Source: Penicillus capitatus (taxonomy: Eukaryota; Plantae; Chlorophyta). Taken from it: a stretch of 64,000 nt of DNA. The notes beneath the pieces are model-generated. The model worked only from the letters and a program-made list of their open reading frames with translations, was not told the DNA's origin and did not search any database. This document shows, in pieces, positions 1 through 64,000 of the stretch. Where the stretch lies: assembly GCA_965649825.1 (NCBI GenBank), contig OZ287705.1, positions 310,001 through 374,000 of the forward strand. The letters run 5' to 3'. Made by a program: the position numbers and the translations under genes. Within the stretch, counting starts at the first letter, position 1. Each line of letters opens with the position of its first letter.

Positions 1-1257
1 AAGCGTGAAAGCTTTCCTTTGACACGTACACGGATGCTATCATTGTTTTGCCGTCATGCAGATGGAGAGAGAAAACAATGCCATGGTCGAAGATACCCAT
101 CTTTCGCAGCAGGGCTTAGAGTCGAAACGTCACGTCAGTAACATCGCACAGTCGTCAGCCGCTAAAGTACTGCACGCTCCCTTCGTCGTGACGCGAAAAG
201 ATAAAGCATTTCGATACCGAAAGTCGGATGGAAACCTCAAAAGTCTGCTGTCCACTAAGTCTGCTCTTTCGTCGGAAATTCCTATCAAGTCATCTGCCTC
301 TTTGCCAATGACCCTATGAACGACGCACGATAGCAAAAATCGATATGAGAGGGACGGTTCGACTCTCACGCATTGGGTGTTCCGCAGAGGCATCCTCGTA
401 CATCATGCATCCAGACGGAGCGCAGTTTCGTGTCGGCGAATGGCGGCTGGAGATCGGGGGATATACACACAGCGCCTGTCTTTGTTCGTGCACTCCATTT
501 AAGCCCATCGGATACGACAAAGATCCACTCGTGTGGAGGCGATTGTCCGAGTCGCGGTCGATACAGAGAATATGAGCAGAATAGTGAAGTGCCTTCTGCA
601 GCGTGGCGCAGCGAGACAAGTATTCCGACGCCGCCACCTCCTGCTACATCCATCATGTCTAGGCATCGTACGAACTGACAGTAAACGTCCTGTACGATAT
701 AACGTATAGACAAGGAGCCTGCAACCGACAAGTCACACGGACTGCATGGACGTGACGGCCAACGTTCAAGTCACGTCGACGGTCCGTCCACCACACGTCT
801 GACAAACTTCGCAATGTCGATGAATAACACACGCGCTCCGTCGAGATATCGAAAAGATCCCTGAATGCTTCAAAATCGTGAACCGATCGATCGATCGCCT
901 CAATCGCGAACCGATTCGGCGACGGTGCTGTCTCCGCAATGCCGAGGACGCAGCGATGCATTGTGGCGTCACCAGACGGACAGCAGTGCTGTGCACCTCT
1001 GAGCGCATCCATTCCTGTTTTGTAACTGCTGCCTGCTGGATAACGTCATCCTCGGTTCAGTCGCGTACAGACGCACGTTTCTTCATGCTCCCTCCCATGC
1101 CGACGTTGAGCACATCAGATCCCCTTGCCTGAAGATAGTCAGCGCACTGTGTGCACGTGCCTTTCGTCATCGGTAAAGACAAGCAGCACCAGAACACGTG
1201 TCCACACTTCGTATGACGAAAGAACGCGCGTGTGGACGTCGCTTCTTCGATGGGTTC

Positions 1258-1607
1258 CTGTCGCCAAGATTCGTCATGTCGATGCGACTGCCTTGTTCTG
1301 TGTGGGTCACCTGGTGGGAAGGACGCTTATTGTCACATCAGGAGGGCTTCTTTTTTGTAAAAGGGTCCTTTCTTCTGGCTCTGCGTACAGGTTGACTCAT
1401 ATGCTTAGAAAGTCACCTCACCGCGCGCATACATAATGAACATTCTAAACCATTCAGACACCTTGCTCTGAGCACTTGTCGAGACTTCCGCCGTTTTACG
1501 TTTTGCGTCCGACCCGACTGACGACAGTGTGACAACAAGCGTCCTTTCCACCAGGTGACCCACACAGAACAAGGCAGTACAAATGCCATGACAAATCTTG
1601 GCGACAG
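1258..1607. repeat. 80-bp imperfect inverted repeat (arms 1258-1337 and 1528-1607) with a ~190-bp spacer
   Basis: The arm ctgtcgccaagattcgtcatg...cgcttattgtcaca recurs as its reverse complement. The ORF track gives near-identical peptides (LSPRFVM..LPCSVWVTWW.GRLLSH) on opposite strands. Confidence 0.9.
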
Positions 1608-2154
1608 TTCCATCGACAGGACGCATCGACCGTTTGATTCGTTCCAGACCCTTTACCCGTAAGCTGCCTCTTCGAATCAAGCGTTTTTCCGTACAGCCGA
1701 ACGAAACGTTGTGCTCACGGCACACCGCTTATTGTCTTGTTTTTTGTTTGAGCCCTGCAATCCGCTTCAAATTCTTTTACGCGCCGTCCATATCTGCACC
1801 ACGTCACCGTGCCGTCTTCGTTCACTTTTTCGTCAAAGCTGCTGAACCCATTTTGCCGCCGCCGTTTGACTGGCAACGCCTCGTTTCTGATAGACAAACC
1901 ATTCGATTTCGAAGAGGGCAATGGATTTTGGCATGATACATTGTGGAACTTTGTCTCTTGAGGAAGGGAGTCTCACGAGAGACTCAGCGACCAGAGAGCC
2001 GATGGACTGTCATCCTATGGAAGGGGATTCGTGGTACGTCCATCGACAGCCACGTCGTGAATTCTCAGAAGCTACGAACTACGTCAGCGCCAGCTGGCAC
2101 TTCAGTATGACATCGCTTAGGCCAAAACGGCGAGTCGTGTGTGTTCTCTAGCTG

Positions 2155-4207
2155 ATGCGGGAGCTTCTCAGACGGCGGCAGAGACGTCGCAAAACACAGA
2201 GATCGGTATCGATCGTGAACAAGTGCCCGCCAGCCCATCGTGGATTCCGCTCTCGATATGTGAATGGCATGCGTATGCAGAATGATGAAGGGGACGGAAG
2301 GGCCTTGAGCAATGGCGCTGTCGTTAGCCATCCGCCACCACTCCGGCGAGCGATATCCTCGAGCGAAGTCATGCCAAGTCCCTTTCGCACAGCGGCAGGA
2401 ATACAAGCCAATCAGATCTTCGCAAAGAGGTCCGTCCACTTGCCCGCCGTTCGCATCCATCTCATAAGCGATGCACCGCGCTGTCGCGACAGGTACCAGA
2501 TTGAGCAGAGTCCTTTTCCAGAAGAGAAACCGAATGCCAGATTCGCGATCGATATGTCGACAGAGAAGCGCGTCTTTCTCAAATTCTGCCCAGACTCCCT
2601 AACCGAATTCGAAAACGCCATCCGAATGCATCGCATTCTGAATGAGAGTCCACATGTCTGCAAGTTGGGCCGACCCTTTCCAAGAGAACATCGCCAGGCG
2701 GTGCCGCAGGTTGTTGGCCAGTGTCAAGGAACGTGGCTTCCCGCCATGCCTCGTATACGAGAGAGGCGATTACACCCTTGCCGAGCGACTCGTCAAAGAT
2801 CCGCCGTCTATGATCCGCCGACAGGCCGTTCTTCATTCGGTACGCCGTACGGAGCTCTCGTCAGGGGGCAAGCATCTTTCGTTCTGTAGACTCTCGAGGC
2901 GTTAGAGAACATCCATAGGCACGATGTGACGCACGGGCGCTTGGAGCCGGAGAAGATTATGTGGTTTGCGGCTGACTCGTCCTGGAAGCTCATCGATCTG
3001 ACATGCGCCGCCAGTGTCGATGATTGGACATTGGTCAGTGATGTGACAGGTAAGTATGCGGCACCGGAAGTGCAATTCGCTCATCAACACGGACGTCAAC
3101 GCATTCTCATGGAACCGGCGGTCGACATGTGGTCGTTCGGCGTCATCGCGCTCGAAACACTAACAGGTCTGCCTTTCGCGATCGGCAGGGTGAAAAGCGA
3201 TCGGTGTGGATCAGGGAGGACGTTTGTCGATGGGGAGAGCGTGCGGAAAAGCGTCGCCGACTTCGTCTGGGCTTCGGATTCAGATGCTGCCGAGTACGAG
3301 CACAGATGGCTCTATGCCGATCCCGGCGGGCGACGTTCTGGCAGCGATGAGCAGCGGTACCGTCGCTTTTTGCGCAAGCTGCTCTGCAAGAACACGAAGG
3401 ATAGAGTCACGGCATCCGATGCACTCGGAGACATTCTGTTCCGCAACGTCGAAGTCGAGTTGCAACGCAGCCACGCCTTAGTCCAGGTGCGTCTTCGTCT
3501 CACTCTTATCTAACTCTTTTGATCACGCTTCCTTGCAGAGCTCACACAATGCACTTCAGACGGATCCTTTTCTCAGGTCAGTGATCGGCTCTCAGCTGCG
3601 GGTCGAGACGAAGGTGGAAGTCTTCCCCTGCACAAATCCGTCCAACGTGTCCTTCTACTCGAGAGAAGGCGACCATGCCTACACAGATGACGACGAAGAA
3701 CTGGAGGACAGGACGATTTACGTGCTGCGATACGGAGAGCGCTTTCGTTTGCGTCTGACGATCTCCTATGCCGAAGGCTGTCAGCTTCCGATCGAGGAAA
3801 TCGAATCCATCGTCCTGAAAACGCGCAAGGGCACGATCGTTGATCTACCGTATCGAATCGAGAACAGTAGGGACAGTATGAAGCTTGAAGTCGCTGTCAA
3901 AGTGGATCCGACGATCAGCAACTTGAAAGAGCACTTTGCGATCTGTCCGCTTTGCGGAACAGTCAATGAACGCTACCGAAAGGCGACGGTGCAGCTGAGG
4001 TTTCCTGTGGGAGACGATCCCGATTCGGCGCTGGTCAAGAACTGCGAGATCTATTTTCTGATCGTCCGATCTGGCAGAAAACTGCGCCGTTATCGAATGG
4101 CGCGATCGATGCGACAGCGATGGTCACGGCTGCCGAAACCCGCCAAACAGGCGATCCGTATGATCTATCACGGCGTCTCCAAGGCGGTCGAGTGCGTTCT
4201 GCCATAA
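2155..4207 (+). CDS. Multi-exon protein kinase-like protein (predicted pseudokinase K1) with a C-terminal uncharacterised beta-rich domain
   Basis: Kinase subdomains are spread over ORFs 2155-2889, 2642-2905, 2926-3513 and 3533-4207: RVFLKF, PPCLVYERG, HGRLEPEKIMWF, LIDL, YAAPE, DMWSFGVI, RVTASDAL. Short GT-AG introns join them (e.g. ~2664-2709, ~3487-3538). The start is approximate. Confidence 0.85.
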
Positions 4208-5807
4208 AGTACAAACATAGAGAGGCGGCGTACAATGAACGCGTGCCTGGGTGATCGTCTTTGTTCTGTGTCTTGGTAGCTCATCAAAATGGCAAATGAA
4301 GAAGAGGCAGGCGGCAAACGAATTTTCTTTTATCTGCACGACGGTGTTCTTCCACACCTTTCGCTCACCACCGTCTTAAATGTCACACATTTGATTCGCT
4401 TCAGCATCCTGTCTGAGGAATAGAGCAAGTCAATATCTGTCATATCTCGAACACCAATGGTCAACTCTTTGCTACTCCTTGTGAAGAAGACGTATTCTTT
4501 GCCGCTACATCCACTGGAAGGCCAACGAAGTCACTGGGACGAAGCGAAAACGCTTTAAGTTGTCCTGTTGCTGTGTTATGATGCCGACTGAATGTAACGG
4601 TGCTGTCGTAAAACGCTTGTTCGTCGACGACTGTTGCCGTTGCAAGCTTCTTTCCTTTACACCATTCGCTTCTTAACAACGCGCGTCATCGCCATCGCAC
4701 TCTCTCAATGAGAGCGCCGTTGAGGACCAAGGGCTTCGACGTCTGTCTTCTGCATCAGATGACGGTCACTCTTCGAATCTGATCTCGGCCTCTCTGAGCA
4801 TGATGTCCCGATGATGTGACACTTCAAAAGACAAGTATGTGAAGAACCGCCGCCACCAGCGCGAAAATCCTTCGTCCAGCGGCAATGCGTGACACGCGCG
4901 TCGTTGTCGGCACCCCTTCCATCAGCGTCTGTCGTTCAAGTCGCCTGGCGGCTTCTGCGTACTCCGAGTCACCAGCAAGCGGCAGTTTGGGTCTCCTCCT
5001 GCATACTGGCGCTCTGTCGTCTTGACGTCTTATCGGCATCCACCGACTTCCCGCACGTGCGGCGTCGTTCCCTTAGTAAAGCGGATGACGCGATGCGCCG
5101 TGCAGGCGGCGATAACGTTACGATGCGTCCACTGTCGGGAGCCGCGTCTATCTTCATCGCGCCTTGCTTCGAACTTCGCGTGCGCTTTCGCCGTGTCTTC
5201 TCAGTTTTGCGGGGCCAGACGAACGACGATGACTCTCGGGAACTATGGATATCTATCTATCCCTTTCTGCAGATCCAGGCTCTCCATCTCATCCAAAATA
5301 TCACTCTTTCTAATAAAAGCAACCACTGGCCTTACATAATGTGAAGGAATCATCTAGACTTAGTTCAGACAGATAGGTTCTGCGCAGCGAGAGTGACACC
5401 TGTCGACTCTTCGACTGCGCAAATCCATAAGAATCCGTACAAACCTCGTCCAGATCTTATGGTCATAGCAAAACGGATCCATAAATGCAACTGGTAACCT
5501 TATCGACTGTGTCGACCCAAGCGGATATCGACGGCGCAAAAGATGGACAGACAAAACAGAGCTCCCATCACGGGAAAGGAACTGTTCTGAAAACCACCAG
5601 ATTTGCCGTTCGACTGCGATGCCTGAAATCGCATTCGGCCTGAAACGAAAGTATGACAGATGTGAAATGACCACTATCGATATTTCTTTCCGAATGATGT
5701 CTGATCTCTGTGCGTGTGGCTAAGTCGATACAGTCCCCATAAGAGTCTCCTATTAGCGAAAATGTATTAGCCAGTGAGAAATCGACCACAGAACTGAATT
5801 GCGTCAT

Positions 5808-6338
5808 TCAGGCGTTGATATCATGCTCGTCCTGGTTCTCAAACATTCGCACAAAACGGTGAAAACGCAAACGGCTTCGAGGATGAATAATTTTGCAGTA
5901 AAGGGGTTGATAAAGATCCACCTCACGACGAAAGGGGGCACTCAAAACAAGGCGGATACGTATGGTGAGGTTGACGTATTTTACATCCACCAGTCCGAAG
6001 TAGGGAGAAATGACGTTCAATCGCGTCGATTTGAATGAGGAGGGTCTCAACAAGGCCAGGATCTCTGTGACTCCATTTTGGCTGGTCTGTTTCATCTCGA
6101 TTTCGACGAAGTCTTCGTCTGGTGGTTTGACGCTGCAGCTGACGACTCTATCGATGACGAATGGAGATGCTCTGTTGAGAGTGACGCGAAAACGAAGGCG
6201 GTTCTCCTGTCCTAAGCGGAAGATGTAGACTGGGTGCTCTTTCAAGAAGTCGTCAAAAAAGCGCAGGACTTCTTGTGTGACTTTGAGATGAAATGCTTTC
6301 GAATGGTTGTTCGATTTCAGGAAGCACTCGACGTGCAT
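5808..6338 (-). CDS. 3' exon encoding the recurrent uncharacterised domain; no kinase visible upstream
   Basis: Motifs PVYIFRLG..RLR, SVKPP, RLNVISPYFGLVDVKYV and LYCKI match the kinase C-terminal domains. The 5' exons were not resolved. Confidence 0.75.
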   Translation of the reverse strand: MHVECFLKSNNHSKAFHLKVTQEVLRFFDDFLKEHPVYIFRLGQENRLRFRVTLNRASPFVIDRVVSCSVKPPDEDFVEIEMKQTSQNGVTEILALLRPSSFKSTRLNVISPYFGLVDVKYVNLTIRIRLVLSAPFRREVDLYQPLYCKIIHPRSRLRFHRFVRMFENQDEHDINA

Positions 6339-8727
6339 CTCCAGTGAAATGTCGTTGTCGAGAACCAGCCGCCAGGACCACTCCTCGGGAAAAACGTTAT
6401 TGGCGGAAGGTGGCTGGCGATTAAGTAACTGCCGCGCAGATAACGGGTTAGAGGCGGGTTAATGCGGCGCGCCGACGTACATTCTGTGGCGCGTGTGGTT
6501 TCTTCGAAGAATTGGGTGTGGGCGGAAGAAGGCGTTCCTGACTGCCGGCCTTTTTCTTCTCTGCGACGGTTTGATGTATGCACCTTTCCACGGAGATGTC
6601 CATCGAGTGCTGTTTTTGTTTCGCAGCGAGAAACAGCCAGGCGGAATATGCGAAGCGAATCTGACGAAAAGAGATGGATATTAGGGGGCGCCCTTTTTCA
6701 AGCGAGTTCTCATGCAAACGTCACATCTCCGCCAGCGACAACCTCCGGCGCGAGGTCTTTGAGACGGGAGACGAATAATGTGTCCGTTCTGTCTTCTAAA
6801 AGTCACCCGGGGAGACCGTTTTCTGTGAGCAGGGATGTATGCCCGTGTCTGGATTTCTAAGCCTCTGCGTTTCTTCCTTCAGCGATGCGCCACCATTACG
6901 CCGCTGTCTGCTGCAAGCCTTGCTCGCGGAGGTGAATGCGTCCGCATCGCCTCTTCACTTGTCGTAGAGACTCTCTCCGGGGACGGGTGGCTTTAAATGA
7001 TACACAGTGGATTGGATCGTCTGTACGGAACGGCTACATCACACGACAGGAACTGACTGTACGATTCCGTAATGCGTTCACGATACTCGTTTTTAACTGG
7101 GTTCATACACCAAACATGGCTTGGCGGTATCCAAGAGGCCTAAGGTCCGACTCTTCAGAAGAGCGAATCTAGATACCATGCCGAGTGAAGCACACCAGAC
7201 CGTCGCCGGCCGCAGTTGCTGCTTTACAGGCAACGCAATACGCTCGCACGAATCTCGTTTAGAGGATTAGGAAGCAAGCACGCAATGTGGCCTTCGTCGT
7301 TTGTTTCTCCGCCGGAAGCAGGCCGGCACACAGTTCATGAATAGACAAGTGATCAGATTCTCTAGCTTTGCGGCGGCGGAATCGAAGAGGCGGCGCATAC
7401 GTGTGGTTGGATTGCGCTTCTATGCCTTTCCGCTGACTATTGAGCCCGTCGCATCTGCCAACGGGCGCCAGACAGAAGTTGTACGAGCTCTCCACGTTGT
7501 CAACCTCAATCTTCATCTATCTCTTAAGTGGCGTTCACCGTTTGCATCTCGTGTGCGGCAATGTAGATGAATGGATGCATTGATTATCGAAATCAAGTGT
7601 TTTCGAGACAGGCACGACGCTTTTCGTTCGTATAACGCCACGTGTCTATCATCCCTTTCGCAGGCCTGTCCGCAGCTCCTTTTCCATCGAACGCGTGACA
7701 GTCAGCTGTCACGTCACCGCCAAAAACTTTCTACTATCGCCTCAAATTTTTTCAGGCTATACTAACGCGACACGTGCCATTCACTGCCAACAGAATTGCT
7801 GTGCATAGAACGAGGCCTTAATCATCGGATCTGATTTCTTAGAATGCTTTTCGGCGGTAACACACTTTGCCTGCCTCTTTACACTCGGCTAGTCTATCTG
7901 CGCAGTCTATCGATGAAGGTCCATCGTCGATGACTGGCGATTGACCGGTTTGGTAGAGATCTGCACAAGCATCACGTGGCATCTGAGATCCGGGCGCCTC
8001 AAGGATGCAAGGTGTCTCGAAAGAGGGAGGCAGCAGCACTCGTCCTCCTCCATGTCTGTCATCTGGCTCGTCGTGAACGACGTAAGGGCAACGTTCGATT
8101 CCAGATGGTTTGAGAAGACAAGCCTACCCCGTCAGTGCCACTCAATTGTCCCCTGCGTAGCAAGTGGACCCTGTCCGGCAACTGTTCCAGGATGAACGAT
8201 CATCGGCACCAGCGGTCACATCATCAAATCTCTAGCCAAAACGACGGAATATACGTCTGCTGAATGCTTCCTCGTGAAGTCTGTGTTCTTCGCGCACGCC
8301 GCCCGAAGCAGTTTCATCCGGTCGGGAGGAAAGAAACCACAGCGCTTTTCAATTTCGCGGCTGCGACAGGACGCCGATGACGGAGTCACGTAAACGAGGC
8401 GCCGCAGCTTCGTTCTTGACCTTCACAGTGAAGGTCCTTTTGATTCAGTAGTGTAAAAAGCGGGTGCGTGCCACGCAGCAGCTAGCTATGCGCTGTCCTT
8501 CTTCAAACGCCTTTTTTGATTGGTCCAGCGTTCGCCGCGTCGCAGAACTGCGCAACGATGCTTCACTGTCATACAATACAAATTCACCCTCCTATCGTCA
8601 CTTTGTTCTCCACACAACTATAAAAGCAACAAGCTTTAGGGTTTTCTCACCGAAGTCCTTCTTACCGCCGTTGTTTCAGTCTTCTGTCCTGTTCTTAGTG
8701 TCTGTTCTGTCCACTCAACTGAACGCC

Positions 8728-9639
8728 ATGCCGGCGATCGCCGACGCCACGAGTGAGCACGTCACATCTGAAGACTCGCCCCTCGTCAACGTGTCTGTCT
8801 TCGTAGGCGGCGCCCCTGACATAAGCGACGAGTTCGCCGCTTTAGACGTTCCGTCCTTACTCAGCCAAGAGCAAGCGCACGGCGCCGGCTCTTTATCAAG
8901 TCACGATGCGGATACCTCCCGATGCCTTCGCCGCTGCCCGCGTCCCGTCCCGTCGACGCCGATTTTCCAGACATCCAGTCCAAGACCGCCACCGTCAGCG
9001 CCGCGTCAGCGGATAGACAGTCGTATCGCATGCCGCTCTCCATACCACAGTGAATTTCTCAGCGAACTTGAGGAGACGTTCACAGACGGAGACAACACAC
9101 GTGGCAGCGACAGCATCGACGTCGCTGCGGGCCTGCCATACGACGTCAGCGTCAAGTCTTTGCACCCACGTCCAGATGGCGCACCGACTGAAGAATGCGC
9201 CACGTCTTGTGAGCTCTGCTCGGAGCTCGCTATCGACGAACTCGCGAAGGACGCTGCCGAAGCTCCATTTCCATCTGTGGATGTTTTTGATGACCGCTTA
9301 ATCATCACCAAAGTACACCGCACCGCCAGCGGGCGATGGCTCGGCGGAGTCGTATCTGTGATGACGTTTGCTGACGTGGTACGGGAAGCGAGACGCAGTG
9401 AAAACGCGGCGCCGCCACGCCGAGTCTTTCCATCCTTTCGTACCGGCTGTCAACCGAGCGCATCCAGACGTTATGGCACGGAGATCGATCCGATCGACAA
9501 CGGGCGTCGATATACATGTCCTTGCCTTTTGTGCCTGCATAAGCGCCTTCCGCAGTCCGTTCGAATAACGCTGCGCTGTATGCTTCGTGGATTCCGGCAG
9601 AACATGTCGCCCGTCTGGAGATCTGGCAAAAATGCTTGA
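8728..9639 (+). CDS. Hypothetical protein with an acidic, low-complexity N-terminus; probably spliced
   Basis: Long ORF (8464-9639) with a plausible ATG at 8728 after an AT-richer upstream stretch. No family recognised. Confidence 0.4.
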   Translation: MPAIADATSEHVTSEDSPLVNVSVFVGGAPDISDEFAALDVPSLLSQEQAHGAGSLSSHDADTSRCLRRCPRPVPSTPIFQTSSPRPPPSAPRQRIDSRIACRSPYHSEFLSELEETFTDGDNTRGSDSIDVAAGLPYDVSVKSLHPRPDGAPTEECATSCELCSELAIDELAKDAAEAPFPSVDVFDDRLIITKVHRTASGRWLGGVVSVMTFADVVREARRSENAAPPRRVFPSFRTGCQPSASRRYGTEIDPIDNGRRYTCPCLLCLHKRLPQSVRITLRCMLRGFRQNMSPVWRSGKNA

Positions 9640-10388
9640 GACGACACCGAGAACGCCGCTTGTGGAAATCGCCAAGCGGCACCAAGATACACCTGTTTAA
9701 TAAAGAACTCATGAACAAGGACAGTCATGAACAAACAAACATGAGAGATGGACGTGGAACGTGTGATCGATCGCACAGAGAAGTGGTCCGTAGGATCGAA
9801 TGATGATGATATAAACAGCTGCTTTAATATTGTTGACTTTGTAATGCTTAAGGCTGTGTACTTTGTTGTTTTCTCATTTTTGCCGTTCTCCGCTCTGCTG
9901 CGGCGCAGTTTCTTTCGCCAATGGGATATACCATTGACATGACGCACAGCTGTCCGAGCTGTACTGCCCGTTTCCCGACTTCCAACCGCGTGCATGGTTT
10001 GTTCTTTAAAAGAGGCATCAGCAGGTCTCGTCTCCACCTCCAGACGGTGAACAGTCAGCCAGTCGACGCATCTCGATGCCGTTGTGCACCCATCGTCGCG
10101 GTAGGGAGAGCAGCCAGCATATTCTCGAAAGCATCATATCGGTTGAGCATCGGTGATGCGCTGTGTACCGTGTCCGTAGGAGATTTGCCAGCAGACAACA
10201 GGCAGCACGCCTCAGCGGCCGAGGAGAAACGACTGTCGCCTTTTGCGCGGCTTCGCAGCGGTCTTCGTCGCCGATGTCTCCAGCCGCCATCCATCGGCGG
10301 GTCGAGAAACTCGCGCATGGAGTTGCTCCGAACGGCGGGACGTGGACCGGCGTCGTCAGACGTGGTTCATATACAGAGTCGCCGTCGA

Positions 10389-12573
10389 ATGGCGGCGCCG
10401 GTGACGCCGCCGCCTATGTCGCGAAATGCTGAGCAGGACACGGGTGAAGGGGAATCGATGAATGAAGATCCGAGTGGTGATAACGCAGAGATGCAGTCTT
10501 TCGGTAAGGCAGTCGCTTTCGGTGGCGGCCAGCAAGACGGAGCGTTCTACGTGCAGGACGCGCCGCGCCGCGTCGCATGGACACGCGCACGACAACGGCG
10601 TCGTCGGAGCCGAGTAGCTCAGCTGCCCAACCACAGTGCCCGACAGACGCGTGGCACAACGCGTCGTCATCCAGCCGCTCTGGCCGCCTCGTGGCGGACG
10701 GACGTTCGTCAAGCGATCTGCCTGACTCTGACAGAGACAACGGCCTCATGGATCCGGGAATGAAGCTGGACGAGCTTGAGGGTGGATGTCTGTTCGCTGG
10801 AAGGTGCGGCCAGTCGCTGTCTGTCTTCTGTTCAGTGCAGCCGTCGTTGGAGCAGGTACCGGATCCAACCGGAAGCAGTTTATGATAGTCCACACTGCCG
10901 GTATGCAGTGGAGCGGTCGACTGGGCGAGAAGTTTTCCTGAAGTTCTTCCCTGGAAGTCCACATGAATTCGAAAACGCGACGAAAGCGCACAGAGCATTG
11001 CAGAACGGCCCCAAATGCATTTGCAGGTGACGACAGGCCTCTTCTTCTGATGGGAGTCCGTCCACTCATTGGCGTCGCTTGTGCAGGATGCTGGACAACA
11101 TGGAGAGCATTCACGGCTTCCCTCCGTGTCTGGTGCTGGAAAGAGGCCGTTACACACTAGCCGACAGGATGTCCCACCGTCAGCTGAGTCCTATCGAGCA
11201 GAAAGCGATTCTGTACTCGGTACGTCGCGTTTGTCGATCGACGTGTGATGACGTCTGCGTCTGTGTGCTCAGGTGCTGGAAGCGCTCGAGTACAGTCACG
11301 GTCAGGGAATCGTCCACGGCAGCCTGGATCCGACGCACATCATGTGGTTTGCCGCCGACTTCTCGTGGAAACTCGTCAACCTGTCGAGCGCGCTGCCCAC
11401 CGGAGAGTCCACTGTCCAGCCGAACGTATGCAGATACACGTGTCCGGACACAACTCAGTCACTCAAGAAAGGACACGGGAGCGTCTGTGCGAAGCCTTCG
11501 ATGGACATGTGGTCCTTCGGCCTCCTCGCCTTCGAGGTCCTGACCAGTAAGCCGCACTCTGGACGATCTCCCTCGCCACCGACTGCGCCTCCTATTCCAG
11601 GTTCCCACGTCATCGATGCGGCCGGCATTCCAGATTTGATCGAGAGGCAGTTGGAACAGAAGCCAGCCTCTGCCGAAAGAACCGTCAAGAGGTGGCTGTC
11701 GGCCAACCGCAGAGGACGCATCGAAGACGACCTCGACCAGCAGAGCCTGCGCTTCGTCCGATCGCTGCTGCAGAGAGATCCGGAGAAGAGGAGAACGGCG
11801 ACGGAGGCTCTGGAGGACGTCCTCTTCCGATCGGTGACAGACGTGTACCAAAGAGCCGACGCCATGGAGGAGGTAGGTGCTGCTCCTGTCGTCAGATGAC
11901 GTCCGACTGTCGCTCTTCCTAGTTGCCGTCCGAACATCAGCCGCCGAATCTGGATCTGCAGCGGAGCACCTTGTCGACGCTTCACGCCGTGCACTGCCAT
12001 CTGAAGCGCCAACTGGACATCCAGCAGTTCGCCGACGACTGCGATCCCTCGCTCCCGTTCTACGGTAGGAAGACCGAAGAGCCTCTTTCCTTCTTCGACG
12101 ACCGCCTTCCGCACGATCCGGTCTACATACTGAGACTCGCCGAGAGTCTCCGCCTTCGGATGCGCCTATCGTACGACCCGCAGCTGCGCCTTCCCGTCGA
12201 AGGCATCGCATCGGTCACCGTAAAGGTGCCGGATGCCGAAGAGCAGTTGCTGGACTTCGTTCAGCGAATCGAGAAGGGATCCGTCACCGCTCTGATCTCC
12301 TTCGATCCAAAACGCATCCTCTCTCCGACACTGAACTCCATCTCGCCCTTTTTTGGCCCAACAGATAGAGCATACGTCAAGATCAGCGTCCGCACAAAGG
12401 TGCAGTTCGCTGGTAATTTTCCGCACGAACTTGAACTCAGTGATCGTCTTTACTGCAAAGTGGTGCACCGCCATACCCCAATGAAGTGGCACAGTTGCCT
12501 AGGAATCTTCGCGAGAAATGAGGGGAGACTCCGCAAACAGAGCGGAGGAAATGAACTGTCTGAGGATCGTTGA
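10389..12573 (+). CDS. Multi-exon predicted pseudokinase K2 with the recurrent C-terminal domain
   Basis: Motifs EVFLKF, PPCLVLERG, HGSLDPTHIMWF, LVNL, YTCPD, DMWSFGLLAFEVLT and RRTATEAL. Intron positions match K1 and K4. The domain lies in ORF 11923-12573. The start is approximate. Confidence 0.85.
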
Positions 12574-12971
12574 GGCCCGTCTCCTCAGGCAATGTCGTTC
12601 CATTCTTTGTTGTCGTCGCGTGCGAGATCTATGCTCACACGCCATTTATCCTCCACAGCAATAACACACTCCTATACTATCTTCAATCAATCTTGACGCG
12701 TCGCAAGCAGCTGCTTTGCAGCGACCAACACAATCAATGGTGTAATCGATCATCGAGTGAAATAGAAGACGTTTCTGTCTAGCACCGCTCGCGATCTTTA
12801 TGGCTAAACACAACAATGGCCGCTTTCTTGACATTGAGGAAACGTTCATCAAATCTCAGAGCCGCCGCCGCCAGAAAAAGGAGGCGGCGGTTCTTCAAGT
12901 AAATAATAGTACATTGAATGCAGACTAGAGTGTACAAAACGCGAATCGTTCCATATGGATCGTGATTCTGC

Positions 12972-12976
12972 GTTTC
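12972..12976 (+). other. Left target-site duplication GTTTC of the TRIM+Gypsy composite
   Basis: gtttc directly precedes tgtgaa at 12977, and the same gtttc follows ttcaca at 22416-22420. Confidence 0.9.
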
Positions 12977-13265
12977 TGTGAACGTCGACCCGAGGGCCGA
13001 GTCCGGACCGGATGGCGAGCCGCGCAGGGAAACTCTGTCGGCAATGGCTATTTACATAGCTAGACAGATACAGCACGGCAGCTCCGTTTAAATACCCCGG
13101 ATTAGGAGGGTCACATCATTACGTAAGGCATATCGTCACACCTCTGTCACACGTCTCGTCCTGCGCTCCAATGATGTTCTGCTGGCGTGGCGCCACAGGG
13201 ACGGTTGGCGCGCCAGCAGCGACTCCTCGACAGATGACTCGAGGCAGAACCAGTGACCCTTCACA
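12977..13265 (-). repeat. TRIM 3' LTR (289 bp)
   Basis: Direct repeat of 13709-13997 with TG..CA ends. Confidence 0.95.
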
Positions 13266-13283
13266 TGGGCGCACCCGCATTCC
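13266..13283 (-). other. TRIM motif at the plus-strand priming (PPT) position: GGAATGCGGGTGCGCCCA
   Basis: These 18 nt are identical to 14626-14643 of the Gypsy and abut the 3' LTR. Confidence 0.75.
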
Positions 13284-13695
13284 TGCTGATGCACACTCCG
13301 AGGCACTCTCGCTTCACCACCCTGCTGCTTCCCCTTGCAGCTCTGACACTGACAGGATGAGCGGCGGCGGACAGCACAGGAGAAAACGCAGCGGAAGTCT
13401 TTGTCTCTCGCTGTCCCGAAGCACAGTCTTCAATCTTCACGCACGGTCTTCGGTCTTCACGTCTCCCGAGGCGGTCAGCGAGTCAGACCTGCCCCCGACG
13501 CGGGGCAGCGCTCAGCGCCAGTCCCTCGGTTACGCACCACTCTGGGTCTCCGCTCAGACCCTGCGCTCGAACCCGCTCAAGCGCAGCGGAAGTCTTGAAA
13601 TGCGGGCAGCGCGGCAGCGGATTCTTGGTGGACGGCGCAGAGGATGAAAACGAAAACGGCGCAGTGAGTCGGTGAAAGCCGCACTCACGTAGGCT

Positions 13696-13708
13696 CGCTC
13701 CGAAACCA
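13696..13708 (-). other. TRIM primer-binding site TGGTTTCGGAGCG
   Basis: Abuts the 5' LTR, starts with TGG, and is identical over 13 nt to the Gypsy PBS. Confidence 0.85.
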
Positions 13709-13997
13709 TGTGAACGTCGACCCGAGGGCCGAGTCCGGACCGGATGGCGAGCCGCGCAGGGAAACTCTGTCGGCAATGGCTATTTACATAGCTAGACAGA
13801 TACAGCACGGCAGCTCCGTTTAAATACCCCGGATTAGGAGGGTCACATCATTACGTAAGGCATATCGTCACACCTCTGTCACACGTCTCGTCCTGCGCTC
13901 CAATGATGTTCTGCTGGCGTGGCGCCACAGGGACGGTTGGCGCGCCAGCAGCGACTCCTCGACAGATGACTCGAGGCAGAACCAGTGACCCTTCACA
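13709..13997 (-). repeat. TRIM 5' LTR (289 bp); TATA-like TATTTAA at 13820-13826 (minus strand)
   Basis: Direct repeat of 12977-13265, followed on the minus strand by the PBS. Confidence 0.95.
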
Positions 13998-13998
13998 T

Positions 13999-14625
13999 TG
14001 TGAAGATTCATCTTTCCCGGCCTTCTTGCCGACCTCCGTCACGATGTCTTCCGCCCTTACTTTGTGGACGGGTGGTGGCGGCACGCTCGGCAGGACCGGG
14101 CCTTCGACGTCTCCGGAATGACTCATTTCACAAGCGCAGCGGAAGTCTTGGAAATAGAAGGAGTGATGAGCGGTTCTTGAGGGGTTAGCGACGTTTTGGG
14201 AAGTTCAGAGGTTGCAGCCAAGAGACAACTTGTTACAACTGAGAAGTAGACAGCGAATGTTTTGACGGATTGTATGTGATTCAGAACACAAGTGCAAACT
14301 TTGATGTTTTTTACGAAAGGTGTTTTTATGTGTCAAAACCTTGCTTAAATACTCCGACCCCGATGTGACGACAGGAAAATCAGCTGAACTTCAAGAGTGA
14401 GTTCGCAATGAGGTTCCCACTGAAACCAGGTAATTCATCATGAACTTCTAGAAGTTTCCTAGGAACTTCTTAGGAACTCACTCCCAGTCACCATTACTTA
14501 TTCGCGACTCAGCAGCGACGGTTACGTCGCACAGCCAAAGACGCGACAAGTGCCAAGTGACAGGAATATCATTATTACAGAGACGTCCCATCACCGTTTT
14601 GTCAGAATTGCGCCATTCTTTCACA
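13999..14625 (-). repeat. Gypsy 3' LTR (627 bp)
   Basis: Direct repeat of 21789-22415 with TGTGAA..TTCACA ends. Confidence 0.97.
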
Positions 14626-14643
14626 TGGGCGCACCCGCATTCC
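14626..14643 (-). other. Gypsy motif at the PPT position (non-polypurine, ends in CCA)
   Basis: The sense strand reads GGAATGCGGGTGCGCCCA|TGTGAA, and the TRIM carries the same motif. Confidence 0.75.
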
Positions 14644-14732
14644 CGTTGCGCAAACTCCGATGTGCGGAGCAAAGAAGAAAACCAGCCCACACAGCCTACC
14701 TAGTTAAAATACTGATGACAGCAGATGGTTCT

Positions 14733-15752
14733 TCAGGCGCGACGGCGTATGAGCGCCCGGGGGTCCGAAACCCCCACCTTCGTTGTCTGCGACTGGTACA
14801 GATTTCCATTTACTCTATCTCGCGTCAGGTCGAAAGGCTGCATTATCTCTCTCCCCAGCCTCGTCTCCACCTTGTCTCCCGCGACGGTGAAATTGCAGAC
14901 TTCCATGTGGGGGCCGATCTTCACCCTCGCGGCGGTGCTGCCCACTATCACGCTTGTGCCGCCTTCACTGCGAATGACACGTCCCTCGATTCCTGGCGGG
15001 AGGGGCCCTTGGAGAGGCTGGACACGGAGTCCAAGCAGTTCCGCAGTCGCTCTGCTGACCACGTGACCCGAGAGCTCGGGGTCAATGAGGAAACGGTGTG
15101 GCAATTTGATCTCCCCGAGCTCCCCTGCGGCAATGTATCGCGGTCCTGGCGGTCGGCAAATGGCGGTGAGGGGCGGTGGGTGGGCTCGCGCTGAGAGGAG
15201 CGGCGATTCCGGAGGGGTAGGGGACGGAGGCCGAGGGGGCAAGGGGCTGCGCATCCTTCGCCGCGAGCCCTCCCCGCGACTTCCGCGGCCGCTCCTGCGC
15301 CGGCTTGTTTCGCCTTGGCTGTTTCCTCCACGTGTGGCTTCGACAGGGGTGCTTCCTCTTGTGGCTGGTGTGCCGGGTCCCTCTGCGCAGCGTCGCTCAA
15401 TCTCGGCTATGAGGTCGGCCAGGGTCAGGGAACGACATTGCTCCCTTACCTCGGCCGCCCTCATTTCCGCCATGCTGCGGTCCGTGGTAGGGGCCAGGTT
15501 GTCTGGTGACGGGGTTGGGGTCACGCGCCTGAGGCAGGTGAGACGGTGCAGGTTTCCCTCTGACGCGGACGAGCTTCTTTCCCTCTTCATGGCTTCGAAA
15601 ATGAGAGCGAAGGCGCCCTCGAGAACTCGGAACGCGACAAAGACGGAAAGGCCAACGACGAATTCCTGGGCTACGGCCGGCCACGATTCAATGAATGTCA
15701 GGAGAGTGAGCGTAAACACGAGCGCAAAAAAGCTGAGTACTGCGAAAGACAT
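14733..15752 (-). CDS. Gypsy ORF3 (339 aa, env position): two N-terminal hydrophobic segments, an Arg/Pro-rich linker and a retropepsin-like domain
   Basis: Hydrophobic aa ~2-21 and ~31-52. The C-terminal FLIDPELSGHVVSRATAELLGLRVQPL...LGREIM aligns with the element's own protease MLVDSGSSVCVMP...GWEIQPL...VGVNAL. Confidence 0.8.
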   Translation of the reverse strand: MSFAVLSFFALVFTLTLLTFIESWPAVAQEFVVGLSVFVAFRVLEGAFALIFEAMKRERSSSASEGNLHRLTCLRRVTPTPSPDNLAPTTDRSMAEMRAAEVREQCRSLTLADLIAEIERRCAEGPGTPATRGSTPVEATRGGNSQGETSRRRSGRGSRGEGSRRRMRSPLPPRPPSPTPPESPLLSARAHPPPLTAICRPPGPRYIAAGELGEIKLPHRFLIDPELSGHVVSRATAELLGLRVQPLQGPLPPGIEGRVIRSEGGTSVIVGSTAARVKIGPHMEVCNFTVAGDKVETRLGREIMQPFDLTRDRVNGNLYQSQTTKVGVSDPRALIRRRA

Positions 15753-16025
15753 GAGCGAGCAAATGGTGAAATCCCGGTGCGGGCGGTCCCTTTATACCCC
15801 CGTAACCTCCGAGGACACGTGCCCAGCGCGCGCCCTGACTGGCGGTTATCCTATGGTTCGCCCAAAGGTCATGGCATCCGTCGGGAGCTTCGCTCCGCTG
15901 GAGGAAGCTATCTTCCAACCATCGGGAGTTTCCCTACGCATTTGGTCATCCGCCGCAAACCGTTATGAACTTTGGAAGACAAGGGTGTATCCGTCAGCAA
16001 CCCGTCGGATTATCTAATGAGTGCG

Positions 16026-18887
16026 TCACATCTGCAGCAGCCGTAGCTGGTGCGAGTGACACGACCGGCGATTCCGCCCATCCAGTGTTTCGACCTCGAT
16101 GATATGCGGAGTGATAACAGCGCGGACGCGCCATCCCGACTCCCACTGGGCCGCTAGCTTATGTGCTGGCCGCGGCACCATGATTGCGACCTTGTCTCCA
16201 ACTCGCAGGTTTCTTCTCGTCGGGATGGTCCGCTCGTGTCTTGCTCTTCGCTTCCGCCGTTGGTCGTCCGAACGCTTCCATGCTCTTCCTTGGACTCTGT
16301 CCAGTTCCTCCTTCTGGAGCCGCGTACCATCGGCTCGTTTGCCCGTCATGACGAGACTCGGAGCGTATCCAAGCGCAGAGTGCCATGATTCGTTATACGC
16401 CTTCTCGATACGTTGGAGGAGTGACGGCCATGGCGCACTTGGGCCTTCTCTTCGGATTCGACCCAGGATGGTGCCAATTGCTCGCTCGGCCATTCCATTG
16501 CTCCAGTGAGCATAGGCAGGAGACAGTGCCATCTTCACGTGGCGCCGGCTGCAATACTCTTCGAAGTCGATGGATACAAAAGCTGCGCCTTGGTCACTTA
16601 CGAGCCGGCGAGGGGGCCCGAAGTGATATATCCATTTACGCAGTCCCGCCTTCGCGGCCTCGGCCGTCGGCCCTGCTGAAGCTGTGAGCATGACGTAGCG
16701 GCTGAATCCGTCTATCATGAGAAACACGTGCACGTTGTCTTCCTCCTTTTCCCAGTGTATGGGTCCGAGAAAATCACAAAAGACCGTGTCGTTTGGGCAG
16801 GGGCAATCCCACGAGCCCCAGACGGGTCGCTGAATGGGTCGTCCGTAGGCCTGACATTGCCTGCATCCTTGGACGAACTGTCGGACATGTGTTCTCATCC
16901 CTGGCCAATCCGCTCCCGTTGCTTTGAGGTTCCTCAGCGTTGTCTGCCAGTTGAAGTGCCCTTCGTGAGCCTTCTTGATCTGCCTCAGCTGGCCTCGTGT
17001 CGGGCCCGCCGTTGCCTGAGACACCTCGGCTGCGCCCTTTCCCTTACGGGGTCTGGATAAGAGGTCCGCGCCTTGGTTTTCTGCCCCGGGAACGAATTCG
17101 ACAATGAAGTTTTCGTTTCCTAGGAGCCATCCCAGTAGGCGCAGTACTCGCTTGTCCTTGAGACTTGGCGTGCTGGTGCTCAGTTGCTCGGCGACCGCTT
17201 GGTTGTCCGTCCGGATGAGCAAAGGAAAGTCCCCTCGCAACGGCTTTGTTGCTTGACAGGCCCACACGATTGCCTTGAGTTCCCCGAGGAAAGATGAAGT
17301 CACTTCCGGCACACTCTTGCTCCCGAGGTCGACGAGGTGCTCGTGGTTTGACCCTTTGGCCCACAGCAGATATCCCGCGTGCTCTCCGGACCAATCCGTC
17401 TCGAGAATGTATTGCGTCGTCCGGAGACCAGGCAGTTCGAGCAATACCTGTCGATCGAGGGCTCGCAGAAGCACCTCCCAGACTTCCCGTCGGGCTCGGT
17501 CCCACCACTTGCCGTCTTGTTTTCTTGCCTTGGCTTCTGCTAGCAGCTGTCGGAGGGGCGCTATCAATCTCTCGAGGTCCACAATGGTTCGCCTCAGATA
17601 GGAGAGCACTCCGATGAGGCGCTCAAGATCTTTCCAGTGCGTCACCTTTCCGAGTTGGGTCCAGCGACTGCGGAAGTAGTCTGTCAGCGTCCACGACCCA
17701 TGCGACAGTTCCATCCCCAGGAACTTGACTTTCGTCAGCAGGAGCTCGGTCTTCGCGAGGTTGACCTTGAGCCCGAACTCCTGGAAGCGAGCAAAGATGC
17801 TGCGGACGCGGTCACAGAGTTCTTCTGGGGTAGTACCACCGACAAGGAGGTCGTCGGCATACTGCACTGCGCCGAGCCCCTGTACAATCTCTGCTACCCG
17901 TTCCGCGAAGAGGATCGGACTCCATGACCATCCCTGCGGCAGGCGCTTCCAGGCGTAACGGCGGTCCTGCCAAGTGAACGCGAATGCAGACTGCAGCTCT
18001 GGGCACACCGGGATGGCGAAGAAACCATCCTTGAGGTCCAGCTTCGCAAAGTACCTCCATGCCGGGTCTACATCCCACAGCCGCCGCCAGACGTCGATCT
18101 GGGTCATTCCATGTTTCTTGAAGTGAGCGTTCAACCAACGAAAGTCGTTGGTGAACCTGTAGCTCCCATCCTTCTTTGGGATGGGGTACAGGGGGCTTAG
18201 AGCCACTCGCTCACCCATGGAGACCTGTCGGAGATAGCCGCGCTGAACATAGTGCTCAAGCTGTTCGGCTATCTTGCGTCGGTCGGCGACCTGCTCTGTC
18301 TTGTATGATGTGCGCAACCCTTGCTCTCTGGGTGGTGTCCAGCAGACTTCGTCGGCTCTGACCTGGAGGGGCTCCATTGCGGGCACGATGGGGTGCCGGC
18401 TTAGGTCGCTGACGTCAGGAAAACGACGCGCTAGCTCGTTTCGCAGGGACTCGGCAAGGGTGTCAACGGCGACTGAGCCGATCTTGGCTAGCCGGACTAC
18501 CTCAATGCTGCTGTGTCCGTGCAAAGAAACGAGGGGCGTGGTCGGAGTGACTCGAATCACTCTTTCTGACGTATTGTAGACCTCACATCGTACCATTCCT
18601 CCAGAGGTTACTACTACTCCAGATAGAACCTCGGGTCGCTGAAAACAGCTAGCTATGGTGACGCCGCCTTCTACTTCTAGCTTCCACGGGAGGTACCAGC
18701 GTTCCCAAGTCCTTGGCGGCAAGAATCTTGGCTTTCCACTTTGCAGCTGGACTCCCTTTGGAGTGACTGAGATTCCCGTTCCGTCCTTGATCTCCCATTG
18801 CTGGTGCACGCGAACAGTGCCGCCCCTCCCGTGGCTTTTGGAGGGGGCAGTTAGTTTGGGTGGTGCGCTGCTTGCACTGCCGCGCAC
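16026..18887 (-). CDS. pol: Gypsy Pol: dUTPase-like remnant, RT, RNase H, integrase with GPY/F-like tail
   Basis: RT motifs: PIPKKDGSYRF, LDLKDGFF, LPQGW, YADD (17850-17861). RNase H: ETD..GELKA..RTDN. Integrase: H-x3-H...CRQC, CDF, SDQG, NGMAE. Confidence 0.95.
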   Translation of the reverse strand: MRGSASSAPPKLTAPSKSHGRGGTVRVHQQWEIKDGTGISVTPKGVQLQSGKPRFLPPRTWERWYLPWKLEVEGGVTIASCFQRPEVLSGVVVTSGGMVRCEVYNTSERVIRVTPTTPLVSLHGHSSIEVVRLAKIGSVAVDTLAESLRNELARRFPDVSDLSRHPIVPAMEPLQVRADEVCWTPPREQGLRTSYKTEQVADRRKIAEQLEHYVQRGYLRQVSMGERVALSPLYPIPKKDGSYRFTNDFRWLNAHFKKHGMTQIDVWRRLWDVDPAWRYFAKLDLKDGFFAIPVCPELQSAFAFTWQDRRYAWKRLPQGWSWSPILFAERVAEIVQGLGAVQYADDLLVGGTTPEELCDRVRSIFARFQEFGLKVNLAKTELLLTKVKFLGMELSHGSWTLTDYFRSRWTQLGKVTHWKDLERLIGVLSYLRRTIVDLERLIAPLRQLLAEAKARKQDGKWWDRARREVWEVLLRALDRQVLLELPGLRTTQYILETDWSGEHAGYLLWAKGSNHEHLVDLGSKSVPEVTSSFLGELKAIVWACQATKPLRGDFPLLIRTDNQAVAEQLSTSTPSLKDKRVLRLLGWLLGNENFIVEFVPGAENQGADLLSRPRKGKGAAEVSQATAGPTRGQLRQIKKAHEGHFNWQTTLRNLKATGADWPGMRTHVRQFVQGCRQCQAYGRPIQRPVWGSWDCPCPNDTVFCDFLGPIHWEKEEDNVHVFLMIDGFSRYVMLTASAGPTAEAAKAGLRKWIYHFGPPRRLVSDQGAAFVSIDFEEYCSRRHVKMALSPAYAHWSNGMAERAIGTILGRIRREGPSAPWPSLLQRIEKAYNESWHSALGYAPSLVMTGKRADGTRLQKEELDRVQGRAWKRSDDQRRKRRARHERTIPTRRNLRVGDKVAIMVPRPAHKLAAQWESGWRVRAVITPHIIEVETLDGRNRRSCHSHQLRLLQM
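18822..18860 (-). promoter_or_regulatory. -1 programmed ribosomal frameshift signal (gag-pro to pol)
   Basis: The heptamer C-CCA-AAC (18860-18854) lies in the ORF1 frame just before TAA. After a 5-nt spacer comes a GC-rich hairpin (18848-18822). Pol is in the -1 frame. Confidence 0.85.
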
Positions 18888-21800
18888 ATAACCGAGCGCC
18901 CGTCCGGGGCCACGAGTCGGTTTCCCGCGAAATCCAAACTCCAGCCGAAATCTCGCAGAGCGTTTACGCCAACGATTGGGTGTTCAGGCCCGTCCACCAC
19001 GAGAAACGGCACTTGTCTTGTCTCTCCGCCAATGTCCACTGGGAGGCCCACTCGGCCTCGAACCTGGGTTGTCACACCGTTGAATGCTTGGACTTCCATG
19101 GGCTCAGGGAGGGGCTGTATCTCCCAACCACCTTGTATGCAGCGTTCCGTGGGCATCACGCACACGGAGGAGCCCGAATCCACGAGCATCTGGACTGGAC
19201 TAGCCCCCTCAGCCAGCTTGGCGCGTACGTAGTAGAGACGCGATGGGTCACTACTTGTGGCGGCGTCCCATACCGCTGCCACTGGTGGCCTGTCGCTTGG
19301 TCCCTCGTCGGGCGCTCGTTGCTGTTCTTCCGGGACGTGCACCACTTGCTGCCAGAAGTGTGGGCATTCTCCGGTTGCGTGATCTCGGGCGTTGCAGTTT
19401 GCGCAACGTCTTGGTGGCGGAAGCCGCGAGGCCTGCATAGCCGGTACGGCGGGCCTACCCATTCGTGGCGTCCTTGATGGTCCGGGAGAGGGAGGTCTGG
19501 GCATTGTCGGCCTGATCATGGGCGGGGGCTGTCCTCTTGCGGCGGCTGCCTGTCGTTCTTCTACGCGATGGAGTCGATCCAGTATGCTTTCGATACTCCC
19601 TAGGCCTTGGAGAACGACAGGATGCGGGGCCTGCGGGAGCTCGTCGGCTTCTCCGTCACTGGCTGGTCGGTCTTCCCATGCGACGAAAGGCCTAGCAGCT
19701 TGCTGTGGCTGTCCTTCGTCCGAGTTGTATCCCGTTCCCCTGCCTCCGCGCCCTCGACCGCGTCCTCGGCGCCCTTGATTTCTCCCACGTCCTTGGTGGC
19801 TTCTTCCTTGACCTCTTCCTTCGCGGGTTCCTCGCGGGACGGTGGGGGAGGGGGCCGCTGGTGGTGCCGGTGGCGGTGCTGTCATGTTGGCTTCCTGACG
19901 TGGTGCCGCTGGAGGTGCTGGCGGCGGTGCCACGTTGGCTTCCTGACGGGGTGCCGCATTTTGTTGTGCTGGCTGCGTCGCTGGCTGCTGTCCGCTTCGC
20001 TGTTGTTCCCTCTGCTGGTTTTGATGAGCGGCAGCTGTCCGAGCCCTGCGAGGTCTTTGCGGTGGCGGCACCGGGATTGGTTGTGTTCGCTGTTGCGAGA
20101 CGAAGCTTCCGATAAAGAGCAGTGGCTGGACAACGAGCCAGTAAGCGACCCAAAAAGGGAAGTAAAGGACCGCAGCAGTGCCCCACGTCAGGCTGTAAAT
20201 ACTGCGCATGGTGTCCTGTCCGAGATCGACGACCGAGTGAACTCCGTCGGCGATCCTCTTGACCACGGTGGCGACCAGAGCTAACGTCATGAGGATTCCT
20301 ACCAAGGCCAGCACGAGCAGGATCAGTCCGAGGTTTTGATTGCTTCCGGCGGCCCTAACGCTGAGGAGGGCCTGGAGGCCGTCGACCATGTTCGGACTTA
20401 TGACGAACCGAAGCAGACCCACCGCCCAGTGCGCTGGGCTCACGACAAACCCATACCATCCTGCAGCCCATGCGCCCCACGTTCTTGTAGGTGGCGCCTG
20501 GACCGAGCGAGTAAAGGTGGCTATCATATCTGCGCTTGCCGCAAGCTTCCTGGTTTGCTCAAGAACGGTTGGCATGAGTTCTCGGACTGCCCCCAGCTCA
20601 CCCTGCAGTTGCCCCTTGATTGCGTTCACGCCGTCTTGTGCTGCCCTAGCGATGGCTCGGTCGATGACTTGGAGTACTTCCCATCCTTTTTCGTCAGCTT
20701 CGTCCGTCATTTGTCGAGCCATTTGTAGGATGCTGAGATTGATCTGGTTGACGGCGCGGGTCGTCCCCGTGAGGAAGGACGTGGTTCCAGCCTCAGCTGA
20801 CGACGGGGGTGCCAATGTAAACTTGTGGTGCCAGGCTGAGCCGGTAACCCGTCGCCGGTGCATTCTCGTCAGGGCTTGCTCATAGTGTTCTTTCAGCTTG
20901 TCCATCTGTTCCCTGGCGAGCTGTCCGCGTCGTTCGGCCTTCTCTCCCCAACGCCTGGAGAATTCGAGGGCGTCGTTGGCTATGTCCACCAGTGATCGAT
21001 TCTGATACATACGCGGGCTCACTCCCAGGTATCCAGCATAAATTTCCTTGGCGGCTTCCTGGAACGCGGCGTGTAGGACCTTTTCGTCTAGGTCGAAGAT
21101 GAGCGGTTGACACTCTGTGCGCCAGCCATACAATGTGGGCATCCAGGTCTTTACCAGTCGCTCGCCCAGGGGGCAATTCGCGAGGTCTTCGACTTTAGTT
21201 GCGAACGCAGAGAACTGGCGCTCAATGCGTTCCTCCATCGTATATGGCATGCCGAACATCCGGATGGCTGCCACATGCATGACTGGAAAGAGGCATAGGT
21301 ATACGAAAAAGGTAATCCACAGAATCGTGCTTGTCTTTCGCCGTCCCCGGGGCCTTGGGTTGTCTCCTTCGGAGGGACCTTCGTCAGGTCGCTCTGGCAG
21401 CTCATCCCTCCCGAGGTCTTGCAGCGCGTTGTATGCTTTCGTGGCGTTTTCCGACAGCCACTTCCCCAAGCGTGCGAACCAGTCATACTTGTAAGCGCAT
21501 GTGAGGAGGACGACTAGTGCAATGAATGCCGCGGTACGCAGGGTGCTGCCCCAAGCCCAATCCCAGAAGATGCCGAAGACGCAGAGAATGGTAGCGCCAA
21601 TAGCAAGCTCTTCCACACGAGGGCCTCTCCCTTCGGGTACGGGTGATGGTCTGGCCCGAGGTCGTGGATGCGGGCCGTGCTCCAGCGCTCTTCGACGGGC
21701 TTCTTCGGCGAGTCGTTGCTGCTCTGGGTCGGCTAGAATCTCTGAAGCGGTTCTCTGAACGTCGCGACTCGACCCCGCTCCGAAACCATGTGAAGATTCA

Positions 21801-21916
21801 TCTTTCCCGGCCTTCTTGCCGACCTCCGTCACGATGTCTTCCGCCCTTACTTTGTGGACGGGTGGTGGCGGCACGCTCGGCAGGACCGGGCCTTCGACGT
21901 CTCCGGAATGACTCAT
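18851..21916 (-). CDS. gag: Gypsy ORF1 (1021 aa): multi-TM Gag-like protein, CCHC zinc knuckle and aspartic protease
   Basis: CANCNARDHATGEC (CX2CX4HX4C) and LVDSG are present, with several long hydrophobic segments in the N-terminal ~610 aa. The ATG lies inside the 5' LTR. Confidence 0.9.
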   Translation of the reverse strand: MSHSGDVEGPVLPSVPPPPVHKVRAEDIVTEVGKKAGKDESSHGFGAGSSRDVQRTASEILADPEQQRLAEEARRRALEHGPHPRPRARPSPVPEGRGPRVEELAIGATILCVFGIFWDWAWGSTLRTAAFIALVVLLTCAYKYDWFARLGKWLSENATKAYNALQDLGRDELPERPDEGPSEGDNPRPRGRRKTSTILWITFFVYLCLFPVMHVAAIRMFGMPYTMEERIERQFSAFATKVEDLANCPLGERLVKTWMPTLYGWRTECQPLIFDLDEKVLHAAFQEAAKEIYAGYLGVSPRMYQNRSLVDIANDALEFSRRWGEKAERRGQLAREQMDKLKEHYEQALTRMHRRRVTGSAWHHKFTLAPPSSAEAGTTSFLTGTTRAVNQINLSILQMARQMTDEADEKGWEVLQVIDRAIARAAQDGVNAIKGQLQGELGAVRELMPTVLEQTRKLAASADMIATFTRSVQAPPTRTWGAWAAGWYGFVVSPAHWAVGLLRFVISPNMVDGLQALLSVRAAGSNQNLGLILLVLALVGILMTLALVATVVKRIADGVHSVVDLGQDTMRSIYSLTWGTAAVLYFPFWVAYWLVVQPLLFIGSFVSQQRTQPIPVPPPQRPRRARTAAAHQNQQREQQRSGQQPATQPAQQNAAPRQEANVAPPPAPPAAPRQEANMTAPPPAPPAAPSPTVPRGTREGRGQGRSHQGRGRNQGRRGRGRGRGGRGTGYNSDEGQPQQAARPFVAWEDRPASDGEADELPQAPHPVVLQGLGSIESILDRLHRVEERQAAAARGQPPPMIRPTMPRPPSPGPSRTPRMGRPAVPAMQASRLPPPRRCANCNARDHATGECPHFWQQVVHVPEEQQRAPDEGPSDRPPVAAVWDAATSSDPSRLYYVRAKLAEGASPVQMLVDSGSSVCVMPTERCIQGGWEIQPLPEPMEVQAFNGVTTQVRGRVGLPVDIGGETRQVPFLVVDGPEHPIVGVNALRDFGWSLDFAGNRLVAPDGRSVMCAAVQAAHHPN
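21776..21788 (-). other. Gypsy primer-binding site TGGTTTCGGAGCG (degenerate tRNA-iMet type)
   Basis: Abuts the 5' LTR and matches 10 of 12 positions of the plant-type iMet PBS TGGTATCAGAGC (recalled; the host tRNA is not in this window). Confidence 0.8.
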
Positions 21917-22415
21917 TTCACAAGCGCAGCGGAAGTCTTGGAAATAGAAGGAGTGATGAGCGGTTCTTGAGGGGTTAGCGACGTTTTGGGAAGTTCAGAG
22001 GTTGCAGCCAAGAGACAACTTGTTACAACTGAGAAGTAGACAGCGAATGTTTTGACGGATTGTATGTGATTCAGAACACAAGTGCAAACTTTGATGTTTT
22101 TTACGAAAGGTGTTTTTATGTGTCAAAACCTTGCTTAAATACTCCGACCCCGATGTGACGACAGGAAAATCAGCTGAACTTCAAGAGTGAGTTCGCAATG
22201 AGGTTCCCACTGAAACCAGGTAATTCATCATGAACTTCTAGAAGTTTCCTAGGAACTTCTTAGGAACTCACTCCCAGTCACCATTACTTATTCGCGACTC
22301 AGCAGCGACGGTTACGTCGCACAGCCAAAGACGCGACAAGTGCCAAGTGACAGGAATATCATTATTACAGAGACGTCCCATCACCGTTTTGTCAGAATTG
22401 CGCCATTCTTTCACA
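21789..22415 (-). repeat. Gypsy 5' LTR; TATTTAA at 22135-22141 and a 3-unit HSE-like motif at 22235-22249
   Basis: Direct repeat of 13999-14625, followed on the minus strand by the PBS. Confidence 0.97.
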
Positions 22416-22420
22416 GTTTC
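22416..22420 (+). other. Right target-site duplication GTTTC
   Basis: Matches 12972-12976. Confidence 0.9.
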
Positions 22421-22734
22421 TTCTATGGAAGATTATCGAAACCCTCATCGTTCGCTCCTCATTGCTAATGGCAACCCTTTGATATCAGCCTACGTTGAGC
22501 AGAATAGACCTCGTTAATGATGAGGACGACGCGGTAATGCCTTCGTTATTCTATCTGTTGTCAAGGTCGGATGAAATAGCACGACCGGCTTCTCTCCGCT
22601 GTCTCTGGCATCAGTCACATCGTGTTCCACGTCTTATCTGCGACGGACAGCACAGCACTGGGATCCGAGTGCACTTGATCACAAGCATTACTGTCAGTGG
22701 CTGGCCACAGGAGAGAAATCGGCGGCGTGCTCCT

Positions 22735-24440
22735 TCACAAGAATGCACTGTTCACTTGTGGCGTACATCTGAAGCAGCTGAATCTCCTTGGGCGGCGCGT
22801 CAGCTGAAGATAGACGGGCCAGTACACATCGAAATCGTACGGAAATCCGCCTCCCAGGCGAAACTGAATGCGAACGGTCAGCCGCACGTACTTTGTATCG
22901 ACCAATCCAAATATCGGACACTTAGTGTTCAATCGCGGCGATTCAAAATCGGTGGGAACGACAAGTGCCATGACGTCCAGACGACGATCCACTTCATCGT
23001 GCTGCCTGAGCTCCGTTGACTGGATCTCGCCTTCTGGCGTCTGCAACTTGACGAAGACGACTTTCTCGAAAGGAAAATGAAATTCGTTGTCCCGGGTCAA
23101 CGAAATGCACAGTCGGAAGTGCTCCCCAGTCGGCACGACATTCACGGGATACCGTGGCAGGTAATCGTCCATAAATTTTCTTGTCTTGATTGCCTCTTGT
23201 TTGTGGAAGGGCGCTTCTGGATATCCCCTTTGCGCAAAGCGTTCGACGTTGATGGCCAGATGCAAGTGCTTATCAAATGCTGCAAAGCAGACCAGCCATT
23301 TCTCCAAGGCACTGTTGCCGACAGTCAGCGTTCCGCGGCCGCAGAAAAACTACACAGCGCAAGAGAGTCCGTCGATGGGTGCCGTGCGTGATGTGACTGG
23401 CGGCGGCTTACATCTTCCAGTTCCTCCATGGGATCCTTGGGCTCGGCGGGGGTCACTCCGAAGACCTCCGATTCCAGAGCTTGCGCCGCCGTGGGGCGTT
23501 CGGTCTTCTGTTCAGAGAGCAATCGAAGGATGAGCTCGAACGCGCGAAGCCGCCGGCTAGTCGAGTCGAGCAGCTGACGCGAGACATCCGTGCCTGACGG
23601 TGTGTCTCCCTCGAGCTGCGCGAGCAGTCGACCCCGCTCTTCAGTGACGTACCTCCTCACAGAGGAGGCGTCGAGTATCGATGCTCCTATGGACACGAGG
23701 AGCCGTTAGAGATCGAAGGGTGCTTTGGTCGAGTGATCTCACCGGTGAAGATTTCGAATGCGATCAGACCCATGGACCACATGTCCGCAGATCCATCTGT
23801 TTCTGTCGAGATCGAGCACTGATCGATGGCCTGTCGAATTTCGGGCGCCGTGTAGCGCGTGGCGCTTCGCTGGTGAAGCGGAAGTGGATTGCCGAATCGT
23901 GTGGCGAAGTCCAGATCTGTGAACTTCCAACAGAAATCGGTCGATGACTTGACGATGTGTGACGGATCCAAGTTGCCGTGGACGATCTTCTGTCGATGCA
24001 GATCACGAAGCGCCGTCAAAATCTGCACAACGCCGTCCGATCGAAACGCAGACGATCGGGCGGAAACGAAGCTACGTTATACACAATGGTCAGTCTTTCG
24101 CCGGGCAGAACCTCGCCAGCGTCGAGTCTCTGAGCTAATGAGTACGCCCCTGCCTCGAAGACCAAGCAAGGAGGCAAGTGTTCTGTCCCCGGAAGCACTT
24201 CGATGAGTCTATAGAGCACATGACGCGTATGATCGTCCCCTTCCCAACGCCGCCCCCAGCGTTCGTCACTTGCAGACGTGTTCGGACTTTTCTACAGTAT
24301 TGTACATCTTGATCGAACTTTTGAGACGTTGTGAAGATCCTGAGCAGGGTGTCAAGAAAACGCGTTGGTCCGTTGAGAGATCGGTTGCGTAGAAACCGCC
24401 TCGTGCATCATGACGTGCGCTCGTTGTCATATGGTATCTG
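22735..24440 (-). CDS. Multi-exon predicted pseudokinase K3 with the recurrent C-terminal domain (5' end unresolved, further right)
   Basis: Motifs RVFLTP, PPCLVFEAG, HGNLDPSHIV, TDLDF, YTAPE, DMWSMGLIAFE and RPTAAQAL. The domain lies in ORF 22735-23307. Confidence 0.85.
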
Positions 24441-26814
24441 CGAAGACATCAGCCGCGCATCCGAGGCAACCAGGCGTCGTACTTGCCAGCGACGAGGCTG
24501 TCGACAGTAGCAACGCCGTTTTGAAAATCTACAGCCGCTGTACTAATCCCATCGACATCATTGACGGCGCGAGGCGGAGTCGGGCATCTCTACCCCCTTG
24601 TCAGCACGTACAGCTGTGCAAAGGAAGCGCACTTTGTCGTTCTGCATACTGCTTGAAATCGCGTTTGAGTGGACTTGAGAGAATTTGTCGCTAAGTGATA
24701 CACTATACGAGTTAAAAGCGTTCGATGGGGTACAAATGATAGAATTTAAGCGAAATGCTGCGATGTGACCTTGCTGAAAAAAAGCTTCTATCAAGAGTAT
24801 GTGGCCTATGTTCGTCTGCGTTTGAAGCCAGTGTGTCAACGTACACGACGGCGCCCATCGGCCTCTCGTTTTCGACTCCTGTGAACGAGCGTCGTTGATG
24901 TTCCATCAGAGGTCTTCTGTTCTTCCCATGTGGCCAGGCTCCGTCATCGTCAACGTTGCTTCCTGGTTTCGGTCAGGCATCTCTCTCGTTGAAGCCCTCG
25001 ATAACCAAAGGCTCAGCGGCTGGAAGATGACGAGCAGTCTCTGTATCTTGCTTGTGGGCAGGCACAGTCTGCTGCGCGGACGAGGCGAATCGGCGCAGCT
25101 ACGCCTGACCAGCTGTGCGAAGGAGTTGCTTCTGTCGTCTGGCAAAGATGCCGCAAGGGCGAACTGCCGTCTTGCAGCCTCTCAAGATGCGCTGCTCTCT
25201 TTTTGTCCATGTGATGTGACTTGGGCGAGGCTGCTGCATTTGAACACCTGATGCCGCACCCGGCAAGAAAGAAGAGGACGTGGAAAGCACACACGGAGTT
25301 CAGAAGAGTGGAATGGGCGATGGTGAATAATGACGATGACAGAGTAGAACTGCTTTGATCGTTCATTTCTTTTGGCAGTCGCCGCAGCGATGACGAATCG
25401 ACTCTCATCTGCGCACGATGGCACAGAGCGGCGACAGATCTTCAGTCGTTTGCACGTTCAACACACCTGTGTGAATGCCGGCTGCCTCTTGAACCTCGTG
25501 AAAACATGTTACTTTGGATCGAACAGAAAACTTCGCTCCTGTACCCTCCAGACTCTGCATGCTAAACGACGGTGTTTAGTATGGCCTGAATCCTGATGCG
25601 ACAGGGTGGGTTTCTAAGTTGACGACTCTGATGTGACAGAAGAAAGAAGGGCGGCGCGACTGCTGCGTTCTCCACAGAGAAAGGAGAGCAACATATGTGT
25701 TCACGATCTCTGTGTGCTAAACGATGGTGTTTTGTTAAACGCGCACACTTCTTCAAATGATTGTCATTGCGAGTCGTCTAAGACGATTAGCGGCCTCACA
25801 GTATCAGTAACCGTTGGCGTTGTGATAGTCAACGTCGCGTCAAGAAGGCCCTGTTTGGCAGGAACGTTTTATTTCCTGTCGCGACAACGGCAAAAATCGA
25901 ACAAACGAATAAGATGAAACCAGATGCGCGTAGGGAGGTGTATTCGCTATTCTGTCGTTCGTTTTGCACAACGCATTCGTCGTTTAGAAGAGACTTACGT
26001 AAAGTACGTCGTCATCCGTCAACATCCAAAGTCGGGAGAAGAGTTACACATCTTTTGTTGCGAACGGGAGCGATTTCTCGGTTACTGAAGGTGGGCATGA
26101 ACGTCCTTTCGAAGAGCTTGAAGAGAGAAGGTGTTTGCCCCGAGAAGGCACGTTTCTCGAGTGACAGATGCCCTCTTGAAATGGACTCCTGATGTGGATT
26201 GAGTCAGGAAGAGGAAGGCTGCGACCAGACCGCAGACACCGAACCGATGGTCACCAGATGTGAAGTCCAGGCCTTCATGCACTGCCTACGGGTGACAGAT
26301 ACACCAGATGGCGACAGTACCTGTATCTCTGTCTTCCTCTCCGGACACACTCAGAAAAGCAAAGGGTGAAGGCATCCAGCGAGTCATTATAGCGTGTCAC
26401 TGCGGATGATCATTTGAAAGGAAACTGCGCCTACGCGTCTGTCGGAAAGATTTGGCTGTCACATCGTGACTGCCTAGATTTCCCAGGGTTCTGTTTCCGA
26501 AGGGGCGCTTACATGGCGTGTCGTCTTACCTGTGACATACGAAGACATGACTGCTGACACATGTGAACCTTTCGCTCTGTAATACGTGAAGCCTGCCGCT
26601 GACAGCGTCAAACGTGTCTTCATTACCACATGTTTTTGTTCAAAACGTCGCCATCGCTTTCTTGTTGAGTACGTTCGTTATCGGACGAGGCACTTGCATT
26701 CGTTGCAGCGGAGCCTCTCGACGTACTTGAAAGGCGAACAAGCAAGATTTGACGAGGACTCCGTCTACTCAGTCGCATTTCTGTTCCTCTCCTTCCAACG
26801 ACAAGCTCCGCCCG

Positions 26815-29800
26815 ATGCGCATGATAAGAAACGGACTGGCTGTCGCTGGTGCCATCCTCTTTCTCCTTGTCTGGGCCGTCGTCAGTCAAACGCCGATCGC
26901 AGGTAATTCCTGACATTCACGAGCAGACGAGCATTCCTTCATGACACAAAGTCCTTTCTCGGCTTGGACCCTCGTCGCGCATCGCATCTTTTCTGCTCGT
27001 CTTCCGTTCGCTTCTTTGTATCTGTGGATACGTCGTCGACTGCGTCTGTGTGCAGACTCGAGATGCAAACTCCCTGAAGACGTTAAAGAAGAACTCCGCG
27101 TCGGTGAAGATCGGACATGGCGTATCACCGAAGCGCTCCAAGAACAGCACGGCATTCAGCAAATCATCGATTGCGCAGAACAAGGCGACGTCGTATCGCT
27201 GGATACTTCGCTGGCGATTCGACCGTCGACGAGAATCGTGATTCAGCGCGATGTGACCATAGTGGGAGGCCAGCGACTCGGCGGACGATCTCCGACGAAG
27301 CGAACTGCGTTCATCTGCCCTCCAGACAAAGGACTGTTTCTTCTGAAGTGCGTCTCGCCTGTCTTCCGCTTCACAAACACACTGTGGACTGCAGAAGCGG
27401 CTTCTCCTTGGTCAACGTTGTTATTAAAGACTGCCATCTGACCGAGGAGCACAAAGTCGCGGCCATCATCGAAGCGGACTCCTGCCAGCAGTCATCTTTT
27501 GTGAGGCCCAAAGTGTATCTTTCCAACGTGCAGTTCCAAAACAACACGAATCGCGGCGGATCTGCGGGTCTCGTCGTGCAAGGTCCGTCGTGTGACGGCG
27601 TGGTCGAACTGCTCGACGTCGCATTCAAGGAGAACGTGTATTCCAAAGCATCCGTGTTGGCGAGAGAGAACACTTTGACGGACGTTCGAGTTGTCGGCAA
27701 TCGAAGAATTGCTAACAACAACCAGGAGACGTCTTTCTTTTGCCTTCCCGACAATTCCTCATCAAAGGTGACGAAAATGACGGCGAAGGACAACGCGAAT
27801 GCGGGCGTTCTTTACGTCGAACGGGGGGAGCTGAACGTTTCGTCCTCTCTCTTCCAGAACAACGCCGGAAAATGGAACGCGGTCGTCGAGACTTTGTCGT
27901 CTTCGCTGATCGTGCGTGAAACGCGTTTTCTCGACAATTCCTGCAAGTGCCGCGCCGTGGCAGTCTTCGGACATCAACCACTGTCGTTTGACTTTTCGTC
28001 TTGTACTTTCGCTGGCAACGTCGCTGACGGCAAGGACAGTGGCGTTGTCTATGCGACGAATCCGCGCGTCCTGCGTTTTTTCCTATGCGATTTCGTCGAC
28101 AACGTCATACGCAGTTCGAATGGAAGGACGGTTGCGTTAGATGGGCTTGACTCGGAGACAAAGGAGGAAGGGCGAGAGATCACGACGGTCGTGGAATTCC
28201 TCCGCTGTCGGTTTTTGAGAAACGCGGCTGCCTATGTGACGGCCGTGCGCCTTTATGAAGTCCGCGCACGAACAGTTTTCTTCCATTCCTGTCACGTGCA
28301 GAACAACACGACACCGGACGATTCCCCTGTGCATCGACAGACAGTGGTCCTTGTGAAGGATAGTTTTCTGCACAATCTCACGATGGCGAACTGCACGTTC
28401 GAATCGAACGACTGCACTCGACATGTGCTGTCGCTCTTCTCCGCCAATGGCACGTTCTGGATCCGAAACACCTCCTTCGCCGACAACAGAACTCCTCAGG
28501 CTGGGCAAGGGAGCACGCTGAATGTACAGAGAAGAACAGTGAGCAACGAGCACTTGTTGGCGCAGAGCGCCTCTGACAATGGAGCCGTCCTCAGTGTGGA
28601 AGATTCAGAGTTCCGAAGAAATGGTGGCGACTTGGCTGGCGGCGCCGTGCATGTGGCAGATGAACAAACGCGGGTGGAGCTGCTCGACAGTCGATTCCTG
28701 GATAATCGCGCTGAGAAGGGCGGGGCGGTTTTCGTAGAGAATGCTCGCTTAGTGGATATCGACAACTGCACTTTCGCGCGGAATAGTGCCACAGATGTTG
28801 GCGGAGCGATACGTCTGCAGAGTGGTAGCGCAGAAATCCGGAAGTGCACTTTCGTTGAGAACACGGGCGAGCACGGCGGTGCGATCGATACCATGACGAA
28901 CATCCTGGTCCAGGACTCAGAGTTCTTCGGAAACAAGGCCAGCATCAGAGGAGGCGCCATGAGTATCAGATGCCTAGAATCTTTTCCTTGCAAGCCACGC
29001 ATTCTCGGATCCGCATTCTGGCGAAATCGAGCAGGCAGATCTGGCGGCGCTCTCCACGTGTACGCGAGCGGAACGTTGCCACTAGAGAACTGTCGTTTCA
29101 TCGAGAACAATGCGACATATGGTGGAGGCATTTCGCTGTTCCGTGTGCGGAAGAGTGCGGGGTGGTACATAACGAACTCGAATTTCTCTCGGAATAGTGC
29201 AGCGACAGGAGGTAAGGCACGAGATCCTTCCTCGTTCAAATCTAACTGGGCTGCCTTGATCGCAGGAGCGATTTCGATAATGGACAGTGCGGAAGAGCAA
29301 TCCTCGAATCGGTCGCAGAACGACGTTGCCGGGAGGTTCTACTTCAGCGGCACCGTCATCACGCAGAACACCGCGACGCTGTCGGGCGCCGGCATCTTCG
29401 CCGAAGATCCATCTCTCCTCAGCATCGACGGGTCATCGGTAAACGTGCCAGAGAAAACGTTCAACTGCCAAACCATGGAGACACCGCCGAGCAGTGCTCT
29501 CGGGAAGATTTTTCGAAACAATACTGTCGTCGGAGGACACGAAGAGAATCTGGCAAGTTTGCCTGTCGGCTTCTGCGTCTCTGTCTTCAAAGGAGGTCGA
29601 CTGGCAGACACCATCTCGGAAGACAGTACGTACGTGCTGCCTCGGTGGCGAAGCGGCGACGATTTCCCAGTCCTGCGCGTGATGATGTACGACCCTTTTG
29701 CGAACATCTTTGCGCATACCAGGAATCGAGACTGCAAGAGAGGGACGACGTCCGTCGACGAGCCAGAGGAGGCGTACGAGCAGCCCGTCAATGCAGTGCT

Positions 29801-31952
29801 GTTTTCAGAAGCGGAAGATGCGTCTATGGGCCGCTTCTTGATGAACAGCGTGTACGAAGACATCTCCTCCGGCGGCGGTAACATATCCGTGGGCAATCCC
29901 TACGTCAAACCAGGACGTTATCGACTCACACTGCTGGTTGAGGGATTCGAGCAACAGAACGTGACGCTGGAAGTCCACGTCCGCGACTGCACCATCGACG
30001 AAGAGTCCGACCGCGACGACACATTCTGTCGTCCTTGTGACTCGAACCAATACAACTTCCAATCGGCAGGCTTGGCGTGGAAGTGCACACTCTGTCCAGA
30101 GAACGCCGACTGCACGACGGAGTTCATACTCCCGAGAAAAGGTTTCTGGAACGCGTTTCCGTGCTCCAACCAGATGGAGCGATGCGTCTACAAAGACGCG
30201 TGCAACTTCACTGGATCGGACAAACTGGCGGCGCTGACCGAGTTTGAAACGCCTTGCGTCTTCAGCGACGACGCCATCGAGCAGTACCAATCCAGTGAGT
30301 GCGCCGAGGAGTACGAGGGTCCGCTGTGCGGGTCCTGTCTTGACGACGCAGGCCGACTGGGAAGCTTCGTCTGCGCGCCCTGTATGTCGGAGTTTCTTTC
30401 CGTCGTCGGGCTTCTTGGCCTTCTGGTTCTCCAGTTGATCCTCGCCCTCTTGCCGATGCGAGAGACACTGAACGCCGAGCGCGATCATCAGGAGGACAGA
30501 ATGACGGCTTTGAGTTTTATGCGACGAACGAGAAGAGCGACACGTCCCCCTGGAAGATACGAATTCGCTGGCGGCGGGCGGAGTTCTCGAGTGAGAACCG
30601 CGATCGTGCGAACTGGAACGACGACGATCCGCTCGAACGCCCGCAAAGCGAGCAGAGCCAAGCAATGTTTTCTTGGAACGTTAAAGGTAACCCTGTCCTC
30701 CGGACGGCGGTCGAATCTCAGTCCTGTCTTATAGATCACTATCAATTTTCTCCAAACAGTGGCTATTGCAGCCTCGTTGGACGTCTCGTGGAACTTCACC
30801 GCCATCTCTTTCTTCAGAACCTGGGGTAAGTAATCGTACTCGAAGAAAGAACGTTTCTATGCAAACTGCGCCTTTTCAGATTCTATGAGCGCTGCTGCCT
30901 CCGTCGGGGCTTCGTTGTTTCTGGACTGTTTGCTCTCCGGCAAAAGTGGAGCTCCACGAACTGTCAAGCGCCAGATCATCGTTGCACTGCTACCAGAGAT
31001 CGTCGCCCTCGTCATTTCGTTGTTCTTTCTTCTGAGAGAGCTAAAGGGGGACAAGGACTGGAACAGACTCCTCAGAAGAGCCATCCTGGCCCACATCGTC
31101 GTCGGCTACAACTCTTATCTCGTACTGGTAAAGGTCGCCATCGATGCATTCAACTGCGTCCGCGTGCACGATGGCATCCGTCTCGAAGACATCGGCATGA
31201 CGCATCGCTACTGGATCGCAGACACGTCTGTGGAGTGCTTCAGCAGCACCCATCTGAACTTCACTCTTGCCGTCTCCGTCCCACTGCTTCTCTTCGCCAT
31301 CCTGTTTCCACTTCTGCTGGTCATTCTTCTGGAACGCGCTCGTGGACAAAACAAGCTCTCGTCCAAGTGGACGCAGGAGACGATGGGATTCCTGTTTATC
31401 GTTTTCGAGGAGAACTACGTCTACTGGGATTGTCTGATCCTCTTGCGAAAGGCCATTCTCTCGGTCATCATCGTCTTCGCCTACAGACTCGGAGGCAATC
31501 TCCAAGGTCTTCTCGTAATGGCCGTCCTCGTCATCGCTCTCTTTGTGCAAACGTATCTCGGTCCTTTCAAAAAGGAACTGGTCAGTTTGAACGTACTGGA
31601 AAGCGTTTCCCTTCTGGTGAGTTTCTTTACTTTTATGTGTGGACTCATTCTGAACAACGAGAGATTTCACGGTGTCCTCATGAAGGGACTCGTCACGGCA
31701 CTGCTGCTCAGCAGCAACGTCGGACTTTTTGTCATTCTCGTTTTCTTCTTGGCGCGAAGCAAGTTGGAACAAGTCAGATTGGAACTTAAGATGATGCAAG
31801 CTGATGCCGGCAACGGGTCTCTTCACCAAATCGCATGGTCTTATCTGACATTCCAGATTGCACGTCTCCGGGGACTGATTGATAAGCAGGACTCGGTCGA
31901 CGACGCGGAAGAGTTAGTTCCGCAACCATCCATTGAGCTTTCGGGGGTGTGA
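26815..31952 (+). CDS. Large cell-surface membrane protein: signal peptide, pectin-lyase-like beta-helix (Pmp-type GGA[IV]/FxxN repeats), Cys-rich region and multi-pass TM C-terminus
   Basis: Exon 1 (26815-26902) encodes MRMIRNGLAVAGAILFLLVWAVVSQ. Repeats of the form F..N.A..GGA[IV] and the Cys-rich CRPC..CTLCPENADC..GPLCGSC follow, then a hydrophobic ORF at 30885-31952. GT-AG introns include 27348-27394. Confidence 0.85.
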
Positions 31953-32919
31953 ACAGCAACTGCTATTCTCCTGTCTCACAAACAAGCGTTTCACAGCGTC
32001 TTTCTTTGCAAATATTCTTTCTCTTCTGCACATTCGTTTGTGTAGCGAACTGAAAGAGCGTTGCTGCTCGATCACGAGTTGCATATTATGGTCGTAAGGG
32101 GGGCGGTTATGGTCTACTGTTTCTTTGAATGGAAAACGTCGAAGATGTTGTGCAGCTTTCGTTGTAAACGGCGTTTGAGTGTTTGGTGTGTCTTTGCGTG
32201 TCTATTGGACGGCATCCATTTCGAAGGTATCCATTATTCAGGGTAGTCTACGCGAGCGGCATGCCGACTCACTGATTTTGATAACTGAAAACAGAATCTT
32301 CTACGCGCAAACAGATTCTGCCTGGACCTTGCAGTCAAGTCACGCATCGTCATAAAAGAAGCTTTCATCATCAGGCCATCCGCCAGCCTAGGAATCACCG
32401 CTGTCATTGCTGCCGACCGGCGAGCGACCTCAGACGCAAACTTCTTCACGACTAAGACAATCGCCAGTGGCGACAGGCAACCAAAAAACGTTCACCCGAG
32501 AGCGGTCTTCGGTACTCGGTAAGTACTCCGGAAAGCGGATAGCTTGAACTAACCCTCTTTGTCACAATGGCTTTTCAGCTGTCGCCTCAAACTCCGTTAA
32601 ATTGTAGGAAAGTCTCGCCGACAGAGCCAACAGAACGAACGACCTACGAGATCTTGTGTGGACTGTGGATTGTCTAGCAGAACGGTGAGTGATACTGTCG
32701 CCGTCTTCAACACTCAAGGACGTAGCTGTCGAGACGAAGCGTGAATGTTTTACATTCTTGTCATCATATTCTGTTGTAAGAACATAAAGGCAGTAAATAG
32801 TTTAGCTTTCGGAGCTGCTGGTTAGTTACAACGCTAGTAAACTTATCTACACAATCTAAAAACGCAAGTACGAAAACTGATACGTCAAAAGACGTGGTCT
32901 TTCGGTGACATCAGCGTCG

Positions 32920-33003
32920 TGGCTAGGGTGACTGCTCAGTCGAGTGACCGAACAGTTTCGACGGCGCCACCCGTCTCATCAGACCCCTTGAGAGTTTTTG
33001 CCG
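32920..33003 (-). ncRNA. Type I hammerhead ribozyme HH1; predicted cleavage between 32930 and 32929
   Basis: Minus strand: ggggt-CUGAUGA-gacgg(gtggcg)ccgtc-GAA-actgttcggtc(actc)gactgagcagt-C-accc. The core is complete, stem III has 11 bp, the triplet is GUC, and stem I is accc/gggt. Confidence 0.9.
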
Positions 33004-33087
33004 ATTTAGCGCTATCCAGTCCCGCCACGAGGAGGCACGGCTCGACGATGCGTTGGCAAACGCACCGCCGTTGGGACCACAATATTT

Positions 33088-33552
33088 GGTGGTAATCACG
33101 AAATGAAATGCCATTTTATGGGATAATCACGAAAGTGCCTTGGGTAATCACGAAATGAAATGCCATTTTTTGGGATAATCACGAAAGTGCCTTGGGTAAT
33201 CACGAAATGAAATGCCATTTTTGTTTTTTCTTTTTTTTTTTTTTTGTTTTTTCTTTTTTTTCTTTTTTGATTTTTTGGGGTAATCACGAAATGAAATGCC
33301 ATTTTTTGGGGTAATCACGAAATGAAATGCCATTCCTTGGGGTGGTAATCACGAAATGAAATGCCATTCCTTGGGGTGGTAATCACGAAATGAAATGCCA
33401 TTCCTTGGGGTGGTAATCACGAAATGAAATGCCATTCCTTGGGGTGGTAATCACGAAATGAAATGCCATTCCTTGGGGTGGTAATCACGAAATGAAATGC
33501 CATTCCTTGGGGTGGTAATCACGAAATGAAATGCCATTTTGGGGTAATCACG
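33088..33552. repeat. 34-bp minisatellite (ggtaatcacgaaatgaaatgccattccttggggt), about 7 near-perfect units plus variant units and a T-rich insert
   Basis: The 34-nt period is readable from 33311 onward. Variant units occupy 33088-33310. Confidence 0.95.
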
Positions 33553-34125
33553 AGGATGTCCTTCCTTCCGGGATTCCTCAACCAGGTCGAAGGGAAGGCC
33601 GCCTACAAGGGACGACCCTCACCCCGCCTTCGGGACTAACGGGTGGGCCCGACGCCGTAGAAGCCGCTCAACAGTCCGCGCCACAACCGTCGCACGATTG
33701 CCGCCATCGACGGCAGCGTCTCATGCGCTGTGTGAAAGGTTCTTTATCGACGGACAACCGAACGACGAGTTCGACGTAGTGGGACCGGAGCTGCGCAACT
33801 GTGGGGGAGTATCTCCCGGAAAGAAGGGCCATCCGAGGATGTCCCCCCAATCCGAGATTCCTCAACCAGGTCGAAGCAAAGGCCGCCTACAGGAGACGAC
33901 CCTCACCCCGCCTTCGGGACTAACGGGTGGGCCCGACGCCGCAGAAGCCGCTCAACGGCCCCCGCCACAACCGCCGCACGATTGCCGCCGTTCTCGGCAG
34001 CGTCTCATGCGCTGTGGTAAGGTCTTCGATAGTACAATACTTCAATATGACGGACAACCGAACGACGCGTTCGACGCATCCGGACTGGAGCTGCGCAACT
34101 ACGGGGGAGTATCTCCCGGAAAGAA
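33552..34125. repeat. Two diverged ~283-bp tandem units (starting at 33552 and 33835)
   Basis: Both units share gaggatgtcc...gattcctcaaccaggtcgaag...cttcgggactaacgggtgggcccgacgcc...gggggagtatctcccggaaagaa. Confidence 0.9.
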
Positions 34126-34151
34126 AGACGAAAAATGGTACGCGTCATCAC

Positions 34152-34470
34152 TTATATACCCCTTCAGATGATGTGACAGCGTCACATCGTTTTGTCGCGC
34201 AATCAGCCAATCACGACGCGAATTCGGAATACTAACCGTCGGAAGAAGAAGCTGGAAGGAAGACGTCGATGCAGCCGATAGCCAATCACGTTGCAGTATC
34301 GGAATATTCCATCTGTCACATCAGAATATTCCATCTGTCACGTCAGAATAATCCATCTCCATCTGTCACATCGGTTTCTCGTCGATTCAGCCACTCAGCG
34401 CGCATCTTTGGCAGTCTAACCGTCCTCAAGGTGACGTTGACAGGGTCGCGTCAACGTCCAAGTATTTAAG
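34152..34470. promoter_or_regulatory. Candidate divergent Pol II promoter
   Basis: TATATAA on the minus strand (34152-34158) and TATTTAA on the plus strand (34463-34469). Two agccaatca CCAAT boxes (~34205, ~34280) and several GTCACA motifs lie between them. The same TATTTAA occurs in both LTR families. Confidence 0.55.
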
Positions 34471-34928
34471 GGGCTCCGCGACGCGCATTTCGTCTTTTGT
34501 CGTTAGGGCGGTTCTACTGGTGGGTTCTCGCTCCCGGGTTTCGGCTCGGAACACAGAACGCCAAAAACCGGGCCAGTGCTGCCAGGCTATAAGCCGCCGA
34601 CCCGGCCCGTCGGTGTTGCGAGGCGCCCCTTCGGGAGGTGCTGCTGACCATCACCTTCCCGCCGCGGTTGGCGCGTGCAAAGGTCGTTAGACGCTGGATT
34701 CGGAGTGTCTAAGGCGTGTTGCGAGGCATCACTTAGGTGGCGCTGCTGACCTCCACACCTGGCTCCGAACTTTGCGCTCCGCCGCACGCTTAAGACATAC
34801 GGCTCCACTGCGCTAATGCCACGCCGCCTTCGGGTGACGCGTCACTGGTTCAGTGGGGAGGGTGGGCTTGGGGTTATCCTAGCCAATCCGGATCTTTCCG
34901 GATCCCGTCGAGGGTTTTGGTGCCTCGA

Positions 34929-34986
34929 CGTGAAGGGGTCTGACGAGACGGGTGGCGCCGTCGAAACCCTTAGGTCTTTTGTTTAC
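34929..34986 (+). ncRNA. Minimal hammerhead HH2; predicted cleavage after 34976, with a weak stem I
   Basis: CUGACGA-gacgg(gtggcg)ccgtc-GAA-acc(ctta)ggt-C. Stem I is mostly G-U pairs with a U-U mismatch next to the core. Confidence 0.65.
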
Positions 34987-35151
34987 GTGTCTCCATACCG
35001 CGCGCGCTCGATTTACGCGTTCCATTCTCGCTCTCCGTGTCGGAGCTCGGCCGATGTCAGACGCATGAGTAGATCTGCCGCCACCATACGCCGCATCACG
35101 GTTCTTCTGCGTCGAACGCGTCGCTGCTGCGTTCTGGATCGTGCCGAGTCG

Positions 35152-35230
35152 TGGCAAATGGGTCTGACGAGACGGGTGGCGCCGTCGAAACCGCAGAGTG
35201 CTTCGTTGCATTCGGTGGTCACCCTAGCCA
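35152..35230 (+). ncRNA. Type I hammerhead ribozyme HH3; predicted cleavage after 35220
   Basis: tggc-aaat-gggt-CUGACGA-gacgg(gtggcg)ccgtc-GAA-accgcagagtgc(ttcgtt)gcattcggtggt-C-accc-ta-gcca. All three stems form, and stem I has an internal loop. Confidence 0.9.
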
Positions 35231-36836
35231 GTCGTTTTTACTTTTTTGCCTCTCTACTGCTTATTTTCCATCCATCTGTCGGTCTTCAAGCGTCAACGCT
35301 GAAAACCCTAACAGCCGACGACAATACGATCTACGTGTATATGAGCGCTCCCTACGTTTTTAAAGCCTTGCAAAGCAAACGAAAGCACCACTGCGCTGTG
35401 TCTCTTATGCGTCCGTCCGCCTGTGAAGTGGTCAAACCCTAGTTTGTTTATTGTAAATGCAAACCTGGAGCCGATGCATTTTTGAAGAGGAGTACTACTG
35501 GAAAGTAGACTTCTGCCTCTGTCTGGTCCAGAGTGACAGAGCCTTCCTCTGGTTTTCTGAAGGATGGATTTTTCAAATTTTCCTTGTGACAGCAAAGGTC
35601 ATGACAGAAACAGACAATCAGCACATCGACCTTGGCGTTCATCCAAACATCGACGAAGCGATACCACGTTGCAAGGGATAATGGGCCCGTAAAGCTTTCG
35701 AGGAACATTCTCGCAGCATGAACTGGCGATTCTCAAAGTTTGCCGTTGCATTGGTCGATTCCAACACCTGAGCTCTTCATTCGTTTTTTAACAAGAGTTC
35801 ACTCCCTCAGCACTGTCACCGTTTTCACGTCAAGAAACGTTCTAAACGCGCATCTTCGTTCTCCTCGCGTCGTCACACAGACAGAGATTGATCTCACGAG
35901 AACACACTCAAAGAATGGTGTTTGTGGCGAATACATAACACAGGCTTTTTGGTACAGAGCTGAGGTCGCAGCTCCCCTGCGTTCATGTCTCACTAGTTTT
36001 GAATAACTGACACACTCAGTGCGATGCTAACCGCCATTGAAAATGACGAAAACCAAATCGTCACTTTGTACAGGACAGGTCTTCTGCCTCGTTTCGCAGC
36101 TGAGTTTGTTGAGGACACGCCGACAGGCAGCAGTCTCTCGTCAACGCGGACTTCCAATAGAGAGTGGACGCGCACGGTGTAGAAATAGACGCATCCTTTT
36201 TACTTCACCAGACCTCCGCCGTCCATACCGGGTGCGTCGCGCGATGACAGAAACTGCTTCGAATCGGCAATGTCGACGCGGCCGGTCATGCTTACTAAGG
36301 ACGTGACTGATGCAAGCATCGTTCTTCTTAATCAATGTTTTCCCCGTTCGTGCTTAGTCTGTTGCATAAACAGGACAGGAAGTCAAGCAATCCACGGCCT
36401 TTTCCGCTGAACGTTCTTGCAAAGCGGACACCGTCTTTTCCGCTTTTCGTGAGCCTCCCTCCTCCAGCCACGACAATCATTGCATCTCGCGGCCCCATCA
36501 CTCTCTGTCGGCGTGCCGCATCCGACAAGACTGTCCACAAGACGGCCGATACCCTTGCCGCAGGAGATAGAAACCTCTCGCCGTCGACGCGAGTTCACTT
36601 TAGCACAGTAAGTGCGTCGAGCTTCTCTCTCACAGCAGGAACGGCTTCCTTTATCGCGGCGGTTTTGCCAAGGTTCTCAACAAGACTCGACAGTCGCGGC
36701 GTCTGACAACGGACAGACGAAGAAGCAAAACTCGGGACGGTGAAAGCAACACCTTCCGTCCTCGGAACGCCGACGGACTATTCAACCTTTTATCCCTCCC
36801 TCTGAGCAACAAAGCAGTCGGTCCTCAGGGAGTCGA

Positions 36837-39107
36837 ATGGCCTTTGGTCAGTTAGACATGCGAGCGTCGTTGGTGGAAGACGAGAATCTCGGGAGAAATT
36901 CGACCGCGTGTCGTTCGGCGCCGAGTCTGGACGATTCGGAAGACATGTGGTTTGAAGGTCTGCATCCAGTCTACAGCGACGAATCCGAGGTCACACAATA
37001 CGTCAGCGTCAACTCTCACTTCAGTAAGATCCAGATTCGAGCGTGGCAGCAATGATGAATGACGCGTTGTCCTTAGCCAACGATGAATCCTTCGAGTCGC
37101 CGAAGACCGAGACACAGAAGGTCCATTCCGCTGTGGATGTCGAACAGGTGCGCCCGTGCTATGTGCCTTCAGTCTTCAGACTGTGTGTGCGTGGAGCGTG
37201 CCAAATGGAACGGCGAGGCGTCGAAAGCATCTATGGAGCCCGGTCGATCACCACCAATCTGTCAGCACGTTCGGTCAAACGCATCACGGGCTGCCGTGTT
37301 GGCCGACCTATACGAAGGACAGATCTTTGCAAGAAAGTCCGCTCAAATGTGCCATAAGGGAGAGGCCGCGAGTTGCTGTGTCCTGCAGGTATGTGATCGA
37401 AAGTGCTCCGCTCGTGGAGACACCGAACAGTCGTTGCGCCGTCAACGCGATCACCGGAGAATGTGTCTACCTCCAATTCTTTCCAGACATGCAGAACGAG
37501 TTTGAAAACTGCATCAGAATGCACAACGCACTGTCAGAGAGCCAATTCATTTGCCGGTACTCAACGACGCACTCTCCGGTGGACGACTGTCGCACGAAAG
37601 CTGCGTCGCAGGTTGCTCGAAGTCATCACAGACGAACGCCACTATCCCCCGTGCTTGATACTGGAGAGAGGCGACTACACTCTACTGGAGAGACTGAGGA
37701 AGGATCCGCCATCCATGATCCGCCGTCTGGCCGTTCTCTATGCGGTGAGGCGACGCCATTCCGTTCTGATCTGGCCTGATCGACCTTTCCGCAGATCCTC
37801 GAGGCGCTGGAAGATGTCCACGATCTCGGCGTGACGCACGGGCGCCTGGAGCCTGCGAACGTCATGTGGTTCTCGGCCGACTGCACCTGGAAGCTGATCG
37901 ACCTGAAGTGCGCCTCGATGGCCGGAGACTGGACGGTGGTGGACGCTGCCGTTGGTAAGTACTCGGCTCCCGAGATCCGCTACGCCGAGCGAGTGGATCG
38001 GCAGCGCGTCCACCTGGATCCTCCGGCCGACATGTGGTCTTTCGGCGTCATCGCCCTGGAGACACTGACGGGTACGCCATTCACTCTCGTTCTGCGAGTC
38101 CATATTTGGCGGCCTTGTCCAGGGAGGACCTTTCTGGATGCCAGCTGTGTCCAGAAGTGCATCGTCGACGACGTCTGGGCCTCCAATCTGGACGCCGATG
38201 ACAACGACAGGTGGCTCTTCGCCGATCCAGGCGGTCGACACGGGGGCAGCGACGAGCAGAGGTACTACAGATTCGTTCGGAAGCTCCTCTGCAGGAGCCC
38301 GAAGCACCGAAGCACGGCGACGGATGCACTCGGAGACGTCCTGTTCCGAAACGTAGAAGACGCCGGCCAGCGAAGCGACTCCCTCGTCCAGGTGCGCCCT
38401 ATCTCACTACTGATCTCGCCCTTCTCCACCATCTTTCTCTGTAGAGATCCCACAACGCTCTTCACACGGATCCCTTTCTCCTGGCGGTGATCGGTGCGCA
38501 GCTGCGGGTGGACGTCAAGGTGGAGGTCCTTTCGGACAGTGGTCTGTCCGACGAGCCGTTTCACTCGAGGGAAGCATACCGTGCCTACACAGAAGATGAC
38601 GAAGATCTCGGCGACGCGATTATCTACATACTGAGATTCCGGGAGCGCTTTCGGCTGCGCCTAACCATCTCATACGCCGAAGGCTGTCAGCTTCCGATCC
38701 AGGAAATCGAATCCGTCTCCATAAAGACCAGCGAAGACGAGATCGTTGCCCTGGAGTTCCACACCGTGTACGCCGACAGCGATCGGTTGGAGACTGCCGT
38801 CCTCGTGGATCCGAGAGCGTTCGGGGGGCACTTTGCCGTCTGCCCGATGTACGGAACGGTGAATAAGCGCTACAGGAGGTCGACGCTGCAGGTGGCGTTC
38901 CGCATAGGCGACGACTCGAACGCCGTCGTGGCGAAGAACTTCGATCTCCACTTCCTCATCGTGGGATCCCACAGGAGACTGCGCCGCTACCGACTGGCGA
39001 GAACGATTCGGCAGCAGTGGTCGCTGCTGCCGAAGCCGGCCAAAAGGGCGGTCCGTCTGGTCTGTCATGGCGTCTGGAAGGCGGCGGAATGCGTCATGCC
39101 GTGCTGA
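36837..39107 (+). CDS. Multi-exon predicted pseudokinase K4, the closest paralogue of K1, with the recurrent C-terminal domain
   Basis: Motifs CVYLQF, PPCLILERG, HGRLEPANVMWF, LIDL, YSAPE, DMWSFGVIALETLT and DPGGRHGGSDEQRY. The domain lies in ORF 38487-39107. The start is approximate. Confidence 0.85.
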
Positions 39108-41529
39108 CCGGTTTAGTAGACAGGAACAGAAGAGCTGTAATCATCAAGTACCAAGAACGAGAGGGTGCCTCTCTGCACACCCTCTCAACCCCTAGTATAG
39201 ACGAGCGAAGTTTTAGTGGGTAAAAGGAACGGTGATTCTGTCACTTCTTTGGGCAGGCGAGTACATATTCGACACCTGATTCGATGCATTGTCAATATCT
39301 TGTTAACTTGATTGTTTGGTGCCTCCAATGGCGCGATGGAAGTAGTGTGCGTCGGGCGAGGTCTGGTGGACCATCCTTGTTAAATGGCGTTTCTCTCCTT
39401 GAACGTTTTCGGACTTAAGTTGCACATTGGTCGGGATCTTAAAGCCTTCGTCATCTGAGAAACGAGTTCATTCGCGGCAATAGACGGAAAGCGAACCATT
39501 GCTCAAGTGAAGGCCGCGACTACTTGTGCGGCATTCCGACAGTTCGAAGAGTGCCTTTCCTTCCAGAAGCAAGGTCGGACGGATACTCTTCACGCAGAAA
39601 CGCGCGTTAAATGGGTACAATTGAAGGCACAGGATTGGCGGTGCGCGGCCCGGTCACTGACTACGTCGACTGATGAATGGATGGCCTCTGGACAGTACAG
39701 ATTGGTCTCCGAACTGTCCGTCGAATTCCATGCTCTGATGTGACTTGAGCTCGAAGGGGCATCGTGATCCATGTCTCTTCCGTGCCATACGATTCTGCTC
39801 CGCGCCGTATGCACGCATCTAAACACGTCGCTATTTTCTACGGCACTAATTGTATCTGGCGAAGAGTCTGCCATCAAACATCCACATCTGTTCGCCAGAG
39901 TGCTAGGAATGCACCTGCATCCTTGCTGAAAGCTCTATTCCTATTGAGCTGGGTGAGTCTTAGTTCCTTAGCAGTTCTTCTAGCCTAATGGCCAGTAGAC
40001 TTGTTTCGCGAACGCCTGTGAATGTTCATGAAAGATGTGTCTATCGTCCGCTCCCGCACCTGTCGGTCGGAAAGCGCTCAATTCCCGAAAACTCGTTACC
40101 GGTTAGGTATTCCCGGGATCAAATCCCAGCGGGAACATTCCATCAACGCCTCGAATCTTCTTCTAGATTACGCAGATGTGACGGGTGATAAGCAAAGTGT
40201 TTTCCTCCGGTGTGCGAGCGCTGAAACCAGACGCTGCGATCTTGATGCGCTTCTGCTAAGGTTCTTACAAACCAGCTCATCTGCTCGCCTTCTCTTTGTG
40301 TCGGAAACTCTACGCATCATGAGAATGCGAGGCAAGTTTGCAGCTGAAAGATGTCTAAAGCTCTGTGCAAGCGTAGAACAGTTTCTAAGCTTCAGGTGCG
40401 TGGAGAATGCAAGACACTTCATGAGAAAGAGGGAGGCTAAAAGCGCCATAGGTAGTGAGATGCACCCGCCCTCGGCCGCCGGCGACCAGAGGCGCCGGGA
40501 TGCTTACTCTGATTGGCGGTGATAAGGCTGTGCTAACTTGTAGTGCGTGTTAATCATTGCGTGCAGGAATGATCTTAGCCTCCCCAATACGGTCGAGGGC
40601 GTCGTATGCGTGAGTCGCATACGGCGTTCTCGGCCGTACTTGCTTTCATATATGCGCGTTACACCTAAGGCCGCAGTCGAATGGAAATGGATATCTGATT
40701 CTTGACTTGTCATATGGGCGTTGTTGAAAGCATCTGCTGACCAGCGCTGCTCTGTAACGGCTCAAAGAAAGCTCTCGACTGTTCTGCTGGGCAAAGTTGC
40801 AGAGAAGATATCAGTTGTCAACGGCACGTTGCTCCAGAGAAAGTTTCTGGTAAGTGTCGTTTCAGTCTACGGTCGAGGGCGTCGTCACTGCCCGGTGTGA
40901 TCTCCATGAGCTTCGTGTTGCGTAGGTGGATGACAGAACCTGGCGTCGATGAAGCGTTTGCGATGCATTTCGATACAGCAAAACAACCAACCGGGCTGCT
41001 CGAGAATATCTGTCGTTTCGTTCACGACGTCAAAATGACTGGATGGATGAGGGTGACGCTTTTGCTTCTGCAGACGAACGACTGGACGACGCGTTGAACT
41101 CGACAGAATCCTTCGTGAACGGAGAACCAGAGAGGGCGATGAGGTTGCAAGGTCTCCTCACTCCATTACAGTATTCGATTATCGCAGGACATCCAGTAAA
41201 GAATCTCCTGAGCGAATTAAATAGACAACTTGAATAATACCATATTCCGCTTCACCAGTTTGTCAACCATGACCTGAGAACCGGCCATTCTTTACGCCTC
41301 AGTTAATTGATCCTGCCAAATGTGCCGATTCGTGATCAACATTCAACAGAAGCTCTAAAATGGTAAAGACAGGGAAAGCCAATCTGAGTTCGCTGGCCTG
41401 CAAAACAATGAACCCTCCAATAACGTTCCTTCTTCATATGAGACAAATTGTAAGACGTCAGCATTCCACTTTAGTTCTTGCAAAGTTCTGCATGGGCGGA
41501 AACTTGATGGAAAAAACAAGTGTATGTGT

Positions 41530-44500
41530 TCAGGGAAGCAAGTCTGCGCTCTCGCATCTGCGCAGCTTGTATGGGTAATCAACGTCCAGATCGTTGTCTA
41601 CATCGTCGTCCAGATCGTTGTCCGCGCTTGGCCCTTCCACGGAGCTCATGCATCTGCGCAGCTTTGAGGCGTGCTCCTTCTTCGATGCACCGGAGACACG
41701 TATCTTCTCGTCGACGCTCTTGCATCGGCGCAGCATTTGGAAAGGTGATGCCTTGTCGTCCAACACCTCTTCGATGACGATTTGATTCGCATCTTCGTCG
41801 AATATGAGACTCTCGGTCGTCGTCTTTTTGACAGCCGTTTCCGACGGTGGCAACTCTCTGGCGAGCATGGCGCTCTTGCATCGGCGCACCTTTAGACTCT
41901 TCCTTTCGTTCGAGGTGTCGTGCATGATGATCCGATCCACCACTTCTCGACACACAGGGCACCGGATCGCTTTCCCTCTTCGCAGATTGTCCTTCAACAC
42001 GCTCAGTGCACAAGAATCGCAGTAGCACTTGTGTCTCCTGGTGCAGCAGCATGCGAGATTAGAACGGATACTGAGAAATCTGCTCTTACGTGTCTCCGTG
42101 GACGGCAGAGCAAGTGGGGATTGCTGCTTCTGGGTCAGGATCCGTGTCCTTGGACGATGCACCTTTACTCTTCTTCGAGCGATCTCCCAATTTGATGTCT
42201 TCTTTCTTTGCCTTGGGAGCAGAACTGTCTGTTTTCTGTGCAGGTTCTGCTGACTTGCTAGCATCTTCCTTCACTTCTGGAGTAGAACTCTTTGTTTTTC
42301 GTGTGGAGTCTACTGCTTTGGTGGATTCTTCTTTTGTTTTTGAGGTTAAGCTCCTGGACTTCTTTGTGTTGTCTTTTGCCCTACTGGCTTCCTTAGAAGT
42401 TAAACCACTTGTCTTTTGTGCCTTGTCGCCTTCCTTACAGACTGCTTTCTTCGCTGTGGAGGATGTGCCTTTGGTCTTCTGCGTCCGTTCTGCCGCCTTG
42501 CTAACCTCGCTCTTCACTTTGCATGGCATGCACTCCGTGATCTCCTCCTCGACAGTTCTCGGCTTCCAGGGAGCGGCGTTCATGATGACGCGATCGACCG
42601 GCTTACGGCAGAATGGGAAGGGACACACGCGTGTTTCCCGACCCTTCAACTTCTTGACAATCTTTTTGCTATAGCCCTCAGTGCAATAGCAGAGGTGCCT
42701 CCTGCAACAAATGCTGGAGTACAACACAGTTCGTTAAACGAGAAGAGACACACCTGCTTTCGTGATCGATGTCTGGGGGCATCTGGCAGATCGGACATTG
42801 CTTATCCCAAGAGAACGTTGCACTCTCACATCTGTACAGTAGCGGAACTTGTCGCAGAGTCCATGTGTCCTCGACGACAGTCTGATCGGATGACGCCTGC
42901 TGCGTTGGAGTCTTCACAGTGCTGTAGGCCTGGACCGCCTCGGATAGCTTGTTGTAGACAGTCTTTGCTTTTTCGTGCATACCGATCATTACGTCTCCCC
43001 ACCATGTGATCTGTTTGACTTTAACAACAGTCAGAGTCGTCGACTCTTGCTGATCTGGGGTCTCGGCGTCGCAGTTGCCTAACAACTCCTTTACCATCTC
43101 TTCTAAAGCGGACATTGCCTCCTCGCATAATTCAACCACTGAGCATGTCTTCACGTTCTGTCCGCCTTCCTCGATTTTCTGACTCGATGACTCTTGCTGA
43201 AGTTGGACCTCTGCTCCGGAGTAGTCCGAAATCACATAAACTAGCTTCTTAAAAGCAGATAATGCTTTCATGTATCTGCGCAGCGTAAGACTCCTTTGTG
43301 TGTTCTGTTTTGTTTTGACAACTGTCTGACTGGATGACTCTCGCTGACCAGGAGGGACCTTGGCTCCGTGAACAGCCGGGGCTTTTTCGAGTAGCTTTCC
43401 GATAGCAGACATTGTTTCGTTGTATCTACGGATCGCTAATTCTCTCTTCGTATTCAATCCGCCTTCATCACCTGTCTGATTCGGCGGCTCTCGCTGTACT
43501 GGGACCACGGATGTATGTATGCCAGAAATCTTTGCTTCCAGCTTCTCCCGAACAATCACTGCGCTCTTGCATCTGCGCAGAGCTGGGATTCGCTCATCGT
43601 CAACAGCATCCTTGACGACGATGCGGTCCACCTCTCTCCGACATACTGGACACTTGTGCTTGCACTTCTTGCCTAACACCGCAAATTCTTTGCATGCACA
43701 GACCTGACAGTAGCATGTGCATTTCCTGGACACTAACTTAAGCAACAAGCTATAAGCGTTTCTGTGATTGTACGTGGATCCGTGCAGCACTGAGCACGTT
43801 GGGTCATCAGCTCCACACACATAACATTTCGATGTCGTCTTCTCGACTGGCGATATCTTCTTTGGACACGTCTTGCTGACGATGCAGTCTTGAACAACCT
43901 TTCCCTTCAGTCTTCTGGCAAGCTCTCTGCCACAGTCCGTGCAGTAGCAAAGGTGTTTCCTGACACAGCCAGACATGCAGCAGAAAGCAGAATGACGGCA
44001 GTACTACGTGTTGCCGTGTCTGACGGCACAGGTAGGATCGATAAGGCATGTGGGACATCGCTCGAAGTAGGGACCGTCGTTCATGATGACTCTCTCCACC
44101 AACAGTTCACACACGGGGCACTTGATCTCCTGCTCATCAAGTAGCGCCTCCTTCAACTTCTTGGCGCATTTGGTGCAGTAGCACAGATGCTTTCTGGCAG
44201 TTGGGCATCAGTGGACAGTGAAGGAGGGAGTGTTTTACGTGTTTCCGTGACGCACAGAGCATGTTGGGTCCTTTTGGCAGGATTCGCACTGCTGCACGCG
44301 ATCGACATCGAGGAGGGTGGCTCTCGCAGTCAATGTGACCCAGCCCCTTTCCAGGAATCCGATGGACTCGTCCGCCAACTGGTCGTTCGTTAAGAACTTG
44401 TGAGCGCCCATGCCTGTTAGTGCTTCGATGCTCTCGGTGAATTCTGTAAAATCCTCTTAGCGATGAAGGTTTACTGAAAAGGCGCGCCTACTTCGAACTT

Positions 44501-47500
44501 TGTCCTCAGAAGCTTTTTTTGTCGATTTGTTATTCATTGCGCGGATCTCTGTTCTCACGCGGACAGAATGATCTTGACAATTGAAGAGGTAAAATCCGAT
44601 GTTGTCGGAGTTCGACGTATTTCCCTTCGGCACAAGTTTCAACCTCCTGCGACAACAATCGCGTATGCAACCTGACGAGGGTAGAGCCAGGAGATGTCGT
44701 ACGCACCACTTGGTTTCTCCAATATTGAAAAACTCGGACCAAAGTACTGATGGACATAGACTTGGCAATCCCTTCAGCTTCCACTGCAGACATGAAATAA
44801 CGATGTGCATCGAAGAGGAAGAAGTCGAAATTACGGTGCATGTGGCTGTTTTTCGTTTCACTGAAACCGTCCATCGCTCATTGTCCTGAAGCTTGAGTCT
44901 GATCTCAGCACGCACGAGGAAAAAGTCCTTCTTCAAGAATCTCTCTGACGTATTGTTTACTCTCGCAGCAGAGCAAAGGGAGCGCCCCAAATTGTCCGCG
45001 CACGCAGCGGGAAAGAACTCTTCGAAGCCTCCTTCGAATAGAATAACAGTCGTTTGAGTGACTTTTATCTCCAGCGGATTCATCACCTCTGAATACACTA
45101 TTTTCATGTTCTTCGTTTACAATGGTAAAGCACCAATGAGCCGTTGCCCTGGTTAGGCCCTTGTTCCACAGGTAAACATCCAGGTTTCCATCAAAGTGGT
45201 TCCAAATTGACATACTCCTGAAACATCAACCGTCTTAAGGACGTCGTTATTGATGACTAATCTGACCATTCTCTGCGGTCTAGATCGAACGGATTGGTAT
45301 GGAAGCACGCATCAAATGTCCCCAGAAAGCTTCGAGGCACTCTGCACTGTGAAAGAGAAGAAACAGGTCACGACGCTGCGGCGGTTGTTTGGCAGACCGG
45401 ACTTCGTAGGTGGCGAAGTACTTGTACTTGTTCAGAACGAAAGTGTAAGAAATTGCATAGGTCATTTGTGGAGAGTAGGAGTAAAAATCTTTGTACACTT
45501 CACATCCCTCTACACTCAGAGACATTGATGCAGAAAAACGTTAATCGACGACAGACCTTCGACCTGCATCAGTTCGTGAGGGTCGGGCTCCTCCCATCGA
45601 CGAGGACTCTGGTTTAGACGTCTTGGTACGCGCATGATCTCCTCATCGAACTCTGCTTCATTAAACAGCTTTATCTTGATCTCGAACATCGTCCATCCAT
45701 CTTTGACAAAGCCCAAGGCTTCGTCCTCCAGTTGTCTCTTAAGGGATAAGTGAAGTAACCACATTTCAATCTCCCGACGGAGTACACTATGACACCCTGA
45801 ACTGCGCTTTGTGATGTGGGACACAGGAGACGAGGTTACTCTTTAATCTGACTCTGTTGGAGTCGGTATGACGGAGAAAGTTGACTTCCAAAAACATTCG
45901 GATGAGGTTCTCTGTGCTCTGCTTTCGAATGGAAATGCTTGGACGGCTCATCATAGTCGTGCCGTTGGCGTAAAAGAACACTTGCCTAGTAGTCACAGGG
46001 AAACTCGAAACGCACGCCATGGCACTCGGGAAACACTTACAGTGCTGAGTCTCCAACTCTGATGATTTCAGTCGCGACACGCCATGGACTCATTTCTCTC
46101 AGGAATCTCACCTTCCACTAGATTCCAGCTCCAGTGTGAGACGATGCATCTAAGCATTGAGCCAGGATACCTGGCAGGTTGCAGTGTTTCCATCCACGGT
46201 AACGTCACATATTTCATTATCTTCCTGTTTCACTCTCATATCCAGACGAACAAGAAAATAGCCACGAAGCAGGAATCCATCATCCGGTAACGCTGTCTTC
46301 GTGTATGGAAGAAGTTTGGCTTCGCAACAGTCATCGATGAACGAGAACTCATGAAGGGTGCCTGTCAAACACCTCTCAACTTCGAAGCATATGCAGAATC
46401 TGTCCTCCTTACCTGTGCCTTTACTCTGTCCCGCGTCGTTATAGTTCTCCACCAGCCAGAATCCAAGTTGCACTTCCACTTGAGTCTCATTCTTTGATAA
46501 AAGGCAAGCACACAGAGATCCGTTTTTATCGCGCTTCATTCCAATACACCTGGAACACGTCAGGTAGTCGACAAAACGGAAAAGTGTGTTCTTTGTACCA
46601 TAATCTGTCATCCACCTCGAATGCATTTGTGAAGATCTGTCCGTTCTCCTGTTTCAGAAAGGATTGATGCACTTTCCACTGTTCGAGCACAAACCGCCAT
46701 CGCAGTCAGATGGAGACTTTCAATCTCTCACTTCATAGCGTGCGAACCACTTGTTTCTTGTTAGCCTGTAGCAATGATCGATTTTATCAATCCGTCCAAC
46801 GCCCCCTGTCATAAGGCGATCAAGTGTTTGCCGTTCTTGGAAAACTGTCAGTACCTTGATGTTGGACTTCAGTGCCATCATCGATCTTGGGTAAACGATG
46901 CGTCGGAAGTCGTCTGAGAACTGAAGGCGGCGCGTTTCTAAAACCCTTGTCGCTCACCAGGGCGATCTTCACAGAGAGGTTCAGCCAGCCATCCTCCACT
47001 GCCGAAGACAACTCGTCCGACAAATCCTTCTCTTTGAGGCAGCGGACCAATCCCTTAGCGGCGCCAACGTTGATCAGCTCCGAAAACTCTGAAGAAAGGG
47101 GTCAAAACAATCTGATAGAGACGTAAAGAACTTGAGATGCTGTTGTCTGCAGAGGAATCACTTCGTCTAAGGCGGATTTCACCCTCAAAGCGAGCATTCC
47201 GGCCGCTCATATTCGCAAGAAGAATGCTCAGACCATCAGCACCGAAACCTCCTCCCTCCTTGCACAGCCTCAGCTCCCTATGCAGTGGACACGAGACCGA
47301 TCAGCATGGAACGCAAGGCAGCGTTATCCATAACTCACATGTCGCGGCCTGCGATGTTGAAGTGATCAGTTCTTACGATTGCTGGACTCATCTCCCAGAC
47401 ATGTTTAATGCTCCACTGACATGATCCACTTCTCGGCGATCAGAACGTGTTTTGTGAGACTTACTTCACACAACACTGTCCTCTTTCGAGTTGGCATCCT

Positions 47501-48180
47501 TCGACGATTGACAAATGTGGCAGATTCGTTATCTGGACTTCTTATCCTCAATTCCAATCGCAGCGTGAAGTGATCTTCCGTTAGGTATCCAAGAGAGGTT
47601 TCCCCGCTGGCCGATGCCATGTGAAAGGGATCGACCTTCTGGAACCTTCTACGCCGCCGACGCCGGCCATCAAAGAACTTTGCTGCAGGGACACACACGT
47701 CTTTGCAATGTATCCATGTCATGTCATCATACCTCTGACCAGATTTCTCCTTTCGTCGCCGTGGTGGACAAGAGTGAATGAAAAGTGCGCTTGCACAGAT
47801 GAAAACGTCTCCGACTGTAAACCAACGACTAATCTCTGCCGGAGTCGATGCCGAGCGAAAACACTCCTGGCCAGAGCGAAACGGATAAAGGGCCATGCCA
47901 ATCATTGCTCGACCTCACCATTTCTTGCCGCCGATGTCGAATATACTTGACTGTATCTTCCGATTCTCTTCATCAAATATAGAGCGGTGTACGTGCCACT
48001 GCGGAAGAGATGAAGGTTAGGATTATGACAGCACGAACGGAGAGGGCGACCTCGTAAACTCCATACCACAGACGCGTTCTTAGCGCGTACGAGTACTCCA
48101 CTCCGTCTGATGACCCGCACCCCTCTGCAGCGCTGAGTCGAAAACCGTAACTTGGAAAAAAACGAACCTGTAACTTGCAT
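41530..48180 (-). CDS. Multi-exon protein with several tandem MATH/TRAF domains followed by 5 MDM2-like (C2H2C4-type) RING repeats; putative E3 ligase
   Basis: MATH C-terminal signatures (LGYLTEDHFTL, GFLLRGYFLV, LGFVKDGWTMF, IGFLERGWVTL) and WKLKGL..SEFFNIG..W..RLKLVPKGN. The exon at ~44240-44443 runs from a MATH end directly into CESCQKDPTCSVRHGNT. The start, and whether all MATH exons belong to one gene, are uncertain. Confidence 0.75.
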
Positions 48181-50137
48181 GAAGCAACGTTGGAATTCGC
48201 TTCAAGGAACTGGGAAGACTTTCGACGAAGCCGAAAATTGAACAATCGAAACAATTCGGTGCTCGTGAAAACTCGCAGAGAAACCTCTTCAAGTCCGTTA
48301 AATACCCAAGTGCTGACGTGACACTATGTCCAATTGTCTGTGCCATGAAGCGATGCCAGCGAGGACAAGAATCTGCGTGGAAGCGCGAAAACTGCGAAGG
48401 AGAAGCGTGGAGCGAAGGAGAAGAGAGAATGGCCCTCCAGTCCCTTCCCACGAAGGCACAGCGGTCTGGAAATCGCGAGAGCATTCGGTACATCGTCGTT
48501 CTGTCCTTGAACCAACGAACGATGTCTGACCTTTCGAAGGTAGCGGGAGAGTTGTTCGTTGCGCAGGGGCTGCCCTTTTCAGAACACCAGGAGGTTATCG
48601 GTGGGCAATACAAGACAGATAGCACCTCCCACACATCTCTGAATCCAGCATTGGTCTTTTTTCTAGACAAATCTCGCGGCGGCGCCGTTCGAGCGAGTGA
48701 GTGGAAGAGAGAACAAGGTGCTGCAGACGAGACGCCTCGCACTTGGCACTAAATCATAATCAATGCGACAAGGCTGATGTTCTCTACTCAAATCCCCGCC
48801 GAAAACCATGATACCAAAGGGTGAAAAGTGATGCACCCCCAGGCTGCTGCGTGCGCATGTTCACGCTTCTACCAATAATGCCAGTTTTGAGTTTGCCGTC
48901 ACGCAGCCAGAGGGATCTGCAGGGCAGAGGAGAGCGGCATTGGGAGTTCATGATTGTGCAAGACAATCACAACAGACGTTGTTGTCATCCCATCTGTCGG
49001 ATCAGCGAAACCGTATGCGTGGAGGTGAGGCAGCGATCAACACTGGAGATCGTCGTCTGGTAAACTTGGTGCAGTCAGTCCGTGCGTGTTGGATAGAAGG
49101 GAAAGAATACAGACGAGCAATCAAATGCATTAATTTGACACTGAATTTGAGACTGTGTTCTTGTGTTCTTGCTATCATCAGTCTTATGTGCTTCACTCAA
49201 TGCAGTGAAATGACAAACCAGTTATAGACTCCATCATCGGAAATGATTCCTTACATTCGGCCGGTTCAAGTAGAATGATAAGAACACGCTGAAGATGCGA
49301 ACCTGATTCGACCGATTGCACGTTTCCGCGGTACAGTCTTCGCTGATGAAGATCTTTGCTGTATTCTTCTCCAGGCACGGGGCAACTGTTTTGACAGACT
49401 TCATATATCTGTGCTTAGTTTAGACTCTGTGCTGTGCGCGTCTTTCGCTCAGTCGAGGGCTAAACACCAAGTCTCTACGCTTCGAATAACTGTCTTCCTC
49501 GTCGCTCAGCAAGATCTCCCTCACGGTCTCGATCACTTCAAGCTGCACAGACCGTCGTCGAGATTAAGGGATGCAGACGCAGATGTCAGGTCCACCTCGC
49601 AACGGCACATTCACTGAGCTGTCTGCGGGACACGCGTACTGGACGCAAGTACACGGCCACAACAAGCCGAGACATAGAAGCAAAGAAGTCGCACAGATTT
49701 CGCGCCAAGCACCTTCACAGCGCGCACAGATTTTTCGTGTTACTGACGTACCAGGAATCGACGTCGGTCTTTGCTGTCGTCCTATCCATCGCTGTCCACT
49801 CGCTTCAGGTCCACGTCAGACGCAATGAGGAGCTGTGAGAAGTTTCCGCTTTAGGGACTCCGGCGAAACGATCGCGAACATGACTGACGCGGCCGAATGA
49901 CGTAAAGCAAAGCCAGCTGTCTTGCATAACCGCACAACTTCTAAGCTGCATGCGCATGATTCGGCAGCAGCGAACTGTATAGTCCGACAGCCTTGGCGTT
50001 CAGCAGTCCTTTTCATAGTCGATCTTCTCTGTAGACATGTCTTATCTCGTGACTCCGTTCGAGAAAAAGATACTTTCAAGTGAAAATGGCAGCTGTGCTG
50101 TGTACTTGGCTGAACGACATAATCCTCCAGGAGACGA

Positions 50138-52318
50138 ATGGACGACGCATGTCCGCAACGGTCCTTTTGTCATCGACAGCACAGGCAAAGCTCCTTTACA
50201 TCCTTGCCGAACAAACGAACTGATGATGTGTTTGAAACCGAAGACTGGCAACGCACGAGGCACGACGACCAGCACGCGCCGCTCCTTCCTTCTAGCGCCC
50301 GTTCGTCGTCGATAGAATTACTGCGCCAGCTGCTGCTTAGCTCTTCGCGGAAAGAAGCCTCTTCTGGCAGGTACGCGAGTGCCGTCTGCCGTTCGGAGCC
50401 GACAGCCTTGGACATTCGTGTCGTGTCCAGTGTGGAGGAGAGTCCGACAGGCAACCCGTTAGCTGTGCTGGAATTGCTCTCACCCGGCGTCGTGTTCGCC
50501 CAGCGGTGACATCCATGATATCATTCAAGTCCTTCTTTGCTATCCTCTTGTCATTAGATACATTATTCAGCAAAAGAGTGGTCCACTGGAGCCGCATCGT
50601 CGCTATGGCTACGATTGCAAGACAGGAAAGAAGGTGGTTCTGAATTTCTATCTAAGCCACTTAGATTTCGTAGAGTCCTTTCGAAATCACATCACTCTGG
50701 CAGACGAAAAGTGCATGAGCAGGTTGGGTCCCCTCACTCGTCTTTCGCTGCGTCGTTAACTGTGTGAGCGTGCGCTAGCGTTGTGGATGTCATCGACAAT
50801 CACCTGAGCTTTCCGCCTTGCATCATCGTCGAACGTGGCGACATGCTCCTCTCCGAAATGCTGTCGACGATGCTGGACTGCACAGCCGCCGAGCTCAGAG
50901 GCCAGCTCCCTTCGGTAAGTCCACATCAATGCCTCTATGATCACACAGTGAGTGTCTGTTATTGTAGATTCTCAGAACTGTAGAGAGGCTTCACAGCAAA
51001 GGATTCGTCCATGGGAGTCTGCATCCCGATAACATCTCTTTCTTCTGTGCCGAAAATCGCTGGAGACTGATCGACACTGGAAGCACGAGACAAAGCGGCT
51101 ATCGATTCTGCATCCCTCCAGTCGATAACATATATGCTGCTCCGGAGATCTCAGCGGCGAGGAAGGCAGGGATGACGCATATACGCCTGGATCCGACAGC
51201 AGATATGTGGTCCTTTGGCCTCATTGCCTTTGAAGTCCTCACACGTACGGACGCTACACCCATCGATTCAAGGGTTTCGAGACCACGCCTCTGCTGATTT
51301 TTAGGTTCACGTATTTACGATGTGGATGGCGTGCAGAATCTCGTCGATCCTGTCGCAGCGAGCTCCTGCCGCCAGCAAGTTATTCTGCGTCTCTTCGGCG
51401 GCATCAGCAAAAGCCCCGCGTTCAATTTGGATCCCCAGACGCAGCGGTTCCTGAATACCTTACTTCGCAGCCAAAGGAGCATCCGAGCGACAGCGTCGCG
51501 TGCCCAGAAACTATTAAACGCTCCGCACATTTCACGTCCGTGGCCAAGCTTCGATCGCATTCTGAACGTGCGTTCGATCCGAGACCCATCAATCGCTGCA
51601 AAGCATTCGGATGTGTCTGTAGATGCGAAAGCGCTATGACGAGTTGTCGACGTCTGCGCTTCAGGGAAAGATGATTGGTCGCGTTCTGCAACTCGGGCTG
51701 GCCTTTTCTATAACAATCGAAGAATTTGAACCCTACGAAAGAGAATCCGTCAATCCTAGAACGTTTCACACAACCCGGGCATGCACAGGGCTTATCACTC
51801 AAGACAGTTTTGTGAAGAGAGAAGACATCCGTATTCTCAATGCCAGCACGCCATATCGTTTGAAGATTGTTCCGAACCGGCCTGATGGAGCCGATAACAA
51901 GATCGAACGCGTGACTGCCGTCTCCATCAAGACACCGAAAGGAGACTTTGTCGAACTCGATCACTGGACGGACGACGCTACGAGTGACGATAGAGTCTTG
52001 GCTTTCCTCGATCCAGAGAAACAAGAAGGTTTGGAGGAGCTTCGCCGTCCGTGCCCCTTGTTCGGCGACGTGGATAAGAGATTTCTGCTGGTGAAGATAA
52101 AGATCGAGGTCACGTTTGAAGGACTGTCGGAACCAGCAATCTCTGAGCAACTCATCCTTTGCAGGGTGGTCGGCCGCCACAGAAGACTTCTTTGTCAAAG
52201 GGCGGCACGTTTTGTGCAGAAGAGCATGGGCAAACTCCCCCCGGGCGTTCGAAAGATTGGCAGAAAGGCGATTCGATTCGTGAAGATCCCTGCAAGGCGT
52301 CTCCTTGGCCTGGTATAA
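50138..52318 (+). CDS. Multi-exon predicted pseudokinase K5 with the recurrent C-terminal domain
   Basis: Motifs KVVLNF, FPPCIIVERG, HGSLHPDNISF, LIDTG, YAAPE and DMWSFGLIAFEVLT. The domain lies in ORF 51623-52318. The start is uncertain. Confidence 0.8.
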
Positions 52319-53287
52319 AGCATGCTGATCGATAGACAACAGAGAATCGGCATCGACCTGGCGAATATATGAAGAAGCGAAATTCACGTTTACGGTTAAC
52401 ATTCATCGCTCTGTGCGATCTCCACTGAATTTTTGTTGCATCTTTGTTCCCCGACGAAGTTCATTGTATCTTCTACATAACAATATTGCTTCCGATACCC
52501 TCTACTTGTGCGTGTATAAGCACAGATTTCTTCTCGTGAGATATACATTCGTTTTCCACATTTGATTTAACGAATCCATCGGTCGCTTATGTGCGTATCT
52601 ATGCCTCTGTCACGATAATCGCCCAGTTGTGCTCGTTGGCTATGGTAACCTGCGCCGCCAATCCTGCTGCGCACACCATTCAAAGCACTCACTCCTCTTC
52701 CGTCCGTCGACACTCTTTCACGTCTATTCTGAGATGACTCGGGAATGTGGACGGGCTTTCCTCCGTTGCGACGAGCGTCGAACGCTTGCAATGCTCGTGA
52801 TCTGTCGAGTCGAACGCGCCTCTGAACGCAAGCATGACCAGACGCTTCAAACAAGAGTTGCTCTCACACAACTGGGCGCCGACATTCGCGGCGAACTTGA
52901 CATACGGTTGCAGAGTTGGACACTGTTTGCTGGATTCGCTCTGCTCGGACAGAGCGAGAAGAGAGAAGAAAAAGCCATTCGATAGCGGCATGACAAGCAC
53001 AACTCGTGGCAAGAATAGAAACATAAACAATCAAGCCGGCAACGGTGTGTTGGCCACCGAGAGCATGAAAACCACAAGAACGGCGAGAAAATAAAAAACA
53101 CTGAATATCGGACAAGCCAGCACAACATCAGGGACATCGAAAACAGCAGCCGCCAAAAATCGCCCTCGACTCGCGGTCATCACTGGCGTCTGCTGTATGC
53201 ATGCTCACAACTTAATGATCCGTTAAGTACGTCGTCAACGACGCATCTTAGCGGAAAACAGAAAAGGAGATGGCGAGATCGGACTGG

Positions 53288-53848
53288 CTACTTGTCATAG
53301 GTAGCAGTTACGTTGTAGGGAGTCGTCGGGTTGAGGGTTCCGTTGATAGTACGCAGTCCAGTACCCGCCATGCTGGTCGGGTCAAGCACGGAAAAGAGGA
53401 ACGAAAAGACTATGTTCTGACTTGGTATGATGAGGGAACCCGCGTACACACATGTCGTCTCGTTGAATTGTGCCACCGAGGTGAAAGGAGTCGAAGGGGG
53501 CGGCGGCCAAATCGGAAGAATAACGTACCCCGTCCCTGCGATGTGTTAGCGTGAGCGAATATGAGAGCTGTGAATACCGTTATAGATGCCTTCGGCCACG
53601 GCGGATATGTCGACGTGGTACTCAAGAGGGTCTCCCGCGGCTTGCCCTGTCCAATTCCCATTTTTCGGAGGTTCGCATGGCGGTGCGTTGAGCTCGGCAG
53701 ATCCCGAAGCCCTTGAAACCTTCACCTCATCTACTACGTACGCTTCCGCAGCCGTCCAGAAGGCGGCGGTCGTTACGAGGGCGACGATGAAAACTACACA
53801 CAGATAAGGATGCCTTGTCGGGTTGGACAGCACAAGGTGCTGTGACAT
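53288..53848 (-). CDS. Small secreted protein of unknown function (2 exons, ~170 aa)
   Basis: The signal-like MSQHLVLSNPTRHPYLCVVFIVALVTTAAFWTAAEA is followed by a GT-AG intron at ~53574-53533. Exon 2 ends ...NVTATYDK* and carries several N-x-S/T sequons. Confidence 0.6.
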
Positions 53849-55569
53849 TCGCCTTACGTTTGAGAAGGGCCATGGCGGTCGTTTTCGAACAGATCTTTCG
53901 CGAGACAGCTGTGCTGTGAGAAACGGCAGAAGTGTTCGGTCTTCGAGGCGGAGAAGAAAGACGAACACGCGTTTGAGGTTCAGACGTGAGGACACCTCCG
54001 TCGGAGTTTATATAGCAGTCATGACTAATTGTTACGTGTGTTGCACGTGGTCGACATGCAAGGTCGGGCGACGAAGAAACCACATGAACGTGCTGTCATC
54101 CACGCATGCTGTGGCTGTGCGATTCGAACTGAAGGGACACTTCTTCCGCCAGTAGGCAACGCAACATGCTTCCCGACGTGCGCTGACCCCCAGCTACGAC
54201 ACCAGGAAGCTAAACGCTCTGTCTAGAGGTGATTTTCTCTTACCTGATCCCATATGAGAAAGATAGATGCAGAGAAGTGCATCCCTTCGAGCCAAAACTG
54301 CCGCAAAATGCTTCTTTAGCACTGAAGATTCAGACAGAGCTATACAGACTTACCTCTAAGATGAGCAGCAATGATGCATCTGTCATGTCAAGAGTACGTT
54401 TGCCTTCTATACTAAGTGTGTCTGCGCATAGGAGCATGCGTCATGTGAGAAGTTTATTGACTGCACGGATACTGCTTGATGGTGATCAGGTGATGCCGCA
54501 TTCAGCTGCAGAGACTCAAGAGTGAGACGCAGAAGATGCTGCTTTTCTGCTGCTCGTGCGCCAGTCTGCAAGGCAGAGATTAAGAGGAGATGTTGCTCGG
54601 TAAATGCCTGCTTGTGTCAAAATCTCTGAGACATTTCTCAAGTTTGCATCGAACAAGGCGCCAGACAAGTCGGAGACAGAGAGCGTGATCACGTCAGTTT
54701 GAAAGGGTTCACACTTTGCCGTGACCACTGCAGTGTAAACATACCCTCGTTCTCGCTTGCATCGTCTCCGATAGCTTCGACAGACCTGTCACATCACAGC
54801 TACCTCCGATGGCGTACAGTTAGTCGTCCATTCGCGTTTAAACAACGTGTTTCGTATCCAACCGCGATATGCTTACTCGTATATTTCGCCGAAGTAACTT
54901 GGGCAATGCATTTCTTCGTTATCCTGGCGCGCTTCATCGTAGAGCCCTCTACTGGAACAGCACAACACAGCCGTGGAAGAAAATTCGGCTATTTGCTAAA
55001 GAGATGTTTCCGTAGCCGCCGCTCGTCATCTTCACACCGTCTGTCTTTTCGACACTCGCGGCGCCGGCCCAACCGTTGTTTTTTTACAGGAAATTCCACT
55101 TCCAACCACACGCCAGACACCGTCGACGCTAGCAATTCTGAAGGCCGAAGTCGTCGAGCAGAGGTTCGACGCGGATGTCGGAATGGAGTCGCCGAATCTT
55201 CGGAAACGAACGCTCAAAACGACGCGCCTCCGGAGAACAGCGCTCCGATGACATCATCTCCGTCGAACGACATTCCGCCGCCCACCGACGAACCTCCTGT
55301 CGCCAACGACACGGAACAGGACGCGGCACAGGCGTCGACGCAAAGCGGTGCATCCCGTTTCGTTTGTTTGATGGATGGCCTCGGTTGTCTCTACTAGGTA
55401 GTCTCCAACCTGGTGGTACCTCAGCGAGCCATGCAGAAGGATCCCAGAGCCGCGCAGACGTGATCGTGCTTCTGCTCTCTCACACATGTCACTCTAAACA
55501 GGTGGCGTTCGTTGGCAGGTATCTTCTGGCGGGTTACTATTCGGTCAGGAACACATCACTGCTGAGGGG

Positions 55570-56238
55570 TTGTGGGAGCTGTTCAAGGAGACACTGAAGA
55601 TCGAGCCGACGGTGTACGTCTTTACAAAGGACAGTGACGTAAAGGACGATTTTTCGCAGCGAGCAGCACATCTCGCGCAGTCTTTCTCAGATAAGCGCCT
55701 CGAAGATGCCCGCGTCTTCGTGAGAAAGACAGGGAGCTTTGGACGGCTCGTCCTCTCGTGCGAGAACGCAAACTGTTTCGACATTGCGGTGCGGGTAACG
55801 AATGTGACCGTCCGAATCAAACAGGCAGGAGATCTGGCACAGCCTCTCGATTTCGAGCACGATTCAGTGTCGAAGCCGCGGAAGATTGTGATCCCCCTGG
55901 ACGGCGACGTCTTTGGGTGCAAAGCTATGAACACACCCTGTCTAGAAGGCCGCGCCGTTGAAGACAAGTATGTGAAGATGGTGGTTCAGGTCAGCTTCGT
56001 CGTCGGAGAGAACGAAGACGCCGAGGGAACTAAAGCGATTCCGATATACTTCAAGATCCACAGCGGATGTCTTCAGGAGCGTCTGGTGCTGCGATGGAAG
56101 CATCTCAAGGAGAAAGTTCCGCAGGTTTTCAGGGCGGCGACCCAGGCTACGGAAAATGCGACGCGCGGCCGCATCTGGTCGCCAGCAACCAGGGGAATGA
56201 CGGGGACAGGTCGACGGCCAGCTGGCGGAAACCCATAG
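55570..56238 (+). CDS. Exon encoding a divergent stand-alone copy of the recurrent domain (5' exons probably from ~54940)
   Basis: Motifs VYVFTKDS..DDF, GRLVL, VRIK and MNTPC..G..EDKYVKM..IYFKI. Confidence 0.7.
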   Translation: MWELFKETLKIEPTVYVFTKDSDVKDDFSQRAAHLAQSFSDKRLEDARVFVRKTGSFGRLVLSCENANCFDIAVRVTNVTVRIKQAGDLAQPLDFEHDSVSKPRKIVIPLDGDVFGCKAMNTPCLEGRAVEDKYVKMVVQVSFVVGENEDAEGTKAIPIYFKIHSGCLQERLVLRWKHLKEKVPQVFRAATQATENATRGRIWSPATRGMTGTGRRPAGGNP

Positions 56239-57504
56239 GGATTCATTGTGGCGCGCGCACTGTCTCGATTGTGGCGCAGACGGGAGGCGGCAGGACGCGA
56301 TCTGCTATGCTGCATAAATTGCTGTACAAAACGCGATCCGTGCGATGCTCCGATCGCCATCTCACGCACTCTTCGAAGAATTCAGCACGGTGTCCACGCA
56401 TCTATCTGTCGCTCTGTACAGAAGACAGTGATGTGTGATGCCTCATTGGTGTGACATCGGATCTCAGACGGCATCTGTTTTCGTGACTACGGCACAACCG
56501 TTCTCCCCGTTATCACATTTCGCATCGAAGATATCATTATTTCCTTGCACATTTGATGATCTTCTGTCGCAAGATCGAATCCGACTTGGTCATTCATGAG
56601 TTTTTCGTGCGTCCCGAGTTAAGCTCACATGTCCGTAAAGTCGTTTCCCATCCCGACAGATGCTCACGTTGTATAAAAGCGCATCACGAATCCAGTCACA
56701 CTATCATGTCTCTTCGTATACATTGTTTGTGTAGTCGTCACACTCCGTCTGTGGTTTGTCTTAATGTGCGCAGCTGGGCTGATTGTTGATGCGCGTGCGA
56801 TCTCTCAGAGATGCAAAAGACACAGCCGATGACGGATGGGTCCATCCATTCCCTGCAGCGCAACGCCTCTTTTTTAGCGTTCCTTACTTCGGCAGTGCGC
56901 TCTGTTCACAAAACGCAGTACTTAATACATCTGTGGAATACCGTCGACATCCTTTCCACCGTTTTCGTAACGATCCGTGCACAGTGAAAAATAGAATCGG
57001 ACTTTGCAACAGGTCGTAACAATGGCAATGTACTTAACGGGTCTATTTTCTTAAGGGCCACAGTCGATGCATTGCATCTATCGGAATAACACAACAACAG
57101 AAGCGGAGCCTGTTCGCAACCATAGCAAACGCTTGCCAAGCACCACTTATCCACCCGCGTAAAAGCTGAATGCGCTGTTCTTTACGCCATCGTTCTTTCA
57201 GAAGACACCGCTACTGTATCGTGCACGCAAGTCCATTTGTCTATTTAATCGAATTCAGAAGCGTCTTTATATTCAGCAAGAAACGTGTGGCGATAATTTT
57301 TCCGTTGTGGCAAATTTCCTTCGAGAGGGATGCGTTATATCCTAGGTCGATTCTTCCAGATAAAGGGCAGTTCCCGCCGAAGGCCGCTGCATTCCCCTCC
57401 CTCAGCGCTATTCCCACACCGTTTGCCTTTTTAACGCGCACGCCCTTCGTTCAAATGCGTTTCTTTGCGCAGCAACCAGCAGCCGATTCTCGGACCTGTC
57501 GGCG

Positions 57505-58639
57505 TTGGCGGAGGCAGACAACCACGAAGGTTCACGATGTCGGATACACAATGAACGTAAATGTCTCGTGAATCTCGCAGAACTGCCAACGACAGGCGCC
57601 GCGCAAAGCGTAGTGAGACGAAGTGCCTCGTTGGACGACGATATTCGAACGACCGAAGCTCTGGCGGGCGATACCTCTCTCCTGAACAATGTTGCGCGGA
57701 ACGCAGTTTCGACCTTTAGAGAAGCAAACAGTGCGTTCCTTCTCGCTTCGCAAGTCCACACTTCATTGGTTGCGTCCCCTTTAGCTCATGGATATGCCAT
57801 TGACGCGGACGCGGTTCAGTCACCGCCTCAAGGAAATGCGGTACGACTCCAGAGGCCCCTTATGATCATTCCCTCTAATATGAAAGCATTTTTAGGCTTC
57901 TTCTGGAGGCGGATCGTCAACAGGACGTCCATTCACTCAGATCATCGCGAATGAGGTTGTCAAGATTGTTCTCGATCCCAGTCTACACCTCTTCACGAAA
58001 GACAGCAATCACGAGGACGACTTCTGCAAGAGAAAGGCAAGAGAGGCTTGCCGGCTGAATGATCGAAACTTCCCCGGCGCCTACGTATGTCGAACAAATA
58101 TCGGCGACATTGGAAGACTCGTTCTGCATTATCGCATACATAGCTGTCAGACGCCAAGAGACTGTCAGATACCGGAATGCTGCGACATCCCTTTGCGAGC
58201 TACTGGCGTGGCGATTAAGATCAATAGACATCCTTGGCAGAACTCACTGGAGTTCGAACAAGGTCTGAACTCAGAGAATCGGCGGGTAATCGTGGCGCAT
58301 CTTACCAAAGACGCTTTCGGAGTCGAAGACATGCGCACGCCCTCGCGTAGACGTAGAGGCAATCTGTCAGAAAAGTATGTCCATATACGCGTCAGGGTCG
58401 ATTTTGGCATCGGCGAAGGAGAGTCGTGTGTCGGGACAACAGTAGAAACCGAGATGCGCTGCAGAGTCTGCTGCGGAGATTTTTTGAGATTGGGCAGACG
58501 ACTCGTCTCAGGAATGCATGTCCGTCTGCCACAAGTAGCGAGAGACGTCGCCACGTATGTCGATGAAAAGACGCGTGCCATCTGGCGATTGCCAAAGAAT
58601 GTGATCAGGTGGCGTCCCCGACGGGAGGAGGCATCGTGA
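57505..58639 (+). CDS. Stand-alone recurrent-domain gene, duplication copy 1
   Basis: An N-terminal exon (TEALAGDTS..) is followed by an open frame from the acceptor at ~57941: LFTKDSNHEDDF..CQIPECCDIP..KYVHIRV..MRCRV. Confidence 0.7.
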
Positions 58640-58800
58640 GCGTGCCCCGGAGGAGTGACCGCGCTCACAGCTAGACTTCGGTGTGAGACCATCTCATCCA
58701 ATACATCACTCTTTATCTGCCAAAGTGTGACCCGAAACGCCGAAGACCGTTCGGACAGGCACTCCACCTTATCGTACGGAATGGTATTTCGATCGCCGTG

Positions 58801-59270
58801 TCACTCCGGCGAAGAACATCCATCATGAGTTCCGGTACGGCGACTGTCGAATGATGAGCGTGATATCTCTTTGCCGTGGATATAAATCTTGAGTGGATCT
58901 GACGCGTGACACGAGTACAAGAGCACAAGACCATTTTTTCTGCGATCAAATAGATCCCCATATGAAAGATTTGATGACACGCAATGAAACACCTGCTGTT
59001 GCAAGTTCACTCTCCTGATCGGTGGGTGGACTCTTCCATGTATTGTGTACACACTTTCTTGAAAGCTGTCCCATGCACAGTAGATGTTATTGTTCAGCAA
59101 GCTCAGTCTATGAAGCTTGTTTGATTGAAAGTCGATACCTGTTGTCGTTGAGAAGCACGTTGCTCTGTTTAAGCCTTTGCATCTGAAATTGAGGCGTTTG
59201 GCAATGCACTGCCTCGTTCCAACCTTGCCACGCCGATATCCTTCTTCAACGGGGGCAGAACGAAATTAAC
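58801..59270 (-). CDS. Hypothetical protein, 3' exon (duplication copy 1)
   Basis: Open frame of ~150 codons ending CSSPE*. The paralogue at 62105-62589 ends at the same position (CGSSQE*). Confidence 0.4.
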
Positions 59271-60734
59271 GATAGAATGAGGTGTGGTCTTCTTTGTAAA
59301 CAAAAAGATTTCATAGCTGCTGCAAATGACAACGCTTAATTGGTACGCACCTCTATAGCCTCATCTACCTCGGCACTTCAGTTCTCTCTCTTGCGGATCA
59401 TCTTGCCGAAGGAAACGATTTCTGCAAAGTGTGAGATCTCTTGATGCAGAACAACCAGATTCGAGACGTGTATTGCTCATAGCGTTTACAGGACAGACAG
59501 ATATGACAGCTTATGACATTTGCAAGGTTTTCGTTTAATAATTGAGTTGTGCATCTAGGCCCTGATAGTAATCACAAACTGACCAAACCAAAACACAGAA
59601 AATCGCGGTTGCTAAATAGCATGAATGCGATGTCGTTCATAGACAATCATGGGAATGGCGGAGAACATACATGCATTGGGATTCATATGCACGCACGAAT
59701 CCACAGCGCCTAGAGCTAGTATCCAACGTGTCGATCGCACATTCACTGCCTCGTCGTCGTTCATGGACAGTAAAGCTATAAGCAGAACGGATCCTGCTTC
59801 AAACTAGATCAAACATGGTGGAAAGAAAAACAAGGAGGAGGATCGTGTTAGCAAGTGTCGTGTATCTTTGTTGTTACCGTTCAGACACTGCCAGTGAACC
59901 CTAACCGCTGAACGAGGTGTTCGATCGCACTGCCCCTGTCATTCCTTGCCGATGTTGCCAGTCCTCCTGTCTCAGATCCCGGCCACATCTTCTCATTCAT
60001 GACAAGCTATGTGTTCAAGGAGTCAAATAGACAGATCAGCTAACGCAGAGACAACAGAAGGTTTCCTTTCTCGGCATTCAACACAGACGCATACGTTGCT
60101 CTGCAGTTGGCACTTGATGTTTGGAGCTCATGACCTGCCATGAATCAGATCGCCGAGAGGTAAGCTGAAACCGTGACCATTCAAACCCCGTTTCAGCGAT
60201 TTTCAATAGCAGCCGGATCGACGTCTGGCGGCCTCTCTGAGATGCGCGTGTCACATCGGTGTAAAGCGTCCACGACCTTCAGCGCAACACGTTTGTTTTT
60301 CTTTCAGAGCTGATAGCTTCGGAAGTACGCTCTGTTCACAAAGCGCCGTACTAAAGAGATATGCAGAATGCCGTCGACATCTCTTCTGGCGTTTTCTTAC
60401 TGTGTCGGAACGGCGTCTGTTCTCGACTGTAACAAACGCCTGTTCAGCATCACCTTCACCCATAGTAAGAAGAATAGCTGATGGATGAGCTGTTCTTTAC
60501 GTAATTTTTCCCTGCCGTATATATTGCGTAGAAACGCATTGTCAAAGCACAAAACGACTAAGCGCTCAAGTTTCCGACAAGTAATTTCAGTGTTGTGTGT
60601 CAAGCGTCACGGCAGTGACAAACTCTGTCTAGAATCGCCGACTGTTACCATGCACCATCTTCGCAACAACGTTCGTTGTTTCTCGGGATGTCTGCATTTT
60701 CGTCGCTCGACGTCATCCCCACACCGTTTGCCAT

Positions 60735-61965
60735 TTGAATACGTCCGCCCTTCGTCTAGCTGCGTTTTGTTATGCAGAAGACGACAGCAGTTCCCCGGAC
60801 GTATCAGCAGACGCGGAGGCACAGCACCACGACGGTTCAAGAAGTCAGGCAGACGATGAACGCGGAAGTCTTATGAGTGTTACCGAATCGGCAACGTCAG
60901 GCACTTCGCAAAGTGTTGGAAGAAGAAGTCGCCCTTCCGAACACGACAGTCCATTGACGACCGAAGCTCTGACGGGCGATACCTCTGCCGCCAACAGCGA
61001 TGCGCAGAACGCCGCTTCGACGTTTGCTGAAGGCAGTGCGTTCGAGCACGCCTCTCAACTTCACACTTCGTGGTTTGTCTCTTCTAGCTCATGGACATGA
61101 CAACGAATGGGACACGGTCCAGTCACATCGCCAGGGAAATACAGTACGATTCCAGACGTCATCGATGCCGCTAACACAAGTGCCTGATTAGATTTCTTCT
61201 GGCGGAGGATCGTCGGGAGGAAGTCACATCCCTCAGAGGATCGTGGAGAGATTTGTCGAGATCGTTCTCTGTCTTGCTGTAGAGCTCTTCACGAAAGATA
61301 GCAACCAGGAGGATGACTTCTGGAAGAGAGCTTCACGAAAGGCGAACTCGTGGCCAGAGAGAAGCGCACCCGGTGTCTACGTCTATGACATGAATATCGG
61401 CGAAACCGGAAGACTCGTCGTGAATTGCCGCATAAAAGGGTGTCGTGCGCCCGGCGGCTGTCAGATACCAGAATGCTGCAACATTCCATTGAGGGCCAAA
61501 GGCGTGGCAGTCAAGGTCGATGGGCATCCTTGGCACGATCTACAGGAGTTCAAACAAGGCTTGAACACGGAGAATCCGCGGGAGATCGTGGCGCATCTGA
61601 CCGAAGACGCTTTCAGAGTCGACGCCATGCAGGAGGCATCTCGCAGACATGGAGATACTCTGTCGAATAAGTACGTCCGCATCGGCGTCAAGGTTATCTT
61701 CGATGTCGAGAATGCGCCACATATCAAGAAAGAGACAGAGACGGAGATGTACTGCAGAGTCTGCTACGGGAGTGTCCAAAGATTCGTCGGACAGACAATC
61801 GCAGGACTGCACGCTCGCATGCCACAGTTCGCGAGAGACATGACCACATATCTCGAGCACGCGACGCTTGGCGTTTGGAGCATCCCGCGTAGAGTGCTAG
61901 TCTGGCGTCCCCGAAGGAGGAGTGCTGGTGGGCGCACGCGGAGGAGTGATCGCACCCACAGCTAG
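60735..61965 (+). CDS. Stand-alone recurrent-domain gene, duplication copy 2 (possibly frameshifted in exon 1)
   Basis: ORF 61243-61965 reads LFTKDSNQEDDF..CQIPECCNIP..KYVRIGV..MYCRV. There is a 2-nt deletion relative to copy 1 near 61070-61084. Confidence 0.65.
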
Positions 61966-62104
61966 ACTTCAGTGTGAGACCATCCCATCCAATAGCTCAC
62001 TCTTTATCCGCCAAAGTGTGACCCGAAACGCCATGGGACCCTTCGGGCTAGCACTCCAGTCTGTCATGCAGAGTGATAACTGCATGGTGTTTCCGATAGC
62101 TGTG

Positions 62105-62589
62105 TCACTCCTGGGAAGAACCACATGAGTTCTGTTTTCTCACGGCGACTTTCGAAAGCTGATCGCGATATCTCGTTGACGTGGGATTGAATGACTTGAG
62201 TGTATCTAACTCGCGATTCGTGTACAGTACCCCTTTTCTGCGATCAGATAGATCTCCGTATTGCAAGATTTTATTACACGTGCAATGAAACATCTTTTGT
62301 CGAAAACGCAAATTCACGTCCAATCTGCGAATCGGTGACCTCTTTCATGTATATTGTCTATACGCTTTAGTATCCTGGCAACTGTTCTGTGTACAGAAGA
62401 TGTCCCGTTCAGCAAGCCCATTCTATAAACCTTGTTTGATTTATTTCGGCTCGTCATGTCGAATCCGACTCTTCTGTCTAAGTCTTTACGTGTAAAATTG
62501 AAGTGTTTGGCAATGCGCTGCCATTTTACAACGTCGCCATCTCGACATCCTTCTTCGATGAGATGCAGATCGAAACCAATGAAGGACAC
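62105..62589 (-). CDS. Hypothetical protein paralogous to 58801-59270 (split between two frames)
   Basis: Shared peptides EEG.R.G.V...Q.IAK..NF, LLN, FHC and YGDL.DRRK. Confidence 0.35.
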
Positions 62590-63338
62590 AGGTGTGATCT
62601 TCTTCAGTAAGGAAGAGATTTCATAACCACGCCAAATGACAGTGCTCGATTGGCACGCACCTTTATGGTGGGTGGCATCTACCTCGGCGCTTTAGTTCTC
62701 TCTCGCAGATCGTGGCGCTGAACAGCAGGATTTCTGCATAGTGTGAGATCTCTCGGTGCAAAAGGACCAGATTCGAGACGCGTGTTGCTCATAACCCTCA
62801 AATCACTTACAGGACGCACAGACATGACAGTAAATCGCGTTTCCAAAATTCTCGTTCGAGAATAAGTGAGTTGTGTGGCCAAAACAGCAATCAAAAGCTT
62901 ACAAATCAAAACGCAGAAAATGATGCTTCCCAAATAGTATAAATCAGATGCTCTTCATAGACAATGATGGAAATGACAGAGAAGACCTAAACATTCGAAT
63001 TCATATTCGAGCACGAATCCACAGCGCCTAGAATTTGATGTTCAAAATACTGATCGCACATTCACTGTCTTATTGTTCATGGACAGTGAAGTTATAAACA
63101 GAAAACAGAAGCAGCTCCACACGGGAACTGATATGCAGGAAAGAAAAACAAGGAGGAGGATCGTGTCTGCAAGTGTCGTGTATCTTTGTTGTTACCGTTC
63201 AGACACTGCCAATGAACCCTAACCGCTGAAAGAGGTGTTCGAACGCATTACCCCTGTCATTCCTTGCCGATGTTGCCCGTCCTTCTGTCTCAGATCCCAC
63301 TCACATCGATTCCTGCAGCTCTCTGCGGCAAATACTCC

Positions 63339-64000
63339 TCAGTCCGACTCGAACGGTCGACGCGCGATGCCCTTGTTCATCACCATCTTCAGTAGGTTCT
63401 GCAGTCTGAGCTTGTTCTTTGGATCGACCACTTGGCAGTAGATGTTCTGAATCAGATCGACTTCTCTGTCGATGCTGCCCCCGATCGCAACCTTGACCAG
63501 CAGTTGTACATTCACGTACTTCTCTTCGATCGTACCCATCTGCGGAGACTTCTTCTCGAGCCTTCGCGAATTCAGTTGCTTGGATCCGAACAGTGTCAAG
63601 GCCACGGCTGCGTCGTCCTTGTAGTGCTGCTCGATGTTGAGAGGAATGGACTCGCCGTCCTGTGGCCTGGCAACGACAGAGACGATTCTGCGGACCGTCA
63701 AGCCGCTTTCGTCTGTCGGCGTGATGCGAATGCGAAGGCGACAGGTACTCCCGAGTTTGAAGAAGTAGACTGGATGATCCAGCAGATACTCGTCACGGAA
63801 CGCCCATGCTCTCTCTCCCGTCCTCAGGAACAGTGGCAAGTCCGATGGCGTGTCTTCGGGTAGATACTCCAGATCGACGAAGAGATCCAGGTGGTGGTTC
63901 AGTGCGACCATCGAGATGAGTTGACGCGTCCCGGCTAGATGATCTGGCTGTGCCGTCGCGTCCGTCTCCTTTGTTCACAGATGCAGCTTTCGGAAGATGC
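63339..64000 (-). CDS. 3' part of a gene encoding the recurrent domain; continues beyond the window
   Basis: Motifs PVYFFKLG..RLRIR, SVVARP, KSPQMGTIEEKYVNV and IYCQV. Confidence 0.8.

Follow-up and report, generated by a model that had tools for sequence, protein, structure and literature searches.

A 9,439-bp composite insertion, in which a small non-coding LTR element and a complete Ty3/Gypsy retrotransposon lie end to end within a single target-site duplication (TSD), was identified in the window, i.e. the whole 64,000-nucleotide stretch of Penicillus capitatus DNA analyzed. On the plus strand the order is gtttc, a TRIM-like element (12977-13997), a single t (13998), the Gypsy element (13999-22415) and again gtttc; the coding sequence lies on the minus strand, and in the sense direction the Gypsy element is followed by A and the TRIM, head to tail. 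Very probably, a single insertion took place in which integrase acted on one end of each element. The explanation as a whole, namely the integrase-mediated insertion of joined Gypsy and TRIM reverse-transcription products, is considered likely. The features are reported in Table 1; the element limits, the junction base and the two gtttc copies given by the initial annotation were rechecked, and each coordinate holds.

Table 1. Features of the composite insertion; positions refer to the window, and LTRs are named according to the sense strand.
Feature	Position	Strand	Remarks
Target-site duplication, left copy	12972-12976		gtttc; single GTTTC at empty site L007:10984-10988
TRIM 3' LTR	12977-13265	-	289 bp, TG...CA; 100% identical to 13709-13997
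TRIM internal region	13266-13708	-	443 bp, non-coding
TRIM block before 3' LTR	13266-13283	-	within internal region
TRIM copy of motif shared with Gypsy	13578-13597; shorter copy 13387-13401	-	within internal region
TRIM putative PBS	13696-13708	-	within internal region
TRIM 5' LTR	13709-13997	-	289 bp; identical partner of 12977-13265
Junction base	13998		t on plus strand, A on sense strand; separates Gypsy U5 end and TRIM U3 end
Gypsy 3' LTR	13999-14625	-	627 bp, TG...CA; 100% identical to 21789-22415; 20-nt shared motif at 14131-14150
Gypsy internal region	14626-21788	-	three open ORFs
Gypsy block before 3' LTR	14626-14643	-	within internal region
Gypsy ORF3	14736-15752	-	open
Gypsy ORF2 (RT-RNaseH-integrase)	16029-18887	-	open; frame differs from ORF1
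Gypsy ORF1 (gag-PR; aspartic protease domain)	18854-21916	-	open; starts inside 5' LTR
Gypsy putative PBS	21776-21788	-	within internal region
Gypsy 5' LTR	21789-22415	-	627 bp; motif at 21921-21940; ORF1 ATG at 21916
Target-site duplication, right copy	22416-22420		gtttc; same GTTTC as empty site

No separate TSD accompanies either element, in agreement with the initial annotation: the TRIM is bordered by gtttc and ttgtg, the Gypsy element by cacat and gtttc. Four complete LTRs are present, and none is common to both elements. The arrangement is not that of a nested insertion, since both elements are complete and abutting, and neither interrupts the other. No difference was found within either LTR pair (TRIM 289 bp, Gypsy 627 bp), which indicates a recent insertion and compatible ages of the two elements.

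The corresponding empty site, with one GTTTC, was found in L007, another contig of this assembly. The two contigs are collinear across 20.6 kb, with flanks 96-98% identical, and no TRIM or Gypsy pieces occur in L007; the joined window flanks are identical to the empty site at 91 of 91 bases. With only one gtttc at this site, the 9,439-bp segment represents one insertion with precise limits. That the pair had entered together under one true TSD had been proposed from the window, and an empty site with one gtttc had been predicted. The probability of the outer 5-bp match arising by chance (p about 0.001) is now of minor weight, because the empty site has been found.

The Gypsy element shows the pol order typical of Ty3/Gypsy, protease - RT - RNase H - integrase: Pfam domains were recognized at the end of ORF1 (aspartic protease) and along ORF2 (RVT_1, 236-394; RNase H, 462-584; Integrase_H2C2, 636-681; rve, 697-792). 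Its direct LTRs, with TG...CA ends, and the short TSDs of the ordinary copies L002 and L003 agree with this assignment, and its LTR is 99% identical to those of L002. The sequence TGGTTTCGGAGCG, adjoining the 5' LTR, is a putative tRNA primer-binding site (PBS); no tRNA fitting it was found by tRNA scans of the window and of six family loci. The block preceding the 3' LTR, GGAATGCGGGTGCGCCCA, located where a polypurine tract would be expected, is conserved, with purines at only 11 of its 18 positions. Exact look-ups of ORF2 and of two flanking ORFs matched only the window's own contig.

The smaller element (1,021 bp in total, with LTRs of 289 bp and an interior of 443 bp) has the very small size, the short LTRs and the lack of coding capacity of a TRIM. 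Classic TRIMs are under 540 bp, and 'TRIM-like' is the safer name for this larger element. Its sole ORF, on the antisense strand, gave no Pfam match; matches to it in an exact look-up were confined to the window's own contig. The TRIM LTR is 86.5-88% identical to the TRIM LTRs of L008, L009 and L010, the interior is 98% identical to that of L009, and LTR and interior modules are reshuffled among the copies. An ordinary copy (L009) and a tandem (L010), each with its own TSD, identify the TRIM as an independent mobile family, and further relatives are P0090, P0093 and P0091, the locus of which may be allelic to L008.

The two LTR types are unrelated. Their local alignment scores 20, shuffled sequences giving 18.7 +/- 2.2, and the common part is limited to the TGTGAA...TTCACA ends, confirming the earlier remark that the outer LTRs are unrelated apart from their 6-bp ends. 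Other shared sequences are a 20-nt leader motif, TTCACATGGTTTCGGAGCG, 19 nt composed of the LTR end plus the PBS, and, located at the border of the 3' LTR, the 24-nt GGAATGCGGGTGCGCCCATGTGAA. Together with the termini, these provide the TRIM with cis sequences needed by a helper reverse transcriptase and integrase, and from sequence comparison the TRIM appears dependent on this Gypsy family for movement. The parasite-helper pairing put forward in the initial annotation fits the shared PBS block, the 3' LTR border block, the termini, the GNNNC-type targets and the mixed copy L008, the last two described below. A metagenome scan with the 19-nt LTR-end plus PBS block returned four contigs, otherwise dissimilar to TRIM and Gypsy, a number that chance or unrelated elements with the same primer could explain.

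Six family loci, all within one assembly, were examined. L002 and L003 are ordinary Gypsy copies, with 5-bp TSDs (tgcac and gcacc, respectively) flush with TG...CA, and L009 is an ordinary TRIM copy with the 5-bp TSD gcggc. L010 is a three-LTR TRIM tandem within one TSD (gtcgc), and can also have arisen by unequal exchange. L008 is organized as Gypsy LTR - PBS - TRIM interior - TRIM LTR within one TSD (gctac), with its breakpoint exactly at the LTR/PBS border. Being an independent insertion with both end types, it indicates that Gypsy and TRIM ends have been paired at least twice. L008 fits co-packaging better than the window composite does; PBS-to-PBS deletion of a composite can be its alternative origin. 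No reciprocal mixed element (TRIM LTR - Gypsy interior) was found, and 10 of 10 full-length family ORF1 proteins start in a Gypsy-type LTR. The pattern GNNNC fits five of the six family TSDs, the composite's included (binomial p about 1e-5), and one integrase preference thus covers Gypsy, TRIM and mixed units.

On the sense strand the junction reads ...CTTCACA-A-TGTGAAGG..., with the abutting U5 and U3 ends both complete. Whole ends, one extra base and no homology are the features of end joining of the 2-LTR-junction type. The extra A had been taken to be what an unprocessed cDNA end would carry. The base preceding the 3' LTR is indeed A in every copy examined, the same as the junction base; as evidence of a cDNA end it is weak, being a 1-in-4 coincidence that non-templated addition by reverse transcriptase explains equally. 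A is the base that these enzymes most commonly add without template. The junction-spanning ORF forms a singleton cluster in the protein collection. A homology search with this ORF, which is ORF-based and of low sensitivity, revealed no second Gypsy-LTR|TRIM-LTR junction; its matches were ORFs running from a Gypsy LTR into host flank, and the L008 unit.

According to the preferred explanation, one integrase-mediated event would have put the 9,439-bp DNA into a GTTTC target. This DNA would combine a full-length Gypsy cDNA with a full-length TRIM cDNA, each the product of its own reverse transcription; we infer the cDNA nature of the substrates, the use of the family's own integrase and the mode of inner-end joining. 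The outer ends presented to integrase would be the U3 of the Gypsy 5' LTR and the U5 of the TRIM 3' LTR, both with TGTGAA/TTCACA termini, while the inner ends (Gypsy U5 and TRIM U3) would have been joined head to tail without homology, one extra A:T pair remaining. The joining may have occurred by host end-joining followed by integration, by two-donor concerted integration followed by host end-joining, or by an end-to-end template jump of the reverse transcriptase. The initial annotation had the cDNAs end-joined and then integrated. Its one unit, with one end of each element, is retained; its order is one of two that would leave the same sequence, the other being joining after integration. Its further statement, that the window is direct evidence of co-packaging, goes too far for the window alone, since the joining could happen outside the particle; co-packaging of TRIM and Gypsy is suggested, mainly by L008.

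A route that is rather unlikely places the joining inside a virus-like particle holding both RNAs, with addition of a non-templated A followed by a jump of the reverse transcriptase to the other cDNA end. This is a variant of the explanation given above, different in the joining step only, and would make the composite a product of replication and not of host repair. The prevalence of A among non-templated additions is in its favor, as are the reshuffled LTR and interior modules of the TRIM copies, L008, which is the expected outcome of an intermolecular second (plus-strand) transfer at the shared PBS, and the three-LTR tandem L010 under one TSD, as in the template-switching model (PMC1950507). 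However, a jump between two finished double-stranded cDNAs is not established in vivo, a host end-joining product would look the same at the junction, and both L008 and L010 could have the other origins mentioned above. An assembly chimera, merging reads of two loci or strains at 13998, is very unlikely. The source assembly is mixed, with contigs labelled 8x to 41x and this one 12x, but the two sides share about 6 bp at the join, far short of the overlap behind an assembly or graph mis-join. Moreover, a mis-join of two loci would not yield matching outer gtttc copies, and both flanks align collinearly to a single empty site, through 20.6 kb and with similar divergence on either side.

Two independent insertions at one spot, with TRIM or Gypsy arriving first, and a small deletion, or the capture of a second cDNA at a break exactly on the border of the first element, are even less probable. 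L007 lacks both elements, so the empty site by itself leaves two steps possible on this haplotype. A second integrase event, however, would have added a 5-bp TSD of its own, and none is present. Sequential insertion plus deletion is rejected, as reading of the sequence makes clear that CACA-gtttc-TGTG cannot be turned into CACA-t-TGTG by a single contiguous deletion. For a later break, only one phosphodiester bond would qualify, and its repair would need to be free of loss on the flank side; the zero differences in both LTR pairs also speak against two steps. Hardly any credit is given to retrotransposition of a read-through transcript from a Gypsy-TRIM tandem located elsewhere in the genome. 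The common orientation of the elements would allow it, and a long transcript could start from the Gypsy 5' LTR; yet reverse transcription derives both outer LTRs from a single set of U3, R and U5, and alike or chimeric outer LTRs would be expected, whereas those observed are intact and unrelated, and each matches its inner partner completely. The first strand transfer would lack R homology, and the ORF-based search of the protein collection found the junction nowhere else. A read-through RNA origin is thus rejected on the grounds of LTR structure; the initial annotation had likewise judged it a misfit, and the lack of R-like homology between the two LTR types, with each pair intact and free of internal differences, bears this out.

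The helper of most small non-coding LTR elements has been guessed from sequence similarity only. The composite ties a dependant and a coding element to one integration, and is physical evidence of one integrase accepting the ends of both. Taken together, L008, L010 and the composite suggest that mixed products, of replication as well as of integration, are not rare in this family; through such products, LTR elements exchange LTRs, form tandems and give rise to new families. The scars would also record co-packaging of helper and parasite RNAs, provided that the joining happened in the particle. We tentatively propose, leaning slightly to the side of doubt, that one particle routinely serves for the reverse transcription of both Gypsy and TRIM and that integrase complexes can assemble on the ends of two cDNAs. 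Heterodimeric head-to-tail units (the composite), elements with two LTR types (L008) and shared-LTR tandems (L010) would then be regular mixed products, and the family a natural system in which co-packaging and end pairing in trans can be read from genomic scars.

Complex LTR-retrotransposon insertions within one TSD have been described by Sabot and Schulman (2007; PMC1950507), with a template-switching model, and tandemly arranged TRIMs were reported in a sugar beet survey (PMC13570524). As in those complexes, more than one element lies inside a single 5-bp TSD, implying one integration. L010 is exactly of that type, and has all three features of such complexes: a shared middle LTR, like outer LTRs and a flanking TSD. 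The composite has the TSD alone. The published complexes have three LTRs with a shared middle one, belong to one family and have like outer LTRs, whereas the composite has four complete LTRs, direct LTR-LTR abutment with one additional base, two families and unrelated LTRs. A two-family, four-LTR insertion under one TSD was not found in the literature searched, which did not cover all journals; this literature does hold shared-LTR complexes, same-family LTR-LTR junctions and chimeric TRIMs.

LTR-LTR tandem junctions are known in Drosophila (McGurk and Barbash 2018; PMC5932611). In these, as in the 2-LTR circles of retroviruses and LTR retrotransposons and in the composite, U5 abuts U3 with no or few extra bases, pointing to non-homologous joining of linear cDNA ends. 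The circles are extrachromosomal dead ends, closed from a single molecule, whereas the composite joins two elements and is chromosomal, with a TSD. The Drosophila junctions are same-family ones, seen in short reads, with TSD and empty site not shown; the composite has both.

In heterozygous HIV particles, intermolecular second (plus-strand) transfer yields proviruses with discordant LTRs (PMC5651808). L008 resembles them in its two different LTRs and in its breakpoint, located at the LTR/PBS border as predicted; this route accounts for L008, but not for the four-LTR composite. The two RNAs are variants of one virus in retroviruses, while a helper and a non-coding dependant are proposed here. 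Pairs of non-autonomous and autonomous elements, BARE-2/BARE-1 and Quinta/Cereba, are cited in PMC13570524 and PMC11302176. According to the passages that cite them, the dependant keeps its partner's PBS, 3'-LTR-adjacent sequence and LTR termini, as does the TRIM. The partnership in those passages is drawn from sequence similarity alone, whereas here the two partners are also physically joined in one insertion.

The layout of the insertion was established by reading the sequence and by self-comparison of the window, and every coordinate of the initial annotation was borne out. The TRIM, a small LTR element, and the adjacent Gypsy element are co-oriented, head to tail, in the sense-strand order Gypsy - A - TRIM, and all four of their terminal repeats start with TGTGAA and end with TTCACA. 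The 5-base neighbours of each element taken singly do not match (gtttc/ttgtg for TRIM, cacat/gtttc for Gypsy).

Features of the composite insertion and sequence blocks common to its two elements (window positions)
Feature	Position	Strand	Description
TRIM	12977-13997	-	1,021 bp
TRIM terminal repeats	12977-13265 and 13709-13997	-	289 bp each, 0 differences
Junction base t	13998	+ (strand of the letter)	single base separating TRIM and Gypsy
Gypsy	13999-22415	-	8,417 bp
Gypsy terminal repeats	13999-14625 and 21789-22415	-	627 bp each, 0 differences
gtttc copies	12972-12976 and 22416-22420		outer flanks of the whole pair
ORF3	14736-15752	-	339 residues, downstream of integrase
Common block 1			19 nt, LTR end and PBS
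Common block 2			24 nt, spans 3' LTR border
Common block 3			20 nt, CAAGACTTCCGCTGCGCTTG, Gypsy LTR just ahead of ORF1 ATG, and TRIM leader
Common block 4			15 nt, second TRIM copy of CAAGACTTCCGCTGCGCTTG motif core
CAAGACTTCCGCTGCGCTTG motif sites	21921-21940, 14131-14150		Gypsy LTRs
CAAGACTTCCGCTGCGCTTG motif sites	13578-13597, 13387-13401		TRIM interior

The predicted empty site, with a single gtttc, was found in L007 (ctg340382_23x_l), a contig of the same assembly reached by way of the cluster, at 90% identity, to which a flanking ORF belongs. Window and L007 are collinear along all 20.6 kb compared, at 96-98% identity, and over this length L007 contains no piece of Gypsy or TRIM. Its alignment to the left flank of the window runs up to L007:10988, and that to the right flank starts at L007:10984; across this point, 91 bases show no difference from the window flanks when these are joined via a single GTTTC. 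The gtttc copies are therefore a genuine target-site duplication (TSD), and the 9,439 bp between them form a single insertion with exact limits. Together with the lack of inner TSDs, this upholds the proposed entry of TRIM and Gypsy as a single unit, and one insertion event is shown, with outer ends contributed by two different elements. Paralogous kinase-like ORFs lie to the left of the insertion. Elsewhere, the window contains tandem repeats of 34-bp period, identical in their inner copies (33276-33581), and two diverged duplications: 2882-3828 versus 37787-38734 (72-74% identity, 34.9 kb spacing) and 58073-59989 versus 61369-63307 (74-87% identity, about 3.3 kb spacing).

The absence of inner TSDs rules out two separate integrase events, and loss of an inner gtttc by deletion fails as well, since no contiguous deletion yields CACA-t-TGTG. 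Origin from a read-through RNA, already rejected in the initial annotation, is likewise ruled out: reverse transcription would build the two outer LTRs out of shared components, whereas these are intact, unrelated and each identical to its inner partner, and strand transfer would lack homology at its first step. The junction is known from one contig of a mixed assembly; a mis-join there is unlikely, since the sequence common to its two sides amounts to no more than about 6 bp and both outer flanks correspond to a single empty site.

On the sense strand, the inner junction consists of a complete U5 end, one A and a complete U3 end, the pattern left when linear cDNA ends are joined non-homologously. 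The same U5-U3 pattern is found in 2-LTR circles, but here it links two molecules. Three orders of events would leave this sequence. Two cDNAs may have been end-joined and the dimer then integrated, as proposed earlier; an integrase complex may have assembled on one end of each cDNA, the free ends being joined after concerted integration; or reverse transcriptase may have jumped end-to-end between templates within a particle. The extra A, attributed earlier to an unprocessed cDNA end, is indeed the base found just before the 3' LTR throughout the copies compared; as a one-in-four coincidence this argues only weakly for that source, and non-templated addition of an A would explain it equally well.

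TRIM has no coding capacity; its sole ORF is antisense, without a family match in Pfam, and served as a handle to reach its relatives. One of these (L009) is an ordinary insertion with a TSD of its own, gcggc, so TRIM is an independent mobile family. A second, independent insertion that ends in a Gypsy LTR on one side and in a TRIM LTR on the other is found at L008:5830-7166 (ctg340479_41x_l): it reads, on the sense strand, Gypsy-type LTR - putative primer-binding site (PBS) - TRIM interior - TRIM LTR, and is bounded on both sides by gctac, one 5-bp TSD. At L010:9832-11551 (ctg337004_11x_l), a TRIM tandem (LTR-interior-LTR-interior-LTR), with three identical LTRs and two identical interiors, lies within one TSD, gtcgc. 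TRIM copies are mosaic, with reshuffled LTR and interior modules: the window TRIM and L009 are 98% identical in the interior and only 87.5% in the LTR, the L008 and L010 interiors are 98.7% identical, and two protein entries (P0090 and P0093) have a TRIM-like interior joined to a different LTR end.

Co-packaging, for which the window had been considered direct evidence, is not shown by the window alone, because two cDNAs could meet outside a particle; L008 is more directly relevant. The two LTRs of L008 differ, and the breakpoint coincides exactly with the LTR/PBS border, which fits a second (plus-strand) transfer between molecules at the common PBS. Such a transfer would yield exactly this structure, and has been described, with its outcome, for heterozygous HIV particles (PMC5651808). 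Alternatively, L008 may derive from a window-like composite through a deletion running from one 19-nt PBS block to the other. Under either origin, this makes a second occasion on which an integrase brought together a Gypsy end and a TRIM end. GNNNC matches five of the six family TSDs, and every one of the six has C as its last base (binomial p about 1e-5 given the window base composition), which points to a single integrase preference behind ordinary, mixed and composite insertions. The family loci covered number six, all reached by ORF-based look-ups, and frequencies among them are not estimates.

In both elements, on the sense strand, TGGTTTCGGAGCG directly follows the 5' LTR and GGAATGCGGGTGCGCCCA directly precedes the 3' LTR, and exact-word comparison identified four common blocks. 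The LTR bodies are otherwise unrelated (best local alignment 20, versus 18.7 +/- 2.2 for shuffles). The core of the CAAGACTTCCGCTGCGCTTG motif is exact in the diverged LTR of L003, a Gypsy relative, and absent as an exact core from the Gypsy-type LTR of L008; the motif is a candidate for a cis-acting role, for example in packaging. The 19-nt block TTCACATGGTTTCGGAGCG also occurs in four metagenome contigs (L011:3244, L012:647, L013:7486 and L014:5225), which show no further similarity to Gypsy or TRIM; L011 and L013 have flanks in common. These matches may represent unrelated LTR elements with the same primer, or chance.

The long open frames of Gypsy all lie on the minus strand. By Pfam, ORF1 ends in an aspartic protease domain, and ORF2 carries reverse transcriptase, RNase H, integrase zinc domain and integrase core in succession, as in Ty3/Gypsy elements. 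The ORF1 ATG lies at 21916, 128 nt within the 5' LTR (which extends to 21789), and the frame crosses the PBS; the LTR-encoded N-terminus, MSHSGDVEGP..., is common to ten full-length Gypsy-family copies. Two imperfect 48-nt tandem copies, 77% identical, are found inside ORF1 (19857-19952). ORF3 has no Pfam family match and shows two hydrophobic stretches close to its N-terminus. In protein searches, close ORF2 relatives form a cluster within one ENA assembly, ERZ25074695, in which the window itself corresponds to part of contig ctg340041_12x_l. Two ordinary copies are L002 (TSD tgcac, LTRs 99% identical to those of the window) and L003 (TSD gcacc); ORF3 residues 21-339 are 100% identical in both, yet the LTRs of L003 are only about 81% identical to those of the window. 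Distant pol relatives from ENA assemblies (P0017-P0041, about 45% identity) carry a dUTPase domain, which the window Gypsy does not have.

The L010 tandem matches shared-LTR complexes attributed to template switching (PMC1950507), although unequal exchange can also produce it; this structure is common among sugar beet TRIMs (PMC13570524). In the literature searched, no helper and dependant with unrelated LTRs were found joined LTR-to-LTR within a single TSD and documented by an empty site. Already described are shared-LTR complexes under one TSD (PMC1950507), LTR-LTR junctions within the same family (PMC5932611), chimeric TRIMs with LTRs of other families (PMC13570524), and helper/dependant pairs inferred from common sequence (PMC13570524, PMC11302176).

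Follow-up and report, generated by a model that had tools for sequence, protein, structure and literature searches.

To our knowledge, retroviruses and LTR retrotransposons are held without exception to prime the plus strand from an RNase H-resistant polypurine tract (PPT), and annotation tools look for such a tract. Plus-strand priming in trans is not known to us from any LTR retroelement; in every studied case that we know of, the primer is a piece of the element's own RNA spared by RNase H. Canonical PPTs, such as AAAAGAAAAGGGGGG of HIV-1 and GAGAGAGAGGAAGA of Ty3, lie immediately 5' of U3 and define the start of plus-strand strong-stop DNA; according to the accepted model of reverse transcription, this start in turn sets the left edge of the LTR. 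Outside the LTR elements, hepadnaviruses prime their plus strand with the capped 5' terminus of the pregenome, which is translocated from DR1 to DR2.

Pieces of tRNA are known as primers of the other strand. In copia (Drosophila) and Ty5 (yeast), an initiator tRNA cut in the anticodon loop primes the minus strand, the cut in copia lying near nt 39-40. Priming by a truncated tRNA has been reported only in the Copia superfamily, and for the minus strand only. Extended contacts with the primer tRNA are known for Ty1 and Ty3, and 5' halves of the initiator tRNA, 31-33 nt long, are natural species in human cells. Moreover, the TRIMs Cassandra, Helenus and Ajax, which are non-autonomous and depend on an autonomous partner, carry tRNA- or 5S-derived sequence; in these families, the small-RNA sequence is part of the LTR and has been interpreted as a Pol III promoter.

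Here, we examined a window of 64 kb (the whole stretch of DNA analysed), in which a preliminary description had noticed an 18-mer ending in CCA in the place of a PPT. A direct-repeat pair of 627 bp, 100% identical and reading TGTGAA...TTCACA, is found at 13999-14625 and 21789-22415, and all long ORFs between the two repeats are on the minus strand. ORF1 (18851-21916) encodes gag and an aspartic protease of the retroviral type (Pfam PR), and ORF2 (16026-18887) encodes reverse transcriptase (RT), RNase H and integrase (Pfam RVT_1, RT_RNaseH, Integrase_H2C2 and rve). Given that the ORFs are on the minus strand and follow the order RT-RNase H-integrase, the large element is a minus-strand Ty3/gypsy element, of which 13999-14625 is the 3' LTR and 21789-22415 the 5' LTR. 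The assignment to Ty3/gypsy (Metaviridae) agrees with the Pfam domains, in the order PR-RT-RNase H-integrase between TG...CA LTRs, and with a 5-bp target site duplication (TSD). The canonical primer binding site (PBS), TGGTTTCGGAGC, is at 21777-21788 (minus strand) and is complementary to the tRNA 3' end GCUCCGAAACCA. Because the gag ATG, at 21916, is inside the 5' LTR, 128 nt before the LTR end, the PBS of this element is itself translated (…GFGA…). In the relatives L001-L004, gag also starts 128-293 nt inside the LTR, and gag of Ty1 likewise begins within the LTR. A third frame, ORF3 (14733-15752, minus strand, 339 aa), has hydrophobic segments at its start and no match in Pfam, and could encode an env-like or membrane protein; relatives of it were seen in L004 (9068-10117, 49% identity) and L002 (8951-9949, 29%), with a weaker match in L005.

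The second element is a probable TRIM of 1021 bp (12977-13997, minus strand), made up of a 443-bp non-coding interior between two LTRs of 289 bp that are 100% identical (the 3' LTR at 12977-13265 and the other at 13709-13997). Its PBS, again TGGTTTCGGAGC, is at 13697-13708 (minus strand), and the sole ORF of the interior, 158 aa on the plus strand (13171-13647), is partly in the LTR and has no Pfam match. The autonomous element and the TRIM stand head to tail in the element sense (12972-22420) with one base between them, T at 13998 on the plus strand and A in the element sense. Neither has a target duplication of its own; the 5-bp TSD GTTTC (12972-12976 on the left, plus strand, and 22416-22420 on the right) flanks the two as one unit, and TSDs of 5 bp abut TG and CA in L001 (CCGTG) and L003 (GTGTT) as they do around the window composite, so that the LTR edges are exact. 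The arrangement looks like two cDNAs linked at their ends that entered the genome as a single unit. As for the additional A at 13998, it could derive from the plus-strand primer (…CCCA), as its final base, or have been added without a template.

Because 13999-14625 is the 3' LTR, the 18-mer GGAATGCGGGTGCGCCCA at 14626-14643 (minus strand) occupies exactly the position of a PPT, abutting the TG of that LTR. As the preliminary description had stated for both elements, it lies immediately before the 3' LTR, the exact second copy at 13266-13283 (minus strand) abutting the 3' LTR of the TRIM. These are the only two occurrences of GGAATGCGGGTGCGCCCA in the 64-kb window, both on the minus strand; at a tolerance of up to 3 mismatches, the chance expectation is 0.02 matches, and none of 100 shuffles gave two. 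The earlier count of 7 pyrimidines in 18 bases was reproduced, as was the reading on the other strand, where TGGGCGCACCCGCATTCC directly follows TTCACA. The remark that this reading mirrors the PBS end was apt, since the site on the other strand resembles an anticodon-loop PBS of the copia/Ty5 type (CA/TGGGC...).

The absence of a PPT at this position, also claimed before, was borne out. Counted back from the 3' LTR of the autonomous element, purines make up 3 of the last 8, 6 of the last 12 and 11 of the last 18 nt. Over the last 40 nt, purine runs reach at most 5 nt, against a run of ~8-15 nt, all or almost all purine, in a canonical PPT. Within 220 nt of this LTR there is no 12-nt window with at least 11 purines, and a purine tract is likewise absent in all seven relatives examined. 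We had considered the site as a degenerate G-rich PPT like that of Ty1, a reading that was dropped after the tRNA alignment described below. An internal second copy, which might act as a central plus-strand primer, was sought in the element; only near matches with 2-3 mismatches turned up, in coding sequence, and the near match GGTGTGCCCA in RT is accounted for by the codons of a conserved motif. Because the left edge of the LTR is fixed by the start of strong-stop DNA, we infer within tight bounds that the 3' end of the plus-strand primer lies at the CCA or within a few nt of it.

We aligned the 45 nt before each 3' LTR to tRNAs and expressed the scores as z values relative to shuffles. The reference tRNAs were those of human, plant and yeast, and complementarity to the host tRNA is judged from these other organisms; of the references, the human initiator sequence was verified. 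Against human initiator tRNA-Met, z was 2.6-5.8 in nine elements and 4.0-8.0 in three further ones, and against a plant initiator sequence, whose 3' end agrees with the plant PBS, it was 3.2-8.3. The yeast initiator and five elongator tRNAs (including elongator Met) gave z of at most 1.6, and twelve control regions gave -1.7 to 2.4. The autonomous element of the window scored 7.3 with the plant sequence and 4.5 with the human one. The alignments begin at tRNA nt 1 or in the D arm, and 11 of the 12 end exactly on the first T of the LTR, which corresponds to U36; the twelfth, that of L003, extends a few nt beyond U36. In the autonomous element, the local alignment runs from nt 1 to U36 and again ends at the first T of the LTR.

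By alignment, then, nt 1-35 of initiator tRNA-Met are reproduced in sense orientation in the 36-37 nt before each 3' LTR in the window. This copy comprises 36 nt in the autonomous element (14626-14661, minus strand, ATCGGAGTTTGCGCAACGGGAATGCGGGTGCGCCCA) and 37 nt in the TRIM (13266-13302, minus strand, CTCGGAGTGTGCATCAGCAGGAATGCGGGTGCGCCCA), and contains the 5' acceptor strand with U8, the D arm, the anticodon stem and the loop bases C32-C33-C34-A35. Its first part in the autonomous element is an acceptor-strand box, ATCGGAGT (14654-14661, minus strand), in which TTCGGAG is followed by a T that matches U8 of tRNAs. The 18-mer corresponds to about nt 19-35, that is, to the end of the D loop, the 3' strand of the D stem, G26, the 5' strand of the anticodon stem and C32-C33-C34-A35. 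On the same alignment, the terminal CCA of the 18-mer is C33-C34-A35 of the anticodon loop and the first T of the LTR is U36, so that the anticodon CAU spans the junction with the LTR. Both C33 and the D arm GCGCAGCGGAAG are initiator features and are present in the human sequence. It should be noted that the copy in the autonomous element differs from the tRNA at A15, at C30 and by an extra G and T in the D loop.

A search with the ORF2 protein found relatives with 90% to ~35% identity, all of them in marine or other environmental assemblies, and their contigs were fetched; ENA ERZ26696514 and ERZ25074695 are among the assemblies with such elements. A metagenome scan for relatives gave four usable loci, and a scan of viral contigs gave one irrelevant match. 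In the relatives, the TGT of the 3' LTR is invariably preceded by CCA, with a block of mixed G and Y in front of it. This block is GCGGGTGCGCCCA in the window element, the TRIM, L001, L002 and L004, GTGGTGTGCCCA in L003, GCTGGCGTGCCCA in L007, GTTGTGGGCCCA in L009, GCTGGCGGGACCA in L005, AAGTGTGCCCA in L027 and GGCTGTGCCCA in L026. No block among these is rich in purines. A blind scan downstream of pol recovered two more sites, in L025 (…GGTGTGCCCA before TGT) and in L028 (TTCGGAGTGTGCAACAGTGGATAGCGGGATGCGCCCA before TGT); downstream of pol in L006, L008 and L012 no site was recognisable, and these contigs may be incomplete. Three of the loci (L025, L026 and L028) are on ENA contigs labelled as circular (..._c, 1x-4x coverage) and show tandem copies with a single LTR between interiors, either as extrachromosomal circular or tandem DNA or through collapse of LTRs in the assembly.

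Overall, the tRNA-half copy was found in 14 elements (the window element, the TRIM and 12 relatives) over a range of pol identity from 90% to ~37%, and it spans the 30-60 nt before the 3' LTR. Its last 9-13 nt are the best-conserved part of the site. Two parts of the copy are conserved, the box and nt 26-35, and the D-arm part differs among elements in both sequence and length. At positions 28 and 30, the elements mostly alternate between T and C, and position 30 is T or C in 12 of the 14 elements. Conservation in related elements had been put forward as a test of the motif, and its core is indeed kept where pol identity is only ~37-56%, which argues that the priming site is under selection. 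The earlier argument from the TRIM, that conservation in an otherwise unrelated element implies function, stands as far as selection goes, and fails in its premise: the TRIM is not unrelated and shares its cis signals with the autonomous element, with LTR termini, PBS, a D-arm-complement motif and the whole tRNA-half copy common to both.

Moreover, the PBS and a motif in U5 match, by their sequence, the same initiator tRNA as the half-copy, at its 3' end and its D arm, respectively. The PBS TGGTTTCGGAGC follows the 5' LTR in every lineage from 90% to ~45% pol identity, save for a one-base variant, TGGTTTCGAAGC (CGAAG), in L011, L014 and L025. The box (UUCGGAG) is the exact pairing partner of the tRNA 3' strand GCUCCGAAACCA that this PBS binds; its block, TTCGGAGT, lies 20-60 nt upstream of the CCA-ending block and shares an 8-mer with the PBS. 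In L014 (TTCGAAGG) and L025 (CCGAAGT), the two CGAAG-PBS lineages in which the 3' site is available, the box too reads CGAAG, and the remaining elements have CGGAG at both PBS and box. The U5 motif CTTCCGCTGCGC (21924-21935, minus strand) is a perfect complement of initiator D-arm nt 10-21 and lies 8 nt upstream of the gag ATG, with a second copy at 14134-14145 (minus strand) in the 3' LTR. It is conserved in U5 of five elements (the window element and L001-L004), 94-154 nt upstream of the PBS, and the D-arm part of the half-copy has drifted from the D-arm sequence that it implies. A conserved 17-mer, CAAGACTTCCGCTGCGC, encloses the motif and, in autonomous elements, precedes the gag ATG at a short distance within U5. 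In the TRIM, the D-arm-complement motif is downstream of the PBS (13581-13592, with a one-mismatch copy at 13386-13397, minus strand). Although the TRIM has little beyond cis signals, the PBS is kept in it, as are the complement of the D arm and the half-tRNA copy in full length.

Being in the sense of the tRNA, the half-copy is unable to pair with that tRNA on the genomic RNA and would pair on minus-strand DNA instead. We therefore considered a primer with the sequence of the initiator tRNA 5' half that ends at A35. That a 5' fragment of the initiator tRNA, cut in the anticodon loop, anneals to the minus-strand DNA and primes the plus strand is a proposal that we hold to be evenly poised. The primer would most likely come in trans from the packaged primer tRNA, which an assumed nuclease would cut after A35 to release a fragment with a 3'-OH. 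Once RNase H had cleared the genomic RNA, the single-stranded arms of the fragment (nt 1-8 and 26-35) would anneal to the minus-strand DNA, while its D hairpin could remain folded, and RT would extend it from A35 into U3. Both RNA-DNA junctions would then be r(...CCA)-d(TGT...), giving symmetric ends for primer removal and integration. The fuller proposal, in which one tRNA supplies two primers and the PPT is dispensed with, the 5' half of the packaged initiator tRNA-Met that primes the minus strand serving for the plus strand, falls just short of an even prospect in our judgement.

Several features fit the trans proposal. It is favoured because the half-copy pairs only with minus-strand DNA, and the copia and Ty5 fragments and the human 5' halves provide precedent. 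The mirror symmetry of the PBS and the 3' site would follow, because both primer-DNA junctions would read r(CCA)-d(TGT). A fragment with a folded D arm that binds by its two free arms fits the conservation, because the box and nt 26-35 are kept and the D arm is variable, and the alternation of T and C at positions 28 and 30 fits a fixed U in the primer, because U:A and U:G pairs would both be tolerated. This last point is also where the proposal is weakest. Initiator tRNAs almost universally have G29-G30-G31; the main weakness is that, unless the hosts have U30, the primer would be mispaired in most elements at a position 6 nt before its end. We also count against it that the tRNA inferred from the elements has U1:A72, the hallmark of eukaryotic initiators being A1:U72, that the D-arm part has drifted, that trans priming of this strand has no known example among LTR retroelements and that the evidence is comparative throughout.

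Among the other explanations, the strongest is a primer in cis, in which genomic RNA ending in ...GYGCCCA is spared by RNase H and extended by RT, the likeness to a tRNA being a relic. The relic would stem from an old template switch onto the primer tRNA, of which RT would copy only the part from U36 toward the 5' end because A37 is heavily modified, and RNase H would since have adapted to a non-purine sequence. We regard this as possible but rather unlikely. It has the weight of being the default mechanism, and a constraint from the footprint of RNase H and RT would account for the last 9-13 nt being the best conserved; T or C at position 30 in most members poses no problem for it, nor does the drift of the D-arm part. 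PPTs, moreover, have no universal consensus and tolerate some pyrimidines (review PMC3185511). However, the 3 purines in the last 8 nt of most members are unlike characterised PPTs, and a cis primer leaves unexplained why the likeness extends over a whole tRNA half in lineages that can no longer be aligned in the non-coding DNA around it, why different tRNA segments are kept by different lineages and why the box tracks the PBS variant. A mimic of the tRNA might instead serve a non-priming role on the genomic RNA, with the plus-strand primer defined by some other, unrecognised feature. A second initiator tRNA could, for example, be bound through its 3' acceptor strand by the box, or the segment could take part in a 5'-3' bridging as in Ty3, which would act in minus-strand initiation or transfer. 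Extended, bipartite contacts of Ty1 and Ty3 with the initiator tRNA and the D-arm complement in U5 speak for such a role, and the covariation of box and PBS suits any model in which the box pairs with the tRNA 3' strand. We nevertheless consider it improbable: a copy in the tRNA's own sense allows only short helices (7 bp and 5 bp), a role in binding alone explains neither the exact ending at the U3 edge in 14 of 14 elements nor the missing PPT, and the D arm, the part best suited to 5'-3' pairing with the U5 motif, is the least conserved.

The preliminary description had itself offered two explanations, and neither of them fares well in the form in which it was given. In one, a structured or tRNA-like self-primer, the RNA before U3 would fold back on itself, as a hairpin or in a tRNA-like form, and prime from its own 3' end. 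For the window element one can draw a GCGCA/TGCGC hairpin, but RNAalifold found no consensus pairs across nine members, and single-sequence folds of the site were no better than those of shuffles (z from -0.56 to +2.18), three being worse. Rfam returned nothing relevant for the element, or for the site alone with truncation allowed, ARAGORN did not match the site either, and against self-priming of the Tf1 type, stretches of 7 nt or more complementary to the PBS or the 18-mer are absent from the LTR. We give this explanation hardly any credence. In the other, a second small RNA ending in CCA, the site is tRNA-related and a small-RNA primer is a serious candidate, but the CCA is not a 3' terminus of a tRNA or other small RNA. 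A second mature tRNA or small RNA with the 3' end ...GCGGGUGCGCCCA, annealing by its CCA end, would agree with a motif that ends in CCA and mirrors the PBS junction. Read as a tRNA 3' end, however, the 18-mer gives C73, C1:G72 and A61 and no T-loop, position 61 being a near-invariant C in tRNAs, and it aligns instead to the anticodon region of the initiator (nt 19-35). The motif also differs between lineages in one assembly (GCGGGTGCGCCCA in L002 and L004, GTGGTGTGCCCA in L003). We disfavour this version and give it practically no credence. Literature searches for the PBS, the motif and the inferred tRNA-end strings returned nothing relevant, and a further search found no report of a tRNA-primed plus strand or of a tRNA-derived plus-strand priming site.

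Compared with the known systems, the 3' site is closest to the half-tRNA primers of copia and Ty5. As in those elements, the primer species would be the 5' part of initiator tRNA-Met, cut off within the anticodon loop or stem, and the site, with its half-tRNA sequence in 14 elements, lies directly against an inner LTR edge. Unlike theirs, which is beside the 5' LTR on the genomic RNA and serves the minus strand, the copy in the window family is in the sense orientation and beside the 3' LTR. Moreover, this family is Ty3/gypsy and keeps a normal PBS for the 3' end of the same tRNA, and the implied cut is after A35, compared with near nt 39-40. The site shares with canonical PPTs its place immediately 5' of U3, where the start of strong-stop DNA is defined, and differs from them in having a tRNA sequence that is not purine-rich. 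From a PBS of the usual type, which binds the 3'-CCA end of a mature tRNA, it is set apart by the A at 61 and the lack of a T-loop.

Like the extended PBSs of Ty3 and Ty1, the elements would have several contacts with the initiator tRNA, through the 12-nt PBS for its 3' end and the 12-nt D-arm complement in U5. In Ty3, the 3' segment is located within U3 and forms a complement of the T and D arms, whereas that of the window family is in the sense orientation and outside U3; the 3' site is thus not a bipartite PBS of the Ty3 type, and the D-arm complement is a separate motif in U5. The TRIM is like Cassandra, Helenus and Ajax in its tRNA-derived sequence and its dependence, but its half tRNA is outside the LTR, at the plus-strand priming site, and common to the autonomous element. 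The hepadnaviral primer resembles the proposed one as a non-purine RNA oligomer chosen by sequence complementarity with no PPT involved, although it comes from the virus's own pregenome and not from a piece of host tRNA, and the replicon is not an LTR element.

At the sequence level, this family and its dependent TRIM, with a tRNA-half copy at the position of the PPT, are an exception to the PPT rule and offer a concrete, testable candidate for second-strand priming by a host RNA. If trans priming holds, this would be the first LTR retroelement plus strand primed in trans by a host RNA, and a new mechanism. A tRNA fragment may then prime both DNA strands, which would extend half-tRNA priming from the Copia superfamily and the minus strand to Ty3/gypsy and the other strand, and would link the biogenesis of tRNA halves with retroelement replication. 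If the primer acts in cis, the family would instead have an RNase H with a non-purine cleavage specificity, with bearing on how PPTs are recognised. The motif set of PBS TGGTTTCGGAGC, U5 motif CTTCCGCTGCGC and ...GYGCCCA before TGT can be used to locate such elements and their TRIMs where PPT-based annotation fails.

ARAGORN found no tRNA gene in the window and, on 20 loci, one odd tRNA unrelated to either priming site. In L004, a tRNA-like gene at 1848-1920 (minus strand), ~360 bp from the 5' LTR of the element, has an odd anticodon loop, possibly with an intron, and its 3' end matches neither priming site. Large proteins with right-handed beta-helix/Chlam_PMP repeats are encoded near the elements, at 27117-30734 (plus strand) in the window and at 13385-14800 in L003. 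Pfam matches of neighbouring ORFs were uninformative about the host, but long ORFs free of introns and the Tara/marine origin of the samples point to a marine microbial eukaryote. Elsewhere in the window, about nine tandem 34-bp units occupy 33276-33581 and are followed by a repeat pair of ~280-300 bp at 33567-34125. Diverged duplications with 72-91% identity, probably paralogous genes, link 2882-3828 with 37787-38734, 35 kb apart, and 56872-59989 with 60302-63307, the latter as tandem units of ~3.3 kb near the end of the window.

Follow-up and report, generated by a model that had tools for sequence, protein, structure and literature searches.

A predicted membrane protein in the capsid position of an intact LTR retrotransposon from Penicillus capitatus

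An intact LTR retrotransposon and its partner

We analysed a window of 64,000 nucleotides of Penicillus capitatus DNA (contig OZ287705.1, positions 310,001 to 374,000). It holds a complete, intact and recently inserted LTR retrotransposon, for which we identified the LTRs, the primer binding site, the target duplication, an open ORF1, a slippery site and intact Pol motifs. A small LTR element adjoins it. The features on the minus strand (-) are as follows.

21789–22415 (-): 5′ LTR, 627 bp, TGTGAA...TTCACA, identical to the 3′ LTR
21777–21788 (-): primer binding site TGGTTTCGGAGC, adjoining the 5′ LTR
18851–21916 (-): ORF1, 1021 aa, with a predicted membrane module, a Pro/RGG region, a CCHC knuckle and a protease
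18821–18860 (-): −1 slippery heptamer C CCA AAC in the last ORF1 codons, with a stem-loop downstream
16026–18983 (-): Pol, in the −1 frame relative to ORF1, with an unnamed N-terminal domain, RT (YADD), a single RNase H and an integrase
14733–15752 (-): ORF3, 339 aa, with two hydrophobic segments, a Pro/Arg-rich linker and a protease-like end
14626–14644 (-): purine-rich tract before the 3′ LTR, common to the small element
13999–14625 (-): 3′ LTR, identical to the 5′ LTR
12977–13997 (-): small non-coding LTR element (TRIM-like) with identical 289-bp LTRs

The small element lies 1 nt from the 3′ LTR of the large one and has the same primer binding site. A 5-bp target duplication, GTTTC (12972–12976 and 22416–22420), flanks the two as one pair. 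Since the repeats are two LTR pairs and Pol carries a DDE integrase, we dropped a split-direct-repeat (DIRS/Ngaro) reading. The start codon of ORF1 falls inside the 5′ LTR, and ORF1 belongs to a 12-member cluster at 90%, most members of which are full length. At the slippery site, the hairpin did not exceed shuffled sequences (z −0.5); a distant relative on the other RT sub-branch, L001, keeps the equivalent A AAA AAC with a hairpin at z −4.0. Among sequencing runs, no RNA run containing the sequence was listed, and a first metagenome scan gave no match.

Several Metaviridae hallmarks are present: LTRs with a primer binding site, purine tract and short target duplication; a CCHC nucleocapsid upstream of the protease; and the order protease, RT, RNase H, integrase with catalytic motifs. 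A capsid domain detectable by sequence profile, a further hallmark, was not found. Pol begins with the unnamed domain of about 115 aa, and its RNase H (about aa 523–643) directly precedes the integrase zinc finger at aa 668. This is the only RNase H region, so the dual arrangement (tether plus new) of Retroviridae, Odin and lokiretroviruses does not apply. The best PDB matches of Pol were foamy virus for RT and integrase in a single-sequence search, and Ty3 Gag-Pol in a profile search. The RT defines a long-branch clade with Gypsy-type Pol order (33 rows, SH-aLRT 99, branch 1.22, in a quick tree built without named references and leaving out 14 loci with short RT matches). ORF3 has a protease-like end with DPE in place of DSG, weakly supported as a protease fold (Pfam E 0.088, pairwise E 0.046), and has no fusogen match; a separate env gene with a recognisable fusogen, as in Retroviridae and errantiviruses, was thus not found.

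The predicted membrane module of ORF1

ORF1 carries hydrophobic and helical segments ahead of its nucleocapsid and protease parts.

21491–21607 (-): optional hydrophobic hairpin, aa 104–142, two moderately hydrophobic segments (Kyte-Doolittle, KD, 1.64 and 1.73)
21278–21328 (-): TM-A, aa 197–213, predicted signal anchor preceded by an Arg/Lys-rich stretch
20843–21268 (-): Cys-pair and long-helix domain, aa 217–358 (C248, C269), conserved, predicted to be lumenal
20492–20842 (-): helical, coiled-coil-like region, aa 359–475 (an all-helix prediction of low confidence)
20408–20479 (-): Trp-rich membrane-proximal segment, aa 480–503, read from the sequence
20261–20332 (-): TM-B, aa 529–552, strongest predicted transmembrane helix
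20099–20179 (-): Pro-kinked hydrophobic helix, aa 580–606, likely in-plane or re-entrant (KD 1.76)
19637–20098 (-): Pro/Gln-rich linker and RGG-rich stretch
19547–19597 (-): short amphipathic helix, aa 774–790, picked by eye
19364–19405 (-): CCHC zinc knuckle (nucleocapsid), aa 838–851
18854–19231 (-): C-terminal aspartic protease of ORF1, with its DSG at aa 913 (Pfam PF13975, E 1.1e-7)

A preliminary description had proposed a polytopic membrane protein with five to six long hydrophobic segments ahead of an RGG region, a CCHC knuckle and a protease, and the downstream parts do follow in that order (knuckle at aa 838; DSG at aa 913, Pfam E 1e-7). All five hydrophobic segments that it quoted lie in ORF1 (family P0001), at aa 104–118, 128–142, 198–212, 529–552 and 580–606 (nt 21607–21563, 21535–21491, 21325–21281, 20332–20261 and 20179–20099), with 19-residue KD peaks of 1.64, 1.73, 2.10, 3.06 and 1.76, respectively. 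A sixth, weaker, W-rich peak reaches 1.34 at aa 489–507, and Pol has no such peak at 1.2 or above. The look of a membrane protein extends across the sampled lineage. However, the figure of five to six overstates the core, because only the helices at aa 197–213 and 532–548 are common to five families and the rest are optional or amphipathic. Here, “transmembrane” denotes a prediction from hydropathy and flanking charge.

Two peaks of at least 1.8 arose by chance in 26 of 2000 whole-protein shuffles and in 217 of 2000 shuffles of aa 100–610; within that region, the peak count therefore stems largely from hydrophobic composition. The comparison between lineage and outgroup is a stronger control than the shuffle test. 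A peak of 2.6–3.1 stands upstream of the knuckle in all seven lineage ORF1s examined, while any peak of at least 1.6 occurs in one of 20 outgroup CCHC-bearing frames (one of which has just 4 residues upstream of its knuckle). The lineage sample leaves out the ORF1s of most Pol relatives (P0027–P0052).

The four other ORF1 families have hydrophobic peaks of equal strength. TM-B is the most constant, with a 17-residue KD of 2.85–3.18 in four families and 2.31 in the L001 ORF1; a basic amphipathic helix (aa 546–563) follows it, and Trp clusters precede it also in P0005, P0021 and P0022, whose ORF1s were compared without genomic context. Before TM-A, P0001 and P0005 have 5–6 K/R in 15 residues, and one after it; this bias is weak to absent in P0021 and P0022, and TM-A itself is weak in P0021 (KD 1.38). 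The hairpin at aa 104–142 was found only in the P0001 and P0005 families and is absent from P0021 and P0022. As a pair of helices it would preserve topology parity, with the nucleocapsid-protease part cytosolic and the Cys pair lumenal. The helix at aa 580–606 is amphipathic in P0021 and P0022, and the one at aa 774–790 recurs in all five families, 28–88 aa ahead of the knuckle. Within the RGG/linker region there is an imperfect 48-bp duplication (19857–19952).

Selection on the membrane region is purifying: of the 40 variants listed in aa 96–611, the best supported of 51, 31 are silent, against 29% expected (p 2e-10). P0001 and P0022 share 94% in the protease and 12–22% in the module, while P0021 and P0022 share 75–82% in the module core and 49% in the protease. 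The best conserved part of the module is aa 250–325; C248 and C269 are invariant across four families, and the region of aa 359–475 aligns over these at 15–82% identity.

The preliminary description also asked whether RT relatives share this ORF1. A membrane layout is indeed present on both RT sub-branches: in the L001 ORF1, the first knuckle is preceded by 262 aa that are interrupted by hydrophobic peaks at aa 6, 117, 161 and 199, and the longest gap between these, about 92 aa, compares with 198 positions in the Ty3 capsid model. Its homology to the membrane module, however, was not detectable (probability 1.6%) and its Pol is broken, so the common layout may be convergent. A knuckle-protease profile search gave five matches and no new ORF1 beyond the L001 protein.

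Capsid searches and competing readings

The preliminary description had recognised no capsid motif, and profiles that find a capsid in most control Gags detect none in ORF1. Capsid-type Pfam families matched none of eight lineage ORF1s at E up to 0.5–10; with a cut-off of E 0.05 they picked out 14 of 19 outgroup Gags, thus missing five ordinary Gags. We also built our own capsid profile from 11 outgroup Gags. Six of the eight held-out Gags, at least one of them near kin of a training row, scored at least 19.9 bits and two were missed; no lineage ORF1 rose above −2.8 bits, and none of the 107 frames of the element and its small partner above 1.0. A profile search of the 19 Gags lent no support to the idea that the short helix ahead of the knuckle is left over from a capsid (best 1.4 bits). 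In L001, this helix lines up weakly with the one preceding the zinc finger of dArc1; the dArc1 match (E 0.0097) takes in the zinc finger.

Models and alignments were made from four sequences. For aa 217–358, the model has a low-confidence beta hairpin between the two cysteines and then helices of 24, 14 and 36 residues (block pLDDT about 70–89). Two low-confidence models, of 516 and 151 aa (mean pLDDT 47.5 and 64.9), are confident in their long helices, and fold searches with them found no capsid, Env or other clear relative, an outcome that excludes no family. The 516-aa model had no Foldseek PDB match at E 0.001 and only helical bundles in VIA-align (best Z 11.0, rmsd 3.1, 108 aligned); the 151-aa model had none at E 0.001 in PDB and BFVD (best Z 7.6, rmsd 3.4, 75 aligned). 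A trimer prediction for aa 217–480, bearing on a class I six-helix bundle, scored 0.00 and speaks neither for nor against one. The ESM Atlas held no usable match for P0001 aa 215–480 or P0060 aa 1–260, and PHROGs gave nothing significant. PPR matches of the A4 profile were discarded as summed repeat artefacts, no stretch of which passes alone.

The reading we favour, to which we give an even chance, is that a predicted two-pass membrane protein with a nucleocapsid-protease tail replaces the capsid and likely scaffolds a membrane-wrapped particle for reverse transcription.

It is less probable that ORF1 retains a highly divergent capsid, with aa 250–325 as the best candidate, and gained anchors that tether a lattice of the normal type to the membrane. 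By eye, the motif spacing in aa 250–325 resembles that of the helices in a capsid C-terminal domain. These residues are the best conserved of the module, and hhalign paired them with capsid helices, non-significantly (probability 0.25%; all four positive controls also fell under 2%). Profiles may miss a capsid that is too diverged, given the long RT branch (1.22) of the lineage. The capsid fold is described as Ortervirales-wide (PMC6525542), and Ty1 Gag reportedly transits the ER (PMC3945221). Against this stand the lack of any profile match, a model in which unbroken helices of 24 and 36 residues, rather than four short ones, accompany a beta hairpin, and the L001 ORF1, which has no counterpart. 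Moreover, only about 35 aa separate TM-A from aa 250–325, leaving no room for an N-terminal capsid domain, and the predicted topology sets aa 250–325 across the membrane from the knuckle.

We hold it similarly improbable that the module represents a surface protein of Env or fusogen type joined to the nucleocapsid and protease, the element moving between cells or nuclei by enveloped, capsid-less budding or by opening a membrane route. This differs from the reading we favour mainly in the exit step. An internal signal comes first, then the Cys pair and long helices, the Trp-rich segment, a TM helix and an amphipathic tail, an arrangement that recalls a fusion glycoprotein, and the module is exchanged between families in the manner of env genes. 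Searched against the PDB, the aa 215–365 profile matched only coronavirus spike HR1 peptides, with E values (0.27 and 0.67) no better than chance. Yet nothing significantly similar to the module turned up among known Envs, fusogens or movement proteins, and the Env-like and sORF2 proteins already known adjoin an intact capsid gene. A check by eye for class I features found basic motifs near aa 350 with no hydrophobic peptide after them and saw no conserved furin site leading into a hydrophobic fusion peptide; P0021 and P0022 have no N-glycosylation sequons ahead of the knuckle.

That the capsid was lost and is borrowed in trans from another retrotransposon family, with ORF1 only tethering RNA and protease at the helper's membrane, we consider very unlikely. 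No capsid is detectable in any frame, and parasitic partners do occur, as the small element with its shared primer binding site and purine tract illustrates. But RT, RNase H, integrase, protease and knuckle are intact and the frameshift ratio switch is kept, and with the layout on both RT sub-branches the helper model would need long-lived dependence. Scarcely tenable is a soluble protein with the segments as buried helices: three of the five are only moderately hydrophobic and the peak count of aa 100–610 lies within shuffles (217 of 2000), but an uncharged 17-residue stretch with KD 2.9–3.2 persists in five families of 5–50% regional identity, and 19 of 20 outgroup Gag frames lack a peak at 1.6.

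Proposed particle and known systems

Under the membrane-scaffold reading, TM-A would send the nascent chain to the ER, its basic N-flank staying in the cytosol. The Cys-pair and long-helix region (aa 217–500) would enter the lumen, where a disulfide between the two cysteines is possible, and TM-B would bring the chain back to the cytosol. The amphipathic helices after TM-B could lie in the membrane surface and bend it, while the RGG region and CCHC knuckle would collect genomic RNA and primer tRNA. Pol would be added when translation now and then slips into the −1 frame in the last ORF1 codons, so that ORF1 is made in excess, as for a structural protein. Oligomers may then bud a vesicle with cytosolic content, in which the crowded protease would free RT and integrase. 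As no capsid sequence is detectable, the genome is likely copied inside a membrane wrapper, not a protein shell. The cDNA-integrase complex might leave by back-fusion or rupture, the least supported step.

On a broader scale, the odds seem balanced that a deep, previously undescribed lineage of LTR retroelements swapped the Ortervirales capsid fold for a swappable integral membrane protein, and, jointly, that this protein drives the budding of a lipid-bounded particle with RNA, protease and Pol inside, making a capsid-less, membrane-scaffolded retroelement. Our literature search found no description of such an element. According to PMC6525542, the double-capsid fold goes back to the ancestor of Ortervirales and is conserved throughout. 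If the reading is true, an active, multi-copy lineage working without that fold would show that a lipid compartment can stand in for a protein shell in LTR-type reverse transcription, and the element would offer a model for joining membrane and nucleocapsid functions in one protein, as well as a compact scaffold for self-packaging RNA vesicles. It is directly testable, because the copy is intact and its LTRs are identical.

The element resembles Ty3/Gypsy (Metaviridae) in its TG..CA LTR ends, tRNA primer binding site, 5-bp target duplication, PR-RT-RH-IN order, single RNase H, CCHC knuckle and frameshifted Pol (as outlined in PMC6525542). It differs in showing predicted TM helices instead of a detectable double-capsid domain, in having its protease at the end of ORF1 and the unnamed domain of about 115 aa at the start of Pol, and in the long separate branch of its RT. 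A kinship with foamy viruses and Odin is at most putative, the tree having no named references: foamy virus proteins are the best matches of RT and integrase in the single-sequence search, and the RT motif RLPQG..SP is common to them (PMC9040795). Unlike these, it has a single RNase H and no separate env; Odin retrotransposons are described with ordinary gag and pol (PMC9040795).

In Env-carrying errantiviruses and gag-env-pol elements, a membrane protein encoded by a Gypsy-type element likewise has an ectodomain that follows a signal or TM helix and precedes a further TM helix; their Envs can be recognised as fusogens of F or gB type and come in addition to a Gag with a capsid (PMC13524379). 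The module described here instead sits in the capsid position and matches neither type. The MDG1-group sORF2/FAST-like proteins (10.1101/2025.03.14.642691) and the bdelloid TM-type ORF3s (PMC5408684) are also retrotransposon TM proteins without known env homology; in Vesta4, a coiled coil and cysteines lying between two TM regions mark the ORF3 (PMC5408684). Both kinds are encoded by short ORFs of their own next to a normal gag, with no fusion to a nucleocapsid and protease (10.1101/2025.03.14.642691, PMC5408684). Finally, for SRP/ER targeting Ty1 sets a precedent among retrotransposon structural proteins, although its Gag, a soluble capsid protein, goes back to the cytosol (PMC3945221).

A complete element and its genes

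ORF1 (18851-21916) belongs to a minus-strand LTR retrotransposon that is complete and whose two LTRs are identical over 627 bp. The element is covered by contigs from four sequencing runs.

Features of the element and its neighbor
21789-22415, minus strand: 5' LTR, 627 bp, ends TG..CA
directly after the 5' LTR, minus strand: PBS, TGGTTTCGGAGC
just before the 3' LTR, minus strand: purine-rich tract
13999-14625, minus strand: 3' LTR, 627 bp, ends TG..CA
12977-13997: small non-coding LTR element, 1 nt from the 3' LTR of the large element

The small element is TRIM-like, with identical 289-bp LTRs; its PBS and purine tract are those of the large one, and a 23-nt motif is common to both (22/23 matching). 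Since a single GTTTC duplication brackets both, the data suggest joint integration as one unit. Other insertion sites are indicated by loose ends at 12976 and 22416; both elements have loose ends elsewhere. ORF1 begins within the 5' LTR: its start codon and first 42 codons (21789-21916) are upstream of the PBS, and the 3' LTR therefore repeats them.

ORF1 is 1021 aa long, and the zinc knuckle and protease named in the preliminary description were recovered in its C-terminal part (CCHC at aa 838; aspartic protease, Pfam E 1e-7). We infer a -1 frameshift from ORF1 into Pol from the sequence C CCA AAC, found in the last ORF1 codons ahead of the stop, and from the -1 frame of Pol. The hairpin downstream of this site scored no better than shuffles (z -0.5); in the distant relative L001, the matching position has A AAA AAC, with a strong hairpin (z -4.0). 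Pol (16026-18983) encodes an RT, a single RNase H and an integrase, all with intact motifs. Its N-terminus (aa 55-170; 18480-18830, minus strand) holds an unnamed domain of ~115 aa, conserved in 22 of 27 aligned relatives, with no match in Pfam and a weak likeness to dUTPase (hhalign E 0.03, probability 1.7%). A true dUTPase does occur in some of the relatives, placed between RNase H and integrase (P0043, E 7e-39).

ORF3 (14733-15752, minus strand), preceded by TATAAA ~45 nt upstream of its ATG, resembles a miniature ORF1: two hydrophobic segments, a Pro/Arg linker and, with weak scores, a protease-like end in which the DSG motif is missing. One speculation is that the ORF3 protein acts at the membrane as an inactive protease subunit and regulates processing.

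Elsewhere in the window, a 1208-codon open frame with right-handed beta-helix repeats (27108-30734, plus strand; Pfam E 6e-17) is probably a host gene. Two old duplicated blocks, 57387-59989/60692-63307 (71% identity) and 2759-4203/37664-39100 (69%), are probably host paralogues. At 33085-33581 and 33551-34125 lie tandem repeats of 34 and 52 bp, with a ~290-bp duplication after them.

The predicted membrane module and its relatives

All five hydrophobic segments quoted earlier were found in ORF1, with KD peaks of 1.64-3.06. The count of KD peaks was unusual against whole-protein shuffles (reached by 26/2000) but not against shuffles of aa 100-610 (217/2000). More telling is the comparison with the outgroup: a KD peak of 2.6-3.1 lies upstream of the knuckle in all seven lineage ORF1s examined, and a peak at 1.6 occurs in just one of the 20 CCHC frames from the outgroup. 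Among the 40 best-supported of 51 variants in the membrane region, 31 were silent, against 29% expected, and the variants listed included no indels. This region is under constraint, and the hydrophobic character of ORF1 is a real, selected, lineage-wide feature.

We searched for relatives using aa 95-615, in the largest case over 1.84 billion representatives. The matches included P0004 (a 12-member cluster), P0005 (6 members) and, from the 1.84 billion representatives, P0021 and P0022 (23-25% identity). P0005, P0021 and P0022 are probably linked to the element, given a protease identity of 47-94% and a shared terminal (H/R)PN. All four aligned families (these three and P0001, the window ORF1) keep the hydrophobic helix at aa 197-213 and invariant C248 and C269, with long predicted helices followed by a Trp-rich stretch, a strong helix (aa 532-548), a basic amphipathic helix, a Pro-kinked helix, and the knuckle and protease. 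The hydrophobic pair at aa 104-142 occurs in only two of them.

P0001 and P0022 share 94% identity in the protease and 12-22% in the module; P0021 and P0022 share 75-82% in the module core and 49% in the protease. Judging from these alignments, the module has been exchanged between families. Because module and NC-protease tail thus differ in their closest relatives, recombination in the Pro-rich linker is indicated.

A Pol search returned 28 relatives (30-93% identity) and six distant matches; from a metagenome scan came 64 loci, of which four were close. A quick tree was built from 86 RT cores, with 14 loci dropped and named references absent. In it, 33 rows formed a single group (SH-aLRT 99, branch length 1.22); the close rows of this tree had also supplied the profile by which the cores were picked. 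Foamy virus RT and integrase ranked first in the PDB for the single Pol sequence, and Ty3 Gag-Pol for the Pol profile.

L001, in the other sub-branch and the only further lineage member with ORF1 in genomic context, has an ORF1 with hydrophobic segments, but homology of its N-terminal part to the window ORF1 was undetectable. The 508 aa of this ORF1 comprise a hydrophobic helix at the N-terminus, a charged helical stretch and a cluster of Trp, then more hydrophobic segments, two knuckles and a protease; the part before the knuckle is just 262 aa long, and no gap between hydrophobic peaks exceeds ~92 aa. The L001 Pol carries an internal stop.

Seven of the 33 lineage RTs (L001-L004, P0044, P0047 and P0050) have Asn at the final YxDD position (YADN, YSDN, FSDN, FNDN); all fall in one sub-branch, and they include a 52-member cluster. 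In an outgroup Gypsy-type locus, Pol is followed by a long Cys-rich frame (L006:4937-6823) that has a hydrophobic segment at its C-terminus and looks like an env gene.

Capsid tests and readings of ORF1

Consistent with the earlier remark that no capsid motif was recognizable, capsid-type Pfam families matched none of eight lineage ORF1s, compared with 14 of 19 outgroup Gags as a control. Our own profile, built from 11 outgroup Gags, detected six of eight held-out Gags, each with at least 19.9 bits; no lineage ORF1 exceeded -2.8 bits, and reversed controls reached 1.6 at most. None of 107 frames of the element scored against it (best 1.0 bit), and nine frames gave no capsid match in Pfam. Two structure models of the module, from four sequences each, were confident only at aa 277-358, predicting long helices after a low-confidence beta hairpin.

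Since the knuckle and protease are necessarily on the RNA side, an N-in topology is simplest. A cytosolic N-terminus would be followed by TM-A (predicted helix, aa 197-213), a lumenal Cys-pair/helical domain, TM-B (predicted helix, aa 529-552), surface helices and, again in the cytosol, the RGG-NC-PR tail. In P0001 and P0005 the basic flank before TM-A fits this topology; in P0021 and P0022 it is not decisive. A frameshift at the ORF1 terminus would keep the ORF1 protein the more abundant product, as it is in particle-forming elements, and its oligomers could bend a membrane of the ER or nuclear envelope around RNA and ORF1-Pol. We put at evens the reading that they thereby form a lipid-bounded replication particle.

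An unlikely alternative is a divergent capsid with membrane anchors. By eye, the motif spacing in aa 250-325 resembles that of a capsid C-terminal domain; the sole direct test of this likeness lacked power. A capsid, undetectable by sequence profile, may thus still be present, and the odds that the element is truly capsid-less are about even. Equally doubtful is an Env-like module serving spread between cells: the membrane proteins described in other elements, namely errantivirus Env (PMC13524379), sORF2 (10.1101/2025.03.14.642691) and bdelloid ORF3 (PMC5408684), either stand apart from an intact Gag or are added to it. A borrowed capsid is improbable, and a soluble ORF1 scarcely credible.

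Comparison with known elements

According to Dodonova et al., Ortervirales share a conserved double-capsid fold (PMC6525542), and the gag and pol of Odin are ordinary (PMC9040795). The accessible parts of PMC2774666 and PMC8321522 contain nothing on a membrane-module ORF1, and literature searches, judged mostly from titles and abstract openings, turned up no description of one; Repbase, subscription journals and supplementary files may carry such families under a neutral name. The window element is like Gypsy elements in the tests of DNA handling but differs from them in the sequence test for a capsid.

Follow-up and report, generated by a model that had tools for sequence, protein, structure and literature searches.

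A repeated non-coding cassette with predicted type I hammerhead ribozymes facing outward on opposite strands

Organisation of the cassette

The window (the whole 64,000-nucleotide stretch of DNA analysed) was found to contain a cassette with three hammerhead cores sharing an identical stem II, HH1 on the minus strand and HH2 and HH3 on the plus strand (Table 1), against 0.16 expected by chance. A script demanding the core and three helices was passed only by HH1 and HH3 in the 64 kb and gave 0 matches in 200 simulated windows; HH2 failed this full descriptor, its helices I and III being weak. Judged from sequence, the two terminal hammerheads look real, in agreement with the outward-facing pair on opposite strands proposed in the first-pass annotation, and their predicted cuts, after C35220 on the plus strand and C32930 on the minus strand, would fall 10 nt inside each arm, where that annotation had placed them. 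An alternative register of HH1 with a short helix III would place its cut after 32946, and the putative cut of HH2 is after C34976. None of the three was matched by the Rfam hammerhead models at gathering score or at E<=10.

The stem I of HH3 was found to contain GGGU/ACCC plus UGGC/GCCA, and its minimum-energy fold was a textbook type I hammerhead. Pairing was retained in 92.7% of cells across 8 copies of HH3 versus 31-54% in slid controls, and compensatory double changes were absent from these 8 copies. The core and stem II of HH2 were the same as those of HH3, differed from HH1 only at the variable N7 position, and were conserved at 93-98% identity between all subfamilies. HH1 was identical in the allele of the window (L001). 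The helix III sequences of HH1 and HH3 were found to be unrelated while pairing was retained in both, as had been claimed. The arms had nothing in common beyond the ribozyme itself, so truncation of a right-arm copy does not account for the left arm.

Table 1. Features of the cassette in the window, from left to right
Feature	Position	Strand	Description
Conserved stretch outside left arm	32861-32919	-	Outward: short GC hairpin, then T-rich
HH1, full type I hammerhead	32920-33003	-	Core 32955-32982; helix III 11 bp
Structured 5′ domain of HH1 arm	33004-33078	-	Two hairpins closed by GGUCCC/GGGACU stem
Tandem repeats, 52 nt x2.5 and 34 nt x8	33091-33545		Around 59-nt T-rich run 33218-33276
Two direct copies of ~284-nt segment	33551-34125		Single in L004-C
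Promoter-like region	34131-34490	+	From sequence motifs
Variable 5′ body of predicted non-coding transcript	34495-34810	+	Probable start near 34495, from TATA position
Conserved 3′ domain, about 120 nt	34811-34930	+	Kept in every unit of both species, L002 included
HH2, minimal type I hammerhead	34931-34990	+	Core 34940-34967; helix III 3 bp; helix I weak, G-U rich
HH2-HH3 spacer	34977-35150	+	Between two same-strand ribozymes
HH3, full type I hammerhead	35151-35230	+	Core 35164-35191; helix III 5+6 bp
Conserved stretch outside right arm	35231-35447	+	T-runs 35231-35260 and downstream motifs

HH1 and its 5′ domain formed a block of ~160 nt in which conservation was the highest of the whole element. 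The window sequence 32921-33078 was 93% identical to L006 of the second species, versus 86% over a syntenic 7-kb genic block and only about 68-74% for the HH2/HH3 unit; no compensatory changes were seen in the consensus fold of this arm. The tandem repeats to its right were present in the genome-1 copies and absent from L004-C, and their copy number differed between the window and L001 (227 gap columns). The ~284-nt segment was found once in L004-C (7268-7499).

The region 34131-34490 is a candidate promoter, as suggested by its motifs. It was found to contain CCAAT-like boxes at 34204-34213 and 34280-34288 and 22-nt repeats at 34298-34358, followed by an upstream element at 34443-34455 and the TATA-like GTATTTAAGGGG at 34462-34473. 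Five HH2/HH3 units, among them the one in L003 and units A, B and C of L004, were preceded by the arrangement GTCACATC-N(6-14)-TATTTAAGG, as were the alleles of these units, and the rest of the loci fetched did not contain it; no promoter motif was visible for the HH1 arm. The motif was 81-88% conserved versus 43-47% between subfamilies for the RNA body, which showed 99% identity to the allele L001 and 89% to the paralogue L003 and had no match in Pfam or Rfam. The internal ORFs of the cassette likewise gave no Pfam match, and their database 'homologues' were other copies of the same DNA, which bears out the earlier statement that no credible ORF lies inside.

The 3′ domain contained a G-tract motif (34855-34873), AUCCUAGCC (34876-34884) and hairpins at 34887-34902 and 34906-34930, the second of which kept its pairing with a different sequence in L004 and L002 (sequences compared by eye). 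The core-to-core spacing of HH2 and HH3 was 172-240 nt across copies, and the spacer was 51-56% identical between subfamilies. The two predicted cuts would bound an RNA of 244 nt (34977-35220), whose folding was no more stable than that of shuffles (z = +0.65); the cassette overall also folded no better than shuffles. The right flank contained CCATCCATC (35268-35276) followed by GCGTCAAC...AAACCCTAAC...GAC (35290-35319), which includes a telomere-repeat-like CCCTAA 73-82 nt past the end of the HH3 arm, single and not part of a repeat tract. This +60 to +90 motif was common to L009 and L004 A/B/C and degenerate in L003 and L008.

Copies and the limits of homology

The sample consisted of two ENA metagenome assemblies (ERZ25074695 and ERZ26696514) from two related species, both uncultured eukaryotes. 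Besides the window, 10 more units were recovered at 7 loci, together with allelic copies of three loci, for a total of 11 units spread over 8 independent loci of the two species. The query was the ORF spanning HH2, and the sample is therefore biased toward copies retaining the HH2 region. The invariant core was intact in 26/27 hammerhead instances (HH1-type 7/7, HH2-type 10/11, HH3-type 9/9). The copies were dispersed at unrelated loci, with unrelated DNA in the wider surroundings, and the closest paralogues differed by 9-14%. The cassette in the window is one copy of a genuine, moderately repeated non-coding family.

Both arms were also present in L003, L007, L009, L011 and L004, so the search for further copies with both termini succeeded; the alignment to L003 covered window 32921-35253 at 86%, and those to L007, L009 and L011 were similar. 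The arrangement of units was variable. L004 A and B formed a compact, bidirectional head-to-head pair with TATA boxes ~125 nt apart, the L009 units stood in tandem at a contig end, and the left arm was missing from the units of L008 and L002. The cassette was present on both haplotypes in all three allelic pairs compared (L006 being the allele of L004), and a different element was polymorphic in one pair. L007 and L008 also contained an element of ~250 bp which, compared by eye, appears to have genuine terminal inverted repeats and, at each of its sites, a 5-bp duplication of different sequence. All reverse transcriptases in the neighbourhood of the copies belonged to unrelated Ty3/Gypsy elements (window 16026-21916 and near L003), with no Penelope-type enzyme among them. 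No similarity to the cassette was found in the rest of the window, the Gypsy element included, in IMG/VR, or in any known cellular RNA family.

Homology between copies was found to pass the left arm by 45-110 nt and the right arm by 25-217 nt, and was longer in more similar copy pairs. On the left, 32861-32919 was homologous in L009 (two copies), L011, L003, L007 and L004, the alignment starting at 32861 against L004 and at 32879 against L009 and L011. On the right, GTCGTT directly followed the arm in 4/5 full genome-1 copies, and the L009 alignment reached 35447. Since homology between copies continues beyond both arms, 32920 and 35230 are ribozyme edges and not the element edges they had been taken for.

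Alternative origins

The first-pass annotation described a mobile element with integrase-type TG..CA ends, a 13-bp terminal inverted repeat and a 4-5-bp target-site duplication. Taken as a discrete element of 2,311 bp (32920-35230) inserted by a DDE-type enzyme, this now appears very improbable. The inverted repeat is exact (32920-32932/35218-35230), gtcg stands on both sides of the arms in the window (32916-32919 and within 35231-35260), and the homology to L003, L006 and L007 has a left edge at 32921. However, the repeat consists of GUC and the stem I 3′ strand, a part that is bound to recur wherever ribozymes of one family face in opposite directions; the repeat stands, and its reading as transposon ends does not. 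The 4 nt outside the arms of the other full copies were TTTA/GTCG, TTGA/GTCG, ATCG/GTCG, TTCG/AAGA and ATTC/GTTA, so matching 4-mers were found in 1/6 full copies (the window) and in 0/5 others, and copies with different duplications, as had been anticipated, did not appear. In 3/7 copies the A that ends the left arm, part of the annotated TG, was replaced by C. With homologous flanks, 4-mers matching in the window alone and an unconserved TG, there is no target-site duplication, and gtcg/gtcg in the window is a chance 4-base match. The ~250-bp element, whose duplications appear to differ from site to site, provides the contrast. Hammerheads in both polarities would also be explained if a viroid-like or ambisense circular RNA replicon had been integrated as DNA, its circle opened where a 'hammerhead arm' has its tip, and the ends if joined would make one long hairpin of the two ribozymes; in some viroids the hammerhead arm is a long hairpin of comparable geometry. 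This reading was nevertheless judged extremely unlikely, given the TATA-type motif and DNA tandem repeats inside, the conserved flanks outside the arms, three same-family hammerheads of which two lie on one strand, the unexceptional folding and the blank IMG/VR search, and the cassette has no ORF and hence is not ambivirus-like. Equally little credence is given to an LTR origin, either as a solo LTR or as a retrozyme of LTR type that the genome's own Ty3/Gypsy elements would mobilise. The TG..CA ends, the 4-bp match and these elements agree with it, and the LTRs of plant retrozymes contain hammerheads (PMC4918200), but direct long repeats flanking the unit are absent, a TGG primer-binding start was seen next to neither end, the duplication is lacking in other copies, the window's Gypsy element has no similarity to the cassette, and the hammerheads are of type I, not of type III as in plant retrozymes (PMC7761336).

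Rather unlikely, although the main rival of the preferred reading, is a cellular multi-copy family of non-coding RNA genes of Pol II small-RNA-like type (upstream element and TATA) with hammerhead-made 3′ ends and T-rich termination signals, in which the window would hold two units back to back and the copies would have arisen by DNA duplication and not transposition. The conserved external promoter motif lies at a fixed distance upstream in the units checked, and promoter and ribozymes are intact in units otherwise about 50% diverged, including L004 unit A and all HH1 arms, none of which was selected by the query. The stronger conservation of the HH1 arm than of the genic block, the longer flank homology in more similar pairs (as after segmental duplication), the compact bidirectional L004 pair and the failure to find presence/absence polymorphism in three allelic pairs also fit. 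Against it, a match to a known cellular RNA family was not found, the unit bodies show no relationship to one another, which leaves only the 3′ domain and ribozymes conserved as product, the HH1 arm has no visible promoter motif, the placement is repeat-like (unrelated loci, tandem and inverted clusters), and a cellular family with hammerhead-made 3′ ends was not found in the literature searched.

Relation to known hammerhead repeats

Newt satellite 2 and Schistosoma Sm-alpha are genomic repeats whose units, short and either tandem or SINE-like, each contain a small-RNA-type promoter and a single type I hammerhead with a weak helix III. The cassette differs from them in its unit of ~1 kb, two ribozyme types and paired opposite-strand arm. 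In plant LTR retrozymes, which are non-coding and non-autonomous, both terminal regions carry a hammerhead and the promoter lies within the repeat (PMC4918200, PMC9695139). The cassette is similarly non-coding and, as read here, non-autonomous, with terminal hammerheads and an internal promoter-like motif, but has none of their direct LTRs, type III hammerheads, PBS/PPT or true 4-bp duplication. Animal non-LTR retrozymes are tandem repeats of ~150-400 bp with type I hammerheads and circular RNAs (PMC7229834, PMC7761336, bioRxiv 10.64898/2026.07.22.740005). Like them, the cassette is non-coding, multi-copy and of type I, and its same-strand pair 172-240 nt apart could set free a small RNA whose ends can be ligated. 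Unlike them, the HH2-HH3 interval is no tandem duplicate (the cores alone match, and helices I and III differ), the host is not an animal, and a long body, predicted to be promoter-driven, and an opposite-strand hammerhead are present.

A further close comparison is with the pLTR hammerheads of Penelope-like elements, above all the endonuclease-deficient Coprina/Athena type of fungi and protists. In Penelope-like insertions, whose terminal repeats contain hammerheads, an inverted 5′-truncated copy can leave two 3′ ends facing away from each other (PMC8557442); a tandem or inverted adjacent copy is frequent, and many insertions end in a short 'tail' (PMC8557442, PMC11167929). Their hammerheads include minimal ones, without stable helix III, in tandem (PMC4209133, PMC7761336), and opposite-strand pairs 100-700 bp apart and protist and fungal type I hammerheads with large helix III are described (PMC4209133), so the arrangement has precedents, although the first-pass annotation knew of none. 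In the endonuclease-deficient clades, telomere-complement repeats adjoin the hammerhead (PMC8557442). The cassette shares the terminal type I hammerheads (a minimal one in tandem with a second, and full ones with a large helix III), the tandem or inverted arrangement, a short tail and a CCCTAA-like motif near the hammerhead. It differs in having no RT or GIY-YIG ORF inside or nearby, arms that are not mutual copies beyond the ribozyme, an external TATA-type motif, and one CCCTAA-like motif where those elements have repeats, and only the L009 copies lie at a contig end, a position that need not be telomeric.

Tentatively, and at somewhat less than an even chance, the cassette is taken as a non-autonomous retrozyme or Penelope-like hammerhead repeat, or a fixed derivative of such a lineage. 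The motifs, folds, copy family, conservation pattern and arrangements on which this draws were observed directly. Canonical hammerheads with very low chance expectation and dispersed copies with unrelated flanks and no ORF argue for it, and the modular conservation (promoter and HH2 core against body and spacer), a pattern known from non-autonomous elements, points the same way. By analogy, the head-to-head, tandem and left-arm-less units would be typical of Penelope-like insertions, and the minimal and full hammerheads in tandem and the CCCTAA-like motif near the 3′ end may be read likewise. Against it stand the lack of a Penelope-type RT near the copies, a left arm that is not a truncated right arm, the fuzzy boundaries without duplication, the blindness of Rfam to the ribozymes, and the promoter-like motif upstream of the presumed start, which a simple RNA copy would not carry. 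With the cassette on both haplotypes and the closest paralogues 9-14% apart, there is no sign of recent movement.

The basic unit consists of the upstream element and TATA-like box, variable body, 3′ domain, HH2, a spacer of ~220 nt, HH3 and a T-rich tail carrying the CCCTAA-like motif. The window contains one such unit pointing right, joined, as units often are, to the opposite-facing, very conserved 160-nt arm ending in HH1. Under the retrozyme or Penelope-like reading, transcription probably starts from the TATA-like box, and outward transcripts in either direction would fold as type I hammerheads and cut themselves 10 nt before the ribozyme end, giving RNAs with defined 2′,3′-cyclic-phosphate 3′ ends and possibly the 244-nt HH2-to-HH3 fragment. 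Spread may have occurred via an RNA intermediate with reverse transcriptase supplied in trans. The cassette is a variant of known hammerhead repeats and not a new class.

Hammerhead motifs and their folds

The cassette, a non-coding repeat of about 2.3 kb, was found to contain three hammerhead cores with an identical stem II (0.16 expected by chance), namely HH1 at the left end and HH2 and HH3 at the right end, each with the invariant type I core of CUGANGA, GAAA, a U-H cleavage dinucleotide and A15.1-U16.1. The 13-nt inverted repeat at the outer edges of the arms was found to be exact and to consist of the GUC triplet and the 3′ strand of stem I of a type I hammerhead, just as the first-pass annotation had read it. 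HH1 contained helices of 5/5/11 bp, in which the 11-bp helix III was unrelated in sequence to that of HH3, and HH3 contained helices of 4/5/5(+6) bp with helix I open, as in type I. The minimum-energy fold of HH3 was found to be a canonical type I hammerhead with a stem II of 5 bp, a helix III of 5+6 bp and C17 unpaired, the stem I being UGGC..GGGU / ACCC..GCCA. With a descriptor of the core and three helices, HH1 and HH3 were the sole matches in the 64 kb, and 0 matches were found in 200 simulated windows. HH2 is a "minimal" hammerhead, in which the same core and stem II were accompanied by a helix III of 3 bp and a weak, G-U-rich helix I, at which the three-helix descriptor failed.

The best structural argument is that the helix III sequences of HH1 and HH3 are unrelated, yet pair in both ribozymes. 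The two outward-facing hammerheads of the first-pass annotation were borne out by fold and descriptor. Within the HH3 type, 92.7% of the pair cells were standard pairs against 31-54% in slid controls, and the changes were one-sided, with no compensatory doubles. The covariance-model check suggested at the same time came out negative, as no Rfam hammerhead family was reported in the window at the gathering score, in 3.2 kb at E<=10, or even at E<=10 on short slices (86-121 nt) around HH3 and HH2; six related loci likewise contained no hammerhead family and only a borderline tRNA match. The predicted 244-nt HH2-HH3 fragment and the predicted 479-nt transcript did not exceed their shuffles in folding stability (z = +0.65 and -1.41, respectively), and a rod-like or unusually stable fold was rejected on this basis. 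The internal ORFs of the cassette contained no Pfam domain, in agreement with the earlier statement that no credible ORF lies inside.

Positions of the cassette parts, of neighbouring genes and of features at related loci
Locus	Position	Strand	Feature
Window	16026-21916	-	Ty3/Gypsy-type retrotransposon gag-pol (aspartyl protease ORF 18851-21916; RT, RNase H and integrase ORF 16026-18887)
Window	27117-30734		Beta-helix/PMP-repeat gene, 1205 aa
Window	27117-31952		The same gene and, after it, the ORF of a 350-aa multi-pass membrane protein, adjoining the cassette
Window	32920-33078	-	HH1 arm
Window	32920-32932 / 35218-35230		Exact 13-nt inverted repeat
Window	32955-32982	-	HH1 core
Window	34131-34490		Promoter-like stretch
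Window	34816-35442		Spurious 208-aa ORF
Window	34855-34873		Four G-tracts
Window	34940-34967	+	HH2 core
Window	35151-35230	+	HH3 arm
Window	35164-35191	+	HH3 core
L002	10150-10310		Five tandem repeats, 33-nt period
L003	3386-3460	+	Borderline match to tRNA at 29.6 bits (gathering cut-off 29), located ~0.7 kb beyond the HH1 arm of this copy
L006	9561-12492		Beta-helix/PMP-repeat and membrane-protein gene pair, adjoining the three-unit cluster (L004/L006) of the other species
L007	~3056-3300		~250-bp non-coding MITE-like element
L008	~5519-5765		~250-bp non-coding MITE-like element, inserted within the conserved tail right of HH3
L009	contig ctg339543, 1-5352		Tandem cassettes running into the end of the 128-kb contig
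L011	6630-9040		2.4-kb insertion with an integrase-core (rve) ORF, ~300 nt right of the cassette; absent from L012

Copies, unit anatomy and flanking sequences

No second copy of the cassette was found within the 64-kb window, and the JGI metagenomes gave 0 matches both to the exact ribozyme core and to a 22-mer that is invariant in the HH1 arm; IMG/VR, scanned for the ribozyme core, likewise gave 0. Copies were located through a spurious 208-aa ORF across HH2 and HH3 that was queried against protein collections and whose "homologues" were translations of the same DNA at other loci; the sample is biased toward copies retaining the HH2 region, because they were found through this ORF. Locus L001 was found to be the allelic or near-identical counterpart of the window locus. 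The metagenome assembly ERZ25074695 (genome 1) contained five further loci (L003, L007, L008, L009 and L011, with L012 as the allele of L011), and the assembly ERZ26696514 (genome 2) contained two, L002 and L004, the latter (allele L006) with three units, A to C. Over a syntenic genic block of 7 kb, the identity between the two genomes was 86%. When one haplotype per locus was counted, 27 hammerhead instances were obtained (7 HH1-type, 11 HH2-type and 9 HH3-type), with CUGANGA and GAAA kept in 26 of the 27. The L002 locus was also found to contain a mitochondrial uL30 gene, the nearest PDB chains of which were plant and green-algal; a named close relative was not found in the protein collection.

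The order of parts was constant in every HH2/HH3 unit, with CCAAT-like boxes followed in turn by an upstream element, a TATA-like box, a subfamily-variable body, a conserved 3′ domain of ~120 nt, HH2, a spacer of 172-240 nt, HH3 and a T-rich tail. Among the fetched loci, the promoter-like motif GTCACATC-N-TATTTAAGG was matched at HH2/HH3 units only. The conserved 3′ domain contained a G-tract motif and two hairpins. At the equivalent site in every unit, directly upstream of HH2, four G-tracts (GGGG..GGG..GGG..GGGG) with variable loops were present, and these conserved tracts could form a G-quadruplex. Between subfamilies the RNA body was 43-47% alike, the promoter-like motif 81-88%, and the HH2 core with stem II 93-98% identical. 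The sole sequence common to HH2 and HH3 was a core segment of 36 nt, at an offset of 224 nt, and the intervening sequence was not repeated.

In the window, L003, L007, L009, L011 and L004-C, the left side of the unit was found to be joined to tandem repeats and to the opposite-facing HH1 arm of 160 nt, which folded as a compact domain of two hairpins with the ribozyme after it and was the most conserved part (93% identity between species, 100% between alleles). Outside the ribozyme, no significant similarity was found between the left and right arms by local alignment, as 136 and 324 of 1000 shuffles scored as high, and the suspicion, raised by an apparent similarity upstream of the cores, that the left arm had diverged from an inverted right arm was rejected by this test. 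Units A and B of L004 were arranged head-to-head with their TATA boxes ~125 nt apart, L009 contained two full cassettes in tandem, and L008 and L002 contained units without the left arm. The tandem repeats at L002 consisted of post-HH2 sequence with a putative cleavage site and the 3′ strand of stem I; the same 33-nt-period repeat was present at other loci in two further "proteins", P0025 and P0027. The position of L009 at a contig end reflects either a site near a chromosome end or an assembly break caused by a longer array, and no telomere repeats were seen within the stretch examined. Between the window and L001, the promoter-like stretch was the most diverged part (86.7% against 97-100% elsewhere), and the tandem-repeat block differed in copy number.

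The first-pass annotation had proposed a mobile element with TG..CA termini, a 13-bp TIR and a target-site duplication of gtcg or gtcgt. In the five other full copies the 4-mers outside the arms were TTTA/GTCG, TTGA/GTCG, ATCG/GTCG, TTCG/AAGA and ATTC/GTTA, none of them matching; GTCG/GTCG was found in the window only, where the left 4-mer is one substitution from the ATCG of both L009 copies. The sequences beyond both arms were homologous between copies. To the left of the HH1 arm, ~45 nt with a short hairpin were followed by T-rich sequence, shared up to ~110 nt. To the right of the HH3 arm, GTCGTT and T-runs were followed by CCATCCATC and then by a GCGTCGAC...AAACCCTAAC motif at +60 to +90, which was present in genome 2 as well, and L009 and the window had 217 nt in common beyond this arm. 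The homology outside the arms stopped at differing distances depending on the copy pair, and the left terminal base of the supposed TG differed in three of the seven copies. Positions 32920 and 35230 are therefore edges of ribozymes and not of the repeat, and the supposed duplication is due to chance, in view of the conserved flanks, the unmatched 4-mers and the variable terminal base. The further copies foreseen for the arms were present at other loci in two assemblies, but matching flanking duplications were not.

A comparison between species gave no clean empty site. L010 of genome 1 was syntenic with L002 of genome 2 over 7 kb at 86%, and the synteny stopped abruptly 0.7 kb before the L002 unit (L002 8879 / L010 15477) with no resumption within 10 kb, so that the L002 unit lies at a rearrangement breakpoint. 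Among the other insertions seen at these loci, the MITE-like elements of L007 and L008 contained the string ACCCTAGCC and, by sequence reading, appear to end in short inverted repeats and to be flanked by 5-bp duplications that differ between the two sites. The L011 and L012 haplotypes both carried the cassette despite the polymorphic rve insertion.

The window itself looks like eukaryotic nuclear DNA, with a gene density that is not bacterial and a Ty3/Gypsy gag-pol, which had no similarity to the cassette. For the neighbouring 1205-aa gene, an exact search returned no record. A link of the cassette to the beta-helix and membrane-protein gene pair, which was found beside it in the window and at L004/L006, was rejected, the proteins being 25-32% identical and the pair absent at other loci, and the recurrence is treated as coincidence or distant paralogy.

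Affinities of the family

Hammerhead-bearing repeats, including those with opposite-facing ribozymes, are already known. Hammerheads have been described in Penelope-like terminal repeats, as have tandem minimal hammerheads poor in helix III, type I variants with a large helix III in protists and fungi, and hammerhead pairs located on opposite strands at distances of 100-700 bp (PMC4209133). Penelope-like insertions may be tandem or be accompanied by an adjoining copy in inverted orientation, and a short "tail" is also described (PMC8557442, PMC11167929); endonuclease-deficient clades contain telomere-complement repeats beside the hammerhead (PMC8557442), and non-autonomous derivatives are on record (PMC8557442; bioRxiv 10.64898/2026.07.22.740005). 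Of this architecture, hammerheads at the ends together with one head-to-head and one tandem pair of units were seen in the present family, but the inverted arm does not repeat the opposite end and no direct pLTR was seen in the cassette. No Penelope-type reverse transcriptase was found in the flanking ORFs tested, and since a telomerase-like RT ORF (with or without a GIY-YIG endonuclease) was not found, the cassette could at most be a non-autonomous Penelope relative. A non-autonomous retroelement lineage of the retrozyme or Penelope-like sphere is tentatively put at a little under an even chance. A family of cellular ncRNA genes whose 3′ ends are made by ribozymes is the less probable of these two main readings; it is favoured by the external promoter motif, by the intact promoter and ribozymes of very diverged units outside the search selection, by the lack of a Penelope-type reverse transcriptase near any copy, and by the allelic pairs, of which none of three was polymorphic for the presence of the cassette while another element was polymorphic in one (L011 against L012). 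A related view, considered rather unlikely, takes the cassettes as functional genes, cellular or domesticated, whose hammerheads serve as the built-in 3′-end and terminator module of TATA-driven ncRNA units, face outward and bound the unit on both strands.

Three further readings are each highly improbable, and the balance of the probability was given to no named reading. An element bounded by terminal inverted repeats and a target-site duplication, which the first-pass annotation had offered as a new class, fails across copies in its duplication and terminal features. Viroid-like or ambisense replicons are unit-length circular RNAs with a high degree of self-pairing and ribozymes of both polarities. 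An integrated replicon of this kind has the hammerheads in both polarities in its favour, but the folding no better than shuffles, the lack of an ORF (ambiviruses contain an RdRp ORF), the conserved DNA flanks and the empty IMG/VR scan stand against it. An LTR-type retrozyme is opposed by the absence of direct long repeats bounding the unit and of a target-site duplication; plant LTR retrozymes contain type III hammerheads in direct LTRs, a PBS, a PPT and a 4-bp duplication, whereas the hammerheads of the cassette are of type I. Animal non-LTR retrozymes consist of head-to-tail units of 150-400 bp with the same hammerhead, unlike the non-repeated HH2-HH3 interval. None of the defining tests assigned the family to a named group, since no reverse transcriptase, direct repeats, tandem unit, target-site duplication or Rfam match was found. 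The fixed module order, the external promoter motif and the strongly conserved opposite-strand arm are unusual in combination.

Proposed working and meaning

The TATA-like box would drive rightward transcription from ~34495. The resulting RNA would contain the conserved 3′ domain, with a possible cut by HH2 after C34976 and a predicted one by HH3 after C35220, and transcription would then end in the T-rich tail. On leftward transcripts the cut by HH1 would fall after C32930; no promoter motif was visible for them. The predicted products would have 2′,3′-cyclic-phosphate ends and may include a 244-nt HH2-HH3 fragment whose ends could be ligated. Transcription by Pol III was thought unlikely, T-runs being present directly after the presumed start in several copies.

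Genomic hammerheads are common, and their role in Penelope-like elements has been described as unknown (PMC7761336). The present family is unusually readable: its modules keep a fixed order from the conserved promoter-like motif through the variable body to the conserved 3′ domain and the two hammerhead types, and the opposite strand contains an HH1 arm that is better conserved between species than a neighbouring genic block. The 27 instances, invisible to the Rfam models, represent a hammerhead variant that current annotation would miss. If the units are transcribed and cut as predicted, the role of the hammerhead in vivo would be to define the 3′ end of a repeat or gene; and if the cassettes were working genes, cellular or domesticated, this would be ribozyme-based 3′-end formation of ncRNA together with insulation of neighbouring genes, conserved across species.

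Follow-up and report, generated by a model that had tools for sequence, protein, structure and literature searches.

A putative two-way TATA promoter with outward hammerhead ribozymes in Penicillus capitatus: probable member of a multi-copy, non-coding, retrozyme-like family

The stretch of DNA analysed here (the window) comprises 64,000 nt of contig OZ287705.1 (positions 310,001 to 374,000 of the forward strand) in the Penicillus capitatus assembly GCA_965649825.1, and its composition, at approximately 52% GC, is that of eukaryote-like DNA. It holds an intact Gypsy element, adjoined by a small LTR element; other genes of the window include protein-kinase paralogs and one gene for a beta-helix protein. 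Close to the middle of the window lies a 318-bp putative two-way promoter region with two back-to-back TATA boxes, from which a left (L-type) and a right (R-type) arm extend outward, the former carrying a single hammerhead ribozyme on the minus strand and the latter two on the plus strand (Table 1). A reading made earlier from the sequence alone (the sequence-only reading) had already drawn attention to the TATA, CCAAT and GTCACA motifs of this region, and all of them are found in the sequence at the coordinates that it gave.

Table 1. Positions, within the 64,000-nt window, of the resident Gypsy element and of the features of the central unit.
Feature	Position	Strand	Details
Intact Gypsy element	13999-22415	-	627-bp LTRs, 100% identical to each other
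Left-arm tail	32880-32929	-	Downstream of left cut; begins ACCCUAGCC, the 3' strand of helix I
Left hammerhead, type I, L-type helix III	32921-32994	-	Core CUGAUGAG...CGAAAC at 32982-32955
Left-arm RNA body	32995-34137	-	Non-coding; no ORF >157 aa, no Pfam match
Conserved segments of left body	32995-33078 (3'), ~34055-34128 (5')	-	77-85% identity to L010 of species B
52-nt array of left body	33091-33222		Expandable repeat
T-run of left body (A-run in RNA)	33218-33276		Differs from allele L003
34-nt array of left body	33279-33545		Expandable repeat
Duplicated unit of left body, ~284-300 nt	33551-34125		Expandable repeat
Likely start region, left	34138-34124	-	Conserved motif CCATTTTTCGTCTTT
Left core promoter	34124-34177	-	GTCACATC 34177-34170, 10 nt, GTATATAA 34159-34152, CCATTTTTCGTCTTT 34138-34124
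TATATAA	34158-34152	-	Plus strand reads TTATATA
GTCACATC or GTCACGTC	34177-34170	-	
Upstream region common to both core promoters	34178-34444	.	GTCACATC 34181, AGCCAATCA twice, GTCACATC 34365
GTCACATC or GTCACGTC	34181, 34315, 34337, 34365	+	
CCAAT boxes AGCCAATCA	34205-34213, 34280-34288		Read from sequence
22-nt repeats GAATATTCC-N-TGTCACRTC	34298-34358		Within shared upstream region
Right core promoter	34445-34498	+	Degenerate box GTCGCGTC 34445-34452, 9 nt, GTATTTAA 34462-34469
TATTTAA	34463-34469	+	Read from sequence
Likely start region, right	34486-34498	+	Conserved motif CATTTCGTCTTTT
Right-arm 5' RNA, ~389 nt	34487-34875	+	Non-coding; body variable, last ~65 nt conserved up to G-quadruplex motif
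G-quadruplex motif GGGGAGGGUGGGCUUGGGG	34855-34873	+	Directly upstream of middle site
Middle hammerhead, type III-like topology	34864-34977	+	Site GGGGUU↓A; core 34940-34967
RNA between the two plus-strand cuts, 345 nt	34876-35220	+	Predicted 5'-OH and 2',3'-cyclic phosphate ends
Right hammerhead, type I, R-type helix III	35152-35229	+	Core 35164-35191
Right-arm tail	35221-35447	+	ACCCUAGCC, pyrimidine-rich stretch, island GUCAACGCUGAAAACCCUAACAG; copy homology stops near 35447
AAACCCTAA within tail island	35303-35311	+	Same place in L003, L011 and both L010u1 arms

Both central TATA boxes are more than chance occurrences, each forming part of a putative composite core promoter with the order GTCAYRTC, 9-10 nt, GTATWWAA and then 21-23 nt to CATTT(T)CGTCTTT. 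The element GTATWWAA occurs 8 times in the 64 kb against an expectation of 1.5, a count reached by none of 100 shuffles; four of these occurrences lie in LTRs and two are the central pair. The combination GTCAYRTC-N(4-30)-TATWWAA is found four times in the window (0.00 expected), namely at the left promoter, in both Gypsy LTRs and at 48322-48298, and TGTCAYATC is found 12 times (1.06 expected); AGCCAATCAC by itself shows no enrichment across the window. The left promoter carries the full composite design and the right one has a degenerate box, GTCGCGTC, at a position where allele L003 and all paralogs carry the canonical GTCACATC-N9-GTATWTAA. Downstream, the distance from TATA to CATTT is 23 nt in all nine R-type arms caught by the scan and 21 nt in all four L-type arms so caught, and TTTCGTCTTT is confined to these sites in the fetched loci. 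Upstream, a CCAAT-GAATAYTCC-TGTCAYATC module is shared at 78% identity with positions 9641-9690 of the related locus L004. Transcription starts had been placed by the sequence-only reading near ~34125 and ~34495; the conserved motif puts the likely starts about 10 nt nearer to the TATA boxes, and RNA polymerase II (Pol II) is proposed to start at about 34137 (minus strand) and about 34487 (plus strand).

The assignment to Pol II draws on the neighbouring retroelements. The arrangement GTCACATC-N9-GTATTTAA is present in both LTRs of the window Gypsy element and in the related LTR of L004, and the arms, considered as candidate Pol II TATA promoters, match the core design of a retroelement LTR promoter. 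Because its LTRs are identical to each other, the window Gypsy element was recently active. The box-N9-TATA arrangement, being common to recently active Gypsy LTRs, points to a working Pol II-type promoter, and no better positive control for such a promoter can be had from sequence alone than a Gypsy LTR whose copies are identical. A plant-like snRNA promoter of the USE/TATA (Pol III) kind, which GTCACATCG together with a TATA box might suggest, was rejected on three grounds: the 8-mer is widespread in the genome, with 29 copies in this window; Gypsy LTRs are built to the same design; and the predicted starts are directly followed by T-runs, which argues against Pol III. By itself the GTCACATC 8-mer turns up all over these genomes, and it probably serves as a site for a general factor.

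Outward of this region lie the ribozymes. The pattern CTGAYGAG-N(4-30)-CGAAAC occurs three times in the window (0.05 expected), and a covariance model built from family members recovers exactly these three hammerheads in the window and none elsewhere in it; all three have the conserved hammerhead core (CUGANGA ... GAAA with A15.1-U16.1), here CUGA(U/C)GAG...CGAAAC, and an NUH cleavage triplet, which is GUC in the left and right copies and GUU in the middle one. The two outer hammerheads are of type I. The left one has the hammerhead as its minimum free energy (MFE) fold and scores 88.2 bits with the family covariance model, with a predicted cut after C32930 (GUC↓A at 32932-32930, minus strand); the right one has the hammerhead as its centroid fold and scores 97.9 bits, with a predicted cut after C35220 (GUC↓A at 35218-35220, plus strand). 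These cleavage sites are exactly the two 3' ends, 32930 and 35220, that had been proposed for the transcripts beforehand. Over 13 copies of the type I hammerhead and 17 base pairs, 99.5% of cells are paired, against at most 53% in slid controls, with two compensatory pairs and a covariation score that none of 500 shuffles matches; moreover, the helix III sequences of L-type and R-type arms differ, yet both pair. The Rfam hammerhead models, run at the gathering score and then at E <= 10, gave nothing above threshold for any window copy. Below threshold nothing was found for the plus-strand hammerheads, and the best match, of the left copy only, was to RAGATH-1, aligned in the correct register (21.1 bits against 56.3 needed, E = 0.093).

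The middle hammerhead has a type III-like topology, with a helix I branched into two hairpins (34876-34939), a helix III formed by GGGGU with ACCCU as its 3' strand, and a predicted cut upstream of the core, between 34875 and 34876, where the family site reads GGGGU(C/U)↓AUCCUAGCC. Over 12 copies and 27 pairs, 97.3% of cells are paired, against at most 59% with slid partners, and there is almost no covariation because the copies are too alike. The site is the canonical GUC↓A in 7 of the 12 family copies and GUU in the window, a triplet that hammerheads permit and that is usually cleaved more slowly. As for stability, the hammerhead is the unconstrained MFE fold in L004 and lies 5.8 kcal/mol above the MFE in the window. 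With a degenerate right box and a GUU where the family has GUC, the window copy may consequently be less active than its relatives. The G-quadruplex (G4) motif at this site takes the form GGGG-N(1-2)-GGG-N-GGG-CUU-GGGG in all 12 of the R-type arms, with four invariant G-tracts and loops that vary. Its last tract, GGGG, is also the 5' strand of helix III of the middle hammerhead.

Taken together, these features make it most likely that a compact TATA promoter working in both directions gives rise to two outward transcripts, each cleaved by hammerheads of its own. The leftward transcript would be cut by the type I hammerhead after C32930 to yield an RNA of about 1.2 kb, and the rightward transcript would be cut twice, by the type III-like hammerhead between 34875 and 34876 and by the type I hammerhead between 35220 and 35221. 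Counted from the start motif, a leftward transcript of 1,209 nt is predicted, along with rightward ones of 390 and 735 nt, and the first and last of these agree with the lengths of ~1.2 kb and ~0.7 kb given by the sequence-only reading. Its single right-hand RNA of 0.7 kb has to be given up, since the right arm has two ribozymes and three RNA pieces are expected: a capped RNA of ~389 nt ending G-rich, a 345-nt RNA and a tail of ~225 nt. The predicted end chemistry of the 345-nt RNA makes it a candidate for circularisation, which a tRNA-ligase-type enzyme might perform by joining its 5'-OH and 2',3'-cyclic phosphate ends. The two same-strand sites, separated by 345 nt, recur in conserved form in most R-type arms, and the stretch between them is the part best conserved between species (70-74% to L010, 74% to L014). 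Its fold is no more stable than that of shuffled sequence (z = +0.66), and a viroid-like stable fold was not found in it; in this it differs from the circular RNAs of retrozymes and viroid-like agents. Around the middle site the block 34813-34970 is 85% identical to L004, and the right-arm body varies in length from 190 to 543 nt among copies. Window and allele L003 differ in the spacer between the promoters, which is the part that differs most, and in tandem-repeat copy number, including that of the left body; RNA bodies and ribozymes are almost unchanged. The 284-nt repeats of the left body were considered as decayed hammerhead units and rejected, their alignments to the R arm looking random.

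The ribozymes had also been credited with preventing read-through into the flanks, a role that finds no support in the extent of homology among copies: this reaches ~50 nt beyond the left cut and ~225 nt beyond the right one. Because homology continues past both cuts, the ribozymes are better regarded as internal processing sites than as the ends of the unit. A hammerhead cut, moreover, leaves a 5'-OH, an end that the 5'-3' exonuclease responsible for Pol II termination uses poorly. Homology of the unit spans 32879-35447 with a paralogous unit in L011 and 32921-35253 with L013, to which the window unit is 86% identical over 2.39 kb. The hairpin region of the tail is kept among L-type arms, and the island GUCRACRC..AAACCCUAA of the right tail is kept in both organisms in which the family was found; the right tail ends with GTTTGTT, and an origin in Blastocystis, considered on that account, was rejected because TGTTTGTT is not enriched.

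The relatives of the window are long contigs in two ENA long-read metagenome assemblies (ERZ25074695 and ERZ26696514), reached by way of a spurious ORF that gene callers place over the conserved block upstream of the middle ribozyme. This ORF led to allele L003 and to L004, and its profile, run against 1.8 billion representatives, yielded ten more proteins, whose contigs are L010-L014; some 230 kb of related DNA picked in this manner was compared. A concatenated six-frame peptide query for spurious ORFs over other copies returned no match, and neither did phage BLAST. On these contigs, which come from two related organisms, there are ~10 further transcription arms, with 7-8 head-to-head units and three lone arms; since the loci were chosen via the spurious ORF, these figures are biased both as to the number of copies and as to how paired arms compare in frequency with solitary ones. 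Left/right pairs are seen in the window and its allele L003, in L013, twice in L011 and in the second unit of L010. The first unit of L010 (L010u1) is a symmetric right/right pair with TATA boxes 130 nt apart, L012 has a right arm and a left-facing TATA for which a left hammerhead was not found, and L004 and L014 hold the solitary arms, three in all. One further candidate relationship, that of L010 as the syntenic ortholog of the window locus, was dismissed, as the flanking genes have no DNA similarity and the neighbouring protein is only 32% identical.

The order of parts that recurs in these units begins with a minus-strand hammerhead, followed by a TATA and a box on the minus strand, then a plus-strand box, CCAAT, a second box and the TATA on the plus strand, the G-tract block, a plus-strand hammerhead, ~220 nt and a second plus-strand hammerhead. 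Promoters standing back to back with ribozymes outward are found in at least seven further units of the two organisms, with the fixed spacing of 21-23 nt from TATA to CATTT and an LTR-like core. This comparative evidence speaks for the divergent layout that the sequence-only reading had proposed, and the recurring head-to-head arrangement is the main support for the putative central divergent promoter. Each arm is made up of ~135 nt of upstream sequence with CCAAT and GTCACATC boxes, the core promoter, a variable body, one or two hammerheads and a short conserved tail, and the solitary arm L014b has its start at the CCAAT boxes, ~135 nt ahead of the TATA. The existence of solitary arms implies that the basic module is the arm, head-to-head pairing being the commonest arrangement and not an obligatory one.

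The units constitute a previously undescribed, multi-copy family of non-coding units. Seen against this family, whose units exist in multiple copies and are present or absent from one related contig to the next, the central locus is not a unique gene, and on both counts a repeat or mobile element fits better than a single-copy pair of ncRNA genes. We favour, as the probable explanation, that 32880-35447 is one unit of a retrozyme-like family, in which an L-type and an R-type arm stand head to head. Related contigs L001 and L002, syntenic with the window to ~32744, do not have the unit at that place, and L004 has a 1.5-kb piece, with an arm and a Gypsy-type LTR on it, that neither its 99.5%-identical counterpart L007 nor L005 or L006 possesses. 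The junction of this piece is marked by an imperfect 9-nt repeat in resident LTR-like sequence, and its right junction lies in LTR/gag-like sequence that the empty copies share. A 9-bp target-site duplication is for this last reason an ambiguous reading of L004, ectopic recombination being equally possible. The left junction of the L004 arm piece recurs in L014, and no target-site duplication was found at the homology boundaries 32879 and 35447 of the window unit.

Multiple copies, presence/absence differences and a frequent location among Gypsy elements speak for a retrozyme-like element rather than a host ncRNA pair. It is nevertheless conceivable, if rather unlikely, that the units are a family of host ncRNA genes, that is, ordinary Pol II genes whose hammerheads make non-polyadenylated 3' ends and whose copy number is varied by segmental duplication. 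Such genes would account for the conservation of promoter, G-tract block, ribozymes and tail island in two organisms whose neutral DNA is only ~65-75% identical, although a selfish element would conserve promoter and ribozymes equally. The L-type arms keep their 5' and 3' segments conserved while the middle is free to expand, and hallmarks of transposition were not found, both as host genes would have it; yet the RNA bodies vary between copies in sequence as well as in length (190-543 nt), and the unit matched no Rfam family at the gathering score. The unit, moreover, is absent at the syntenic place in related contigs, and the arm is lacking from a near-identical counterpart locus.

The retrozyme-like explanation may also be weighed against two accounts that put the inverted arrangement first. 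One would have the unit be a DNA-level element with ribozyme-bearing terminal inverted repeats, or else a decayed and untranscribed relic, and we find it scarcely credible. The two ends do share an inverted repeat of 35-44 nt at 91-94% identity, but copy homology goes beyond this repeat on both sides without a target-site duplication, and solitary arms exist. A relic might be expected from the sub-optimal right box and middle cleavage triplet of the window, but the allele and the paralogs retain every promoter and ribozyme feature, and the changes that separate the window from L003 spare its ribozymes and RNA bodies.

The other account, a highly improbable one, derives the units from a non-autonomous Penelope-like element (PLE), with head-to-head arms that represent an inverted, 5'-truncated copy together with a pseudo-LTR (pLTR) and with hammerheads of pLTR origin. 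PLE insertions often have an adjacent inverted truncated copy and carry hammerheads in their pLTRs, and the symmetric inverted pair L010u1 and the AAACCCTAA island conserved after the R-type ribozyme would be in keeping with this. The telomere-like box, however, lies downstream of the cut and not at the 3' end of the RNA, the L arm is not a copy of the R arm and each keeps its own upstream promoter, and the hammerheads have a long helix III or a branched helix I, unlike the minimal PLE type. Among the ORFs scanned and the precomputed Pfam labels of the genes called in the loci, neither a PLE reverse transcriptase nor a GIY-YIG ORF was found, reverse transcriptase and integrase occurring there in Gypsy-type form only (RVT_1 with rve); telomere repeat arrays were likewise sought across the window and the fetched loci, and there were none.

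Most of what is known of genome-encoded hammerheads concerns plant LTR retrozymes, animal satellite and PLE-linked repeats and a few introns and UTRs, where the promoter is poorly defined or lies in an LTR. Judged by its features, the retrozyme-like family described here would have its closest known kind in the retrozymes. The plant LTR retrozymes (Cervera, Urbina and de la Pena, 2016; PMC4918200) are likewise non-coding and multi-copy, with a promoter inside the repeated unit, occur alongside Ty3/Gypsy elements, and have two direct hammerheads that bound an RNA of a few hundred nt with circularisable ends. In contrast to them, the window unit has no direct LTRs, no primer-binding site (PBS), no polypurine tract (PPT) and no 4-bp target-site duplication, its arms stand head to head, type III-like and type I hammerheads occur in one arm, and the excised RNA would not carry the promoter. 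Direct LTRs of ~300-400 bp, each with a hammerhead, are absent from the unit, whose only long direct repeats are the internal arrays; its two plus-strand hammerheads share only 36 nt. The PPT GGAATGCGGGTGCGCCCA and PBS TGGTTTCGGAGCG of the resident Gypsy are confined to Gypsy/TRIM elements and were not found in the unit.

Metazoan non-LTR retrozymes and hammerhead satellites (PMC7229834; bioRxiv 10.64898/2026.07.22.740005) resemble the family in their type I hammerheads, in a monomer of ~170-400 nt between cuts, in having no PBS or PPT and in the proposed link to retroelements. They form head-to-tail arrays, their helix III is minimal and they lack a TATA promoter of their own upstream, whereas in the window family each arm has a single monomer, helix III is long, a TATA promoter is present and the arms are paired in inverted orientation. 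Tandem arrays with monomers head to tail were not found; whole units lie side by side in L010 and L011, with their arms inverted. EN-minus PLEs pair hammerheads with reverse-complement telomeric repeats (PMC8557442), and PLE pLTRs share with the units an inverted arrangement, ribozymes towards the ends and a telomere-complement-like box near the hammerhead (PMC8557442). The units differ from PLEs in ribozyme architecture, in arms of two sequence types and in having their own promoters, and no PLE ORF was seen among the genes scanned. Finally, hammerheads on both strands of one unit recall the Avsunviroidae and other viroid-like RNAs, from which the window unit is set apart by being DNA-encoded, 2.6 kb long and provided with its own promoters, by predicted divergent transcription that would not give full-length complements, and by the want of a rod-like or unusually stable fold.

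In a full-text literature search, a bidirectional promoter combined with hammerheads was found in engineered constructs only. What is new here is a probable retrozyme-like element that brings its own, sharply defined TATA promoter, combines two topologies of ribozyme in one arm and pairs its arms head to head, such that one short region would drive ribozyme-processed RNAs from both strands. Should expression be confirmed, the family would represent a natural counterpart of the engineered design in which a Pol II promoter yields ribozyme-flanked RNA, would bring retrozyme-like elements into a eukaryotic lineage new to them and would offer a candidate natural link between G-quadruplex and ribozyme. 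A bolder proposal, which we regard as distinctly unlikely, is that the units represent a hitherto unknown class of ribozyme element that carries its promoter, works on both strands ("ambisense") and has its own first hammerhead, the middle one of the window, gated by a G-quadruplex. Because the last G-tract doubles as a strand of helix III, quadruplex formation and cleavage would in that event be mutually exclusive, and the G4 would serve as a natural cation- or helicase-controlled switch between read-through RNA and an excised 345-nt, possibly circular RNA. In side-by-side units such as those of L010 and L011, successive same-strand cuts might then release a full permuted unit including its promoter, and this release would offer a copying route via circular RNA.

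Covariance models and anchor motifs are now at hand for finding such elements in long-read metagenomes. A scan with the exact ribozyme sequence gave no matches in JGI metagenomes, viral contigs or GTDB genomes, and a looser ribozyme pattern gave a single match in the JGI metagenomes, L009, which has a related core and a degenerate site.

The R-type arm of the ribozyme unit carries, immediately before the predicted cleavage site of its middle hammerhead, the G-quadruplex motif GGGGAGGGTGGGCTTGGGG, whose G-tracts are invariant and whose loops are variable among the 12 R-type arms compared. The final G-tract doubles as the 5' strand in helix III of that hammerhead, and the quadruplex and an active middle hammerhead would be mutually exclusive. 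Farther along, ~80 nt downstream of the predicted terminal cleavage site of the R-type arm, lies a telomere-C-strand-like box, AAACCCTAA, that has been kept in both organisms. Across the window and all fetched loci, AAACCCTAA occurs 11 times (2.2 expected), and despite this excess CCCTAA is otherwise rarer than expected; no telomere arrays were seen in the window or the fetched loci. Within the unit's left side, most of the 59-nt T-rich run is absent from L003, the allele of the window locus, and the copy numbers of the 34-nt and 52-nt repeats also differ between the two; the array here is unstable. A further short box, the 8-mer GTCACATC, is distributed genome-wide, with 29 copies in the window (where a random 8-mer would be expected about twice) and a similar frequency in both related organisms across all fetched loci. 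Its copies lie for the most part in intergenic DNA, often as divergent pairs, and this lineage probably uses it as a general transcription-factor site.

Coordinates of features in the window and in the related loci
Feature	Location	Strand	Remarks
TRIM-like non-autonomous LTR element, 1,022 bp	window 12977-13998	(-)	two 290-bp LTRs and a 442-bp interior
Gypsy-type LTR retrotransposon, apparently intact	window 13999-22415	(-)	LTRs 627 bp, 100% identical
Protease/RT/RNase H/integrase ORF of the Gypsy element	window 16026-18887
Beta-helix and membrane-protein gene pair	window 27117-31952; L001 10001-14927; L010 13433-16642		diverged paralogs
Lineage-specific blocks, two	window 32745-40038 and 40172-49165		relative to L001 and L002
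T-rich run, 59 nt	window 33218-33276		A-rich in the predicted left transcript; between two tandem arrays
G-quadruplex motif GGGGAGGGTGGGCTTGGGG	window 34855-34873		same position in 12 R-type arms
Telomere-C-strand-like box AAACCCTAA	window 35303-35311; L003 10488; L011 6580; L010 8489 (+) and 6808 (-)
133-nt island	window 40039-40171		85% identity to L001 15510-15642
Inverted repeat, 80 nt	window 1258-1337 / 1528-1607		89% complementary; 190 nt between arms
Tandem duplication, ~2.6 kb	window 57387-59989 / 60692-63307		71% identity
Two adjacent ribozyme units (L011)	ENA ERZ25074695 ctg339543, first 8.3 kb		extreme end of a 128-kb contig

The ribozyme unit lies in the first of the two lineage-specific blocks, as does a protein-kinase gene (37156-39107) that is a paralog, at 69% identity, of the kinase gene at 2155-4207. 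The 80-nt inverted repeat is situated upstream of the kinase gene, and an TGTCACATC box stands at the end of its left arm. The 133-nt island falls inside ~16 kb (32745-49165) that L001 and L002, the syntenic contigs, otherwise lack; a tRNA was ruled out as its identity, and an Rfam search of the island returned no match better than E = 0.2. Ribozyme units are found within 1-3 kb of a particular gene pair in two organisms; the first gene of the pair encodes a large beta-helix/PMP-repeat protein and the next a multi-pass membrane protein (~350 aa). These pairs are paralogous, at 32% amino acid identity, and their nearness to ribozyme units may therefore be coincidence.

Elsewhere, assembly of the L011 contig stops within the right arm of its second ribozyme unit, which suggests either that there are more copies of the unit or that the region is repeat-rich and possibly subtelomeric. 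The ribozyme-bearing locus L004 and its counterparts L005, L006 and L007 are copies of a duplicated segment (98-99.6% identical) that differ by the presence or absence of a 1.5-kb piece (L004 9514-11057), consisting of one ribozyme arm and most of a Gypsy-type LTR, with CCAGCAACG/CCAGCGACG as the junction repeat. Because the "empty" copies also have the final 68 nt of this LTR, together with the gag-like sequence after them, ectopic recombination is as likely an origin for this polymorphism as insertion.

The window's own Gypsy element has LTRs of the form TGTGAA...TTCACA, a gag ORF that begins within the 5' LTR (ATG at 21916), TGGTTTCGGAGCG as its PBS and GGAATGCGGGTGCGCCCA as its PPT. Its insertion is recent, since the related contig L001 is without the element at the corresponding site. 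Directly adjoining its 3' LTR is the TRIM-like element, the two LTRs of which are 100% identical; as its PBS and PPT are the same as those of its neighbour, it probably parasitizes that Gypsy family.

Follow-up and report, generated by a model that had tools for sequence, protein, structure and literature searches.

What would be set free if the hammerhead ribozymes predicted at this locus cut the RNA that carries them? The original prediction saw two hammerheads on the same strand, HH2 and HH3, and proposed that they excise a 244-nt RNA that could close into a circle. We followed this up in the window, by which we mean the whole 64,000-nt stretch of DNA that was analysed and to which positions refer unless another locus is named, and in related loci. 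Between 32910 and 35230 the window holds what reads as a 2.3-kb stretch without a protein, framed by three hammerheads; no reading frame with a Pfam match and no tRNA gene was found in the locus. The role that the analysis suggests as most likely for HH2 is a different one, namely to trim a noncoding transcript at its end, and not to free a 244-nt circle.

Three predicted hammerheads in one locus

The sequence CTGACGAG-ACGGGTGGCGCCGT-CGAAA occurs twice on the plus strand, at 34940-34966 (HH2) and at 35164-35190 (HH3), and a third copy of the core (CTGATGAG...) is found on the minus strand at 32956-32982 (HH1). The two same-strand hammerheads with identical core and stem II had thus been placed at the right coordinates. 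Exact matches to CTGANGAG-N14-CGAAA number three in the window against 0.02 expected by chance from shuffles, and the 14-nt stem II, ACGGGTGGCGCCGT, is identical in HH1, HH2 and HH3. The CUGANGA...GAAA core with the G10.1-C11.1 pair closing stem II is present in the three window copies and in two loci from elsewhere, L005 and L002. Three helices can be drawn round the core, together with the A15.1-U16.1 pair and an N-U-H cleavage site; the cleavage triplet is GUC in HH1 and HH3 and GUU in HH2 and L005.

Judged by their modelled folds, HH1 and HH3 are well-formed type I hammerheads for which self-cleavage is predicted. HH1 (32910-33007, minus strand) has an 11-bp hairpin as stem III. Its C17 is position 32930, and the predicted cut at 32930|32929 is directly followed by ACCCUAGCCA, which forms the 3' side of stem I and corresponds to 32920-32929 in reverse complement; distal stem I pairing is possible between AUCGGC and GCUGAU. 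The constrained hammerhead fold of HH1 has an energy of -35.0 kcal/mol, as compared with -36.2 kcal/mol for the minimum free energy structure. HH3 (35152-35230, plus strand) combines a 5-bp stem II with a long stem III hairpin at 35190-35219, and its stem I is formed by GGGU/ACCC, then a 4x2 internal loop, then UGGC/GCCA (UGGC-AAAU-GGGU against ACCC-UA-GCCA). The forced hammerhead fold of HH3 is at -33.9 kcal/mol and the minimum free energy structure at -38.5 kcal/mol. With a complete type I fold and the GUC at 35218-35220, HH3 is predicted to cut at GUC|A (35220|35221), in agreement with the site originally placed after 35220. The stem III hairpins of HH1 and HH3 are both long and their sequences are unrelated.

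Beyond the ribozyme parts, the flanks of the three hammerheads show no significant similarity to one another, and the direct repeat formed by HH2 and HH3 extends over 36 nt with nothing further in common. The sequence shared by the three predicted hammerheads is exactly what a hammerhead requires. In a pseudo-alignment of six family members, whose substrate and enzyme strands were picked by hand and set in register, 89% of the stem cells pair across the six hammerheads and six pairs, mostly in stem III, are changed on both sides, values reached in none of 500 shuffles and biased towards the structure by the hand-picking of the strands. Searches of Rfam returned no family, hammerhead or other, for the whole window at the gathering score or for three regions at E<=10. 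The missing hammerhead match is likely due to the long stem III hairpins and the 54-nt insertion in stem I of HH2. A literature string search found no paper printing the core sequence.

The predicted HH2 cleavage site and its conservation

HH2 can be folded in two ways. In the type III reading (34864-34976, plus strand), the substrate strand is the upstream GGGGUU|AUCCUAGCCA, which can pair with both arms of the HH2 core, and the cut falls at 34875|34876. Stem III would pair 34864-34874 with 34966-34976, starting from GGGU (34871-34874) and ACCC (34966-34969) and extendable to 9 of 11 positions. Stem I would pair 34876-34880 with 34935-34939 (AUCCU against AGGGGU, 34934-34939), with two hairpins (34886-34903 and 34906-34930) as its cap; the core and stem II follow at 34940-34966. 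In the alternative type I reading (34966-34988, plus strand), ACC-CUUA-GGU forms stem III, UUUUGUUUACGU provides the 3' side of stem I, and the cut falls at 34976|34977. The energies of the two folds in the window, -74.4 kcal/mol for type III and -73.7 kcal/mol for type I, are about equal, so that the window by itself is undecided between them. Of shuffled versions of the 150 nt preceding HH2, 2.8% contained a substrate site fitting the HH2 arms; for the 9-mer AYCCTAGCC, which is common to HH1, HH2 and HH3, the value was 0.05%.

The comparison with a second genome bears on this choice. A protein-space search of 5.8 billion clusters, using a 208-codon frame that lies over the hammerheads as query, matched two loci and nothing else. 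L004 is a 97%-identical allele or strain from the same assembly as the window (ERZ25074695, in which the window is ctg340041), and L005 is a locus from a different assembly, ERZ26696514. The query frame itself (34816-35442) is regarded as spurious. L005 has a single hammerhead, of type III, with its core at 10122-10148 and its cut at 10060|10061. The substrate strand, GGGGUU|AUCCUAGCC, is upstream as in HH2, and the two-hairpin stem I is also as in HH2, with several one-sided changes. There is no GGU downstream of the L005 hammerhead, which makes the type I reading impossible there and leaves the type III fold alone. HH2 is thus better read as type III, with the predicted cut at the conserved site 34875 and not at 34976.

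This changes several parts of the original prediction. Of the two cuts, the one after 35220 stands, and the one after 34976 gives way to the type III site that is conserved in L005. The degenerate copy of the terminal motif noticed at 34873-34885 is present, with its 11/13 match, and it is not a leftover, as the motif pairs with the arms of HH2. A minimal HH2 with a 3-bp stem III can form in the window and is absent in L005. Stem I of the type I HH2, previously called weak, pairs at 10 of 12 positions, though with U.U at 1.1-2.1. Cleavage of a minimal HH2 as a dimer had also been suggested; its loop CCUUAGG is non-palindromic, and a dimer mechanism would therefore bring no gain. On the folds proposed here, HH3 presents the design of HH2 in circularly permuted form, both using the substrate strand AYCCUAGCCA, and the same catalytic core is set in type I and in type III topology within 2.3 kb.

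Conservation between the two genomes is concentrated around HH2. From 34813 to 34970, a block of 158 nt matches L005 at 85% identity, and the rest of the putative transcript and the promoter-like region could not be aligned to L005 by BLAST. The window and L005 loci are not syntenic. As compared with L004, the substitution rate was 5.1 per 100 nt in the intergenic DNA left of HH1, 0.95 in the putative RNA body, 2.0 in HH2, 1.3 in HH3 and 0.72 in the right flank, with no substitution in the 171 nt of HH1 and its adjoining 100 nt or in the 63 nt of the module that precedes the HH2 cut. The sole change in HH3, G35181A, is in loop II and the same variant is found in L005. The allele rates are uneven and the right flank is low as well, so that they are supportive of constraint and short of decisive.

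The family seems to have roughly a single locus in each genome. Searches with a relaxed descriptor and with an nhmmer profile, run on about 190 kb from the two genomes (the window and about 125 kb of related loci), detected no further hammerheads besides those of L004 and the one of L005. Three paralogous or syntenic loci reached through a beta-helix gene (L001, L006 and L007) have no hammerhead. A scan of the JGI metagenomes with the core pattern gave one 1.2-kb contig, L002, and two viral scans and one scan of bacterial/archaeal genomes gave no match.

A candidate noncoding transcription unit

The DNA between HH1 and HH2 is made up of several distinct parts. Next to HH1 are tandem repeats (33091-33545) consisting of a 52-mer in 2.5 copies, a T-rich run (33218-33276) and a 34-mer in eight copies. 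The motif AATCACG is in all of these repeats and likewise in the CCAAT boxes described below, and the copy number of the repeats differs between the window and L004. They are followed at 33546-34130 by a unit of about 290 bp that is present twice in direct orientation, at 90-92% identity. Its two copies have no significant similarity to other parts of the locus, which ruled them out as degenerate copies of the RNA module.

The promoter-like region at 34131-34496 was read by eye, and its function and elements are putative. It has a TATA on the minus strand (34152-34159), CCAAT boxes (34207-34211 and 34282-34286), three 22-mers with GGAATATTCC that resemble heat-shock elements (34298-34358), and a plus-strand TATA, TATTTAA (34463-34469), which is TATATAA in L004. 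CCAAT, CCAAT and TATA occur in the same order in both genomes, some 300-350 nt upstream of the conserved block: at 34207, 34282 and 34463 in the window, and within 9600-9710 in L005 (about 9600, 9651 and 9701), where the last element is TATAAAAA.

The putative noncoding transcript body (34497-34812, plus strand) contains no ATG and is poorly conserved. Its folding energy is not in excess, with z = 0.0 in the window and -1.9 in L005. The lack of both excess structure and sequence conservation leaves a trans-acting role of the body unsupported. Close to its predicted start, GUUAGGG (34502-34508) is complementary to UCCUAGC (34877-34883) and to CCCUAGC (35222-35228). A UAGGG motif complementary to the substrate strand is found about 41-44 nt after the TATA box in both genomes, the pairing being GUUAGGG with UCCUAGC in the window and GGCUAGGG with UCCUAGCC in L005.

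The conserved 3' module (34813-34875, plus strand) ends at the predicted HH2 cut, GUU|A. It consists of a UUCG-capped hairpin (34822-34839), a CACUG-GUU-CAGUG hairpin (34843-34855) and a G-quadruplex-type tract, GGGGAGGGUGGGCUUGGGG (34855-34873). In the conserved block, GGGGAGGGUGGGnnnGGGG is a canonical G-quadruplex motif, and its last tract also serves as the 5' side of stem III. This conserved module of two hairpins and a G-rich tract precedes the hammerhead in both genomes. Downstream, the spacer between HH2 and HH3 (34977-35151, plus strand) has no similarity to other parts of the locus. TGTAA, a possible polyadenylation signal of the green-algal type, is found on the plus strand at 35452-35456, 230 nt beyond HH3, and again on the minus strand at 32830-32826, 100 nt past HH1. 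TGTAA is not enriched overall, and its reading as a polyadenylation signal is thus a hint at most.

With these parts in place, the locus looks like a bidirectional noncoding RNA polymerase II unit. Our tentative preference is for a noncoding transcription unit, present in low copy number and probably read by RNA polymerase II, in which hammerheads built into the transcripts form their ends. Direct observation covers the motifs and how well they fit the hammerhead fold, along with their conservation and low copy number; the promoter and transcript ends, in vivo cleavage and any part played by the G-tract are inferred. In this model a CCAAT/TATA promoter of the RNA polymerase II type would start a plus-strand transcript near 34497. 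About 380 nt downstream of the start, the type III HH2 would cut after U34875, producing a capped 5' RNA with two small hairpins, the G-quadruplex-type tract and a 2',3'-cyclic phosphate at its 3' end. The released 5' RNA would be separated from any poly(A) tail. HH3, with the same core and substrate strand, would make a second plus-strand cut at 35220, and HH1 would cut a transcript running leftwards from the same promoter region. Three cut sites and a 380-nt RNA lacking a poly(A) tail are predictions of the model, as is a possible 345-nt circle. Two other assignments were tried and rejected. RNA polymerase III would terminate before the core at the T4/T5 runs in the stem I hairpins, and a telomerase RNA is not supported, as the two transcript bodies share no template-like CCCTAA/CCCTAAA permutation when read from their sequences.

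Several points count against the preferred model. The promoter, start site and transcribed strand are putative and rest on reading by eye, and the Rfam hammerhead models give no score even at the E<=10 threshold. The module is in two independent genomes alone and in non-syntenic positions, which a mobile origin fits too, and a variable 5' part with a conserved 3' module has the look of non-autonomous retroelements. In the window, moreover, the modelled type I HH2 is energetically as good as type III.

Almost all hammerheads of eukaryotic genomes lie in repetitive retroelements. A few, among them those of Clec2 3'UTRs and amniote introns, seem to have been taken over for functions of the host, with roles that are unclear. 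The mammalian Clec2 3'UTR carries a discontinuous type III hammerhead with an enlarged helix I (PMC6155905), and by analogy this is the closest working counterpart of HH2. Like it, HH2 would be of type III with an open stem III and a helix I enlarged by an insertion; it would occupy a 3' position in a polymerase II transcript, ahead of the polyadenylation region, is low-copy and conserved between species, and its cleavage would part the transcript body from the tail (PMC6155905). Unlike Clec2, in which the insertion is 150-1500 nt, HH2 has a helix I insertion of 54 nt with two hairpins, its host is a microbial eukaryote, and two further type I copies bracket the locus. The RNA upstream of HH2 is also without a reading frame, so that the likeness to Clec2 is one of the manner of working and not of membership. 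By analogy alone, a parallel can be drawn with MALAT1/mascRNA, in which, as proposed here, the 3' end of a noncoding polymerase II transcript comes from structured RNA and not from polyadenylation, and the new end has a compact protective structure, here a possible G-quadruplex whose role is conjectural. MALAT1 differs in relying on RNase P, which cuts a tRNA-like element, and on a triple helix instead of self-cleavage.

If the preferred model is true, the locus would be a non-animal case of a co-opted hammerhead, low-copy and conserved between two genomes, with the ribozyme sitting exactly at the end of a noncoding transcript. The two topologies within 2.3 kb would then link co-opted hammerheads with their presumed tandem or circular ancestors. 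If the locus is a retroelement relic, it is ordinary.

Possible circular RNA, mobile-element and other origins

The alternative nearest to the original prediction is that the right arm represents a possibly domesticated unit, either retrozyme-like or derived from a retroelement, in which RNA between cuts is ligated to a small circle. Candidate circles are 345 nt (34876-35220), 244 nt (34977-35220) and 101 nt (34876-34976), and such a circle could be template or product in an RNA-based copying cycle. RNA between two cuts would have a 5'-OH and a 2',3'-cyclic phosphate, termini of the kind sealed by RNA ligases, and a circle is thus possible in principle. The two or three same-strand cut sites agree with this. 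The 244-nt circle does not fare well, since its junction, GGUC-UUUUGUUUAC, fits stem I of neither hammerhead. In contrast, the junction of the 345-nt circle, GGUC-AUCCUAGCCA, fits stem I of HH3 as well as the genomic ACCCUAGCCA does. If a circle forms, its self-consistent size would be 345 nt, not 244 nt. The circular permutation of HH2 and HH3 is what a tandem or circular ancestor would leave, and together with the fitting 345-nt junction it keeps a retroelement origin, and even a circle, in play. The conserved 3' module, the variable 5' part and the absence of synteny are also reminiscent of a non-autonomous retroelement, a Ty3/gypsy element lies 13 kb off (at 16-22 kb), and eukaryotic genomic hammerheads are mostly borne by retroelements (PMC6155905, PMC7229834).

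Several features of the locus speak against this. The proposal that the right arm is built from retrozyme-like units fails in that there is no repeated unit, only the 36 nt common to HH2 and HH3. Plant LTR retrozymes have type III hammerheads in direct repeats of 300-400 bp around a noncoding centre of 300-600 bp, and give circular RNAs of 600-1000 nt. The locus resembles them in its type III hammerhead, its probably green-lineage genome and two same-strand cuts that could give ligatable ends. It differs from them in several respects. No LTR-like direct or tandem repeat was found round the hammerheads and no direct repeats of 300-400 bp, the flanks of HH2 and HH3 being unrelated. There was no match to the tRNA-Met primer binding site TGGTATCAGAGC with up to two mismatches in 32900-35300. 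A dispersed multicopy family with 4-bp target-site duplications was not found either, the protein-space search giving one locus per genome; GTCG flanks the inverted HH1...HH3 pair and not a retrozyme unit. Retrozyme monomers are described as highly stable structures (PMC4918200), whereas folding of the 244-nt and 345-nt pieces does not exceed that of shuffled sequence (z = +0.71 each). L005, finally, has a single hammerhead and hence no second cut. On balance we regard a retroelement-derived, circle-producing unit as the main rival of the preferred model and as somewhat on the unlikely side.

A more specific version of the cellular reading is unlikely as a whole. It takes the locus as a single-copy cellular noncoding gene of a green-algal lineage that makes its own 3' end by the type III hammerhead, and adds a switch, masking, terminators and a 345-nt RNA. 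The G-quadruplex tract, being the 5' strand of stem III, could switch cleavage on or off, and the 5'-terminal UAGGG motif could mask the substrate strand. The two permuted type I copies could act as terminators flanking a bidirectional, possibly stress-responsive promoter. HH2 and HH3 could free the 345-nt RNA, whose ligated junction would rebuild a complete hammerhead.

Could the pair of inverted type I hammerheads instead mark a Penelope-like insertion, a full or non-autonomous element with an inverted 5'-truncated copy, perhaps of the endonuclease-free kind? Insertions of this make-up are frequent among Penelope-like elements and leave inverted hammerheads at the two ends, and in the endonuclease-free kind telomeric repeats in reverse complement come after a hammerhead. 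HH1 and HH3 share type I topology with the hammerheads of metazoan non-LTR retrozymes, satellites and Penelope pLTRs. With HH1 and HH3 facing in opposite directions, the locus agrees with the published architecture of an inverted 5'-truncated copy (PMC8557442). This inversion and the permutation between HH2 and HH3 also bring to mind tandem or inverted Penelope-like insertions, and the tiny stem III in the type I reading of HH2 recalls minimal Penelope-type motifs. In Athena/Terminon elements the hammerhead runs straight into (ACACCC)n or (TCACCC)n (PMC6431247). After HH1 and HH3 there is a single ACCCTA/TCACCC unit, GUC|ACCCUAGCCA holding TCACCC and a telomere-like CCCTA(G) unit, and L005 has GAAACCCTAC. 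Against this, no reverse transcriptase or GIY-YIG frame lies between or beside the hammerheads; 32800-35500 has no reverse transcriptase frame, and the sole one among the long frames scanned is that of the Ty3/gypsy element. The arms share nothing outside the ribozyme, and head-to-tail type I monomers of 150-400 bp are absent, with no tandem repeat spanning the hammerheads and a unique spacer. There is one telomere-like unit only, and the locus is internal in a 234-kb contig. Stem III of HH1 and HH3 is long, not minimal as is typical there, and the copy number is low. We consider a Penelope relic improbable.

A non-autonomous DNA transposon of 2.3 kb would have terminal inverted repeats of 13 bp, TGGCTAGGGTGAC ... 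GTCACCCTAGCCA, and a 4-bp target-site duplication, GTCG. The inverted termini at 32920-32932 and 35218-35230 are indeed perfect over 13 nt, and GTCG is directly outside both. However, the 13 nt correspond to hammerhead positions 16.2 to 1.10, and as strands of the ribozyme they are already accounted for by ribozyme function. With no transposase, no other copies found, a module without such termini in L005 and a weak 4-nt match in GTCG, we consider this origin very improbable. That the 208-codon frame is a real gene, with the hammerhead-like strings incidental or regulatory, is hardly tenable: it is predicted by gene callers in all three loci, starts in both genomes at the first ATG of the putative transcript (none occurs earlier after the predicted start) and has 24 similar N-terminal residues between genomes, but it has no Pfam match, 1-nt and 2-nt indels between the genomes leave the residues in between unrelated, the frames are unrelated past residue 55, and the substitutions are not concentrated at synonymous sites (3/8, hand count).

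Some observations were made on the surroundings of the two loci, and the first two of them hint at a host that is probably a green-alga-like eukaryote. The Ty3/gypsy element in the window, 13 kb from the hammerhead locus, has a pol whose closest named relatives are in the green alga Caulerpa lentillifera. A mitochondrial uL30 at L005 is closest to plant and green-algal mitoribosome proteins. Blastocystis was considered as host and rejected, the TGTTTGTT motif showing no enrichment. The beta-helix gene adjoining the window locus has close relatives in ENA metagenome assemblies alone.

ATG-free leaders and the frames of the 3' module

A conserved ATG lies inside the 3' module, the block of two hairpins and a G-rich tract that ends at the HH2 cut, at 34816 in the window and at 10001 in L005, the second genome with a single hammerhead. 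Between the predicted transcription start and this codon, ATG is absent in both genomes (window 34497-34815 and L005 9735-10000), where about three would be expected in each case. The frames that start at the conserved ATG are broken by indels when the window genome is compared with L005, and they look non-coding.

A possible trans target of HH2

Each of the two 290-bp direct repeats carries one GGGUC|GUCCCU site on the minus strand, at 33618 and 33902. The site matches both arms with which the HH2 core binds its substrate, ACCC and AGGGGU, and its triplet is GUC, which is optimal. If the minus strand is transcribed, it could in principle be cleaved in trans by HH2 RNA. Sites fitting the HH2 arms occur about once per 16 kb, as counted in the window.

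Repeats around the promoter-like region and beyond the hammerheads

In the interval from the CCAAT boxes to the TATA box are three 22-nt repeats (34298-34358), each containing GGAATATTCC, a two-unit palindrome that resembles a heat-shock element. The 97%-identical L004 allele has two copies rather than three, and a counterpart of these repeats is absent in L005. Further upstream, 33091-33545 is occupied by tandem arrays whose components are a 52-mer, a 34-mer and a T-rich run. The tandem unit here contains AATCACG, a heptamer that also follows both CCAAT boxes, and the copy number in these arrays is unequal between the window and L004, with 227 indel columns.

Just 3' of HH3 are the 9-mer AAACCCTAA (35303-35311), a plant telo-box or telomere-like sequence, and GGTCAAACCCTAG (35430-35442), which is similar to the HH1 and HH3 cut site GGTC|ACCCTAG with two extra A. 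Directly 3' of the L005 hammerhead, a 29-nt unit, TTACCCTACTACTGTCTGTTTTCGTTTAC, is repeated in tandem about 4.5 times (L005 10153-10300), with ACCCTAC in every unit. Its relative in the window is a single stretch only, TTTTGTTTAC at 34977-34986.

A metagenome motif and neighbouring elements

The scan of JGI metagenomes returned one match, L002, in which an HH1-like core is accompanied by a stem III hairpin (L002 352-400). There is an 8-nt offset between its ACCC strand and the cut site, so this hammerhead is probably inactive or non-canonical. About 150 nt downstream on the same strand, a reading frame (559-1107) ends in PGVYIRISYMWEWI and there resembles a trypsin-family protease; the core also has GTTTAGGG about 190 nt upstream of it.

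The window also holds a minus-strand Ty3/gypsy LTR retrotransposon (about 13700-21920), whose nearest named relatives are in Caulerpa lentillifera. It comprises a gag-protease frame (18851-21916) and a pol frame with RT, RNase H and integrase (16026-18887), both on the minus strand, and the primer-binding-site-like 12-mer TGGTTTCGGAGC occurs at both 13697 and 21777. On the plus strand, 27117-30734 encodes a right-handed beta-helix/PMP-repeat protein of 1205 residues. Its close relatives (50-61% identity) were found only in ERZ25074695 and ERZ26696514, the ENA metagenome assemblies that contain the window and L005; the next matches come from bacteria and align over short stretches with less than 40% identity. 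Left of HH1, a segment of about 60 nt (32724-32785) has two matches of 80-84% identity, in inverted orientation, in L001, one of the paralogous or syntenic loci found through the beta-helix gene, and is possibly a small dispersed repeat.
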